Notes: generated from the letters alone by a model not told the origin. Positions 1 through 64,000 are shown, numbered from the stretch's first letter. The stretch: DNA of 64,000 nucleotides from an uncultured Clostridia bacterium (GCA_948502395.1 CAOPES010000002.1:142631-206630), one strand, 5' to 3'. Translations and numbers: made by a program.

Positions 1-881
1 TCAACTTTGTTTATGTAATTTTGTACACCTGTTGATATTGCAAGTATCAGAGCTATTCCTATAATTCCAATTGACCCTGCAAATGACGTTAATAATGTTC
101 TTCCTTTTTTTGTCATCAAATTATTTAAGCTTAGTCTTAGTGCTGTGAAAAACTTCATTGATGTAAATCTTACTTTTTCCTTATTTGACTTCTTTTCCTT
201 TGTTTCGTACGGATTGGAATCATCTGTTATTTTACCATCTAATATCTTTATAATTCTACTAGAATATTTCTCTGCTAAATCCGGATTATGAGTAACCATT
301 ATAATCAATTTATTCTTAGAAATCTTCTTCAAAATCTCCATTACCTGCACACTTGTCTTTGTATCCAATGCACCTGTTGGCTCATCTGCCAAAATAATAT
401 CAGGATTATTTACCAATGCCCTTGCTATTGCAACCCTTTGCATTTGCCCACCTAACAATTGATTTGGCTTTTTATTAATTTGCTCTTTTAATCCTACATC
501 TTCCAAAGCCTTTATAGCCCTTGCTCTTCTCTCTTTTTTAGACACACCTGAAATTGTTAGCGCCAATTCCACATTTGATAGTATTGTTTGATGTGGTATT
601 AGATTGTAACTTTGGAACACAAAACCAATACTGTGATTTCTATATGTATCCCAATCTCTATCCTTAAAATCTTTTGTAGACTTTCCATTAATTATTAAAT
701 CTCCACTTGTATATCTGTCTAACCCACCTATTATATTTAATAGTGTTGTCTTCCCACATCCACTTTGCCCTAATATAGACACAAACTCAGATTCCCTAAA
801 TTGTATGTCTATACCTTTTAGAGCCTCTACTTTTTCATCTCCACTTATGTACGTCTTGGTTATATTTTTTAATTTTAACAT
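1..881 (-). CDS. ABC transporter, fused ATP-binding and FtsX-type permease (MacB-like); the 3' end runs off the window
   Basis: Reverse translation from the ATG at 881 (GGAGGA upstream) gives MLKLKNITKTY...GQSGCGKTTLLN (Walker A), LLGGQMQRVAIARAL (signature) and ILADEPTGALD (Walker B). A hydrophobic segment follows, and there is no stop before position 1. Confidence 0.85.
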   Translation of the reverse strand, partial: MLKLKNITKTYISGDEKVEALKGIDIQFRESEFVSILGQSGCGKTTLLNIIGGLDRYTSGDLIINGKSTKDFKDRDWDTYRNHSIGFVFQSYNLIPHQTILSNVELALTISGVSKKERRARAIKALEDVGLKEQINKKPNQLLGGQMQRVAIARALVNNPDIILADEPTGALDTKTSVQVMEILKKISKNKLIIMVTHNPDLAEKYSSRIIKILDGKITDDSNPYETKEKKSNKEKVRFTSMKFFTALRLSLNNLMTKKGRTLLTSFAGSIGIIGIALILAISTGVQNYINKV

Positions 882-898
882 TATTTTCCTCCTTTTCC

Positions 899-982
899 TG
901 CCATTGGGGACGGATCTTTTTGGCAGATTCCTGCCATTGGGGACGGACCTTTTTGGCAATTTTTTGCCAAAGGGGACACTCC
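899..982 (+). repeat. Intergenic hairpin-repeat cluster A (3 units, GGGGAC-core family)
   Basis: TGCCATTGGGGACGGATCTTTTTGGCA, then TGCCATTGGGGACGGACCTTTTTGGCA, then TGCCAAAGGGGACACTCC. Each full unit has a TGCCA/TGGCA stem. The cluster ends 1-2 nt before the stop of the neighbouring minus-strand gene. Confidence 0.9.
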
Positions 983-983
983 T

Positions 984-1511
984 TTAATCTCTACGTTCTA
1001 AGGCTTTATCTAACATATCAAGTATTCCGCCTTTAAATCCTATATATACATTCTTGTTTTCATTTAATTTATTGCATTTTAAAATTGTATATTCTGGATA
1101 TAAATATTCTATGCTCCCACCGTCTTTATATTCTCTGGCTTCACATATTCCATTTGCTTTATCTTTTTTAGCTTGGTCTAATATGTCTTCTACACTTATA
1201 ACGTTTTGCTCTAATGCATTTTTTAGTTCATATACCATATCTTGTTCTATTGTAATTGTTACATTTCCACCAAAGGTATATATCCCTTCTGCCATTTCGT
1301 ATATTCCTAGGTCTTTCCTTTGACTATAATTTATCTCAAATTCTTTATTGTGTTCGTTGTCAATATTTTGATTGTTTTCTGGTATGTTGTTTTGAATTGT
1401 TTCTGCCTGCTTTTGCCCTTTTATTTTTATTTGGGTAGTGTAGATTACTACTCCTGTGGTTAATAGTAATATGATTATTGCTATTATTAATATTTTGTGT
1501 TGCTTTTTCAT
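984..1511 (-). CDS. Hypothetical membrane-anchored protein (one N-terminal TM helix)
   Basis: 175-aa ORF with a KILIIAIIILLLTTGVVIY anchor. No family recognised. Confidence 0.6.
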   Translation of the reverse strand: MKKQHKILIIAIIILLLTTGVVIYTTQIKIKGQKQAETIQNNIPENNQNIDNEHNKEFEINYSQRKDLGIYEMAEGIYTFGGNVTITIEQDMVYELKNALEQNVISVEDILDQAKKDKANGICEAREYKDGGSIEYLYPEYTILKCNKLNENKNVYIGFKGGILDMLDKALERRD

Positions 1512-1731
1512 TTTTTATTTTCTCCTTTTTTTCTATTTATATCATATTAAGAAGTTATTTGCAAATACAAGAAAAGTGGCTTTGCCACCTTTTCTTCTCG
1601 CCGATTCGAGTTTTCGAATGTAATGAGAAAATCTCGAAGGCAATAGCGATTGTAGCATTTTATGTTATAGGAAAGGAGAACTTTCCTATAACATAAAAAA
1701 GCAATCATGTCATTTTTGACTAATTGCTTTT

Positions 1732-1814
1732 TGGTACCGGTGGTGGGACTCGAACCCACATGGTTTCCCGCACGATTTTGAGTCGTGTGCGTCTACCAAT
1801 TCCGCCACACCGGC
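1732..1814 (-). tRNA. tRNA-Leu (anticodon CAA)
   Basis: The reverse complement is GCCGGTGTGGCGGAATTGGTAGACGC...CTCAAAA...GGTTCGAGTCCCACCACCGGTACCA. It has a long variable arm, a CAA anticodon in a 7-nt loop and an encoded CCA. Confidence 0.9.
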
Positions 1815-1920
1815 AAATATGATGTGTACCAATACATATTAGCACACATTAATAAAAAAGTCCACAACTTTTCAAAAAAATTTTACAAAAATCTCGAATT
1901 TCAAACTTTGTACCAGTAAC

Positions 1921-2025
1921 ATCTGTCCCTCTTGGCAGAAAGCTGCCAAGAAGAACCGTCCCCTTTGGCAGAAGGTCTGTCCCCTTTGGCAAAAAATTGC
2001 CAAAAAGGTCCGTCCCCAATGGCAA
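1921..2025 (-). repeat. Intergenic hairpin-repeat cluster B (about 4 units, opposite orientation to cluster A)
   Basis: TGCCAAGAAGAACCGTCCCCTTTGGCA, ...GGTCTGTCCCCTTTGGCAA and TTGCCAAAAAGGTCCGTCCCCAATGGCAA. The cluster ends 1 nt before the stop of the 2027..4321 gene. Confidence 0.9.
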
Positions 2026-2026
2026 T

Positions 2027-4321
2027 TTAAGCATCAAACTCAAATACATTAACAGTTTTAACACTTATGTCAGAAAAATCGTCGTTTTCATCTTCAAAGT
2101 CAAGTATTCTAAAAGTGGATTTACTGTTTAAGCTTAAATTTAGTTTTGAAGTGTCTACCAAAATTTTTGTAGAAATGTCTTGACCAACTGGCAATGTTTT
2201 GTTTTGGTTGTCATAGAAAATACAGTTTGTAAAGCTGACTGCGTTTGAGCCTTGTGGTAAGTTTATTTTGTAAAAGTTTATTTTTTTACTTTTCTTTTTT
2301 ACTGCTTCTTGCATTTCTTCTTCTGGGTTTATGTTGAATACGTTTATTTGTCTATCGTCCAGTTTGTCGTCTAAGACTGCTTTATATACAGGTATTTCCT
2401 CCGTTGTGTTTACTTTGCCTACTGCTTCTTTTATGCTAGATATTATTTTTTCTAGTGTCATTTTAAAGCCTAGTTGTTTTGTGTTTTTGTTTATTTCTAG
2501 TATATTAAATCTGTCTTTTGGTAATTCTCTGTGTTTTTTGTTTTTTATTTTTGATATTTTTGTGCTGTCTTGGAATGTCCCACCAAATATGTCGAATTCT
2601 TCGTCTGTTAAAGTTTTTTCTTGAACAGCTTCTTTTTTCAGCTCTTTTAGTTTGTTTTCTATGTCTTTTGGTAAAAATTCATTTATTTTAATTTTATTTA
2701 GCAAGTCTATAACATTTGTTGATGTTATAAATATACTGTCTGTTTCGTCTTTGCTTAAAGCATTTCTTTGTAATTCGTCCATATTTCTACCGAATTTTTC
2801 TAAGTCTTCTTCATAGTCAAATGTTTTTGTTATTTTTTTTGTTATGTTTAGTTCTTCTGCTTCTCCTTCTGGCAATGATGCTATTTCGTCTTTGTTGCTA
2901 TATTTCCAGAATTCAAATATACTTTTTTTGTGGTTGTCTATTTCTTGTATAAAAGCTGCTGCATTTTCGATTTTCTTTTGCATATTTTTATGTTTCAATT
3001 TTAGGCTATTGATGTCCATAACTAAGTTTTTTAGTTCGTGTTCTTTTGCTTCTATACTTTTATATAATTCTATTAGTTCTTCAATTGTATATTTTGATTT
3101 TTTTCTTCTTTTAGTTGGTACATTTAATTCTTCTTCATTTTGTGCATTAATTCCTGTTTCGTCAATTTCTTCCACTTCTTCCAAGTGTTCTTGTTCTTTT
3201 TTGTTTTTATTCTTTTTGCCACTATATTTAAAGTAATATTTAAATCTGCCGAAAAATGTTTTTTTACATTCTAAAAATGTTGATATTTGCTTTTCTTTTG
3301 CTAGATACTCATATTCTTGTGCTGCAATTTCTATTTTTAATTGATTTAATTTTTCTTTGCTTGTTTCTATTAAATCTTCTGTTTGTTTTTGTCTTTCTTC
3401 TCCATTGTGATATTGTTCTTTTAACCACTGGGCTATATCTACATATTCTATTTTTTCATCTTCCAAATAGAATTCAATTTCACCATTTTTAGATATATTT
3501 GTTCTAAATGTAAAGTATGATGCTAATTCTGTTTGTAATATGAACATTGCTTTTAGTAATTTATAAAATTTAATTGCTTCTTCTTCGTTTTCTAATGTTA
3601 TTTTATATTGGCTTTTTACTTTTTGATATATTTCTGTTTCTCCTACTATTTGTATAGTCAAATTGTCATTTTTGTCATATACTTCATATACTAATGGCCA
3701 ACTTTTTGTAAATAGCCATAAGTAGTTTTCTATATCTTCAAGTTCTGATTTTTTTAAATATGTATTGCTACATTCTACATTTTTTATTGGGACAAATATT
3801 TTTGTTGCTCTCTTTTTTTCTAATTGTTTTTTTAACAAGAAGAAAAATGCTGAGTAGTTTGTATCTTCTGTTGATACTATCATAAAATATTTGTCTGTAT
3901 TTTCAGAATAGTAAATTTGCCATAAATAGTTGCTTTCATATTTTACTTTAAATGGTATTTTTTTATTTAAGTTTTCTTGCTCTTTTTCTAATTTTTCTAC
4001 TTCTTCTACGCTAAATTCATTTAGCATTTTTAAAAAAGTTGTATATTTAATAATGTTTTCTTCTGTTTTGTTATCTAGATAATCTACTAGTGGACTTGAT
4101 TTTTTATACTTTTCTTCAATATCGTCTAGTCTATTTGTTGGTGATAATAATATTTGTATATCTTTAATTGGTATATATCTATATTGTCTATGTTGATTTT
4201 GTCTGTAAGTCTTTGATATTCTATATTCTAAATCATCATCTTTTTTTAGAATTCTTGGTATTTTATCTAAATCTAATCCTAGATATTCTAATTTATCTTG
4301 TATTGCATTTTCCTTTGGCAA
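2027..4321 (-). CDS. Large hypothetical protein, Lys/Glu-rich with coiled-coil-like middle
   Basis: 764-aa uninterrupted ORF. No motif recognised. Confidence 0.6.
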   Translation of the reverse strand: MPKENAIQDKLEYLGLDLDKIPRILKKDDDLEYRISKTYRQNQHRQYRYIPIKDIQILLSPTNRLDDIEEKYKKSSPLVDYLDNKTEENIIKYTTFLKMLNEFSVEEVEKLEKEQENLNKKIPFKVKYESNYLWQIYYSENTDKYFMIVSTEDTNYSAFFFLLKKQLEKKRATKIFVPIKNVECSNTYLKKSELEDIENYLWLFTKSWPLVYEVYDKNDNLTIQIVGETEIYQKVKSQYKITLENEEEAIKFYKLLKAMFILQTELASYFTFRTNISKNGEIEFYLEDEKIEYVDIAQWLKEQYHNGEERQKQTEDLIETSKEKLNQLKIEIAAQEYEYLAKEKQISTFLECKKTFFGRFKYYFKYSGKKNKNKKEQEHLEEVEEIDETGINAQNEEELNVPTKRRKKSKYTIEELIELYKSIEAKEHELKNLVMDINSLKLKHKNMQKKIENAAAFIQEIDNHKKSIFEFWKYSNKDEIASLPEGEAEELNITKKITKTFDYEEDLEKFGRNMDELQRNALSKDETDSIFITSTNVIDLLNKIKINEFLPKDIENKLKELKKEAVQEKTLTDEEFDIFGGTFQDSTKISKIKNKKHRELPKDRFNILEINKNTKQLGFKMTLEKIISSIKEAVGKVNTTEEIPVYKAVLDDKLDDRQINVFNINPEEEMQEAVKKKSKKINFYKINLPQGSNAVSFTNCIFYDNQNKTLPVGQDISTKILVDTSKLNLSLNSKSTFRILDFEDENDDFSDISVKTVNVFEFDA

Positions 4322-4346
4322 GTTTCCTACTCCTTCCTATTTTAAA

Positions 4347-5274
4347 TTATTTTATTATGTCATAAAAACTTTTAAATTCATATCCTTGTTCTCTTAAATA
4401 TGAAATTATATGTGGTAAAGTTTCTGCTGTTACTCTTTTTGCAGGTGCGTCATGCATTAATATTATTACACTGTTTTTGCTTCCTACTGTTTCTTGCAAT
4501 CTTGCAAGTTCAAATTCAGGTGAAAGGTTATTTGTTTCTGCATCTCCGTTTAATGCGTTCCAGTCAACACATAGAATGTCATTTTGAGATAATAATTCTT
4601 TTGCTTGACTTTTTATTTCTGAATATTTTCCACCTACAAGTCCACCTGGGAACCTGAATAAATGTGAATTATATTCAGGTACTCCCAAAGTAGCTCTTAT
4701 TATTTCCATACTTTGGTTATATTCGTTTAGAACCGCTTCTGGCGAAGAATATATCTGTGAGTATATATGTGAATACCCATGACTTGCTATAAAATGTCCT
4801 TTTTCATATATTGTTTTTGTCATTTCTGGCATTTGTTCCACCCTAGAACCTAGTACAAAAAATGTTGCTTTTATATTTTCTTTTTCTAATATATCAAGTA
4901 TTTGTGGTGTAACTGTTGATGGTCCGTCATCAAATGTTAGAAATGCTCTTTTTGTTTCTGATTTATATATACTAGAAATATTTTGTCTTCCTTCTTCTGT
5001 TAGTTTAGGTATCTTTTCCTGCCTTTTTCTTTCTGTTTCTTCTAAAATTTTTGCTTGTTTTTGTTGCTCTTCTAATTGTAAAGCTTTTAATTCTCTTTCA
5101 TATCCGTTTAAATGTTTTATATTCATTAATTGTTATAATTATATAGTGTGTAGTTATTAAAGCACATACTATTGCTATTATTGTTAATATTATAAAAAAA
5201 ATCTTTTTTAAATTTATCTTTCCCTTGGTCTCGATTTTATAAATATTTACAGGATATTTACTATCATTTACCAT
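4347..5274 (-). CDS. Polysaccharide deacetylase (NodB/CE4 domain) with an N-terminal TM anchor; the reading frame is broken at an in-frame CGG (+1)
   Basis: The track ORF 4347..5126 carries FLTFDDGPS and HGYSH. An unlisted 58-codon ORF starts at the ATG at 5274 (MVNDSKYPVNIYKIETKGKINLKKIFFIILTIIAIVCALITTHYIIITINEYKTFK-R-I-stop). It runs into CGG (plus-strand CCG 5104-5106). Skipping the C continues as GYERELKALQ... in the deacetylase frame. Confidence 0.75.
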
Positions 5275-5301
5275 ATTTTTTACATCCCTTTTACTTCGTT
5301 T

Positions 5302-6882
5302 TTATTTTGCTTTCATTACTTCTTTTAAAAATTCTATTTCTTCTTCTACATTTAGTCTCATAAATATTGGTTCGCCTTTTTCTATAACTTTTGCATTTTC
5401 TATTTTGTCATATGATTGTAAACTTTCCCAAGTTTTTAAGCTTTCATCTTGTATTCCTATTTGCCTCAAAATATTTTCTGATGTATGTTCCATAAATGGT
5501 TTTATCAGAATTGCAATTTTTCTTAAATTTTCAATTAAGTGATACATTGATGATTGCAACTTTTCTTTTTGTTCTTCATCTTTTGCTAATTGCCATGGCA
5601 TTGTTTCATCTATATATTTGTTTGTTCTTGAAACTATTGTCCATATTTCTTGTAGTGCGTTTGATATTTCGTATTCTTCCATTTTAGCTTCAAATTTACT
5701 GATTTGTTCTAATGTGAATTGTTCAAATTCTTTGTCTACATCATTTGGTGTTCCATTGTATTTTGGAACAATTCCACCAAAGTATTTGTTTACCATTGAT
5801 ACGGTTCTGTTTAATAAATTACTTAAATCGTTACATAAATCGCAATTATATCTTTCTACAAATTCTTCTGGTGTAAATACTCCGTCTTGTGATACTGGTA
5901 CAACTTTTAATATAAAATATTTTGTTGCATCTAGTCCATATCTGTCTATTAGTGTTTCTGGATATATTACATTTCCTTTTGATTTTGACATTTTTCCGTC
6001 TTTCATCATTATCCAGTTGTGTACTAATATTGTTTTTGGAAGTGGTAAATCTAATGCCATTAAGAATATTGGCCAATATATTAAGTGAAATCTTGCTATA
6101 TCTTTTCCAACTACTTGTAAGTCTGCTGGCCAATATTTTTTGAATAATGTATCATCTTCTGATAAATATCCTAATGCTGTTAAATAGTTTGTTAATGCGT
6201 CTACCCATACATAAATTACATGTTTTGGGTCTTTTAATACTTTTATTCCCCAGTCAAATGATGTTCTTGTTACACATAGGTCTTCTAATCCTGGTTTTAT
6301 AAAGTTGTTTATCATTTCGTTTTTTCTATATGCTGGTTTTATAAAGTCTGGGTGTTCTTCGTAATATTTTAAAAGTCTGTCTGCATATTTTTTCATATTG
6401 AAGAAATATGATTCTTCTTTCATTAGTTTTACTTCTCTTCCACAGTCTGGACATTTTCCGTCTACTAATTGTGTTTCTGTAAAAAATGTTTCACAAGGTA
6501 CACAGTACCAACCTTCGTATTCCCCTTTGTAGATGTCTCCTTGTTCCATAAAACGGTCAAATATTTTTTGTACAATTTTTGTGTGTCTTTCTTCTGTTGT
6601 TTGAATATAGTCGTCATATTCTATTTCCATTTTTGCCCATAGTGCTTTTGCTTCTTTTGCTATTTCATCTACATATTGTTTTGGTGTTTTTCCTGCTTGT
6701 TCTGCTTTTTCTTGTATTTTTTGTCCATGTTCGTCTGAACCTGTTAACATATATGTGTCTTTTCCTTTTAATTTCTCGTATTTTTTTATGCTGTCTGTTA
6801 CAACTTCTGTATATGCTGTTCCTATGTGATATTTACCACTTGGGTAGTAAATTGGGGTTGTTATATAAAATTTATTACTCAT
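5302..6882 (-). CDS. metG: Methionine--tRNA ligase
   Basis: [13 protein letters not shown] (HIGH-like), a CPDCG zinc knuckle and KMSKSKGN. The start is more likely the ATG at 6882, preceded by AAAGGAG, than the ORF-track start at 6906. Confidence 0.93.
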
Positions 6883-6983
6883 CTGCTTTTCATCTCCTTT
6901 TTTCATACAGATATATTACCACTTTTTTGCCAAAATATCAAGAAAAAGAAACCATTTTATGTTAGTTTCTTTTTTCTTTATTA

Positions 6984-9734
6984 TTATTCATCTTTTGCTG
7001 TGTTTACTTTGAATAATTTGAATATTTCAACAATTACTAGTGGAGCTAAAATTAGGCCTACTAATTCTAAAACATTTTGTGTTGGTAATACTGGTATACT
7101 AAATATTGTTCTTAATCCAGGGATTGCTAGAATCACAAACATTAGAGCTGCTGATGCTACCACTGCCCAAATTAATTTTGTATTATTAAATACTTTTGTT
7201 TTAAATATTGATTTTTTATTATTCCTTATATTAAATACATGTACCAATTCTGATAATGCTAGTGTTACAAATGCCATTGTTTGACCTACTTCTATTTTAG
7301 ATTGGTCTAGTGTTAATCCATCTATTGGAGTTGTTGTTGTACCTAGTCCTATTGCAAATGCTGCAAGTGTTAGAAGTCCTATCATTGCACCTTGATATAC
7401 TACTCTCCAAGTCATCCCTTTTGTAAATACTCCTTGATTTGGTTTTGCTGGTTTTCTTTGCATTATATCACTATTTGCTGGGTCAAATGCTAATGCTAAT
7501 GCTGGTAATGAGTCTGTTACTAAATTTATCCACAATATATGAATTGGCAATAATATTTCTAAATGTGTTATATCTGTTATTCCAAACCATTTTGCAAATA
7601 CTGGTGTTAGTAATGTTGCTAGGAACAATACAACTATTTCTCCTACATTGCTTGATAATAAGAATTGTATTACTTTTAAGATATTGTCATATATTCTTCT
7701 TCCTTCTTCTACTGCTGATACGATTGTTGCAAAATTATCATCTGTTAAAATTACATCTGCTGCTTCTTTTGCTACATCTGTTCCTACAATTCCCATTGCA
7801 CAACCTATATCTGCTGTTTTTAAAGCTGGACTGTCATTTACTCCGTCACCTGTCATTGCTACTATTTCACCATTTTTTTGCCATGCTTTTACTATTCTAA
7901 CTTTGTGCTCTGGTGATACCCTTGCATATACAGAATATTTTCTGACATTTTTTTGTAATTCTTCATCTGTCATTTTTTCTAATTCTGCACCTGTTATTGC
8001 CTCATCTTCATTTTCTAAAATCCCTAGTTTTTTTGCTATTGCTGTTGCCGTAATTTTGTGGTCACCTGTAATCATAACTGTTTTTATTCCTGCTGTTTTA
8101 CATTTTTCAACTGCTATTTTTGCTTCTTCTCTTGCTGGGTCTATCATTCCTACCATTCCAACAAATATTAGGTTACTTTCGATATTTTCCATTTCTTCTT
8201 TTGTTGGTTTATGGTCTATTTCTTTATATGCACAGCCTAACACTCTTAGTGCTTCTTTTGCCATTTCTTCGTTGTGTTCTCTTATTTTATTTATATAACT
8301 TCCTAGGTCTTCATTTATTTTTCCATTAATTTCATAAGCTGTACATCTTGATAATAATTCGTCTATTCCACCTTTTGTATAAACAATATATTTTCCGTCT
8401 TGTTCATTTACAGTTGTCATTAGTTTTCTATCTGAGTCAAATGGCACTTCTTCTATTCTTGGTGTTCTGTCATAAATACTTGGGTCAAAATCTAACTTAA
8501 ACGCCATATCAACTAAGGCTGTCTCTGTTGGGTCTCCTGTTAAAGTTCCGTCATTTGATATTTTTGTATCATTACATAGCATATTTGCATATACTAATTT
8601 TTTTAACTGTGCGTCTATCTCGTTTTCTTTGATATTGCTTAATTCTCTTACTCCATTGTTCCAAAATACCTTTTCAACTGTCATTTTGTTTTGTGTTAAT
8701 GTTCCAGTTTTATCAGAACATATAACAGTTGCACTTCCTAGAGTTTCAACTGCTGGCAATTTTTTTACAATCGCATTTTTCTTGACCATTTTTTGCACAC
8801 CAATTGCTAAAACTATTGTTGAAACTGCAACCAAACCTTCTGGAATTGCTGCAACTGCTAAGCTTACAGCTGTCATAAACATATGAATTGGTTCTTTTCC
8901 TTGAATTAGCCCAATTATAAATATGAATACACAAATTGCTAATGCTGCTATTCCCAAAGTTTTACCTAATTTATTTAACTTATCTTGAAGTGGTGTGGTT
9001 TGTTCTTCTGTATTATCAAGCATACCTGCTATTTTTCCAACCTCAGTCTCCATTCCTGTTGCAACAACTATACCTTTTCCCCTTCCATATGTTACTAAGC
9101 TAGAAGAAAATAGCATATTTACTCTATCACCAAGTCCAACTTGGCTATCTTCTATTACATCTGTATTTTTCTCAACTGGCACAGATTCTCCTGTTAAAGA
9201 TGCTTCTTGTGATTTTAAATTTACAGCTTCAATTACCCTTAAATCTGCTGGTATATAATCACCTGTATCTAAAACAACTACATCCCCTGGAACTAAATCT
9301 TTTGCTGGAACAACAGTTATCTCTCCATTTCTAATAACCTTTGCCGCATGGTCTGTCAACTTCTGCAAAGCTTCCAAAGACTTTTCTGCTTTTGCTTCTT
9401 GAGTTACACCTATAATCGCATTTACAATTACAACAATTAAAATAATTATAGTATCTGTAATCCCTTCTCCTTCTGCTATTCCTACCGCTCCTGATACAAT
9501 TGCAGCAATTATCAAAACAATTATTGAAAAATCCTTAAACTGCTCCAATAACTTTTGGGCAAGTGACTTTTTCTTTTTTGCTTTTAATTGATTTAAACCA
9601 TATTTCTCTCTTCTTTTTTGAACTTCTTCACTTTCTAATCCTTTTGCTACATCTGTGTTTAGTTCTTTTTCTACTTCACTTATTTTTTTGCTGAACCATT
9701 TTGCTTCTTTTTGCTTGTTTTCCAAACTTACCAC
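6984..9734 (-). CDS. P-type cation-transporting ATPase (P2, Ca2+/Mn2+-ATPase-like)
   Basis: Motifs CSDKTGTLTQN, MITGDH and TGDGVNDSPALK, with 10 predicted TM segments. An alternative TTG start at 9725 has better spacing to AAGGAG. Confidence 0.9.
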   Translation of the reverse strand: MVSLENKQKEAKWFSKKISEVEKELNTDVAKGLESEEVQKRREKYGLNQLKAKKKKSLAQKLLEQFKDFSIIVLIIAAIVSGAVGIAEGEGITDTIIILIVVIVNAIIGVTQEAKAEKSLEALQKLTDHAAKVIRNGEITVVPAKDLVPGDVVVLDTGDYIPADLRVIEAVNLKSQEASLTGESVPVEKNTDVIEDSQVGLGDRVNMLFSSSLVTYGRGKGIVVATGMETEVGKIAGMLDNTEEQTTPLQDKLNKLGKTLGIAALAICVFIFIIGLIQGKEPIHMFMTAVSLAVAAIPEGLVAVSTIVLAIGVQKMVKKNAIVKKLPAVETLGSATVICSDKTGTLTQNKMTVEKVFWNNGVRELSNIKENEIDAQLKKLVYANMLCNDTKISNDGTLTGDPTETALVDMAFKLDFDPSIYDRTPRIEEVPFDSDRKLMTTVNEQDGKYIVYTKGGIDELLSRCTAYEINGKINEDLGSYINKIREHNEEMAKEALRVLGCAYKEIDHKPTKEEMENIESNLIFVGMVGMIDPAREEAKIAVEKCKTAGIKTVMITGDHKITATAIAKKLGILENEDEAITGAELEKMTDEELQKNVRKYSVYARVSPEHKVRIVKAWQKNGEIVAMTGDGVNDSPALKTADIGCAMGIVGTDVAKEAADVILTDDNFATIVSAVEEGRRIYDNILKVIQFLLSSNVGEIVVLFLATLLTPVFAKWFGITDITHLEILLPIHILWINLVTDSLPALALAFDPANSDIMQRKPAKPNQGVFTKGMTWRVVYQGAMIGLLTLAAFAIGLGTTTTPIDGLTLDQSKIEVGQTMAFVTLALSELVHVFNIRNNKKSIFKTKVFNNTKLIWAVVASAALMFVILAIPGLRTIFSIPVLPTQNVLELVGLILAPLVIVEIFKLFKVNTAKDE

Positions 9735-9801
9735 TCCTTATTTCTATTTTTAACAAATTTTACTAAAATTATGCTACTCTTTTTGGGTTTTGGGTGTTTT
9801 T

Positions 9802-9909
9802 GGGTGTTTTTGGGGACAGTCCTTAAAAACACCCAAAACTTTTATTGCTTTTCTATTTACTTTTCATTTTCTCTTAGGGTGTTTTTAAGGACTGTCCCCA
9901 AAAACACCC
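9802..9909. repeat. Hairpin-repeat pair C (GGGTG-stem variant, two inverted units)
   Basis: GGGTGTTTTTGGGGACAGTCCTTAAAAACACCC (9802-9834) and its inverse GGGTGTTTTTAAGGACTGTCCCCAAAAACACCC (9877-9909). The pair lies in the 5' UTR of the ATPase. Confidence 0.9.
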
Positions 9910-9923
9910 TTGACTTAAAAATC

Positions 9924-10050
9924 AAAAAAGACTTTTAAAAGGATTTTTTGTTTCCTTTTAAAAGTCTCGCTTACTATTTTTATAGCTTACTAACCAGATA
10001 CTCTTTTGTATCGCGACTGTTGATTAGTAATTGAAAGCTACTCCCTTTTA
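9924..10050 (-). promoter_or_regulatory. yybP-ykoY (Mn2+) riboswitch-like leader with an intrinsic terminator
   Basis: The minus strand reads UAAAAGGGAGUAGCUU...ACUAAUCA..GAUAC-AAAAGA-GUAUC..UGGUUAGU-AAGCUA-UAAAAAUAGUAAGCGAGACUUUUA. Recognisable parts are a GGGAGUAG loop, nested helices, a CUAU-AAAA-AUAG hairpin and UAAGCGAGAC. The 3' P1 strand overlaps the terminator GACUUUUAAAAGGA...UCCUUUUAAAAGUC followed by a U-tract. Confidence 0.6.
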
Positions 10051-10074
10051 ATTTTAGTTTTTTGTTATTCTTAT

Positions 10075-10102
10075 TTTATATCTTTTTGGATTACATTGTC
10101 AA
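10075..10102 (-). promoter_or_regulatory. Sigma-A-type promoter for the riboswitch/ATPase transcript
   Basis: Minus strand TTGACA (10097-10102), a 16-nt spacer, then TATAAA (10075-10080). It lies about 25 nt upstream of the riboswitch P1. Confidence 0.55.
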
Positions 10103-10326
10103 GTGTTTTAGATTTTTTCTGCGTCAAATAATTTTTACTCAAATATTTGACATTTGGTAAAATTTATAGTAATATAAATATAGATAGAATTAATTAAGTA
10201 TTTTATCAATATAATAAAAAAGAGAAAAGAGCTTATAGCTCAATTCTCTGAGTTGTTTGGATTGATGTTTTCCTTGGCTGGGGCTACATCAATCTCTTTT
10301 TTTGTCATTTTAAATGTGTTGTTTAT

Positions 10327-10611
10327 TCATTTTAACACATTCTCTAAAATAACCTTATCTCCTTCTAAAAAAGCTTGTAGCACAACCATATCACCAACGT
10401 CAAAATCCCTATAAATCAAATCAGCCATTTCATTATATGCACGCACTTCCAGCTGTATTGATTTATCTATGTTGCTATTTCTAAAACCTTCTTCTGTCTT
10501 TAATACAAACGTTGCCTTTGATATCAATTTTTTACTATTAAAAAAGAAGTTAAATTCAACATCTGAAATAATCGTTCCAGATAAATAACATATATTTATA
10601 TTTGTTTTCAT
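10327..10611 (-). CDS. Hypothetical small protein (possibly OB-fold/SSB-like)
   Basis: 94-aa ORF. The N-terminus NINICYLSGTIISDVEF resembles the start of SSB/PriB-type OB folds. This is weak evidence. Confidence 0.45.
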   Translation of the reverse strand: MKTNINICYLSGTIISDVEFNFFFNSKKLISKATFVLKTEEGFRNSNIDKSIQLEVRAYNEMADLIYRDFDVGDMVVLQAFLEGDKVILENVLK

Positions 10612-10727
10612 AATTTAATATTCTTTCATATGCTGATACTTCCATTGTTTATTCCTTTACCATTTTTTATTTATCTTTCATCTCTATACTTTCCAAATGA
10701 GAGCTTCCAGGCTTTCAGTGGTCAGTA

Positions 10728-12360
10728 TTACCTTATGTAAAGCACAGGGCGGAAGCCAATGTCGATGCTGAACCCAGTAGCGGAACCGTTGCCGTGGCGG
10801 ATAGACACAGGGCCGTCGCTACCGTAGTTGCCGAAACCACCCCCACGAAGAACAGCAAACGTCGTTCCAGAACTTCCGTTTGCAGTAGTGTGATTTCCTG
10901 TTTCAGTAGTCCATTCCCACATATTTCCTGCCATGTCGTATATATTTTTTACTTTTGTTTCATCTGCTGCTCCTGTCGCTAGTTCTTTATATATATAATA
11001 ATTATAATTTGTGTCATCATATGAATTTAATGCAAATTCATATTGGTCTCTTATTGATGTTCCTAATGTTACTCTTCCTGACGTTATATTTGCTTTTTTA
11101 TATTTTGTTGCTACTGTCCAATAATCATTTTTATTATTTGCTACCCCTGTTGCATTTCTATTTGCATATCTATGTAAGGCATATAATGTATTTGCTGTTA
11201 TTGTAGTATTGTCTAAATAATTTCCGTAATTTTTACTATCCATTCCTATTCCACTATATTTGCTATCACTTGCCATCCACTTTACAGCTGTATCCCATGC
11301 ATAACTATCCACTAATCCACTTGTTACTGATGTACTTGCTTTATACATATTTTCAGAAACTTTTTTAGCTTTTTCTTGTGATATATAATTCCAGCTTTGT
11401 GTTCCTTTTTGTACTATTGGCCTCATACTTAATACTTCCTCAGAGTTCTTCTTTTCTTCTTTATAATATGTTGCTCCTTCACTATCTGCGTAAAAATCTG
11501 CATCTCTTGGCACTCCTGCTTCATATCTTCCTATATAAAATCCACCATATTTTGTTACACTTGCGTAATTTCCACCATTATCTGACCAACCTGTTATAGC
11601 TTGCCCAGCATTTGTATATCCTGATGGTACTGTTGTGTAGTACCATTGCTTGCTTTTATACTCTTCCCAATATGATGCTAATCCATGATTTCCTGTTCCA
11701 TTATCATCTGTTTTTTCGTACGTTATTCCATTTGTTCCTGAACATGGTATCCACACAAATTGATTCCCTTTTTTGCTGTTGCTATCATCGTCTCCCATTT
11801 TGTCTGAAATTACTAGTCCTGTTGATGGCGTTCCTGTTACATAGTAAAATCCTGTTGGTATTACTGCTTTGTTCATTTTGTCTTCTTTTTCTGTTATTAC
11901 TGCTCTAACACTTTGTTCTTTTAATAATGCTTCTTCCGCACTTCCTTTTTCTGCATTTGCTAGTGTTATTTCTTCTAGATTGTTTTTTTCTAATGTTTGT
12001 TTTTCTTCTGTTCCACCTGTTATTTCACTTAGTGTGTATTCTTTGTTTTTGTATGTTACTGTTCCTTTTGCTATGTTTGCTGTTATTCCGTCTTTTTTTC
12101 CTAGTTCTGTTAGTATGTATTCGTCTTCTTGCATGTCTGTTGCACTTCCATAGTATTCTGACATTATTCCTAGTGCTTCTGTTTGCAAGTATTCTAAGTC
12201 TCCTGCTGCGTTTGTTTTTTCTTTTGCTTGTACTGCTTTTCCTAGTATTCCATTGTCTCCTGTTAATGTGCTTATTGCTACTCCGTGCTAGTATTAATAA
12301 CACTATTATTGTGATTACTAGTGCTATTAAGGTAATTCCTTTGTTTTTTTGTTTTTTCAT
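10728..12360 (-). CDS. Prepilin-type N-terminal signal + FGE-sulfatase (SUMF1) domain protein; the frame is broken at an in-frame CGG (+1)
   Basis: The N-terminus is MKKQKNKGITLIALVITIIVLLILA, then CGG (plus-strand CCG 12283-12285). Skipping the C gives GVAISTLTGDNGILGKAVQAKEKTNAAGDLEYLQTEALG..., which joins ORF 10728..12188. The C-terminus GNMWEWT...LRGGGF...GFRPV is FGE-sulfatase-like. Confidence 0.75.
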
Positions 12361-12468
12361 TTTTTCTACTCCCTTCTTTTGTTTTGCATAAATATTTTAT
12401 ATGTTTTTTCGATTTATGTTAATAGATGGTTAGCACTTTTGTTTTTTTATTTTTTTGATAATACAAAA

Positions 12469-12497
12469 AAGGTAGTAACTTTGTGATTTACTACCTT
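12469..12497 (-). terminator. Intrinsic terminator after the HipA-like gene
   Basis: Minus strand AAGGTAGTAA-loop-TTACTACCTT followed by TTTTGT. Confidence 0.55.
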
Positions 12498-12503
12498 AAT
12501 TAT

Positions 12504-13712
12504 TTATGCTTTTTCTTCCAAGCATTCTATTCTCTTTTTATATCCTTCATATAATTTGTTAATTTCTTCATCTGAAAGCTTAGTATAGTTCTTATATTCA
12601 ACTAGCATTGACCTATAAAAATCCGCCAATTCTTTCAACTTTTTTATTTGACTATCTGTTATATCTTTTTTTAATATTTTTTCTAATTTTCTACTTGGAA
12701 TCAATTCTTTTGTAAAACATTTTACTTCACCTTCTTTAAAGTCCCAATAACTTGTTGTTACATTTGTATTCATACTTCTTCCAGTATCAAATATTGGGCA
12801 TATCCTTTTCCATTCCAGTGTTTGTACATCTCTTATAATTCCAAAATTATTTAAATGTCTATCTTCATTTAGCATAATGTAATCCAACAAGAACATCTTT
12901 TGCAAGTACTCTTCTGCATCTGGAACATTGTGTTTTTTTAGTATTTGTAAATATGTATAATAATCTTCAATCGTTTTTGTTATTTTGCCTTTTTCTTCTG
13001 TTAGTATACTATGGGCTGGTATAATTTCTTCATTTTTATCTATTATACATTTGCATACACTAACTAAATTGTCTTGTCTTTTGCTGTGTATTATCTCTAT
13101 ACTATATTCAACATATGGAACTTCTAAAATTTCACATATCTTGCTTGCCAATACTTCATTTATTGGCTCAAAATTATGAATTGTTCCTGCTCCTTTATAT
13201 AAATAATTTTCGTTGTTTTGCTTTATCCACACTTTTTTTAGCTGACCATTTGCAGTATTGTTTGGTGTTCTGTCTGAATGTTCATTTGATGTTTGTTTTA
13301 GGGTTGTTCCTGCTCCACTACCATATGTGGCATCTGCGAAACTAAAACTGTTGTAATCTTTATCAAAATAATTTATATTTTCCCATTGTAAATTACTGTC
13401 TTTTTCTGGTTTAAACCAGTACTGGTCTGATAATGATAATGCATAGTCTCTGCTTGTTAATTCTTTTATACTATTAACACCGAATATCTCAATGATTTCT
13501 TTTACATTGTCTCTATATACAGGAATTCCCCTTTCGTTAAACCAATTGTTTAATTCAATTACTCTTTTTTCGTCATCTATGTTTTTTATGTTTAATGGGG
13601 CATATTCTATGTTGTATATTTCTTCTATATTTGTTATTACATTTAAGTCTTTATCAAATTCGAATTTTAATACTTCTGTATTTTGATTCATTAAAATATA
13701 TTTTTCCTTCAT
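12504..13712 (-). CDS. HipA-like kinase family protein
   Basis: 402 aa. LLDYIMLNEDRHLNNFGIIRD resembles the HipA C-terminal catalytic motif. No HipB-like partner lies adjacent. Confidence 0.55.
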   Translation of the reverse strand: MKEKYILMNQNTEVLKFEFDKDLNVITNIEEIYNIEYAPLNIKNIDDEKRVIELNNWFNERGIPVYRDNVKEIIEIFGVNSIKELTSRDYALSLSDQYWFKPEKDSNLQWENINYFDKDYNSFSFADATYGSGAGTTLKQTSNEHSDRTPNNTANGQLKKVWIKQNNENYLYKGAGTIHNFEPINEVLASKICEILEVPYVEYSIEIIHSKRQDNLVSVCKCIIDKNEEIIPAHSILTEEKGKITKTIEDYYTYLQILKKHNVPDAEEYLQKMFLLDYIMLNEDRHLNNFGIIRDVQTLEWKRICPIFDTGRSMNTNVTTSYWDFKEGEVKCFTKELIPSRKLEKILKKDITDSQIKKLKELADFYRSMLVEYKNYTKLSDEEINKLYEGYKKRIECLEEKA

Positions 13713-13782
13713 TTATGACCTCTTTCTTTTATTTTAAAATCTCTATAAAAATTGATACTTCAATAATTATAGAGATTTGTAT

Positions 13783-13857
13783 TGGTGACCCGTACGGGAA
13801 TCGAACCCATGATTCCACCTTGAGAGGGTGGCGTCTTAGCCGCTTGACCAACGGGCC
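13783..13857 (-). tRNA. tRNA-Glu (anticodon CUC)
   Basis: The reverse complement is GGCCCGTTGGTCAAGCGGCTAAGACGCCACC-CTCTCAA-GGTGG...GGTTCGATTCCCGTACGGGTCACCA. Confidence 0.9.
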
Positions 13858-13939
13858 ATATAAGTTTAAAGTGCCTAATTATTTCGGCACTTTTATTTAT
13901 ATCATTTTTTTATCGATACGTCAAGACAAATTAATCAAA

Positions 13940-14335
13940 TCAATCAAATATTTTGTCAAAAATTTCTTTTAATCTATCTTCTTTCCCATTCAAATATAAG
14001 TAGCCTATTAATGCTTCAAATGCAGTAGCATACATGTAATCTTTAACATCGCAATTCTTTGGTAAATGGTGATTTTCTGCATTTCTTCCACGTCTAATTA
14101 TATCTTTTTCTTCTTCTGTCAAATCATCCATAATATTTTGCAAAAATTCTGCCTGTGCCTGTGCTTTAACATATTTTATTGATTCTATATGTAACTTATG
14201 TGGTTTTAAATTTGTCCTATTTATAAGCTCTGTTCTAATAAACAGCTCATATACACAATCTCCAACATATGCCCATGTAAGTGGAGACATCATATTAACT
14301 TCTGCTTCACTCTTTTCTAAATTTATAAACTTCAT
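13940..14335 (-). CDS. mrnC: Mini-ribonuclease 3
   Basis: 131 aa with LTWAYVGDCVYELFIR and the RNase III-like signature AFEALIGYLYL. Confidence 0.8.
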   Translation of the reverse strand: MKFINLEKSEAEVNMMSPLTWAYVGDCVYELFIRTELINRTNLKPHKLHIESIKYVKAQAQAEFLQNIMDDLTEEEKDIIRRGRNAENHHLPKNCDVKDYMYATAFEALIGYLYLNGKEDRLKEIFDKIFD

Positions 14336-14360
14336 CTATTTTAAGTATCCTTTCTGTTCA

Positions 14361-14452
14361 TGTCCATTGGGTGTCCATTGGGGACGTTTCTTTTTGGACA
14401 AAATGTCCATTAGGAAACGTCCCAGATGGACATTTTGTCCACTTTGGGACAC
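14361..14452. repeat. Hairpin-repeat cluster D (TGTCCA-stem variant)
   Basis: TGTCCATTGGGGACGTTTCTTTTTGGACA (14372-14400), the inverted TGTCCATTAGGAAACGTCCCAGATGGACA (14404-14432), and partial units on both sides. The cluster ends 1 nt before the rbgA stop. Confidence 0.85.
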
Positions 14453-14453
14453 A

Positions 14454-15365
14454 TCATTCTAGTGTGATTTTTCCTAGTTTCCCATTTTTGAATTCGTCTA
14501 ATATTATTCTTGATGTTTTTTCTTCGTCTATGTTTCCACCTGAAATTATGCATCCCCTTTTTCTTCCTATTTCTAGCATTATTTCATATATATTGATGTT
14601 TTCTGCTTGTTCTTGATTTAGTGTTTCTTTTATGTAGTTTTCAGTTAGTCCATATCTTTCTATTAGTTTTCCTTGATAGTTTTCTAGTAGGTATTTTACT
14701 AATTGATATGCTATTTCTGTTCTTTGTAAGATGTCTTCTTTTATTGTTCCTGTAAATGCTAGTTTTAGTGCTACGTCTTCACTTTCAAATTTTGGCCATA
14801 ATACTCCTGGTGTATCTAGTAGTTCTATTTTGTCGTTTATTCGTATCCATTGTTTTTGTTTTGTTACTCCTGGCTTGTTTCCTACTCCTGCTGTTGTTCT
14901 TTTTGATATTCTGTTTATGAATGATGATTTTCCTACGTTTGGTATTCCTAGTATCATTGCTCTTATTTTTCTGCCTATTCTTCCTTTTTCTGCCTGTTTT
15001 TGCATTTGCTCTTCCATTATTTTTTCTATTTCTTTTATGCAGTTTTCTATTCCTTTTCCTGTGTTTGAGTCTGTTAACACTGCTGGTATTCCTTGTTTTT
15101 TGAAGTAGCTTATCCATTGGCTGTTCTTTTTTTCGTCTGCTAGGTCACATTTATTTAAAACTACTATTTTTTTCTTTCCTGCTGTTATTCTTGCTATGTC
15201 TGGGTTTTGGCTTGCTTTTGGTATCCTTGCGTCTAGCAGTTCTATTACTATGTCTATCATTTTTAGGTCTGCTTCTATTTGTTTCCTTGTTTTTGCCATG
15301 TGGCCTGGATACCAGTTGATGTTGACTTTTGCTAACTTTTCTTCGTTATTATTCATTAATTTCAC
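14454..15365 (-). CDS. rbgA: Ribosome biogenesis GTPase A (YlqF/RbgA)
   Basis: INWYPGHMAKTRKQI and a circularly permuted GTPase (NKCDL ... GIPNVGKSS ... DTPG). Confidence 0.9.
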   Translation of the reverse strand: MKLMNNNEEKLAKVNINWYPGHMAKTRKQIEADLKMIDIVIELLDARIPKASQNPDIARITAGKKKIVVLNKCDLADEKKNSQWISYFKKQGIPAVLTDSNTGKGIENCIKEIEKIMEEQMQKQAEKGRIGRKIRAMILGIPNVGKSSFINRISKRTTAGVGNKPGVTKQKQWIRINDKIELLDTPGVLWPKFESEDVALKLAFTGTIKEDILQRTEIAYQLVKYLLENYQGKLIERYGLTENYIKETLNQEQAENINIYEIMLEIGRKRGCIISGGNIDEEKTSRIILDEFKNGKLGKITLE

Positions 15366-15375
15366 TTTCCTCGTT

Positions 15376-16116
15376 TTAATTTTTTTCTTTTCCTAATATG
15401 ATATGATAAGTTCTTTTTATAAAATCATTATAATCATTTAATATTACACTCGAATCAAAATCATCTTCAATTTTATCTGAATATTTTAATAAATCCTCAT
15501 CATGAATAACACTTCTATAATATTCAGCGTAATCTTCTACATCACGATATGTAAAATCAGGAGCTTTCTCCTTTAAATTTACTAATAAAATTAATGTTTT
15601 ATCCGGTGCATGAAAATATACACTTGGATCATCTTTTGAAAGAATCAAATATTTGCTTAATTGATGTTGAGAAATATTATCATAATGATCAAATTTTCCT
15701 CCATCTTTATAATAAGGTACTTTATCAAATATTATAAAAATTTGAAAATAAGGAATTGAATTTGAACGTATATTAGCAGTTTCTCCCAACATATTTTCAA
15801 AATAATTATTACTGTTTTGTGAATAATTTCTCATTACAAATTTAACTGCATATCCCGCAACAGGTACTCCTTTATGATAAATTGTTATATCTACCCTTTT
15901 AGGATAATATCTACCTTTAATAGTTCCTTCTTTATCGTTTCCTATTCCTTGAGATTTTATTGAATATTCATTTCCTAATATTTCAGATAAATCACTTGCA
16001 ATATGTCCATGTAAAGTTTTTAACTTTGCTGTACTTGTTGATGTTCCAACATTTAAATATGTAGCAAAAGATTCTTTTATAATTTCTAAAAATTGATTAT
16101 TATTCAACATTGACAA
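15376..16116 (-). CDS. Putative type II restriction endonuclease (partner of the adjacent methyltransferase)
   Basis: 246-aa ORF overlapping the methylase 3' end by 17 nt. It has a possible PD-(D/E)XK-like RVDITIY...AVKFV. Assigned mainly from context. Confidence 0.5.
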
Positions 16117-17578
16117 ATTTCCCCCCTAATTTATAATCTAAATAACTTTTTACGTCTTTTGAAGAAAAAGTATAATATCCTCCGCTTTTATATTTTCCCA
16201 ACAGTGATACAAATACCCCAAATTCTTCATCTTTTAAGGCTTTTTTTATTTCATCAGTTTGTATATTATCACTAGTTATATATAATCCACTATATACTCC
16301 ACTTCCAGCTTTAACATCAGTAACTTTTAAATCACTTGAATTCGTTATCAAAGCATTTATACCTATCTTATCTTTGTATGTGTCATTGATACCTTGACTG
16401 CGACCAAATGCATACCAATATTTTTCTGTGTCTCTTTCATTACTTCTTTTAATTAGCTTTTCTTTATTGTTTAGCAAATAATTGTATAATGTTTCATCCT
16501 TTTTTAATTCATTTTCTTCAACTAACTTTCCATTTTCATCATATGGGTAAAAGATTTTTGTCCATTTAGCTCTTGACCCCTTTACAGCTGGTATAATATA
16601 TTTTGAAGCAAAATCAAAATTATTTATAAATATTTTATCCGCCAAAGTTGCGTATCCATTTTTTACCTTAATATCTGTATGTGATGAATTATTCAAGACT
16701 TCTTTTAATAATTTTAAATTTTCAACTTTTGAAAAATAATAATTATTATTTGTTATGTATTCTTTTTGACTTAATTCAGTAATAAATTTTTGTTTTAATT
16801 TTTCTTCATCAAACTCAAAATATTTAACTAAATCTTTTTTATATTGTTTATTTAAACATACGATTGTTGTATAAGTACTTGCATTAAATGGTTGAAAATG
16901 TTTTAAATCGCAAATACTTTCAATTAATAAATTATCATTAAAATATCTACGCATATTTGTTCCTGCTACACTTGTAAAAAAAGATGATGGAGTAATATAA
17001 CATAAAATTCCTTTTTCATTTAGCATTTTAATTCCTTTTTCATAAAATACTATATATAAATCTGTCATTCCACCATTTCCAAATAAATAACTTTTAACTG
17101 TATCAATGTCATCATTTAAATTATGAACTCTAACATATGGCGGATTACCTAATACAAAATCCATTTTACCATCAAAAATATCAGTTTTTAATGTATCCAA
17201 ATTAATAAAATCCCAATTAACATTTTTTATATTATATAATTCTGCTACTTTTGAACATCTTTCTTTACAAATTTCCAATTCATCTAAATCAATATCTATT
17301 CCATGAATATATGTTTCTAATTCTATTTTTAATTTATTTAAGTCTTTATTTTGTTTAATGAAATCTTTGCAATATCTATCAACGATGTGAATTAAGAATT
17401 GACCATCCCCACAACTATTGTCTATTGCATGTTTTTTATTAATATTACCTTCAATATAATGTCCTTGATCTAGAATGTCGTCTACTAGATAATCAGGAGT
17501 AAATATTTTTCCTCGATGTTTAATTTTAATAAATTCATCTACTGCTTTTTCATTTTTATATATTTTTTCTTTTGGCAT
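16100..17578 (-). CDS. N6-adenine DNA methyltransferase (Eco57I/TaqI-like gamma class)
   Basis: [10 protein letters not shown] (SAM-binding motif I) and VLGNPPYV (motif IV). The start is probably the ATG at 17578, preceded by GGGGGA. Confidence 0.85.
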
Positions 17579-17602
17579 TTTAATCCCCCATATTATCTTC
17601 AA

Positions 17603-18088
17603 CTATAAAGTCCTATAATTATTCTTATCAGCCCTTTCATCAAGTTGTCTATCATATTGCTCATTAGTATAAAACCAATCAGTTTTCTTATCTTTCGGAT
17701 TATTCTTTCTACTCTTATCCATAAGTAAATCTAGCATAACCGCTACTGCCAAAATTATTCCAACCAATGATATAAACAAATTGGCATATGCATTTATATC
17801 AACATTTCCTTCTACTGCTGACATTATAACTTGTATATTATTTACTACATCTACACCAAAGTACATTCCATAACCCAATAAATAAATTAATCCACCTGCT
17901 ATCTTTCTTTTTATTACTAGCACTAAACTTAATAAAGCAACAAATAGTAGGAGTATTTCAAATGTTTGGTTTAATGGTGTTATTCCACCTAAATCCCAGT
18001 GTAATTCTCCTGCAAGTGCTACTATTATTCTGAATACCCAGAACATTATCATAAACATTACTAACATCCATGTTGAAAAGTTTTTCAT
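17603..18088 (-). CDS. Hypothetical integral membrane protein (4 TM)
   Basis: 161-aa hydrophobic ORF. Confidence 0.6.
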   Translation of the reverse strand: MKNFSTWMLVMFMIMFWVFRIIVALAGELHWDLGGITPLNQTFEILLLFVALLSLVLVIKRKIAGGLIYLLGYGMYFGVDVVNNIQVIMSAVEGNVDINAYANLFISLVGIILAVAVMLDLLMDKSRKNNPKDKKTDWFYTNEQYDRQLDERADKNNYRTL

Positions 18089-18167
18089 TTGTTTTCCTCC
18101 TTTATTTTTAAAAGGTGAAGTAAAAGAATTTTATTCTTTCCTTCACCTTTACCTTTTATATTTTCTA

Positions 18168-18473
18168 TTAGTCTACAAAATCGAAGTCATCTTTAAATTT
18201 TTCTTTGAATATTTCAAATACTTTGTTTAATATTTCTTCGTCGTCGATGCTTACATATGATTCTTTTTCTTCGTCTTCTTCACTGTCTTCTAGTTTTAAT
18301 ATTACTACTTCTCCTTCTTCTTCTTCGCCTTCTTCTGTAATTGGTAGTAATACTACATATTGTTCATCGTCTAGTTCTACTAGGTCTAAAAATTCAAAGT
18401 TTACTTCATTTCCTTCTTCATCATATAATTGTATTATGTTGTCTAATTCTTCTCCCTCGTAATTTTCTTCCAT
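18168..18473 (-). CDS. DUF1292-family acidic protein
   Basis: 101 aa, very acidic, with FEFLDLVELDDEQYVVLLP. It occupies the conserved position after ruvX. Confidence 0.75.
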   Translation of the reverse strand: MEENYEGEELDNIIQLYDEEGNEVNFEFLDLVELDDEQYVVLLPITEEGEEEEGEVVILKLEDSEEDEEKESYVSIDDEEILNKVFEIFKEKFKDDFDFVD

Positions 18474-18563
18474 TTTTTTCTCCTTTCATATTTATATATT
18501 TTTTAAATATAATATCGTAATTTTATTTTTTTTGCAATACATTTTTAATATTTGTTATATTTT

Positions 18564-18995
18564 TTATTGCTCTTTAAGATTTTTTATTTTGTTTAAGTAT
18601 GTTTCTAAAATATATACCGCAGATATAGTATCTACTATATTTCGCTTTTTATTCTTGTTGACTTCTAAAAAATTCATTGTTTTATGAGCTTCAACTGTTG
18701 TTAGCCTTTCATCTATTGTTTCTATCTTCATTTTGTTGTATTTACATTTCAATTTGTGCACAAATTGTTCTGTTATTTTGGCTCTTTCTGACATTGTTCC
18801 ATTCATATTAAGTGGCATTCCTACTACTATGGTGTCTACTTCATATTTTTCAAATATTTCGTCTAGTCTCCTTAATATTACTTTGTCTGAACCATTTCTT
18901 TGTATTGTTTCTAGTCCTTGTGCTGTTATTCCTAATAAATCTGTTACAGCTATTCCAACTCTTGCTTCTCCATAATCTATTCCTAATATTCTCAT
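18564..18995 (-). CDS. ruvX: Putative pre-16S rRNA nuclease / Holliday junction resolvase-like YqgF
   Basis: MRILGIDYGEARVGIAV... is a typical YqgF N-terminus. 143 aa. Confidence 0.88.
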   Translation of the reverse strand: MRILGIDYGEARVGIAVTDLLGITAQGLETIQRNGSDKVILRRLDEIFEKYEVDTIVVGMPLNMNGTMSERAKITEQFVHKLKCKYNKMKIETIDERLTTVEAHKTMNFLEVNKNKKRNIVDTISAVYILETYLNKIKNLKEQ

Positions 18996-18998
18996 GTT

Positions 18999-19253
18999 TT
19001 AATCTTCTAACCCTATATAATCTTTTACCATTTTTTCAAGTAATTCATCTCTTTCTATTGCTCTTATTTTATTTCTTGCATCATTATGGCTTGTGATGTA
19101 TGTTGGATCTCCTGATAATATATAGCCAACAATTTGATTTATTGGATTATATCCTTTTTCTACTAATGCTTCGTATACCTCTTTTAATATTTCTCTGCAT
19201 TTTGTATTTTCTTCTCTTTCTACTTGAAAGTGCATTGTTTTGTCAAATTCCAT
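18999..19253 (-). CDS. IreB-family regulatory phosphoprotein (UPF0297)
   Basis: 84 aa with [27 protein letters not shown]. Confidence 0.85.
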
Positions 19254-19273
19254 AGTTATAATCCTCCTTTAAT

Positions 19274-20401
19274 TTATATATTTGTTATATCGCTTTCATT
19301 TATGTCAGCGCTATCTAAGTACTCTTCTAATTTTTTCAATACTTTTTCTATTCCTGTACCTTTATAATATGAAGATATTACAAAGTTTAATCTTGGTGTT
19401 GCAACTTGCTCTATTTGTTTTTTCTTTGTTGTCTTTTTCTTAGGCTCTTCATATACTTGTGGCTCTTCTTCTAGTTTTATTGGTGTTGTTTCTATTTTTT
19501 CTTTTATTTCATTTAAGAAATCTGCTACTCCTGTTGCGTCTACACCTGAGAATGCAATTACAAATTTTGGTCCCATATATCTTACAAATACGTATTCATC
19601 TGATAGGTTTTCTTTTATATATTTGCTTATTTCTGTAATTACTTTGTTTCCCAAATCTCTAGAATATTGCTTATTTATTTGTTGTATGTTTGTTACTTTA
19701 AACATACACATTGTTGATATTGTATATTGTTCTATTACTTTTTTACCTTCACCATATAGATATGCTTCTGAATTTAGTCCTGTAAATTGGTCTTCTCTTA
19801 CTATTGATTCTAGTGTTTTTTGGTGTACTACTGTTTTTAATACTGCTACAATATTTTCTTTTATTATTTCTAAGACTGTTATATCTATATTGTCAAAGTC
19901 GTGTGGTGTTCCACTTTCTATTATCCAATATCCAATATATACGTTATCTATATATAGCGGGAAAAATATAGCTGATTTTGCTCTTCCAAATTCCATTTGT
20001 TGATATGGTAATCTTTCATTTTCATTGTTTACTGTTACTGATTTTGGAACAGCGGCTTCTATACTGTCTTTAAACATTTCTACTTTATGCAAGTTTCTTA
20101 ATGAATCCCAGTGTTTTGGGTCTACATTAGATGTTTTTACTTGATATTCTGCTCCGTCGTATATTACTATTGTTGAATATTTGATTTCATATTTTTCTAT
20201 TAAGATATCGTTTATTTTCTTTATTTTGTTTTCTACTGTTGATGTTTCGCCTATTGCGCTTATGAAATCTTGTACAACACTTAGGTTTCTTACTTTTTGA
20301 TCTAAATTGTTAAGTTTTTGTATTTTTTTATGTATCGTTATATTGTACACTATTAGTCCAAATATAACTGCCACTAATATTATAACTACTACTATTATCA
20401 C
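19274..20401 (-). CDS. Membrane-anchored sensor protein with a degenerate GGDEF-like C-terminal domain
   Basis: It has an N-terminal TM helix. REDQFTGLNSEAY resembles the start of a GGDEF domain, but the GGDEF position reads YMGPKF. Confidence 0.5.
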   Translation of the reverse strand: MIIVVVIILVAVIFGLIVYNITIHKKIQKLNNLDQKVRNLSVVQDFISAIGETSTVENKIKKINDILIEKYEIKYSTIVIYDGAEYQVKTSNVDPKHWDSLRNLHKVEMFKDSIEAAVPKSVTVNNENERLPYQQMEFGRAKSAIFFPLYIDNVYIGYWIIESGTPHDFDNIDITVLEIIKENIVAVLKTVVHQKTLESIVREDQFTGLNSEAYLYGEGKKVIEQYTISTMCMFKVTNIQQINKQYSRDLGNKVITEISKYIKENLSDEYVFVRYMGPKFVIAFSGVDATGVADFLNEIKEKIETTPIKLEEEPQVYEEPKKKTTKKKQIEQVATPRLNFVISSYYKGTGIEKVLKKLEEYLDSADINESDITNI

Positions 20402-20424
20402 TTATTTTCCCCTTTCAGTACATT

Positions 20425-22692
20425 TTAATAATTATTTTTCATTTGATTTAATGTGTTGTTCATGTTTGGTGTAAAAGTATTTTTCCCTTTACTTCCACCT
20501 GCTGTTGGCGGTGTATATGTGTTTGTTAGTGGATATACCATATTTGATAGTTCTCTAAGTATTTGCATAAATCCTTTTGAATATCCTTTTAATGACATAC
20601 TGCATTCTATTATATTTTGTAAATATTTTGCATATATTTCTTCTTCAAAAGGAATTGATATATGTTTTATTAGCGTGTTATCAAATAGTTTTGTCATAAA
20701 TGACATTGCTGGATCATTGTAATTTGCCATACCAGCGATTATTGCTTTTTCAGGTGTTTTTATTCTTACTGTTTTATTTAAGATTATTCTTAGTTTCTTT
20801 TCATCTAAGGCATCTTTTGCTTTTAAGTTTCTTAAAAATTCTGTTAGTGGTTGTATTGTTAGTATATCTAATGTTTGCACTAAATATGTTTCTTGTGATT
20901 GTTTAAAATATCTAACTGGTGTTTCAAAATCTGTGTCTATTAAAATTAATGTATGGTTTTGTAGTAATGTTTCTAATATCTTGTCCGCATTCTCAATGCC
21001 TTCATCTTCGCCTGGTACTGATGTGTATACTGTTAAATTTTTATTTAATTGTATACCATTTGCTACACCTTTTGTTAGGTCATATATACTATGTGTTGCA
21101 ATTTCTCTTAGTTCTTCTTCATTATTAGTATATATGTAATATGAGTTTTTATTTCTAGTTGTATCTAGTATTGCTACATTTATTCCTGTTGCAGATAGCA
21201 TTTCTGCTAGGTTGTTTACTATAAATGATGTTCCATTTTTGCTTGTTCCTACAAATGTTACTATTTTTTTGTCTGATGATAATAAATAAGATAAATCTAT
21301 TGTTTCTAAATTTTCTTTTTGTATACTATAATCTTGTCTTACTGGCTCTACCACAGTTCTTACTGGTTCTACTACTTGATGTTCTTCCGGTTCTTGATAA
21401 TAATTTTGTTCTTCTGGTTCTTCATTAAATCCTGGTAGTATTGTGTCATTAATTGGTTCATTTTCTTCTTCATCATAGAAACTTGAAATTTTTTCTTCGT
21501 TTGAAGTTTCGTCTATTTCTTCAAATCCTGGTAATACAAAGTCGTTTTCTTCTTCGTCATCTTCTGGCATTGGTAATATGTTTTCTACTGGTTGTTCTAT
21601 TTCTTCTGGTTCAGGTTCTGGTAGTGGATTTTTTCTAGGTCTTCCCCTTCCCCTTTTTGGTTTTGCTTCTAAGGTTTCTTCTTGTGGTTCTGGATTTTTT
21701 CTAGGTCTTCCTCTTCTTTTCTTTACTGGCTCTACTGGTTGTTCTACTTCTTCTGGTACTATTGGATCTAAATCTTCAAACTCTAATTCTTCTATTTCTT
21801 CTACTTCTTGCACTGGCTCTGGTATTGGTGCTGGTTTTCTTCTAGCTAATTTCTTTTCACTATTCATATCTATGTTTGTTGGTATTACTACTGATGTTGG
21901 CTTTATTCTTGGTTTGTTTGATGACATTAGAAGTTTTTCACTAGGTCCTTGTTTTTCATCTTCTTTTGTCTTTCTTAATTTGTCTGAAATTTTATTGTTA
22001 AATGACATTACTTGTTGATATTTTGGTGACCTTTCTTCTAATACAGCTCTTACATTTAATGGTAAAAATTTGCTTATAATTCTTAATTGTGTATCATTAT
22101 ATTGTGCTGCTATATTGTCAAAACTGTCTACAAATCTATCTTCATTTTTCCCTAGCCTTTTGTAATGTGCTAAGATATTTTGTATTTCCATTTCGCTAAC
22201 ATCATTTTCGCTTTCGCTTTGATAGCTTACATTTTCAGCGTCTATTTTGTAGTATGCTTTTGCTTCTTTTTTTAGACGTGGTCTATTTATCAATTTACAT
22301 ACTTCGTCAACACTTCTATCTGTTCCTATTATTGCGTTATATACGCCTATTCCAAATATTTTTACTAGCATTTCTTCTGATTTTGTTCTTCTATCAGAAC
22401 ATATTAAAATTATTGGAATGTCATTTCCACGCATATTTGAAGCTTCATCACTTATACTGTCTAATTTTTCAAATATGAATTTGTCAATTTGGTCGTATTG
22501 TGTGTGTGTGAATGCTTCTAAGTCTTCACTTATTACTATTCTATCGTAATTTTTGTCTTTTTGTATTTCTTTCAATATTGCGTTAAAGTAATATACGTTT
22601 TTGTATGAAATGATTTGTTTGTATTCTTTTTGATATTTTTTTACAATTAATTCTGATATTTCTTCATTACTTACAGCAAATAGAACTTTCAT
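20425..22692 (-). CDS. Multidomain protein: receiver-like N-terminus, acidic/Pro-rich linker with two AT-hooks, and a ParA/MinD/TadZ-like C-terminus with a degenerate P-loop
   Basis: 755 aa. The AT-hooks are KKRRGRPRKNP and KRGRGRPRKNP (DNA 21627-21728). The C-terminal KKIVTFVGTSKNGTSFIVNNLA is a deviant Walker-A-like segment. Confidence 0.55.
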   Translation of the reverse strand: MKVLFAVSNEEISELIVKKYQKEYKQIISYKNVYYFNAILKEIQKDKNYDRIVISEDLEAFTHTQYDQIDKFIFEKLDSISDEASNMRGNDIPIILICSDRRTKSEEMLVKIFGIGVYNAIIGTDRSVDEVCKLINRPRLKKEAKAYYKIDAENVSYQSESENDVSEMEIQNILAHYKRLGKNEDRFVDSFDNIAAQYNDTQLRIISKFLPLNVRAVLEERSPKYQQVMSFNNKISDKLRKTKEDEKQGPSEKLLMSSNKPRIKPTSVVIPTNIDMNSEKKLARRKPAPIPEPVQEVEEIEELEFEDLDPIVPEEVEQPVEPVKKRRGRPRKNPEPQEETLEAKPKRGRGRPRKNPLPEPEPEEIEQPVENILPMPEDDEEENDFVLPGFEEIDETSNEEKISSFYDEEENEPINDTILPGFNEEPEEQNYYQEPEEHQVVEPVRTVVEPVRQDYSIQKENLETIDLSYLLSSDKKIVTFVGTSKNGTSFIVNNLAEMLSATGINVAILDTTRNKNSYYIYTNNEEELREIATHSIYDLTKGVANGIQLNKNLTVYTSVPGEDEGIENADKILETLLQNHTLILIDTDFETPVRYFKQSQETYLVQTLDILTIQPLTEFLRNLKAKDALDEKKLRIILNKTVRIKTPEKAIIAGMANYNDPAMSFMTKLFDNTLIKHISIPFEEEIYAKYLQNIIECSMSLKGYSKGFMQILRELSNMVYPLTNTYTPPTAGGSKGKNTFTPNMNNTLNQMKNNY

Positions 22693-22695
22693 TTG

Positions 22696-23124
22696 TTACC
22701 CCCTTCCAAATTTTACAAACACTGCAAATGCTAGTGGTAAGATTTGGCATATAATTAATATTGTTACAAAGCTTACTATTAAAGCCATTCCTTTTTCTAG
22801 TGTGTCTAATTTTCTTACACCTATTACATATTGATGTATGGCTCCCATTGCTATTCCTAAAAAACATAATGGTATACTGTATATTCTAACTAGATTTAAA
22901 ATGTATGCTACAAATCCGTAGGCGTCTGAACCATATTTTTGTTTATAGTCTTCCAATGAATTTGCTGCATTTTCTTTTATTTCTACTATTTTACTTTCTG
23001 TTTTTTCATCAATTGCTTTTTCTGCTGCATATGATGTACTAACATTTAAGAATATTCCCATTATTAGTGCTAAAATTGTAACAATTAATACTATCTTTTT
23101 CATTTCCTTGCCCCTTTCTTCCAA
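22696..23124 (-). CDS. Hypothetical secreted/membrane protein (signal peptide + 2 C-terminal TM)
   Basis: 142 aa. Its topology resembles TrbC/VirB2-like pilins, but no sequence motif was recognised. Confidence 0.5.
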   Translation of the reverse strand: MEERGKEMKKIVLIVTILALIMGIFLNVSTSYAAEKAIDEKTESKIVEIKENAANSLEDYKQKYGSDAYGFVAYILNLVRIYSIPLCFLGIAMGAIHQYVIGVRKLDTLEKGMALIVSFVTILIICQILPLAFAVFVKFGRG

Positions 23125-23203
23125 GTTCTTTTTGGCAAATTAGGCCTTATAAACTTTATACTTCTATATAATACAATAAATTGTAAAAAATAGCAAGAAT
23201 TTT

Positions 23204-24457
23204 TTACAATTTATTATATAAATATTTTATATGCTTATATACTGCGTTTGCCCAATTTTTATCTGTTGCATATTTTTTATTTATTCCTGTTAATGTTGGT
23301 CCATTATAATATGTAGCAACTGCCTTTTCACCGCCATAAATGCTTGTTCCTTTTGGGTTTATATAGTATTTTACAAATACTCTCGCAATTAAATCTATAC
23401 TTTCTGAATAATCTGAAAATTGATATGCCCCATTGTATGGATTACTGTCATATGCTCCATATCCAAACAAATTATGTTTTTGATTAGCTATTTTCGACGT
23501 TCCCCACGCACTTTCGTGTATTCCAACTGCTGCAACAAAAACTCCATTAATATTATATTGTTTTTCTATGTAATAAAAATATTCTGCATTATTAGCAAAC
23601 ACTTTATTTGTATCTTTACTATCTGTTAAAATCTTTTTAAATTGTTCTAATGTCAATCCACTCGGTTTATTTAGTGCCATATCAAAACTTGGAGCTGCAA
23701 TTTTACCCCCATTGCCACTATTGCTTGTGTTCCCTTGTTCTGGCTCATTCTTATTTATATATGTAGTATTTTCTGCCTTCACATAACCTGTTGTACCCAC
23801 TGCTGATATTCTATACCAATTATTATTTATCCCTAAAACTTTTAGTTCTGTATCCCTATCTAACGTTGTCAACTTTTCTGCTTCTTCATTTGGCTCTAGC
23901 ATAACACCCAATCTATCTGATGTTACATACACTATGTCTCCTACTTTTACTTTGTATGAACTTGTATACTTTCCTGTACCTACTTCTACAATTTTATTTA
24001 CAGAAGCTTTTGTTATTTTAGAACTTATTTGCTCTTCTGCTTTTAATTCTCCATTTTCATATACTTTTCTTCGTGTTATCGCCTGCTTTCCACTTCTTCC
24101 TTCTTGTATAACTTGAACCATACCTTTTGGAAGTTCTGGATTATTCTGATATTTTGTTATGTATTCTAAATCTATTTCTTCTGTATAATATTCTTCCTGC
24201 TCATCACTTATATTATTTGCAATAATTTCATCTATATTTATTGGACTTGCATTACTTATTTTTATCTCTTCTATCTCTTGTTCAGTTTTTGCAAGTACTT
24301 CATTTGTTTTTAAATAATGGTCATAAAACACTATTCCAATTAATATAATAGTAATAGATGCCAAAAATATTGCTAAATTTATGCATTTCTTTCTTTTATC
24401 TTTCGCTTTCATTTTATCACCTAATATAATTCTACCTTTTTCGTGTTTTTTTGTCAA
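23204..24457 (-). CDS. Cell-wall hydrolase: TM anchor + G5 + SH3b + mannosyl-glycoprotein endo-beta-N-acetylglucosaminidase domain
   Basis: The G5-like segment is VQVIQEGRSGKQAITRRKVYENGE...IVEVGT. The SH3b-like segment is NNWYRISAVGTTGYV. The glucosaminidase-like segment is VFVAAVGIHESAWGTSKIANQKHNLFGYGAYD. Confidence 0.75.
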   Translation of the reverse strand: MTKKHEKGRIILGDKMKAKDKRKKCINLAIFLASITIILIGIVFYDHYLKTNEVLAKTEQEIEEIKISNASPINIDEIIANNISDEQEEYYTEEIDLEYITKYQNNPELPKGMVQVIQEGRSGKQAITRRKVYENGELKAEEQISSKITKASVNKIVEVGTGKYTSSYKVKVGDIVYVTSDRLGVMLEPNEEAEKLTTLDRDTELKVLGINNNWYRISAVGTTGYVKAENTTYINKNEPEQGNTSNSGNGGKIAAPSFDMALNKPSGLTLEQFKKILTDSKDTNKVFANNAEYFYYIEKQYNINGVFVAAVGIHESAWGTSKIANQKHNLFGYGAYDSNPYNGAYQFSDYSESIDLIARVFVKYYINPKGTSIYGGEKAVATYYNGPTLTGINKKYATDKNWANAVYKHIKYLYNKL

Positions 24458-24519
24458 TTTAAAATTATGGAAATTTTTATAACACTTGATTTTATTTGAA
24501 ATTTATACTATTATATAAA

Positions 24520-24614
24520 TTGCCATTAGGGACGGACCTTTTTGGCAATAAATTGCCAAATAGGACCGTCCCCAGTGGCAATAAATTGTCAAAAAGGTCC
24601 GTCCCTAGTGGCAA
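24520..24614. repeat. Hairpin-repeat cluster E (1 forward + 2 inverted units)
   Basis: TTGCCATTAGGGACGGACCTTTTTGGCAA, TTGCCAAATAGGACCGTCCCCAGTGGCAA and TTGTCAAAAAGGTCCGTCCCTAGTGGCAA. The cluster abuts the RBS of the 24627 gene. Confidence 0.9.
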
Positions 24615-24626
24615 AAAGGAGAAATT

Positions 24627-25433
24627 ATGAATAAGAAGAAAAAAGTTATATTGACTGTTTTAACAGCAATTTTGATTTTTATAATACTTACAATTACATA
24701 TTTATTTTTTAATAGAGCTGTTCTGAAAAGCGGACTTGAAAATAATTTGCTTTCGTTTGCAAGCAAGAATGAAAAGACTGTGTTTTCAATTGATAAGATT
24801 ACTTTTTTTAGTAGTTGTGATGCTAAAAATAAGACTGCTACTAGTTCAAATTTTACAATTGAAAATTTATATCAATACACAGATATGGCTTTTTTCATAA
24901 ATAGCCCTAGTGGTAGTGAAGAAAAGAATTTAGAAAATACGTTTAAAAAAGTGTATATTGATAATATCAAGTATGAACAAGTTCCAACTTTGGGCGAGCC
25001 AAAGTTGTATTACAAAAATATTAATAATTTTGCTAAAAGTGATATAATAGATGAAAACTTGATTGACAATAAATTGGAGTTTGAGATAACATCAGAAGAT
25101 GAGACGGATTTGAATAAACCTACTTTGTATAATAATTTGGCAAATCCGATTGTGCTTAGCTATGTTAATAGTAATATAAAAACAGATTATACTTTAACAG
25201 ATACGTCAAAACCTATTACTTATGATGGTTCGTTACTAAAAAGTTGCAATGTTTTGTTAAATAATATAGCTTGCAAAGTTTCTTTTGATATTTATATTAC
25301 AAATAATTTAGATCAGGAGTTTAAAACTACTGTTTATACTACTTTACCGTTAGAAACTGATGATAAATCAATTTATGATGGTAATGTTACTTTAAAACAA
25401 GATACTAATTTTATCTTTTATAGATATAAATAA
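24627..25433 (+). CDS. Hypothetical membrane-anchored protein
   Basis: 268-aa ORF with AAAGGAG 7 nt upstream and an N-terminal TM helix. Confidence 0.6.
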   Translation: MNKKKKVILTVLTAILIFIILTITYLFFNRAVLKSGLENNLLSFASKNEKTVFSIDKITFFSSCDAKNKTATSSNFTIENLYQYTDMAFFINSPSGSEEKNLENTFKKVYIDNIKYEQVPTLGEPKLYYKNINNFAKSDIIDENLIDNKLEFEITSEDETDLNKPTLYNNLANPIVLSYVNSNIKTDYTLTDTSKPITYDGSLLKSCNVLLNNIACKVSFDIYITNNLDQEFKTTVYTTLPLETDDKSIYDGNVTLKQDTNFIFYRYK

Positions 25434-25487
25434 AATAAGTATAAATAAAAAATAATAATATCTAATTTACATATTTTATGGGAAGGA

Positions 25488-27224
25488 ATGAATTTAAAAA
25501 TGAGCAAAAAACAAAGTCTTACTGTTGCAGAACAATTAAAAGAAAAATATCACAAAACAGAAGAAGTTACAAATTTAAAGGATATGCTTTATCGCTCAGG
25601 CGATATCTATCGTAATCGAATTGCTTTTAAAAAGAAAAATAAAAACGGAGAGATTGAAACTGTTACATATGAGCAGTTCAAAAATGATGTTGTTAGCCTT
25701 GGTACTAGTCTAATTGATAAAGGTTTTTTAAATAGACGTATTGCGGTTATTGGTAAAAATAGCTACAATTGGTGCGTTTCTTATATGGCTGCTACTATTG
25801 TTGGCATTGTTGTTCCTATTGATAAAGAGTTACATACTGATGATGTTATTAATTTTATGAATGTTTCTCAAACTGTGTGTATTTTGGGAGATGATAAAAA
25901 TTTGTCTTCTATTTTAGATAATATCCAAAAGGTTGAAAATCCTGATACAGAGTTTATTACTTTTGAGAAAAACTTTGTTTCTATTTTAGAAGCAGGGAAA
26001 AAATCTTATGAAAATGGAAATACAAAATTTGATGATATAACTATTGACCCTGATGAGTTACGTATTTTACTATTTACTTCTGGTACAACTGGAAGTGCTA
26101 AGGGTGTGTGTTTATCTCAGAGAAATATATGTTCAAATATATTATCAATATATGGAATTGTAAAAGTAAAAAGAAGTGATTTATTTTTATCAATTTTACC
26201 ACTACATCATACTTATGAATGTACAATTGGATTTTTACTACCTATTTACAGTGGTGCGAGTGTTGCACATTGTGAAGGTCTAAGATATATTGCAAAAAAT
26301 ATGCAAGAGTATCATCCTTCTGTTATTTTGTGTGTACCATTACTTTTAGAAAATTTGCATAAAAATATTGTAAAAAATATGAATAAAACTTTACCTGAGA
26401 AATATAGAAATTCTAATGGCGAAAACCCTTATTCTAGCTTACCTTTCTTTATGAAAAAAATTGTTAGAAATAAAGTAAAAAATACTTTGGGCGGAAGGCT
26501 TCGTGTATTTATTGTTGGTGCAGCTGCTGCAAATCCAAATATTTTATCAGATTTTAGAGATTTAAAATTGAATACTTTACAAGGATATGGTTTGACAGAG
26601 TGTGCCCCACTGGTTGCTGGAAATACGGACTTTTTCCAAAGGGATGATTCTGCTGGACTTCCTATTCCAAATGTGGAATATAAAATTGATTCACCAAATG
26701 ATGAAGGTGTTGGAGAAATTATTGTTAAGGGTCCAAATGTTATGCTTGGATATTATGAAGATGAAGAAAAAACAAATCAAACTATTGTTGATGGTTGGTT
26801 CCATACTGGTGATTTAGGTAAAATTGATGAAAATGGCTATTTATATATTACTGGTAGATGTAAAAGTGTTATTGTTACTAAAAATGGTAAAAATATTTAT
26901 CCCGAAGAAGTTGAGTATTATTTAAATGATAATCCTTTAATTTCTGAAGCTTTGGTGCTTGGAATTCATAAAGAAAATGATGATGAAACTTATATAAATG
27001 CTCAGATTTATCCTAATATTCAGGCTATTACAGAATATTTAAAAGGTAGCGTTCCTACTAAGGAAGAAATTTGGAAGATGATGTCTGATGCAGTAAGCAA
27101 TGTTAATAAAAAATTACCTAATTACAAACATATTAAAAGTTTTGGTATTCGTGATAAAGAATTTGAGAAAACTACTACTCAAAAAGTTAAGCGTTATGGT
27201 GATAATATGAAAGTTGATAAGTAA
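25488..27224 (+). CDS. AMP-dependent synthetase/ligase (long-chain-fatty-acid--CoA ligase-like)
   Basis: LFTSGTTGSAKGV, an AMP-binding motif, plus GYGLTE and GWFHTGDLG. Confidence 0.85.
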   Translation: MNLKMSKKQSLTVAEQLKEKYHKTEEVTNLKDMLYRSGDIYRNRIAFKKKNKNGEIETVTYEQFKNDVVSLGTSLIDKGFLNRRIAVIGKNSYNWCVSYMAATIVGIVVPIDKELHTDDVINFMNVSQTVCILGDDKNLSSILDNIQKVENPDTEFITFEKNFVSILEAGKKSYENGNTKFDDITIDPDELRILLFTSGTTGSAKGVCLSQRNICSNILSIYGIVKVKRSDLFLSILPLHHTYECTIGFLLPIYSGASVAHCEGLRYIAKNMQEYHPSVILCVPLLLENLHKNIVKNMNKTLPEKYRNSNGENPYSSLPFFMKKIVRNKVKNTLGGRLRVFIVGAAAANPNILSDFRDLKLNTLQGYGLTECAPLVAGNTDFFQRDDSAGLPIPNVEYKIDSPNDEGVGEIIVKGPNVMLGYYEDEEKTNQTIVDGWFHTGDLGKIDENGYLYITGRCKSVIVTKNGKNIYPEEVEYYLNDNPLISEALVLGIHKENDDETYINAQIYPNIQAITEYLKGSVPTKEEIWKMMSDAVSNVNKKLPNYKHIKSFGIRDKEFEKTTTQKVKRYGDNMKVDK

Positions 27225-27252
27225 AAGGAAGCTCTACTTAGCTTCCTTTTTT
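27225..27252. terminator. Bidirectional hairpin between convergent genes
   Basis: AAGGAAGC-tctactt-GCTTCCTT followed by TTTT. It overlaps the stop of the minus-strand gene. Confidence 0.5.
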
Positions 27253-28760
27253 AAAACCTTTGAATATATTTTTTTAAATTTTTCGCCTATATTAGTTTCA
27301 CAATTTATCTTTATAGATGCTATTGGGATTAGCACTACTATGTATGGAATTATATATCTTGATTTCGCTTCCCACAGAATATGAAATGCAAATCCGCCAA
27401 TAAAAATAGTAATCAAGAAAAGCGCTTCTAGTGAAATGTCTTTTCTATTTTTTATTAAAAATACTATACAACATACGCAAATTACCAATAATAGTGCTTT
27501 TTGATAGAACATTAATATATCTGTCCCTTTTTCTATTGGGTCATTTTCTTTTACTATATTGCTTCTTATTGCAGAATATGTATTTTCTGTCCACATAGAT
27601 GTGACTTTTTTTGTATAAAATTCTAGTGCATAACCAGGATTTTGAGCAAAGTATGCTAATCTTTGTTTTACTTCATCTACATATTCTTCTTTTGCTCGTT
27701 CTATATTTTTTAAAGCATATTCTCCCCTAGCTTCATTATACCAGCCATTTCCACGCCACGATTCTTCCATAGCCATTAAGATATAACTTATTGTAGGGTA
27801 TTCTGCTTTTTTATCCATGTTGTATTTACCTAAATAATAGTTTTGTACTAACCCTGCTGGCAAAATGGAAATTATAATATACATTAAAATTACACATGTA
27901 GCTATTAGATTTTGTTTCCAGTTCTTGTTTTTTATTTCTTTAAGTAAACTGAATATTAGATACATTGTAGTTCCAATTATAAAAATTAAACTATTCATTC
28001 TCATCATATATGCTATCATTGTGAAAACTGATGCAAATATTGGATATTTGACTTTTTGGGTTTCTGTATATTTCATCATAAAATATATTGCAAATAAACA
28101 TAGTGCTAGGCTTGGTATGTCTCCATATATGAATGTTGATAGCATTGGTATTGATATGAATGTTAGTGTTAACAAAAATAATCTTACATTGTTTATTTCA
28201 TATTTTTTGGATAGTTGTTTGCTTATTTTATATAGAGCGATTATCATCAATATATTTCCTATAACATTTAATGCTCTTAGGATTTCAATTACATCAAAGT
28301 GTATTATTCTGAAAAATATGCTAAATACAAATGATAGTGAAATTTGTTGGTGATATGATTGCATGTATTGTCCTAATGGTATTCCTGCATATGTCATATT
28401 TGGCAAGTATTGTTCTAAGTTGTTGTTGTAAAAAGTTTGTGCTAAATTACAGGCATGAACTTGGTCTCCAACAATTGGTGGATTTACTAGTACCACCCAT
28501 ATTATATTAAATATTATGTATATAATACTTGCTATAATTAGTATTCGCTTTCTGATTTCTTTGGTTTCTATGTGTTCATTGATTTTTTTGGTGAGCATGT
28601 ATATGATTATTCCGCTTGCTATTATTCCTATTGTGTATATTAGTGTGTTATTGTTAATTGTGATGTGTTCTGATGTGTCGAGTTTTGCTGTGAATATTAA
28701 GTTTAGTATTACTATTATTGCTAGGAATGTTATTCCTAATATTTGTATTATTTTTTTCAT
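27234..28760 (-). CDS. Polytopic membrane glycosyltransferase (GT39/ArnT/PMT-like)
   Basis: About 508 aa from MKKIIQ, with many TM helices and an ArnT-like layout. The family call rests on topology and general resemblance only. Confidence 0.5.
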   Translation of the reverse strand: MKKIIQILGITFLAIIVILNLIFTAKLDTSEHITINNNTLIYTIGIIASGIIIYMLTKKINEHIETKEIRKRILIIASIIYIIFNIIWVVLVNPPIVGDQVHACNLAQTFYNNNLEQYLPNMTYAGIPLGQYMQSYHQQISLSFVFSIFFRIIHFDVIEILRALNVIGNILMIIALYKISKQLSKKYEINNVRLFLLTLTFISIPMLSTFIYGDIPSLALCLFAIYFMMKYTETQKVKYPIFASVFTMIAYMMRMNSLIFIIGTTMYLIFSLLKEIKNKNWKQNLIATCVILMYIIISILPAGLVQNYYLGKYNMDKKAEYPTISYILMAMEESWRGNGWYNEARGEYALKNIERAKEEYVDEVKQRLAYFAQNPGYALEFYTKKVTSMWTENTYSAIRSNIVKENDPIEKGTDILMFYQKALLLVICVCCIVFLIKNRKDISLEALFLITIFIGGFAFHILWEAKSRYIIPYIVVLIPIASIKINCETNIGEKFKKIYSKVLKKEAK

Positions 28761-28856
28761 TTTGTTTCTCCTTATTTTTCTCTTGATTATTCTATCAGTA
28801 AGTTGTGTTATTTGCAATAATTTTCCTCCAAAATTCAGGGAAATTTAATCATATTC

Positions 28857-28886
28857 TTGACTTTTTATTTATAAATAGATTATAAT
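28857..28886 (+). promoter_or_regulatory. Near-consensus promoter for the plus-strand small RNA
   Basis: TTGACT (28857-28862), an 18-nt spacer, then TATAAT (28881-28886). Confidence 0.6.
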
Positions 28887-28892
28887 AAATAT

Positions 28893-28986
28893 AGGAAATG
28901 ACAAATCCACAAACGTGGTTTTGCCGAAATTAGTTGTAAAAACTCACACCTAACTCGCCAAAGTTACAGATGTGAGCTTTTTTATT
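28893..28986 (+). ncRNA. Candidate antitoxin sRNA, convergent with the small toxin ORF and sharing its terminator hairpin
   Basis: It runs from the promoter above to the hairpin CTCACACCTAAC...GTTACAGATGTGAG plus a T-tract (28943-28986). The only ORF in it is 11 codons. Confidence 0.45.
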
Positions 28987-29101
28987 TATGTAGTTGCTTA
29001 TCAACCCAGTTCTTATACAGAACTGCTGTCAAGGCAACGTTTAATGTTAAAGATAACATCAAAGATATTATAAAGAATAGTATCGCTTTAACCATAAACA
29101 T
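28982..29101 (-). CDS. Candidate type I toxin: 39-aa hydrophobic peptide with a basic tail
   Basis: MFMVKAILFFIISLMLSLTLNVALTAVLYKNWVDKQLHK, with AGGAGAGG 5 nt upstream of the ATG. The minus-strand promoter is TAGACA-17-TAGAAT, about 110 nt upstream. The ORF is too short for the ORF track. Confidence 0.55.
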   Translation of the reverse strand: MFMVKAILFFIISLMLSLTLNVALTAVLYKNWVDKQLHK

Positions 29102-29337
29102 CACCACCTCTCCTACGATATTTCGTAAAATTTAGGTGGCAAAACCACATCTGTTTATCATCATTTCCTATATTTATTATTCTACAATATTCTTCTAATT
29201 TTGTCTATAAATTTTATTAAATTCATAAATTTATTTTAAGCTCAGAGATAAATTACTATTTTTTAACTCTTCAATATGATTTTTTATTTCTTCTGATATT
29301 TCTTGTCTTATGGGTTTATATTTTATTTGTCAAGATA

Positions 29338-29917
29338 TTATACATATTTTTCTTCATACCATTTTGCAAATTCCTGCATTGCCTGTACTGAGCCATCAAT
29401 TTTCCTTCTATTTTCTCTTTCATCAAAATCCATTTGTGCTAAGGTTTTGTCAAACCCTTTTGGCTTAAAAACATACCATAAGTCAGACCATTTTTCTTCT
29501 CTATCAATTCCTTGAATTCTTTTTGCCAAATTTCCGTGGATGTTTTCCATAAAAATAGTGGATTTCTTTTCCATCGTGATATGCTAGACATTCATTAAAA
29601 GAACAATTTCTGTTTTCTTTATTTTCCATTAGTTTTAACATTCCTTGTATCCCTATTGTGTCTAAAGCAAAATTTACAAATGCTCTTGGGAAACCGTTTA
29701 ATTCGTCAATTCTAAAATCTGTATCAAGAGCTATACACGGTCTTTTTACTATTTCATAAGCTTGTTTTACTTTCGCTGTGGCTATTTCTTTTATATCATC
29801 ACTTCTTGGTTCATCTAATTCATAGTTGAATGTCGTGAATTTTAGATTTTTAAAGTATTTTTCGGCTGATTTTATTTTTCCTGTATTATGTGTTACAAAA
29901 ACTATTTCTTTTTCCAT
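29338..29917 (-). CDS. Ham1/ITPase-like NTP pyrophosphatase paralogue; the frame is broken at an in-frame CGG (+1)
   Basis: MEKEIVFVTHNTGKIKSAE...YHDGKEIHYFYGKHP, then CGG (plus-strand CCG 29534-29536). Skipping the C gives GNLAKRIQGIDREEKWSDLWYVFKPKGFDKTLAQM..., which joins ORF 29338..29574. Confidence 0.7.
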
Positions 29918-30082
29918 TTTGTTTCTCCTTATTTTCTTTTAATTATTATATCAATATGTTGTATTATTTTCAATATTATTTTTTGTTAAAAAATGTCTAG
30001 TCGATTTATCTAACTTTTCCCTATTTTTGTTGAATATATTAGGTTATATAATGACATAATATATTCATGGAGGTAGATTGAT

Positions 30083-39067: not shown

Positions 39068-39877
39068 GTGATTATTTTGAAAATTTTTTTATTAACTAAA
39101 AAAACAATATTTATTACCACTTTTATAGCAATTGCAACTATTATAATATTACTTTTAATTTTCACATTCAATACTCCTACTAATTTTGCAGTTGAACTAA
39201 CTCACAATTGTGTCGTATCAGATGTTTTTATAGATGAAGTTTCTAGCCTTACTAAAAGACCTGAAAAAATAGCATATTTGACTTTTGATGATGGACCAAA
39301 TACTTCTGTTACTCCTAAAATTTTGGATATTTTAAAAGATGAAAAAGTAAAAGCCACTTTTTTTGTAATTGGAAAGTCTGTTGATGCTCACCCAGAGATT
39401 GTAAAACGTGCTTATGATGAAGGTCATTATATTGCTAATCACGGCTATTCTCATAATAATTCTAAATTATATAAAAATCTTGATAGCTTTAAAAATGAGA
39501 TTGAAAAAACCGATTTAGCTATTGGAAAAGCTATTGGAAAGTCTGATTATTGTTCTCATGTTTTTAGATTTCCTAATGGCTTTATGTCTCCTAATCATAA
39601 GTCAAAAAAGAAAGAAGCTGCTAAACTTCTTTCTGAAATGAATTATACTTATATTGATTGGAATTGTTTAAATAATGATTCTATCAAAAAATATAGTTCT
39701 AATCAATTATTAAATAATCTTAAAAAGTCTTGCAAAAATAAGAATACCTTAGTCGTTTTAATGCATGATACCAAAGATGTTAGCAATAGCTCTCTTGCTT
39801 TAAAGGATTCTATTTCTTATTTAAGGTCACAGGGCTATGAATTTAGAAATTTTTACTCTTTTTTTGAAGAAAAATAA
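39068..39877 (+). CDS. Polysaccharide deacetylase (NodB/CE4), TM-anchored
   Basis: YLTFDDGPN and HGYSH, with an N-terminal TM helix. The start is non-ATG (GTG/TTG). Confidence 0.85.
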   Translation: MIILKIFLLTKKTIFITTFIAIATIIILLLIFTFNTPTNFAVELTHNCVVSDVFIDEVSSLTKRPEKIAYLTFDDGPNTSVTPKILDILKDEKVKATFFVIGKSVDAHPEIVKRAYDEGHYIANHGYSHNNSKLYKNLDSFKNEIEKTDLAIGKAIGKSDYCSHVFRFPNGFMSPNHKSKKKEAAKLLSEMNYTYIDWNCLNNDSIKKYSSNQLLNNLKKSCKNKNTLVVLMHDTKDVSNSSLALKDSISYLRSQGYEFRNFYSFFEEK

Positions 39878-39884
39878 TCCGTAT

Positions 39885-39917
39885 GGGTGTTTTTAAGGTC
39901 TGTCCCCAAAAACACCC
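39885..39917. repeat. Single GGGTG-stem hairpin unit I, placed as a bidirectional terminator
   Basis: GGGTGTTTTTAAGGTCTGTCCCCAAAAACACCC followed by TTTTT, between convergent genes. Confidence 0.85.
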
Positions 39918-39920
39918 TTT

Positions 39921-40154
39921 TTAATCGTCTATTATTTCTGGACCTGCTATATTGATTTTTCTACTAGTTTTATTTTTGGGTTTGCTAGCTGTGTTTACTC
40001 CACCAGAGATTTTTTCGTATGTTTCTAAGTTCATAATAACCATTGAACCATAGCCGTTTTGCGTTAAATATACATTTTCTGCTTGGTCTACTACTAAGTC
40101 TTGTATTTTTGCAAAATTCTCTTTTAGGTCTGATGTTGGCATAATGTGTAACAT
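39921..40154 (-). CDS. Phd/YefM-family antitoxin-like protein (no adjacent toxin gene)
   Basis: 77 aa. MPTSDLKENFAKIQDLVVDQAENVYLTQNGYGSMVIMNLETYEKI is typical of Phd/YefM. Confidence 0.65.
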   Translation of the reverse strand: MLHIMPTSDLKENFAKIQDLVVDQAENVYLTQNGYGSMVIMNLETYEKISGGVNTASKPKNKTSRKINIAGPEIIDD

Positions 40155-40310
40155 ATAACTCCTCCTTTTTTATCTGTTCTTTTTTTATTATTTCCTAAGG
40201 TTTGCTTCTTTATTACATTTTTTAGAAATTAATTTTGGTTTATAATATTTTTTGCGTTTTCGGAAATACTATTATTGTTAAATTTATATTATTAATTGGA
40301 GTGTGTTTTA

Positions 40311-40744
40311 TGGAAAATCAAAATTTGAATATTTTAGATGAAGTTAATAAGGGTGCTACTATGGGAATGGATGCAATTTCTTTTGTTTCTGAAAAGGTTA
40401 AAGATGATGATTTCAGAAAGGTTTTAGATGTGGAGTATAACAAATATAAAGAGATTTCTAATAAAGTTAATAATTTGTATTCTGATTATTCTAGTGCTGA
40501 ACCTCATGAGACTAATGCTATGAATAAGATGATGACTTGGTATGGTATTCAGATGAAGACTATGTCTGATGATACTACTTCTAAGTTGTCTGAACTTTTA
40601 ATGCAAGGTACTAATATGGGTATTATTGAGGGTAGACGTTTGATTAATCAAAATCCTGATGCTGATAGACCTGTTATGAATATTTTGGATAGTTTTGTTT
40701 CTATGCAAGAAGATAGTGTTGAAACTTTAAAAAGATATTTGTAA
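40311..40744 (+). CDS. Hypothetical four-helix-bundle-like protein
   Basis: The ATG at 40311 is preceded by GGAG. The protein reads MENQNLNILDEVNKGATMGMDAISF... The family is uncertain. Confidence 0.55.
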
Positions 40745-40799
40745 AATATTAAATCCATAGGACAATTGTATTTTTTGTCCTATGGATTTTTTGTTTTTG

Positions 40800-41387
40800 C
40801 TATCTTTCTACTTCTTGTTCCAGTAATCTCTTTCTTAACTTTTCTAATGCAATTCTTCTTGCGCTTATTTGATTTTTTTCTTCTTGTGAAAGTTCTGCTA
40901 AGGTTTTGCCGTTTTCTAATTCGAATATTTCATCAAATCCAAATCCATTTTCTCCTTTGACTTCTTCTGCAACAAAGCCTTCAATTTTTCCTACTTCACA
41001 TATTGTTTCTTTTCCGTCTGATAGCGCAATTGCTGTAACAAAGTTTATTTTTCTTTTTTCTCTTGGAATTCCTTTTAGTTTTTCTATTATTGCTAAGTTT
41101 CTTTCTCTGTCAGTTCCTTCATGCCATCTTTTGGTAAATACTCCTGGGAATCCGTCTAAATATTCTATTTCTATTCCAGAATCGTCGGCAATGCATTGTT
41201 TTCCGTTAAGTTGTTTTGCTATTGTTTCTGCTTTTTTTATTGCGTTTCCTTCAAATGTTTTTTGGTCTTCTTCTACGTCTATGTCTATTCCAATTTCTTT
41301 CATTGAGATTATTTTGTAGTTTTTTAGTATTTCTACGGCTTCTTTTATTTTTCCTTTGTTTCCTGATGCAATTACTATTTCTTTCAT
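40800..41387 (-). CDS. rdgB: dITP/XTP pyrophosphatase (RdgB/HAM1)
   Basis: MKEIVIASGNKGKIKE...DSGIEIEYLDGFPGVFT...GENGFGFDEIF...SARR. Confidence 0.88.
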   Translation of the reverse strand: MKEIVIASGNKGKIKEAVEILKNYKIISMKEIGIDIDVEEDQKTFEGNAIKKAETIAKQLNGKQCIADDSGIEIEYLDGFPGVFTKRWHEGTDRERNLAIIEKLKGIPREKRKINFVTAIALSDGKETICEVGKIEGFVAEEVKGENGFGFDEIFELENGKTLAELSQEEKNQISARRIALEKLRKRLLEQEVER

Positions 41388-41418
41388 TTTTAATTACATT
41401 CCTTTCTTCTAAAATTTC

Positions 41419-42174
41419 TTATACCCAATTTCTTATAAACTCATCATTAAATGTATATTGACTTGATGGTCTGTATGCAGATTCTTTGACTACTTTGTCT
41501 GTTTTCTTAATCATCGGTTCTATTTTCTTTCTAAAATTTGCTGATACTAATTTTGTATCTAATATTATTTCATAAATTTGTTGTAACTCTGAAATTGCAA
41601 ATTCTTTATTTAGAAAACAAAATGCTATATTCGTATTTTCAATTCTATTTCTTAATCTTTTTATTCCTGTATGAATTATAATGGCTGTTAGTTCTGTTAT
41701 TTCTGCCTTTCCTACAAGTTTATTTATATACTCAACATTTTCTCTTTCTCTTTTTGTTATTGTTTCTATTTTATATTTTACTTTTATATTCTCATCACTT
41801 AATGTAACTTTTTGTATGTCTGAGTTTTCATTTTCTATGTTTATATTGTAAAAGCTCATATTTTTAGGCATAGTTTCGATATTGCTTTTGTTTATTATTG
41901 CTAAATATGTAATTATTAACTCTTCTTTATCTGTATAATATTTAGGATCTCCCCAAGTATATAACTGCTCTATATAGAATTTATTAGTTCCAAACAATTC
42001 TTTCATTTTATGCGCTGCTATATCTTTTATATATTCTTTATTTGTAATATCAAATGTAGGAAAACTATTATCTTCGGACAAAAGTAGTTGCAATTTCTTT
42101 TCTCTCAATTTTCTAACATCTTTTCTTTCTTCATTATCTGTACTAAATATTATTAAATTACCTTTAATCTTCAT
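41419..42174 (-). CDS. NrtR-like regulator (Nudix-like domain + C-terminal winged helix)
   Basis: FYIEQLYTWGDPKY (Nudix-related) and ...NFRKKIEPMIKKTDKVVKESAYRPSSQYTFN. This resembles the NrtR family. The call is from memory. Confidence 0.45.
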   Translation of the reverse strand: MKIKGNLIIFSTDNEERKDVRKLREKKLQLLLSEDNSFPTFDITNKEYIKDIAAHKMKELFGTNKFYIEQLYTWGDPKYYTDKEELIITYLAIINKSNIETMPKNMSFYNINIENENSDIQKVTLSDENIKVKYKIETITKRERENVEYINKLVGKAEITELTAIIIHTGIKRLRNRIENTNIAFCFLNKEFAISELQQIYEIILDTKLVSANFRKKIEPMIKKTDKVVKESAYRPSSQYTFNDEFIRNWV

Positions 42175-42189
42175 TTTAAAATCTCCTAA

Positions 42190-42699
42190 CTATTGGTTTT
42201 CTTCAAGGAATATTTTTGATATCTTGTTGTAAAAAACTGTTTCATTTTTCACTATTTCTCTGACATTTATTTTTCCAACAATATCTATAAATCTATATAT
42301 TTTTTCTTCATTTAGTAACTGTAATTCTCCATCTTTATCTTTTACTACTTTTAATAATTCTTCTGGAATCACTATATTGTATTTTTTTATTATTCTACTA
42401 TTTAGTTTATCATAGTCATCATAAATATGTTCATCCCATTTTTCTAAAAAGTTATTGTAGAATAAATAATCAGTCATTAAATGTAGAAAATATCCTTCAT
42501 CAAACTCGTTTGTAATTCCTGTTTCCTTTAAATATCTATCTAAATTTGGATTACTAGAATATGGTCCATAGTGAGATTTGCCTTTGTCTTTTGCTAAATC
42601 TGGTGCTATTATTCCTCTTTCAAAATTTTCCGAGTTACTAATTTTATTATTCTTTGTGTACACTTTTCCAACGGCTAAATGTATTGCATATCCCGGCAT
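42190..42699 (-). CDS. Hypothetical protein (possible metal-dependent hydrolase)
   Basis: 169 aa with MPGYAIHLAVG...HYGPYS...FLHLMTDYLF. The His-rich motifs are not assignable. Confidence 0.4.
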   Translation of the reverse strand: MPGYAIHLAVGKVYTKNNKISNSENFERGIIAPDLAKDKGKSHYGPYSSNPNLDRYLKETGITNEFDEGYFLHLMTDYLFYNNFLEKWDEHIYDDYDKLNSRIIKKYNIVIPEELLKVVKDKDGELQLLNEEKIYRFIDIVGKINVREIVKNETVFYNKISKIFLEENQ

Positions 42700-42722
42700 T
42701 GTTCTATTTCACCTCTTTTATT

Positions 42723-43682
42723 TTATATTTCAAAGCATGTTCTTTTATTTCTATGGCACGCTACTCCTTTCTGATTTACTAAAAATAATATTGTATCTGA
42801 ATCACAATCTAAATAAATTTTTTCTATATACTGTATATTACCACTTTTTTCTCCTTTTGTCCACAGAGTTTTTCTGTTTCTACTGTAATACGTTGCTTTT
42901 TTAATTTCATAAGTTTTTTTCAAACTTTCTTTGTTAGAATATGCCAACATTAATACTTCTTTTGTTTGTGAGTCTTGAACTATTGTTGGTATTAATCCAT
43001 TTTGTTTTTCAAAATCCATTATTTCAATGTAGCAATCCATAATATTTAACTTACCAGAAGTTATAGCCATTCCTAATACTTGATCAAATCCCAGTTTATG
43101 AATGTGTTTTATTTCGTTTATTGTTGTAATCCCTCCTGCAACCATAATATCATTTTTTGTTTTTCCAACTAGTGTTTCAAAAAAGTTCAAATCTGTCCCA
43201 GAATTTAATCCTTCTACATTTACATTTGTAATTAAAAATTTGTAGCAATACTTTTCTAATTCTAGCATTCTTTCATATATATTTTCTTTTTTTAACTCAG
43301 TCCATCCATGTGTTGCTATTTTTCCATTTTTAGTGTCTAAGGCAACTATAACTTTATTTTTAGGCAATTTAGTTAAAAATTCTTTATTCGCTCTTGTTCC
43401 TACTATTACACTATTTGCTCCTGCTTCTATATATTCGTTTGCTAGCTTGGCACTTCTAACTCCGCCTCCTACATTACAGGTCAATTTTTTACATAGCTTT
43501 TTTATTAGTTCTTTATTACTCCCTTTACTCATTGCAGAATCTAAGTCTATAACATTTATTTGTGGAAATATCTTATATTGCTCTACTATTGCTTCTATAT
43601 CATCATTTTCATATACTTTTTCCTTTCCCTGTTTTAATTGAACGACTTTTCCATTCATTATATCAATTGAAGGTATTATCAT
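42723..43682 (-). CDS. Fusion of HisA-like ProFAR isomerase (N-terminal) and HisI phosphoribosyl-AMP cyclohydrolase (C-terminal)
   Basis: [19 protein letters not shown]...NVIDLDSA...VGGGVRS is HisA-like. [24 protein letters not shown]...[18 protein letters not shown]...[19 protein letters not shown] is HisI-like. Confidence 0.8.
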
Positions 43683-43696
43683 TTATTCACCACCCC

Positions 43697-44137
43697 TTAA
43701 TAATTTTTTAAATATTTCTTTTTACTTATTTGCTCTAAATCATGCATAATAACTTCATTTACTGTTATTGGCTTTGTTTCTCCTATTTTTGTAATATCCA
43801 CTTGTTTTAAGATTTCTTCTATTTTAGCCTCTTCATTAAATTCTTCATATTGAACTTTTTTACTTATTGCAAACAAGGTTTTCCAATAAATATATTGTGA
43901 TATTTCATTTACTAAAATTTCTCTTTTAGTCATATTTTCATGATAATGTTCTCCTAGTATTGCTTCTTCTACTTCTTGCTTTTCTTCTAACATTTTTCTA
44001 TTACAATATTCTTCTACTTGTTTGTCTTTTTTCATAAGTGCTAAAATAAGTTTTTTAGTATTTGACATTTCTTCTGTTATTTCGTTATTATCTCTTATAC
44101 ACTCATATAATTTATATCTTTTTTGTGATTCTTTCAT
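43697..44137 (-). CDS. MazG/HisE-like all-alpha NTP pyrophosphohydrolase (possible phosphoribosyl-ATP pyrophosphatase)
   Basis: 146 aa. EE-rich helices (QVEEYC..EVEEAI..VNEISQYIYW) resemble HisE. The call rests on this weak similarity plus context. Confidence 0.45.
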   Translation of the reverse strand: MKESQKRYKLYECIRDNNEITEEMSNTKKLILALMKKDKQVEEYCNRKMLEEKQEVEEAILGEHYHENMTKREILVNEISQYIYWKTLFAISKKVQYEEFNEEAKIEEILKQVDITKIGETKPITVNEVIMHDLEQISKKKYLKNY

Positions 44138-44154
44138 CTCAACACCTCAACATA

Positions 44155-44910
44155 TTACTTTATTTGTAATCTTTTATTAAATTCTATATATGCATTTAAA
44201 ACTTCTTCATCATTTTTTAGTTGTCTAAATGAATCTTTGGTTAAGCTTTTTCCTGTTTGAATGTCATTTGCTCTTATACAATCTTGAGAAATTTCATCTA
44301 TTACAACTATATTTCCTTCTTCATCAAACCCAAGCTCCATTTTCATATCTATTAACTTCATATCTGCTTTTTCTAAATTTTCTCTAATTATTTCTCCTAC
44401 TTGTGCCAATACATTTTTGGCTTTTTCAAATTCTTCTTGTGTCAAAAGTTCTAATCCTATAATATAGTTTTCATTTAGTGTTGGGTCATCTACTCCTGCT
44501 ACCTTAATATCTTGTTTCAAATCAAATTTATATAATGGTGTTTTAAATTTTTGTCCTTCTTTTACTAAGCTTGGGTATAACCTTACTATACTTCCTGCTG
44601 CGTAGTATCTGCAAATGAATTCTAATGGGATTGTTTTTACTTTTTTTACTAGTATACCTTCTTCTCCATCTATTTTTTGAATTTTTGTATCTTTTATCTG
44701 TGTTCTTATCCCCTTACTTTCTAGTAAATTCATAAAATACATATTTGCTATTAATCTTTGATGATCTGTTCCTTTTATATTTTCTTCTCTTTTTGATGTT
44801 ATAGACCTTAGATGTGGTTTAAAACACATAAAATAAGTATTTTCATTTAATTTAAATATTTTTTTAGATTTTCCTTCTATCTCTGGCATTTTATTTTTTA
44901 ATGTATACAT
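44155..44910 (-). CDS. SAICAR-synthetase (PurC) family protein; either canonical PurC or a CofB/PenC-like paralogue
   Basis: EGKSKKIF, IPLEFICRYYAAGS and LIDMKMELGFDEEGNIVVIDEISQDCIR align with PurC motifs. Confidence 0.8.
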   Translation of the reverse strand: MYTLKNKMPEIEGKSKKIFKLNENTYFMCFKPHLRSITSKREENIKGTDHQRLIANMYFMNLLESKGIRTQIKDTKIQKIDGEEGILVKKVKTIPLEFICRYYAAGSIVRLYPSLVKEGQKFKTPLYKFDLKQDIKVAGVDDPTLNENYIIGLELLTQEEFEKAKNVLAQVGEIIRENLEKADMKLIDMKMELGFDEEGNIVVIDEISQDCIRANDIQTGKSLTKDSFRQLKNDEEVLNAYIEFNKRLQIK

Positions 44911-44912
44911 AG

Positions 44913-46100
44913 TTACATCACTTTCCTTTCCAACTCTTCTTTTACCGCATTTATAACTTCTACAATTTGTCTATTTGTATCTAATATTACTACTTTTGCT
45001 AAATTATATTTTTTTACAAATTCTACGGCTTTTTTATATAATTTATAATACTCTTTTAATGATTGTAGTTCATCAAAATTGTCTTGTTCTCCACTTCTTT
45101 TCTTTGTTCTCTCTAAGGCAATTTCTGGTGATATATCACAATAAAATAATACATTTGGCATAGGCTCCCATGTTTTTATTACTTCTAAAATTTGTTCATC
45201 TGTAAATTTTTGTTTTATTAAATCTGTCATAAATGTTAATATTGACCTATCATATATACTATTTACATTTTTAGGTGCTCTCCAATGTTTTTTACCAATT
45301 TCTGTTGCCCATTCTATATACTTCCCTTGATCCCATAATTTCTTTGCTTCATTTCCTACTTTGCCTGAATATGGCGTTATTAATACTTTCGAGTTTGTAT
45401 CCATTACAGGATTTTGGACTAAATATTTAGCCAAAGTTGACTTTCCTGAACCATCTAACCCGTCAAATGCTATGATTTTTCCTTTTTCTTGTTTTGGTAT
45501 AAGTCCTAATTCTTCAAATAGACTAATTTTTTCTGTTTTCTGTGTTGCTAGAATCGCTCCAAATTTTACAAATGGTTTATATTCTATAAGCCCATTCTCT
45601 TTTGCACTTGTTCCTGTTTCTACAACATCAAATATACTATCAGCCCATCCTAGTAGTACTGTTGCTTCTACACTGCCTGAAATTTTTACTATATTTTCTT
45701 CTGCTATTCCTAAATAGTCTTTTGCTAAATTCTCATAACTTGTTGCTACTTTTCGTTTTTGAAAATAGTCAAAAGGTTTATCAGCTAATTCTTCTTTTAC
45801 TAATAAACTTATTCTACAATTTGTTTGTTCAAAATATTTTAATGAAATCATGGATTTATGTCCACTTTCTAGCCATTGGTCACTTCCGTATATAATCATA
45901 TCAAACTTATCACTATATCTTTTTATGTCTTCCCATCTTAATAGTGTTATTTCTAATATGTAAGTAGGTGTTTCAATTCTATGAACTAATTTTCTTGATT
46001 TTTCTATCTCTGCCAAACCTATACTTTTCAAATATTCTTGTAGTACAGGTAACAATTTCCCTTTTCCAGCACCTAACTTAATTACAGGCTTCTTACTCAT
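44913..46100 (-). CDS. Fusion of HisG-like ATP phosphoribosyltransferase (N-terminal) and a dTMP-kinase-like nucleotide kinase (C-terminal)
   Basis: IKLGAGKGKLLPVLQEYL...GSDQWLE...CRISLLV...SGSVEATVLLGWADSIFDVVETGTSAKENGL is HisG-like. IIAFDGLDGSGKSTLAKYL is a thymidylate-kinase-type P-loop. Confidence 0.75.
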   Translation of the reverse strand: MSKKPVIKLGAGKGKLLPVLQEYLKSIGLAEIEKSRKLVHRIETPTYILEITLLRWEDIKRYSDKFDMIIYGSDQWLESGHKSMISLKYFEQTNCRISLLVKEELADKPFDYFQKRKVATSYENLAKDYLGIAEENIVKISGSVEATVLLGWADSIFDVVETGTSAKENGLIEYKPFVKFGAILATQKTEKISLFEELGLIPKQEKGKIIAFDGLDGSGKSTLAKYLVQNPVMDTNSKVLITPYSGKVGNEAKKLWDQGKYIEWATEIGKKHWRAPKNVNSIYDRSILTFMTDLIKQKFTDEQILEVIKTWEPMPNVLFYCDISPEIALERTKKRSGEQDNFDELQSLKEYYKLYKKAVEFVKKYNLAKVVILDTNRQIVEVINAVKEELERKVM

Positions 46101-46115
46101 ATTTTTTCCTCCTTT

Positions 46116-47135
46116 TTAAACTTTACTTTGCTTAAATAAAATCTTTTCAATTTCTTTTGTTAAGTATTTATATTTGTTTTGAGTTATTCTTTCAATATCT
46201 TCTTTTGTAATTACTATTATGCTTGTTGATTCTGATGTTTTTGAAAATGCCTGACCATTAAATGAATTTCCTATTAATGTTATTAATGATTTAATAATAT
46301 TTTTAGGTAATTTAGGTAGCATTTGTTTTAATATATTATAAGTTCCCTGAAATGCATGATATACTGAAACTTCCATTTTCATTTTTTCTCCTATACCAAT
46401 AATTCCAATACTTTCTTTTTCCGAAAATGGTTCTTTGCCAATTACTAAAATATTGTCTAACTCTTCATTAGGTTTTAAAACTTCTACATCAATTGTAATT
46501 TTGCTAGATGCTTCCATTGCTATTCCACTTAATTCTCCATAAGATTGCAAACTATGTACATCACCTAAATACAATCCAGCTCCTTCTATATCTACTGGAA
46601 GATATATATCTGTATTTTCTGTAACAAATGGTAAATCTAAATTTCCACCATTTTTAGGGCCTGCATGACCTGTTTTTATTCTTTCACCATTAGGTGTTGT
46701 TGCTATCATGCCTATCATAGGCTTATATTTTAGCTCTATATTGTTTAAGTACTTTAATCCATCTTTTACCCTTTTAGCTATAACAGGTGCTCTTTCTGAT
46801 AATTCTGAGCTTTTTATTGGATCTATTCCTGCTGTCTTTGACATGGTTTGTGCCATCTCACTTACATCTATTTTATATATATGAACTTTTAATACATCTC
46901 CTGGCTTTGCATTTTCTATATAAATTGGCCCTGTTAATGGGTGATGATGCGTCTTCCCATTTTTGCTATTTATTAGTTTCATTAACTCGTTTATATTTTT
47001 AAATCTATCTCCATATGCATTTATAGTTTCTACACAAACTTTTTCTTTTTGTGGCATTTTTGCAATAAACTTATTTTCTTTATCTATAATTGTTTGGTAA
47101 TTACATTTTATATTAAACATATTGTAATCTTTCAA
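46116..47135 (-). CDS. Acetamidase/formamidase (FmdA_AmdA) family protein
   Basis: HHPLTGPIYIENAKPGDVLKVHI, GGNLDLPFV and GDVHSLQSYGELSGIAMEAS. Confidence 0.75.
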   Translation of the reverse strand: MKDYNMFNIKCNYQTIIDKENKFIAKMPQKEKVCVETINAYGDRFKNINELMKLINSKNGKTHHHPLTGPIYIENAKPGDVLKVHIYKIDVSEMAQTMSKTAGIDPIKSSELSERAPVIAKRVKDGLKYLNNIELKYKPMIGMIATTPNGERIKTGHAGPKNGGNLDLPFVTENTDIYLPVDIEGAGLYLGDVHSLQSYGELSGIAMEASSKITIDVEVLKPNEELDNILVIGKEPFSEKESIGIIGIGEKMKMEVSVYHAFQGTYNILKQMLPKLPKNIIKSLITLIGNSFNGQAFSKTSESTSIIVITKEDIERITQNKYKYLTKEIEKILFKQSKV

Positions 47136-47799
47136 TTCCTTTCTTTTTATCCTTTAATGGTTGTAAAGGTCTTATATCTAAATATGGAATATAAACTTTT
47201 TTTGGTAATTTTATTATATTTACTATTGCCATGCCAACTTCTTCTGGCATTAGTTTCCACTCTTCATAAATTCCGTGATCTCTATTTTTTATACTTCCAA
47301 TTGATAAATAAGAAACCCTTACATCTTCATATCTTACTTCTTCTCTTAAACATTCTGCTAGTCCTCTTAATGCTAGTTTTGTTGAGCAATATGCTCCACC
47401 TTCTCCAAAAGTATATTTTTCCGAATGTGACCCTACAATCACTATGTCTCCTTTTGCATTTTTTACGTTTTTTATAAACGTATTTAATACATAGAAAGCA
47501 CCATTTAAATTAGTCTTTACTGAATTATTCCAATCTTCCACTTGCATATTCTCTATTTTTTGAAATCTTCTGATTCCTGCATTTATTACTAATACATCAA
47601 TTTTTTTATTTACCATATTTTTTATATTTTGAATACTTTCATATTTTGAGACATCACACTGTATTTCTGTATAATTTTCTATTTTTTCATTTGAAACAGT
47701 TCTATTTAAGCCTATTACTTTATAGCCTTGTTTTAATAAGATATTTCTTATTCCTGCTCCAAGTCCTCTATTACACCCTGTTATTAATGCTGTTTTCAT
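47113..47799 (-). CDS. Short-chain dehydrogenase/reductase (SDR)
   Basis: TALITGCNRGLGAG (TGxxxGxG), NAGI and S...YCSTK, the catalytic triad region. Confidence 0.85.
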   Translation of the reverse strand: MKTALITGCNRGLGAGIRNILLKQGYKVIGLNRTVSNEKIENYTEIQCDVSKYESIQNIKNMVNKKIDVLVINAGIRRFQKIENMQVEDWNNSVKTNLNGAFYVLNTFIKNVKNAKGDIVIVGSHSEKYTFGEGGAYCSTKLALRGLAECLREEVRYEDVRVSYLSIGSIKNRDHGIYEEWKLMPEEVGMAIVNIIKLPKKVYIPYLDIRPLQPLKDKKKGIERLQYV

Positions 47800-47857
47800 T
47801 AAAAGTACCTCCTATAATTTTATTAAATTGCTTTTCTTTCTACCAACGCCTATATAT

Positions 47858-49213
47858 TTATACTCTTTTAGCTATTTTCTCAGCTAATCCTGTATAATTT
47901 TTAGGTGTTAACTTTAATAACATTTCTTTGTCTTTTTCGTTAAGCTTTAAATTTTTCACAAATTCTCTTATGTCCTCTATTGAAATATTTTTTCCTCTTG
48001 TTAATCCTTTTAAGGTTTCATAAGCATTCTCATAGCCATTTTTTCTTAATATAGTTTGAACTGCTTCTGCTAAAACCTCTGGTGTGTTATTAAGATCAGA
48101 TCTTAATTTTTCTTCATTAACAGTTGATTTATTTATTCCTACTATTGTTTGTTTTATTGCAATAATACTATAAGCAAATACCATTCCTATATTTCTTTGT
48201 AGTGATGAATCGCTTAAATCTCTTTGCATTCTTGATATTTGTATATTATTGAGAAACACATCTATTATCCCATTTGACATTTTTATGTTTGCCATTGAGT
48301 TTTCAAAATTTATAGGATTTATTTTATGTGGCATTACTGATGACCCTACTTCCCCTGCTATATTTTGTTGTTTAAAATAATTTCTACTAATATACATCCA
48401 CATATCATTATTAAAGTCTAATATAATATTGTTTAATAATTTAATTTCTGAAAGTATAATTGAAATACTGTCATGTGATTCAATTTGAGTTGTATACATA
48501 TTATATTCTAAGCCAAAGCTTTCAACAAACTCTTTTGCAACTTTTATCCAATCGACATTAGGATAACTTATCAAATGTGCATTAAAGTTTCCCACTGTTC
48601 CATTAAATTTTCCTGTTAATTTTTCTTGTTTTATTCTATTTAAAATTTTCTCCATTCTATATACAGCTATTGCAAATTCCTTACCAACAGTTGTTGGTGT
48701 TGCATTTTGTCCATGTGTATGTGAGAGTATTGGAATATTTGCATAATTTTGTGCTTTTTCTTTTAGTATCTGAACTAATTGACTTACATTTGGAATATAA
48801 ACATTTTTTACTAATTCTTTTTCCATAATTCCATAAGCAATGTTATTTATGTCTTCGGAAGTACAAGCAAAATGTACTAAATTGTTGTATTTTTGAAGAT
48901 TATTTTCTGCAAGTTTTTCATCAATATAGTATTCAACTGCTTTAACATCATGTTTTGTTATTTGTTCTATTTCTTTTATTCTTTTAGCATCATCTATATC
49001 AAACTCTTTTGATATTTTATCTAATATTGTAAGTTCTTCCTTCTTAATTTCTAATCCTAGTTCTTTTATATTAAACAATTTTTTTAACCATTCAATTTCA
49101 ACAATAACTCTATTTTTAATTAAGTGATATTCACTGAAATATTTTCTTACTTCTTTTGTTGTTTCTTTGTATCTTCCATCTATTGGTGATATGTTCAATA
49201 ATTCTTTTTCCAT
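47858..49213 (-). CDS. purB: Adenylosuccinate lyase
   Basis: 451 aa with GSSVMPHKINP (fumarate-lyase signature) and HTHGQNATPTT. Confidence 0.9.
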   Translation of the reverse strand: MEKELLNISPIDGRYKETTKEVRKYFSEYHLIKNRVIVEIEWLKKLFNIKELGLEIKKEELTILDKISKEFDIDDAKRIKEIEQITKHDVKAVEYYIDEKLAENNLQKYNNLVHFACTSEDINNIAYGIMEKELVKNVYIPNVSQLVQILKEKAQNYANIPILSHTHGQNATPTTVGKEFAIAVYRMEKILNRIKQEKLTGKFNGTVGNFNAHLISYPNVDWIKVAKEFVESFGLEYNMYTTQIESHDSISIILSEIKLLNNIILDFNNDMWMYISRNYFKQQNIAGEVGSSVMPHKINPINFENSMANIKMSNGIIDVFLNNIQISRMQRDLSDSSLQRNIGMVFAYSIIAIKQTIVGINKSTVNEEKLRSDLNNTPEVLAEAVQTILRKNGYENAYETLKGLTRGKNISIEDIREFVKNLKLNEKDKEMLLKLTPKNYTGLAEKIAKRV

Positions 49214-49222
49214 AAATTCCTC

Positions 49223-50506
<1,284 letters not shown>

Positions 50507-50546
50507 TCACTTATTATATTTTTTACATTAAGTATCTTACATTCGC

Positions 50547-50575
50547 ATTATACATACTATAATATTTTTTGTCAA
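50547..50575 (-). promoter_or_regulatory. Consensus sigma-A promoter of purA
   Basis: Minus strand TTGACA (50570-50575), a 17-nt spacer, then TATAAT (50547-50552). Confidence 0.7.
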
Positions 50576-50665
50576 TACTTTTTGTAAAAAAAATATTAAG
50601 TATTTTGAAATAAAAAAGAAAGCGCTCTTAAAACACTTTCTTTTCAACTATTTCAGCTATTAGTT

Positions 50666-50785
50666 TATATAACGATTTTTTTAAGTTTTTCATAATATAA
50701 AAATCTATATTACGAATTTTTTGATTTTTTCGTAATATAAAAATCTATATTACGAATTTTTTGACTTTTTCGTAATATAGATTTG
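50666..50785. repeat. Three tandem 40-bp repeats, each carrying the inverted repeat TATATTACG-N16-CGTAATATA
   Basis: Units lie at 50666-50705 (degenerate), 50706-50745 and 50746-50785. The last two differ at only a few positions. Confidence 0.9.
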
Positions 50786-50790
50786 ATTTT

Positions 50791-50994
50791 TTATTTTAAA
50801 AATAAGTCTATATATCTTTGAAATGCAAAAACTTGATTTCTACTATATCCAGTTATTTCAATATGTTCCGCTTCTGTTGTTAAGTTTTCTCTAAACAAAT
50901 CATTTAAGAGTGATAATTCCATGCTACAATTTAGCATAGTATTATCTTTTAATTGTTTAGAGTTATCTACTTCTATTTCATAATCATGTAGCAT
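50791..50994 (-). CDS. Hypothetical small protein
   Basis: 67-aa ORF with AAGGAGA upstream. Confidence 0.45.
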   Translation of the reverse strand: MLHDYEIEVDNSKQLKDNTMLNCSMELSLLNDLFRENLTTEAEHIEITGYSRNQVFAFQRYIDLFLK

Positions 50995-51136
50995 GAAATT
51001 TCTCCTTTTCTTTAAATTTGAAAAAGAAAAAAAGCAGAGAAATTAGAATTTTTCTAATCTCTTTGCTCTTTCTTTTCATGCTATCATTATATTATCGCAG
51101 TTTTATAAAATCAATTCCCTTTTTATTCCCTGTTTT

Positions 51137-52678
51137 CTAAAATGGCAACTCATATATATTTGAATTTATAGCTAATTTAACATATTCTATAAAAGAACTT
51201 TTTAATTTTGGTGCTTTTGTTTTTATTTGGTTATACAATTTATTTAATTCTTCATAATACATTTTATTTACAGTATTATGATCAAAAACATTTACAGTAA
51301 TAAATTTAGACATTCCAACATCACTAAAAAATTGTAACTTATCTAAATTCTCTCCTAATCTTTCTAAGAATTCCTCTATTTGTTTGTCATCTAGTTTATT
51401 ATAACTTTCAAATTTTCTATTTTCATTATTTGTTCCACATATATTATCTAAAACGTCTATTAGCTTTTCTTTTAATTCTTCAACATCTATATTATTCTCA
51501 ATTTCTTTAGTAGAAATATTTTTCATTTTAGTATGAGTATTATATTTTGAAATTTCATCTTTAATTTCAGATATACTTTGATACCTATTATCAGGAGTAT
51601 TATCCAAGCATTTTTCTACAATGGTATCTAATAATATCATTCTTTTAGTATCAAATTTTTCTGTTAATTTTTTTCTATGTGTTCCTTTATGAGTTTCTCC
51701 GAATACCATCCATTGTACTAACTGTCCTATTGCATAAATATCCATAGTTGGCTTTGGTTTTTCTTTACTGTTTCTTTGCTCAGGTGCTGCGAAATCAAAA
51801 TTAGCCAGTCTTTCACTAGACATAGTATGCCCTGTCATTTCAAAAATATCTGGATTATAATATGCTATTCCAAAATCTGTTATTACTATATTAAATTGGT
51901 TATCTAATAATATGTTTTGAGGTTTTAAATCTCTATGTATAATTCCTCTTTTATGTACTTGTTCTATACAATCAATTATTTGTTTAAATATTCTAATTAT
52001 TTCTTCTTCTGAAAAATTAGGATCAAATTTTAAAGTTCCACTATATTGTTTCATAACTATTATATCTAATATATCATCTCCAATAGTTACTGTATCGTAA
52101 AAGTAAAGAGTAGCAATGTTTTCTAAATCATTCAATTTTATTACTACATTAGCAAATTCACAAAGAAATCGATTTATCTTATTTTTAGAATTTGCAATTA
52201 ATATTTTAGTTGCAACCTTTTCTCCTTGCAATTCTCCAAATATAACAATGCTATTTCCACCTTCTTTTATATTTAAAGAATCAAATTTTATACTTCCATA
52301 TTTAGTTACTATTTCCTTCTTTTCTTTAAGTTTTTTTATTATATCTTTTCTATCAACAAATTTACTAACTTTCGTTCTTTCAGTATTTTTCTCTTTTAAA
52401 TTTATTTTATCAAATATTTCGCACAAACCATATATAGTATCATCTAATACTTGTCGCCTTTCCGCATATCCACCATAAGTTTGCATTTTTCTTCTAAAAT
52501 CTATTATACTTCCAGTATATTTAAAAATCTCTGGTGTTTCAATACCATATTTTATTGCAAATTGCCTGAATTCTACAAAAAAATCTTTAAATTCTTTTTG
52601 TGTTATTGTTTCATTTCCATATGTAGCAATTGATTCTAGCTCTCCTTTAAATTCTATTAATTTCTGTGTATCCATTTT
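51137..52678 (-). CDS. Cytoplasmic Ser/Thr protein kinase with unknown N- and C-terminal domains
   Basis: HRDLKPQNILL, ITDFGIAY and FAAPEQ. There are no TM or PASTA repeats. The likely start is the ATG at 52678, preceded by GAGGGA. Confidence 0.8.
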   Translation of the reverse strand, partial: KMDTQKLIEFKGELESIATYGNETITQKEFKDFFVEFRQFAIKYGIETPEIFKYTGSIIDFRRKMQTYGGYAERRQVLDDTIYGLCEIFDKINLKEKNTERTKVSKFVDRKDIIKKLKEKKEIVTKYGSIKFDSLNIKEGGNSIVIFGELQGEKVATKILIANSKNKINRFLCEFANVVIKLNDLENIATLYFYDTVTIGDDILDIIVMKQYSGTLKFDPNFSEEEIIRIFKQIIDCIEQVHKRGIIHRDLKPQNILLDNQFNIVITDFGIAYYNPDIFEMTGHTMSSERLANFDFAAPEQRNSKEKPKPTMDIYAIGQLVQWMVFGETHKGTHRKKLTEKFDTKRMILLDTIVEKCLDNTPDNRYQSISEIKDEISKYNTHTKMKNISTKEIENNIDVEELKEKLIDVLDNICGTNNENRKFESYNKLDDKQIEEFLERLGENLDKLQFFSDVGMSKFITVNVFDHNTVNKMYYEELNKLYNQIKTKAPKLKSSFIEYVKLAINSNIYELPF

Positions 52679-52750
52679 TTCTATCCCTCTTAATTTTTTA
52701 TAATTATAACATATTTTGTAAAATATATAAATATATTGCTTATTTTTTAA

Positions 52751-53044
52751 GTTCACTTAGTGTACTAAATAAAAATGGATTTGTTCACTAGGCGTACTTT
52801 TTCTAAAAATCAAGTACACTCGGTGAACTTTTGTCTAAAATAAGTGAACTTTTTCCAATTTTTAGTTCACTATTTTTGGTTTTAACGAAGAATAGCGGGT
52901 TTGAGCCAGTTCACTCGGTGAATTTCTGCATCATATTTGCTTAAAATTTTTGTTTCTTTATTAACTCTTGAAGGCTTGCCCTTCAATGTGTGTAGGCATT
53001 GTGTTAAACATGCTTTCCTGCCTTTAGTATTCACCTTAGTTCAC
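52751..53044. repeat. Iteron-like cluster of A-GTTCACT words
   Basis: Exact GTTCAC/GTGAAC occurs at 52751, 52783, 52823, 52844, 52865, 52909 and 53039. Two near-copies are also present. One site is the palindrome GTTCACTCGGTGAA. Confidence 0.8.
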
Positions 53045-53112
53045 TTGTCTAAAATCAATTTATGTCTACTCAGTTAGATATACTTATCCTTAAATCCTCT
53101 TAATCGAAAAAG

Positions 53113-53190
53113 AATGTGCTTTTAAAAATAAGTCAAGGTTGTGCAATAGCACATTCATTTTAACCTTGACTTATTTTTATAAAGCACATT
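53113..53190. terminator. Long inverted repeat (about 28-nt arms) downstream of the 105-aa gene
   Basis: AATGTGCTTTTAAAAATAAGTCAAGGTT-loop-AACCTTGACTTATTTTTATAAAGCACATT. Confidence 0.6.
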
Positions 53191-53261
53191 AGAATTGTTA
53201 CTTATGATTTAAGTAACATTAATATTATATAAATCAACTAACTTAAACTTTAAATACTATA

Positions 53262-53579
53262 TTACAGTTCTAATTCTTCTTCAGATTTTTTAATTCTTTC
53301 CTTTACTTTTTCTCTCACACAATCTTGAATTGATGCCAATAATAAAGTAATTTCTGTCTCAACTTTTTCTAAATCTTCTTCTTTTACTCTACCTGTTTCA
53401 ATATCACTTATTCTTTTAATAGCTTCTAATGATAAAGCTTTTGAACTATATCTATTTAAGCTCTTTACGAATTCTTTATATTTAGATTGATTCATTAATT
53501 CTTCTAGATATTGTTTTTCAGCATCTAAAAATGTATCTCTTAAAAAAGCTATATTTCCATTAATATTATTTCCTTCCAT
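53262..53579 (-). CDS. Hypothetical protein
   Basis: 105-aa ORF with GGAGGAA upstream. Confidence 0.55.
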   Translation of the reverse strand: MEGNNINGNIAFLRDTFLDAEKQYLEELMNQSKYKEFVKSLNRYSSKALSLEAIKRISDIETGRVKEEDLEKVETEITLLLASIQDCVREKVKERIKKSEEELEL

Positions 53580-53620
53580 TATTTCCTCCTTGTTATATTT
53601 ATTTTATTTAATCTATTTAC

Positions 53621-54508
53621 TTATATTATTAAACCTTCTTTATCTAATCCTAATATTCTTTTTGATACAGCAGAAACATCTACTCCCTGTTGTTGAAATT
53701 TTTTATATAATTCCGTTAATTCTTTTTCACATACATCTTCTTTTTCTTTTTGAATCAAAGCTCTACGAGTCATTCCTTCTGGATATTTTTTATCTGGTAC
53801 ATATACTTCTATCATAAGTTTCCCAAGCTCATTCCACATAGCTATTTGTACTTGATTTAAAAGAAAGTCATATTCTCCATTTTGATTAGTTGATATTGAA
53901 AAATCAGTATTCCCTCTTATAACTTTTGGAGGCACTAGTGCATTAAAATTTATTTGAAAATCTTTTGGATTAGAATATTTTTTTATAAATCCATACCTAA
54001 TGTCTCTTTTTAATCTAGTGTTAAAACTTTTTTCAGAATAACTACTTCTATATTCTTGTATTTGTTCTTCATTTTCATTTTCTAATTTTTCTTTTGCTTC
54101 TTTTGTCGTATATTCCTCTGGTTGATTTTCTAAACATTGTTTTTCTTTTCGTTCTTCATCAGTTAATTCTTTCTCTCCAAAAAGTTCCTTGAATTTTAAT
54201 TCTAAAAATTCTTGAGATACTACTGTGTTAGATTTTATGTATTCTTCTATATCTTCTTGTGTAAAAACTTTTCTCTTCATTTCTAAAACTTTAGCTATAA
54301 TATTTTTATTTTTCTCTATCCAATTTTGTAAATATGGATAACTAAATTCATTCATTATATCAATATCTTCAAAATATTTTTCTAAACCTTTAATTTTAAT
54401 TTCTTCTATTAGTATTTGTGCTACTTTCATAGCAATAATTTCATACTTTTCTAAACTTCCAAAACATTCTATTTTTTGTTCTTCAGTTATTTCGGTATCA
54501 TTAATCAT
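53621..54508 (-). CDS. Hypothetical protein
   Basis: 295-aa ORF with no recognisable motif. Confidence 0.55.
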   Translation of the reverse strand: MINDTEITEEQKIECFGSLEKYEIIAMKVAQILIEEIKIKGLEKYFEDIDIMNEFSYPYLQNWIEKNKNIIAKVLEMKRKVFTQEDIEEYIKSNTVVSQEFLELKFKELFGEKELTDEERKEKQCLENQPEEYTTKEAKEKLENENEEQIQEYRSSYSEKSFNTRLKRDIRYGFIKKYSNPKDFQINFNALVPPKVIRGNTDFSISTNQNGEYDFLLNQVQIAMWNELGKLMIEVYVPDKKYPEGMTRRALIQKEKEDVCEKELTELYKKFQQQGVDVSAVSKRILGLDKEGLII

Positions 54509-54778
54509 ATATATTCCTTTCCATATATTGCTTTATAACAATATAATTTTATTTTAGCATAAAAAGTCAAAAAAATGAAGTCTTTTTTCAAATATTTCCA
54601 ATTAAGTTTTATCTCCAAACATTTATATATTTTTTATAATCAAATTATACTTCTTCGCATACCATATCAACTTCTATCGTTACCCTAATTTTATTATTTT
54701 CTACTCGTTTAACCTTATTTTTGCCTTTCCTCTCAAAACTAATAAAATCCTCAAAAGCAGTAAATTCAACTATTTTGT

Positions 54779-56140
54779 CTAATTTTTTAGATATAGCACC
54801 GAGCAACATTCCACGTGACTTGTAAACGGAAACATATCCACAGGCTTAATAAAGTCAACCATAAAACTTTCTTCCAATTTAGCCAAATCTCTAACCAAAG
54901 TAGCAGGATTACAGCTAATATAAACAAGCCTTTTAGGCATAATTTTCAAAATATTTTCAATACTCTTATTATCAAGTCCCTTTCTAGGCGGATCAACCAT
55001 AACAATATCAGGCTTTACAAATTTATTATTAATCAAATCATCCAAAACGAACTCCACATCACCTGCAATAAACTCTGCGTTTTCTACTCCATTAATGTTA
55101 GCATTCTCCTTTGCCGCTTCTATCGCTTCTTCAACAATCTCAATTCCATAGACCTTTTTTGCATATTTTGCCATAAACAAAGAAATTGTTCCAATACCAC
55201 AATATAAGTCAAAAACCACATTATCCTTAGTTATATTAGCTCCTTCAACACCTATATTATATAACTTTTCTGCTTGTACTGGATTTACTTGATAAAATGA
55301 CAATGGAGATATCTTGAAAGTGTATTCTCCTAATTTATCGGTTATATATCCATCTCCATATAAGTTGATATTTTCCTTTCCTAATATTACATTTGTATTT
55401 TTCATATTTATGTTTTTTACTACTGTTTTTACATTGTTAAATTTTGTTGTTATATCTTCTACTAATTCTTTTTCTTTTGGTATTTGGGTTCCATTAATTA
55501 CAATTATGCACATAATTTCATTTGTTTTCTTTCCTATTTTAGTTACTATGTGTCTTATTAATCCTTTTCCAGTGTTTTCATCATATATACTTATATTGTT
55601 CTTTACAATAAAATCAAAAATGAATTTAGCAACTTTTTCGGCTTGTTTATCTTGAATACAGCATTCATTGATTGGTATAATTTCATGTGTTCTATTTGCA
55701 AATACTCCCATAATCGGTTTTCCGTCTTTGCTTGTTCCTATTGGATACTGTGCTTTGTTTCTGTAATTTAGTGGATTTTCCATTCCTAATGTTTCTTGTA
55801 CTTCTATTTTATTTTTTAATGTTTTATTTACTAAACTTTGTACTGCATTTTGCTTCATCTTTAAAGTTTCTTTATATTCTATATGCCTTAGACTACATCC
55901 TCCACATCGTTTGTATGTTGTACAGTCACTTTCTTTTCTATATTTTGATGTTTCTATTATTTCTACTATTTTTCCAAATGCATGTGATGTTAATACTTTG
56001 ACTATTATTATTTTTACTTTTTCTCCTTTTATTGCGTTTGGTACGAATATTGTAAATCCCTCAATTTTCGCTATTCCTTCTCCACTATATCCATTATCTA
56101 CTATTTCTACTGTATATATCTCGTTCTTTTTTACAGACAT
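54779..56140 (-). CDS. rlmD: 23S rRNA (uracil-C5)-methyltransferase (RumA/RlmD family; TRAM + SAM MTase)
   Basis: It has an N-terminal TRAM, the Cys cluster CTTYKRCGGCSLRH, DLYCGIGT, VDPPRKG and YISCNPAT. Confidence 0.88.
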   Translation of the reverse strand: MSVKKNEIYTVEIVDNGYSGEGIAKIEGFTIFVPNAIKGEKVKIIIVKVLTSHAFGKIVEIIETSKYRKESDCTTYKRCGGCSLRHIEYKETLKMKQNAVQSLVNKTLKNKIEVQETLGMENPLNYRNKAQYPIGTSKDGKPIMGVFANRTHEIIPINECCIQDKQAEKVAKFIFDFIVKNNISIYDENTGKGLIRHIVTKIGKKTNEIMCIIVINGTQIPKEKELVEDITTKFNNVKTVVKNINMKNTNVILGKENINLYGDGYITDKLGEYTFKISPLSFYQVNPVQAEKLYNIGVEGANITKDNVVFDLYCGIGTISLFMAKYAKKVYGIEIVEEAIEAAKENANINGVENAEFIAGDVEFVLDDLINNKFVKPDIVMVDPPRKGLDNKSIENILKIMPKRLVYISCNPATLVRDLAKLEESFMVDFIKPVDMFPFTSHVECCSVLYLKN

Positions 56141-56262
56141 TTATTTTTCTCCTTCTTAAAATATTACTTTTTATATTAATATACTATATTATATATTTTT
56201 TATCAACAATATCAACAAAGAAGAAGGTATGAGATAATCTCAAGCCTTCTCCTTCTTGGTTT

Positions 56263-56730
56263 CTATTTTTTTATTAATTCTAGAATTTCCTTAGGAACAT
56301 ATTCTGAAACATCCTGATTATTTCTAAGTAATTCCATAACCAAACTTGAACTGATCTTCCCTAAGTTACCTGATCTAATATAAATAGTGTCAATCCCAGA
56401 TATTTTCTGATTTACAGTTGCGACTTTTTCTTCATACTCATAGTCTTCACTACTTCTAATACCTCTGATTAAAAAGGTTGTATGATATTCTTTGGCAACA
56501 ACAGCAGAAAGGTTATTATAAGAAATTACAGTAACATTGTTAAGATTGTTACTAGCTAGAACCTGTTCAATTGCTTCTTGCATTAGTTCTCTATCAAATC
56601 TTCGTTTCTTTTCTGGATTAACTCCAATTCCTACGATAACTTTGTCAAAAAGTTTCGCAGTTTGAGTAATTACATATAAATGACCATTCGTAAAAGGATC
56701 AAAGCTACCTGCATAAAAACCAATTTCCAT
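56263..56730 (-). CDS. coaD: Phosphopantetheine adenylyltransferase
   Basis: GFYAGSFDPFTNGHLYVI...IRGIRSSEDYEYE. Confidence 0.88.
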   Translation of the reverse strand: MEIGFYAGSFDPFTNGHLYVITQTAKLFDKVIVGIGVNPEKKRRFDRELMQEAIEQVLASNNLNNVTVISYNNLSAVVAKEYHTTFLIRGIRSSEDYEYEEKVATVNQKISGIDTIYIRSGNLGKISSSLVMELLRNNQDVSEYVPKEILELIKK

Positions 56731-56831
56731 TTTAAGTCCTCCTTTAATTGCTTGGAGGTTTTACCCTCCAAGTGGTTATACTTTTTGGGTAACAAAATTT
56801 ATACATTATGATTATAGCATATGCAAATGTT

Positions 56832-57488
56832 TCAAAAGTCTATTTGAGTATCAACCTCCTTAATATAATCAAGAAGAGCAGAGAAATTTTTATCATCTAC
56901 ATATAATGACTTATCCCATTCGTACCAAATGTCAAATGCTGTCTTTGCACCATTTTGCACCATTTGCCGAACTTTTTTACTTTTGAAAACAACATTGTTT
57001 TCTTGCTTATTTAAAGGATTTTGACATCCCATATCCTGATAAACCTTTGCTTGTATATCAGCTTCCAATTTATCACAATGATAAGCAAAAATTGCCTCTC
57101 TTGTTTTCCTTTCATCAAATTCTAACAATAATGCAAAATATTCTTCCTTCTTAATTAAGTCTCCAAGAACTTCTTTGATTGCTTCATGTTCAATTTGCAT
57201 CTTTTCTTCTGGAGTAATATTATCAAAAGGAGTGATATCTCCTATGACAACTTCTCCTAATTCGTGAAGTACTAACATTTTTATTACTTTACTGATATCT
57301 AAGTATGTTTCAAATTCAGAATCGATACTTAATGCCAGTATGCACGTTCCATAAATGTGTTCAGCAATACTTTCAATTCTCTCCTTACTCACATTCCAAT
57401 GTGTTTCATCCCATCCACTCCTGATTTTGTATTTTAGTTGTGTAGCTAAAAGATAAAACCTCATTGTACTTTTAAGCCTTTCTTGCAT
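56832..57488 (-). CDS. HD-domain phosphohydrolase (YfbR-like 5'-nucleotidase)
   Basis: ESIAEHIYG...LVLHELGEVVIGDITP. It contains an uninterrupted in-frame CGG (plus-strand 56967-56969). Confidence 0.7.
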   Translation of the reverse strand: MQERLKSTMRFYLLATQLKYKIRSGWDETHWNVSKERIESIAEHIYGTCILALSIDSEFETYLDISKVIKMLVLHELGEVVIGDITPFDNITPEEKMQIEHEAIKEVLGDLIKKEEYFALLLEFDERKTREAIFAYHCDKLEADIQAKVYQDMGCQNPLNKQENNVVFKSKKVRQMVQNGAKTAFDIWYEWDKSLYVDDKNFSALLDYIKEVDTQIDF

Positions 57489-57866
57489 ATAGATTCCTCC
57501 TTCAATAATTATTGTGTTGTCTATGTTCCTTTATGTTTAACTCCAAAAGGAGATTATAAAAAATCAATTAGCCTATTGGCTAATTCTCAATGATTATATC
57601 ATAAAAACTTATGTTTATCAATATTTTAGCTTATTTTTTGTAGAAAACTGTAACATAAAATAATAAAAATTACAATGGCTAAATCAAAAATAATTTTTTC
57701 ACAATTTTTTCTCATTGATTTTAGACCATCTATCATTTCACTTTGTTAATATTCTTTTACTTTTAACATTTTCATTCCTTTATTAACACCCAATTGAATT
57801 ATATCATAAACAAAGAAAAAATGCAGTCTTTTCTAAGAAAAAACTACATTTTTAGTCCTGCTTTGG

Positions 57867-58199
57867 TTATTTACGAAAAACAAAATTAACCTTATTGCCA
57901 TCATACTCTTGACATACTATTTCTTCTTGTGAAAATTCTTCTAAGAAGGCATTAAAAATCATTATATATCTGATCGTGATTGATGGTTCTTTTTTGTCAT
58001 CAGGTATTCTTGGTGATATTGTTATCTGATGAACATCTATGCCACCATATTCAATTTTATCCTCCTTCTTAATTACATCCAGTTCCCGCAAATCTCTAAC
58101 CACTTGAGCTATTCTTCTTAAATACGTCATTGTTTTGTCCTCCAAATATTTTATTTTTCGAGGACTTATGCCCTCGAAATTTACTCGAGAGCATTTCAA
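57867..58199 (-). CDS. Hypothetical protein
   Basis: 110-aa ORF containing an in-frame CGG (58086-58088). Confidence 0.4.
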   Translation of the reverse strand: MKCSRVNFEGISPRKIKYLEDKTMTYLRRIAQVVRDLRELDVIKKEDKIEYGGIDVHQITISPRIPDDKKEPSITIRYIMIFNAFLEEFSQEEIVCQEYDGNKVNFVFRK

Positions 58200-58329
58200 A
58201 GCTCATCTATATAATATATATTATAGCAAAATTATGTAAAACTGTCAAACTACATTCTTCAAAAATCTACTGATATAAGCACAAAATAGAAATCCATATA
58301 ACCATTATATTATTATATAGATTTTTATT

Positions 58330-58563
58330 CTATGCAACTTTTATTCCTGTCTTTATTACTTCCCGTACAAAAGGTGTTTCTACATTATCATAATCAGATA
58401 CTTCAATTAAATGTGGCTCTATACGATAATTAATATTTCTTCGTAATTTTCTTAAATTTAATTGCTCAACAAAAATATCATTACACTTTATATCGCCAGT
58501 AATAATAGCAATATCTATATCGATATCTTCATGATTTGTTTTTTTATGATATTTAACATAATG
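58330..58563 (-). pseudogene. 5'-truncated nucleotidyltransferase-domain (MNT-like) gene remnant
   Basis: The open frame ...HEDIDIDIAIITGD...EPHLIEVSDYDNVETPFVREVIKTGIKVA has no start codon. The nearby ATG is in another frame, across an A7 run. Confidence 0.55.
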
Positions 58564-58842
58564 TCACAAAAAATCTCCTTTTTTCAATAGTTTTAGTCAA
58601 AAAAAGTCCAACTCATAAGAGTTGGAATAAGATTTTTGTGTTCATCAAATTTTCATAGTGTTAAAACCAAGTTATCTCAATACTTTCAAAAAGTTCGGCG
58701 AAAATTGTCTTTGGTGCGAACAACGTAGATATCTACAACTTTTTTCACACCTCTAACGATTGATACAAATATCAATCAATTTATTAAAGTATATCATAAT
58801 TTTTATAAATTGCAATAATAAATTTAAAAAAAACTGCAATTT

Positions 58843-58871
58843 TTGACTTTTTATGTAAATTGTAGTATAAT
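58843..58871 (+). promoter_or_regulatory. Consensus promoter for the 88-aa gene
   Basis: TTGACT, a 17-nt spacer, then TATAAT. The leader hairpin TCGGAGG...CCTCCGA follows, then AAAGGAGG. Confidence 0.65.
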
Positions 58872-58954
58872 ATACTTGTAACATATTCTTGTTGCCTTTG
58901 AAATAAGTAAAATTTCGGAGGCATAGTCCTCCGAGCAATAAAAGGAGGATTAAT

Positions 58955-59221
58955 ATGAAAACTTTAAACATCAACTCTAATGTACGAATTAAGCTGACAC
59001 CTTTTGGCATCGCAAAACTCGCAGCCAATCACGAAGAACTTCGTTCATCCCGTCCATCTATTGGCAAATTTACGCCACCCGAAACAGATAAAGACGGCTA
59101 CTGCGAAATGCAGTTGTGGGAAATTATGAGCACATTTGGCGAAGACATGTATATGGGTAACATGCATTTGCCTTTTGAGACTAACATTCAAATCGACGAT
59201 GCACAGTTCGAAGAAGACTAA
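58955..59221 (+). CDS. Hypothetical protein (noticeably higher GC than its surroundings)
   Basis: 88-aa ORF with a strong RBS, followed by the terminator CTGCACACTC...GAGTGTGCAG-TTTT. Confidence 0.6.
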   Translation: MKTLNINSNVRIKLTPFGIAKLAANHEELRSSRPSIGKFTPPETDKDGYCEMQLWEIMSTFGEDMYMGNMHLPFETNIQIDDAQFEED

Positions 59222-59280
59222 AAGATACTTGTTTAAAGACTTCTGCACACTCTATGTATATGGAGTGTGCAGTTTTATAA

Positions 59281-59925
59281 TTAAATATTAAGGTAGCTAC
59301 CAAAAAATTAGCACCTCCAAACTACCTTATAATCTGCGAAGGCAAAGAAACAGAGCCAAACTATTTTAATGGGTTAAAGCAAAAGATAAATGAAAAATTT
59401 GGAGATAGAATTAGTGTAGTACCTGCTATAAAAATAAAAGGTACTGGATTAAATACAGAAAGTTTAGTGAAATATACTAAACAATACATAAACAAATCCC
59501 CTAAAGTATATGGACAAGTTTGGGTTGTTTTTGACAAAGATGATTATACAGATGAACAATTCAATAATGCAATTAAATTAAATGAGTATAATTCAGCTTG
59601 GTCTAATCCTAATTTTGAAGTATGGCTATTATCACACTTCAAAAAAGTTAGCAATCCCCTATCTAAGAACGATTCGTTAAAAGAACTAAAGAAAGAATTT
59701 CAAAATGCTAATTTAGGTAATTATTCTAAAAATGATAATAGATTGGAAACTGCAATTCAAAATTGTAAAGAAATGTATGAGCAACTTAAAACTACTTCTA
59801 GTGAAGCAAGCAAAAATCCTTGTACTACTGTTTTTATGTTGGTGGAAGATTTGACTAAATATTTGAAATCGTTTTACGAAAAAAAATCTACCTTTTACAG
59901 TCGATTTAATCGTTTTTTCGTCTAG
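59281..59925 (+). pseudogene. RloB-like (AbiLii-like) protein lacking a start codon and lacking its usual ATPase partner
   Basis: The frame is open from 59281 and reads LNIKVATKKLAPPNYLIICEGKETEPNYF...VWVVFDKDD...NPNFEVWLL, which are RloB hallmarks. There is no ATG/GTG/TTG before the conserved CEGxxTEPNYF. Confidence 0.6.
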
Positions 59926-60208
59926 TGCGACGATATTATTCTTTGGTCCGAGTATTCTTACAGGAACTTTTAAGAAATGCTGATAAATCAATAATTACAC
60001 GACACACAAAAGCATATTTACATTAGTTTTTCCGCATATTATTTATGACAATAATTAACTTAAAATATTTTTAACCATTTATAATAAATTCTATACTATT
60101 TTTTAATCAATGTTGTTAATGTATATTACAAAAATATACATTGCTATTCTAATAATTTTATAGAAAACGCCCATTTCACAATACTATATAAGTGAAATGG
60201 GCGAGGCA

Positions 60209-60382
60209 TTATTTAGATTCCTTAATAATGCTTATGGCTTTTTCCAAAATAGCAACTTTGTCTTCTTTGTAAGTCAGAATACGAGCAATAAACTCTGCAA
60301 AATTTTCATCAGTCATATGCCGATATTCCCAACCACAGTCGCAAGGTGTACTCCAACATTTTTCGCAATCTGTAAGAGCCAT
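60209..60382 (-). CDS. Small Cys-rich protein (57 aa)
   Basis: MALTDCEKCWSTPCDCGWEYRHMTDENFAEFIARILTYKEDKVAILEKAISIIKESK, with AAAGGAG 8 nt upstream. It is below the ORF-track cutoff and contains an in-frame CGG (60320-60322). Confidence 0.5.
   Translation of the reverse strand: MALTDCEKCWSTPCDCGWEYRHMTDENFAEFIARILTYKEDKVAILEKAISIIKESK

Positions 60383-64000: not shown

Follow-up and report, generated by a model that had tools for sequence, protein, structure and literature searches.

A HisG-kinase and PurC-like gene cluster common to gut Clostridia and DPANN archaea: a candidate coformycin-type ribotide pathway

The window analysed here, a 64-kb (64,000 nucleotides) stretch of DNA from an uncultured gut Clostridium, carries a run of at least six genes on the minus strand at 42723-47799, with gaps of 2-17 bp or a 23-bp overlap between the six ORFs. 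Read along that strand, these encode: an SDR reductase of 228 aa, the first gene of the conserved core (47113..47799; PF00106, 1e-34), with both the TGxxxGxG and YxxxK motifs; a core FmdA/AmdA-family amidohydrolase of 339 aa (46116..47135; PF03069, 5e-25), whose ORF shares 23 nt with the 3' end of the SDR gene and whose nearest PDB relatives are the uncharacterised 'acetamidases' 2ii1 and 3tkk (5e-28); a fusion of HisG to a dTMP-kinase-like P-loop kinase (44913..46100); a divergent PurC-like member of the SAICAR-synthetase family, from what is the cluster's signature gene (44155..44910; PF01259, SAICAR_synt, 4e-38); a HisE-like (PR-ATP pyrophosphohydrolase-like) four-helix protein of 146 aa (43697..44137); and a fusion of HisA (ProFAR isomerase) and HisI (PR-AMP cyclohydrolase) (42723..43682; PF00977, His_biosynth, 1e-40, and PF01502, PRA-CH, 1e-32). 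The initial annotation had described six tightly packed, co-oriented genes and named them as SDR, formamidase-family, HisG-kinase, SAICAR-synthetase-family, HisE/MazG-like and HisA-HisI proteins: all six ORFs are present where it had placed them, and its description is confirmed.

The same strand continues on both sides with genes whose identity likewise agrees with the earlier description. Downstream lie an all-helical 169-aa protein (42190..42699), an NrtR/AraR-type winged-helix regulator (41419..42174; PF21906, 3e-15) and the non-canonical purine NTP pyrophosphatase Ham1/RdgB (40800..41387; TIGR00042, 161 bits against a cut-off of 145). Upstream are a canonical adenylosuccinate lyase, purB (47858..49213; PRK09285, 616 bits), and a canonical adenylosuccinate synthetase, purA (49223..50491; TIGR00184, 530 bits), preceded by a sigma-70-type promoter sequence, TTGACA-17-TATAAT (50547..50575), which is a consensus match only (12/12). 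No terminator-like sites were seen on the minus strand from this promoter down to ham1, and purB is probably co-transcribed with the core cluster.

The HisG-kinase polypeptide comprises a short-form HisG at about residues 1-200 (domain match at 63-190, 3e-23; TIGR00070, 87 bits against a cut-off of 75.75) followed by the kinase at about residues 205-395 (Thymidylate_kin at 212-383, 6e-11). Across an alignment of nine homologues, D158, G163, A166 and N169 of the PRPP-loop are invariant in the HisG part, as are the P-loop GxDGxGK, the YDR motif and the lid residues R331 and D340 in the kinase part. No HisZ is encoded near this short-form HisG. The Cns3 protein of the Cordyceps militaris cordycepin/pentostatin cluster reportedly has the domain order nucleoside/nucleotide kinase-HisG; compared by domain content, it resembles the present fusion in uniting a P-loop nucleoside/nucleotide kinase and HisG in one polypeptide, but in reversed order. 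Further, a PurC-like gene is missing from the fungal cluster, and Cns1/Cns2-type genes are missing from the bacterial one.

The 146-aa protein has no Pfam match. We consider it HisE-like because several lines of evidence converge: a profile of its family recovers Mycobacterium tuberculosis HisE as the top PDB match (E = 0.004), with an EEISQLLYW-type motif in common; its AF2 model (pLDDT 95.4) has the HisE structures 1y6x, 1yvw and 2a7w as best folds (prob 0.97, 0.89 and 0.63, with Foldseek E-values that are not significant); two of its homologues are annotated by JGI as PR-ATP pyrophosphohydrolase; and in archaeal versions of the cluster a true HisE (PF01503) takes its place, as a true HisE does in L009, L033 and L129. 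The HisA-HisI protein shares 50-56% identity with the HisA-I-E fusions of a widespread family found in ordinary his operons. Of 71 ordinary HisAIE loci, 62 have hisD next to them, versus none of the approximately 40 cluster loci; HisAI is recruited from a bona fide family of histidine enzymes and is here uncoupled from hisD/B/H/F. HisG, HisE, HisI and HisA are all represented in the window, their catalytic motifs intact, without hisBCDFH; as the initial annotation had claimed, no hisB, hisC, hisD, hisF or hisH is detectable in the 64-kb window, nor, across the approximately 40 related loci, in the 10 kb or so around the cluster.

The PurC-like protein scores only 114 bits against TIGR00081 (cut-off 190), and a profile of its clade separates members (436, 368 and 282 bits) from the next protein (128 bits). 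All residues invariant among the aligned PurC-family proteins are retained, the clade keeping G13/K14/K16, R101/G106/S107, D188/K190/E192, D205/E206/D210/R213 and K225/D226/R229, while the canonical FKDDxTAFxG loop is swapped for FKPHLRSxTxxRE. This rebuilt substrate loop, rich in conserved K, H and R, would suit a second phosphate. By its sequence, the protein belongs to a clade isolated from housekeeping PurC and is clearly no housekeeping PurC itself. When the clade profile was run against 1.84 billion representatives, the best 150 matches included a single protein of high-GC (actinomycete-like) type, P0122, itself a clade member; because these 150 held no other high-GC protein, the clade does not appear to be a close relative of the actinobacterial enzymes.

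By motif scan, 25 of 185,579 species genomes carry the cluster, of which 22 are MAGs of uncultured gut Clostridia type and three are DPANN archaea; further cluster loci occur on metagenome contigs. The carriers appear to be small-genome organisms, namely low-GC gut Clostridia and DPANN. The SDR, FmdA-type amidohydrolase, HisG, kinase and PurC-like protein are found at every locus with enough flank on both sides, the sole exception being the high-GC locus L012, which lacks the SDR despite sufficient upstream sequence. Since the arrangement is conserved across genomes whose cluster proteins are 45-87% identical, it is far from chance, and the gene order with PurC-like, SDR and amidohydrolase is common to Clostridia and archaea. 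The parts are further linked by fusions in different loci: amidohydrolase-HisG-kinase (L011 and L024, 737-739 aa), HisG-kinase-PurC, PurC-HisE-like (L003 and L006) and HisA-I-E; in the archaeal L129, HisG and kinase are two separate genes. Most of the related clusters, namely those of type 3 together with L010 and L034, have no HisE, HisI or HisA within 10 kb.

The initial annotation had left open whether the neighbours belong to the cluster or are bystanders. The formamidase proves to be core and the purA/purB adjacency is recurrent, not accidental, whereas the 169-aa protein and the NrtR-type regulator count as accessories specific to particular lineages. The regulator lies directly downstream in all type-1 loci. 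The 169-aa protein, with invariant H7, D34, H43, H73 and D77, is found in most type-1 loci and has a distant 227-aa relative upstream of the type-3 clusters L024, L030 and L031; it gave no Pfam or NCBIfam match, and no known fold significantly resembles its AF2 model (pLDDT 87.5). In 11 distinct loci, about one third of the total, the cluster has a divergent PurA-like gene next to it, on one side or the other. The products of this gene are 63-80% identical to one another, score 252 bits against TIGR00184 (cut-off 395) and retain the GDEGKGK, NKLD and RRRxGW motifs, with deviations near the IMP site. L118 has this gene together with purB and a canonical purA that occupies the same position as the purA of the window. 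purB is upstream of the cluster in both L118 and L129; the archaeal L129 has purA and purB upstream and the archaeal L033 has purA. The window lacks the PurA-like gene but for a 3'-end relic in the purB-SDR spacer (47812..47856, minus strand), reading YIGVGRKKSNLIKL*, of which 12 of 14 residues are identical to the C-terminus AYIGVGRRKSDLIKL* of the PurA-like gene abutting the SDR in L005. Ham1 also adjoins the cluster in the archaeal L033 and L129 and lies near the type-3 L032. Other than purA and purB, no pur genes lie beside the cluster. The recurrence of PurA-like, purB and Ham1 may mean that the product is another one, or that AICAR/IMP is recycled.

The reading that these could be ordinary hisG/E/I/A genes of a split histidine regulon, with hisBCDFH elsewhere and PurC-like, SDR and amidohydrolase as unrelated neighbours, could draw on the likeness of HisAI to fusions from normal his operons and on a HisG above the family cut-off. 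It is nevertheless very improbable: HisG is fused to kinase, amidase and PurC-like protein in different genomes, and the HisE-like protein to PurC-like; the order with the non-histidine genes is kept from Clostridia to archaea; hisD adjoins most of the ordinary loci and none of the approximately 40 cluster loci; and the short-form HisG has no nearby HisZ. The cluster does share its folds, the invariant PurC-family residues and intact HisG/HisI/HisA motifs with housekeeping PurC and the histidine operon, but departs from them in the low PurC score, the rebuilt loop, the missing late histidine genes and the fusions to non-histidine enzymes.

The closest parallels lie in nucleoside biosynthesis. 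In the pentostatin/coformycin pathway, the HisG homologue PenA and housekeeping HisE/HisI/HisA feed the SAICAR-synthetase homologue PenC/CofB, followed by the SDR PenB/CofA (PMC11611020, PMC12648386, bioRxiv 10.1101/728154), and dedicated hisG/hisA paralogues have been recruited into clusters of this type (PMC13055916). The Actinomycetota modules (PenA-PenB-PenC; CofA-CofB; the ade, mac and prf clusters) thus resemble the present cluster in grouping a HisG homologue, a SAICAR-synthetase homologue and an SDR, and in using HisE/HisI/HisA chemistry to PRFAR uncoupled from late histidine genes (PMC11611020, PMC12648386, 10.1101/728154, PMC13055916). They differ in their carriers (actinomycetes, or fungi for Cns3, versus low-GC uncultured gut Clostridia and DPANN archaea) and in lacking the FmdA-family amidohydrolase and P-loop NMP-kinase domain that are obligatory here: the amidase has no counterpart in the known pathway, and the kinase has one only in fungal Cns3. 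Own HisE-like and HisAI copies in some lineages, recurrent PurA-like/purB/Ham1 neighbours and the absence of a companion adenosine-analogue pathway likewise set this cluster apart. The formycin/pyrazofurin pathways (ForA/B/C/H: PurA-, PurB-, PurC- and PurH-like) are similar in placing a PurC-like protein, and in many of our loci PurA-like and purB, around a non-canonical ribotide pathway (PMC8724604); the cluster, unlike these, lacks a C-glycoside synthase of the beta-RFAP-synthase type, machinery for hydrazine and a PurH-like gene, and its ribotide source would be ATP via HisG/E/I/A.

We tentatively favour, as the best single explanation though at somewhat less than an even chance, a dedicated pathway in which ATP (or dATP) and PRPP would enter the four opening reactions of histidine synthesis and the opened purine would then be rebuilt as a non-canonical purine-derived nucleotide, most likely a coformycin-type imidazo[4,5-d][1,3]diazepine ribotide. 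As homology supports, the HisG domain would form PR-ATP from ATP and PRPP, the HisE-like protein would convert it to PR-AMP, the HisI domain would open this to ProFAR and the HisA domain would isomerise the latter to PRFAR. CofB is said to cyclise PRFAR in an ATP-activated reaction, freeing NH4+ and 4-phosphoerythronate. In the CofB/PenC role, the PurC-like protein may close the seven-membered ring, drawing on the imidazole-4-carbonyl and on the C1'' atom in the ribulosyl chain, and the NADPH-type SDR, in the CofA/PenB role, may reduce the 8-ketone. We propose that the FmdA-type amidase could first hydrolyse the 4-carboxamide to a carboxylate, which the PurC-like protein, with all invariant PurC-family residues in place, would next activate with ATP; the cyclisation known from CofB would in this way be driven by ATP. 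Or else the amidase might free the side chain by hydrolytic C-C or C-N cleavage. The fused NMP-kinase might feed nucleotide substrate to HisG or phosphorylate the product; purA(-like), purB and Ham1 might supply or clean the adenine-nucleotide pool; and the NrtR-type protein might regulate the operon.

The coformycin/pentostatin reading of the initial annotation is therefore upheld in part. In its favour, one locus encodes HisG/E/I/A, PurC-like and SDR at a distance from hisBCDFH, and its PurC-like protein stands apart from housekeeping PurC. Against it stand the extra core amidase and kinase, the missing HisE/HisAI of most related clusters, and a PurC-like clade apparently not close to the actinobacterial enzymes, as judged from the best 150 profile matches. 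The PurA-like/purB/Ham1 neighbours would be superfluous if the entire AICAR moiety enters the product; no companion adenosine-analogue ('protector-protege') genes and no exporter are evident at the cluster; and an adenosine/AMP deaminase inhibitor has no obvious use to groundwater DPANN archaea.

These neighbours would find a place if ATP were a regenerated scaffold, as it is when histidine is made: once PRFAR (or ProFAR) is formed, amidohydrolase and PurC-like protein would detach its AICAR part or close it again, giving (F)AICAR/IMP, and PurA(-like), PurB and kinase would return IMP to AMP/ATP. The output would be a small molecule derived from the phosphoribulosyl-formimino part, its ketone reduced by the SDR, or a folate-independent conversion of adenine to hypoxanthine/guanine nucleotides for purine auxotrophs. 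PurA and PurB restore N1 of the adenine ring after its consumption by the HisG pathway, and the PurA-like gene at 11 loci, its relic in the window, the canonical purA and purB there, the archaeal purA/purB, Ham1 in bacteria and archaea, and the seemingly small genomes of the carriers are all consistent with such recycling. Yet no purH/purO/purP-type gene and no HisF/HisH-type lyase occurs in any locus examined, the most conserved pair, PurC-like and SDR, would be left without a natural role, a seven-enzyme route spending PRPP and ATP is implausible in place of a single deaminase, and the predicted fragment matches no known metabolite; we regard this scheme as unlikely. Alternatively, a diazepinone (or other IMP-like) ribotide might be aminated by PurA-like and PurB to an AMP-like 'ring-expanded' nucleotide, which the fused kinase and a CYTH-kinase protein would raise to the di- or triphosphate: an intracellular analogue (cofactor, signal or ATP/AMP deaminase inhibitor) rather than a secreted nucleoside antibiotic. 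The PurA-like paralogue beside a canonical purA in L118, with its altered IMP-site region, would fit, as would the association of two kinds of P-loop kinase and a CYTH-like triphosphatase-type domain with the cluster, the adjoining Ham1 NTP pyrophosphatase, the lack of an identified exporter or phosphatase, and the example of formycin, where a purine analogue is tailored by PurA/PurB/PurC paralogues (PMC8724604). With the PurA-like gene beside only about a third of loci and missing from the window, an SDR that would compete for the same ketone, and wholly hypothetical chemistry, we consider it quite improbable.

Returning to the coformycin-type reading, we found no description of such a cluster in the searchable literature: the gene logic of coformycin/pentostatin biosynthesis occurs here in a variant, without a match there, that is common to Clostridia and tiny-genome DPANN archaea.

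The cluster lies within a run of 11 closely spaced genes on the minus strand, extending from 50.5 to 40.8 kb of the window. In the direction of transcription these encode: PurA (49223-50491); PurB (47858-49213); a classical SDR (47113-47799); an FmdA/AmdA-family amidohydrolase (46116-47135; henceforth the amidase); a fusion of HisG with a dTMP-kinase-like domain (44913-46100); a PurC-like member of the PF01259 family (44155-44910); a 146-aa HisE-like protein (43697-44137); a HisA-HisI fusion (HisAI; 42723-43682); a 169-aa protein we term unk169 (42190-42699); an NrtR-type regulator (41419-42174); and Ham1 (40800-41387). Pfam and NCBIfam bear out all the family assignments of the initial annotation, that of the 146-aa protein, which has no Pfam match, being upheld by other evidence. 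A promoter is predicted upstream of purA from a 12/12 consensus match, and there is no terminator-like site on the minus strand from it to ham1. A search for purine and ZTP riboswitches in the window recovered none, only tRNAs being detected. An origin from a mobile element or phage was rejected: the cluster has the same GC content as its flanks (26-28%), and searches of 2.9 million viral contigs and, separately, of plasmids turned up no relative. The remaining genes of the window (MetRS, RecG, CotF and tRNAs) are ordinary chromosomal genes of a spore-forming Clostridium. Elsewhere in the window, an Eco57I-family restriction-modification methylase (PF07669, 6e-24; 16100-17602, minus) and an adjoining ORF of no assigned family (15376-16116, minus) probably constitute a type IIG/IIS restriction-modification system.

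A motif scan of one genome per species across 185,579 species recovered the PurC-like clade in 25. Twenty-two of them are MAGs of uncultured, low-GC organisms of Clostridia type, almost all sampled from the guts of animals such as rabbit, mouse and human (UMGS1612, Hadza samples); the other three are DPANN archaea: a Nanoarchaeote, a Woesearchaeote and a groundwater archaeon from a 0.1-um filter. Looking up P0122, the clade's high-GC representative, added one more carrier with 69% GC (L012), and a metagenome scan added further contigs with the cluster, including Ga0233429_1000005, an archaeal contig of 532 kb. Among the MAGs bearing the cluster are CANRHX01, CASYFC01, CARPAR01, CAOYAN01, USDF01 and JAYEPB01. 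The SDR, amidase, HisG, kinase and PurC-like components are found in every locus with enough flanking sequence, except the high-GC locus L012, which lacks the SDR; the SDR adjoins the cluster core in nearly all related loci. The HisE-like protein and HisAI are present in the type 1 loci, i.e. the clade of the window (L001-L008, L016-L018, L115-L121), and HisE and HisAI in the archaeal versions (L009, L033, L128, L129). In a second and bigger Clostridial clade (type 3: L011, L019-L032), as in L034, the four core genes are the only components present within 10 kb; the additional 99-aa and 239-aa genes of L034 were checked as cryptic HisI or HisA and are neither. The components are fused in several combinations: amidase-HisG-kinase (737-739 aa; L011 and L024), HisG-kinase-PurC (668 aa; P0121), PurC-HisE-like (384-407 aa; L003, L006 and several database proteins) and, within the cluster, HisA-HisI-HisE (L009, L129). 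HisG and the kinase are separate adjoining genes in the archaeal locus L129.

The PurC-like protein is clearly distinct from housekeeping PurC. It scores 113.9 bits against the TIGR00081 equivalog, whose cut-off is 189.9, and a profile of its clade run against 1.84 billion representative proteins found three full-length clade members at 436, 368 and 282 bits, followed by an abrupt drop to 128, where ordinary PurC begins. In the alignment with canonical PurC the FKDDxTAFxG loop is replaced by FKPHLRSxTxxRE, with conserved K/H/R residues, and there is a small insertion before the DDP motif. The score below cut-off, the gap from 282 to 128 bits and the replaced loop together rule out housekeeping PurC. 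Residues common to all aligned PurC-family proteins are nonetheless kept: G13/K14/K16, R101/G106/S107, D188/K190/E192, D205/E206/D210/R213 and K225/D226/R229. In PurC structures these residues make up the ATP/Mg and CAIR-ribotide sites. The loop swap combined with the kept residues is consistent with an enzyme that binds ATP and works on an imidazole ribotide, the second reactant being something other than aspartate. The clade-profile search also found P0131 (237 aa), a degenerate PurC-like paralogue in which the GKSK and DEISQD motifs are gone and which is possibly a non-catalytic relative of the clade.

The HisG domain is readily recognized (PF01634, 3e-23; TIGR00070, 87 bits), and a HisG is present in all related loci. 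Across homologues of 44-87% identity the kinase P-loop GxDGxGK, the YDR motif, the lid arginine and the residues of the HisG PRPP-loop are invariant; hence, both domains are probably catalytic. Four lines of evidence agree that the 146-aa protein is HisE-like. Its family profile retrieves Mycobacterium tuberculosis HisE as the best match in PDB (E = 0.004), with the KKxLEE...EEISQxxYW motifs in common. The top fold matches of its AlphaFold model (pLDDT 95.4) are HisE structures (1y6x, prob 0.97; 1yvw, 0.89; 2a7w, 0.63), the Foldseek E-values being weak for this short helical protein. Two homologues are named PR-ATP pyrophosphohydrolase by JGI. Finally, the archaeal clusters lack the 146-aa gene and have in its place a true HisE (PF01503), either fused to HisAI or next to it. 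The protein thus combines the PR-ATP pyrophosphohydrolase fold with the EExxE and ExxQ(D)xxYW motifs and, as it is HisE-like, the HisG, HisE, HisI and HisA activities are all encoded in the window.

The late steps of histidine synthesis are missing, as the initial annotation had noted: tblastn with archaeal his-operon queries found no HisB, HisC, HisD, HisF or HisH in the 64-kb window, nor within ~10 kb of the cluster in ~40 related loci. None of these loci therefore has the make-up of a histidine operon, in which hisG/E/I/A are accompanied by hisB, hisC, hisD, hisF and hisH. HisAI is 50-56% identical to a widespread HisA-HisI-HisE fusion family (e.g. L046:8001-9233, L099:8001-9224 and L089:8001-9227 among loci L042-L114), whose members belong to ordinary his operons, with hisD next to them in 62 of 71 loci and hisB, hisH and hisF frequently there too. 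Since its family normally adjoins such genes, HisAI is a genuine histidine enzyme that the cluster has recruited and uncoupled from the late steps. The triple fusion itself occurs in more than 542 loci from Gastranaerophilales/Melainabacteria and from DPANN and Asgard archaea.

Beyond these components several neighbours recur. The NrtR-type regulator is 3' of the cluster in all type 1 loci and unk169 is present in most of them; a 227-aa distant relative of unk169 lies upstream of type 3 clusters (L024, L030, L031). The unk169 family has 188 database relatives, all unnamed and without a Pfam domain, and its AF2 model is all-helical (pLDDT 87.5) with invariant H7/D34/H43/H73/D77. A relationship to zinc phospholipase-C/P1-nuclease-type phosphoesterases remains a hint only, there being no significant fold match (alpha-toxin 1ca1, TM 0.38, prob 0.13); with no significant PDB neighbour, the modeled structure may represent a new metal-dependent fold family. 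Ham1 is adjacent in type 1 loci and two archaeal loci (L033:9682-10161, L129:15321-15863) and near one type 3 locus. Ham1/RdgB (ITP/XTP pyrophosphatase) is also directly upstream of the HisA-HisI-HisE fusion in some Gastranaerophilales his loci (L070/L104). A protein of 301 aa, whose N-terminal part is CYTH-like (ExExK) and which has a second TMPK-like P-loop, EGTDAVGKTT (motifs read by eye; no domain in a Pfam search), precedes the SDR in six type 1 genomes (L016:6200-7105; also L001, L007, L008, L119, L120) and follows the PurC-like gene at the end of L019; it is absent from the window.

Adenylosuccinate-synthetase genes recur beside the cluster. A divergent PurA paralogue (252 bits against TIGR00184, cut-off 395), which is not PurZ, adjoins it upstream or downstream in 11 distinct loci (L002, L005, L021, L024, e.g. 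10810-12102, L025, L027, L029, L031, L118, L122, L125); identity is 63-80% among the copies and ~27% with canonical PurA. In L118 the divergent form, canonical purA and purB are all upstream of the SDR, and among the archaea purA and purB are upstream of the cluster in L129 and purA in L033. A relic of the divergent gene survives in the window: the 58-bp spacer between purB and the SDR gene encodes its last 14 codons (47812-47856, minus; YIGVGRKKSNLIKL), comparable to the C-terminus of the intact protein of L005 (AYIGVGRRKSDLIKL), whose gene abuts that of the SDR, as it does in L002. This suggests that in the window the canonical purA-purB pair took the place of the PurA-like gene and, with the pattern of neighbours, that adenylosuccinate-synthetase genes were repeatedly kept or replaced at this position.

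Membership of known anti-phage systems is unsupported by PADLOC-DB: the kinase domain has a weak VakA match (1.5e-10), and the other cluster proteins have none or, for the amidase, a negligible MTase_II match (E 0.0077). Defence genes do lie nearby. A 539-aa Ser/Thr protein kinase in the window (51137-52756, minus; PADLOC PD-T4-6 and mad6 models, 1e-28), accompanied by an ORF of no given family (53621-54508), is probably an anti-phage kinase that was inserted immediately 5' of purA. The high-GC locus L012 has a TIR_2 protein and an AAA_15/AAA_21 and DUF4276 pair beside the cluster (9651-10754, 2120-3942), and L034 has type III-A CRISPR genes (HD/Cas10-like, Csm2, RAMPs; 1890-5909). Along with Ham1, these neighbours point to a possible link with deaminase-based immunity but fall short of establishing one.

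In pentostatin/coformycin synthesis, a HisG homologue together with HisE, HisI and HisA yields a PRFAR-type intermediate, on which the SAICAR-synthetase homologue PenC/CofB and then the SDR PenB/CofA act (PMC11611020, PMC12648386, bioRxiv 10.1101/728154); dedicated hisG and hisA paralogues have been recruited into such clusters (PMC13055916). The initial annotation had proposed this logic, and it stands in part: the cluster has a dedicated PenA-like HisG homologue, and its HisE-like and HisAI genes are predicted to give access to PRFAR. The C1'' of the HisA-made aminoketose is said, in 2020 work of Ren et al., to be the nucleophile in the CofB ring closure, which makes the presence of HisA telling. 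Two points do not fit: the annotated neighbours, in the window as in related loci, include no pathway for a protected adenosine analogue (protector-protege), and nothing in the known pathway corresponds to the amidase, which is always present. The best single explanation is a pathway to a coformycin-type diazepine ribotide, at a likelihood we place somewhat short of even. Besides the amidase and the want of companion nucleoside-analogue genes, several points hold it there. Orthology with PenC/CofB/PenB is indirectly unsupported, the only high-GC protein in the best 150 clade-profile matches being P0122, itself a clade member, with no other actinomycete-like sequence; the kinase parallel is limited to the fungal kinase-HisG protein Cns3; most relatives lack adjacent HisE/I/A; and the association with PurA-like, purB and Ham1 is unexplained save as precursor supply.

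Under the coformycin-type reading, the FmdA-type amidase would hydrolyse the imidazole-4-carboxamide of PRFAR to a carboxylate, and the PurC-like enzyme, with all the PurC-family invariant residues kept, would phosphorylate that carboxylate to drive ring closure. The CofB reaction is ATP-activated but ATP-independent; the proposed step would be an ATP-consuming relative of it.

There is a real chance that the cluster specifies a pathway distinct from coformycin/pentostatin biosynthesis. One such possibility, which we consider unlikely, is that ATP serves as a regenerated scaffold, with AICAR/IMP released and returned to ATP by the PurA-like enzyme, PurB and the kinase: this accounts for the recurrent neighbours, but gives the PurC-like protein and SDR no role and has no PurH or HisF equivalent. 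The same two proteins are left unexplained by purine salvage (A to I conversion), which is thus unlikely as the main purpose. A different product, an aminated or polyphosphorylated ring-expanded nucleotide, would give the PurA-like enzyme and the extra kinases a part to play; we judge this improbable. A split histidine regulon is very improbable, being contradicted by the gene fusions, the conserved context and the lack of hisB/C/D/F/H near ~40 cluster loci. A broader and, taken as a whole, doubtful proposition is that symbionts with small genomes (gut Clostridia, DPANN) have a hitherto unrecognised pathway of purine remodelling, maintained by vertical descent, rather than an antibiotic pathway borrowed from actinomycetes. 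It would convert ATP to a new non-canonical nucleotide, such as a ring-expanded IMP/AMP analogue or a coformycin nucleotide at the di-/triphosphate level, using the amidase and a PurC-like cyclase dependent on ATP; PurA-like, PurB and Ham1 would all be integral to the pathway. Acting within the cell, or else on a host or partner, the product would control the deaminases of adenosine, AMP or ATP and, through them, adenosine signalling or deaminase-based immunity.

In full-text literature searches, coformycin-type clusters turned up for Actinomycetota and fungi alone, and the present arrangement was not described, in line with the earlier remark that none was known from a low-GC anaerobic Firmicute. 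If the product is of the coformycin type, adenosine/AMP-deaminase inhibitors of a class that ranks among the most potent would be made by common, uncultured Clostridia in the guts of mice, rabbits and humans. Theirs would be the first pathway of this kind beyond actinomycetes and fungi, with a direct bearing on gut adenosine signalling and purine cross-feeding. The amidase and the PurC-like protein with its intact ATP site point to formation of the diazepine ring driven by ATP, which could help to explain the ATP activation of CofB. With any other product, the cluster would represent a new point at which the histidine/purine network branches, common to bacteria and DPANN archaea.
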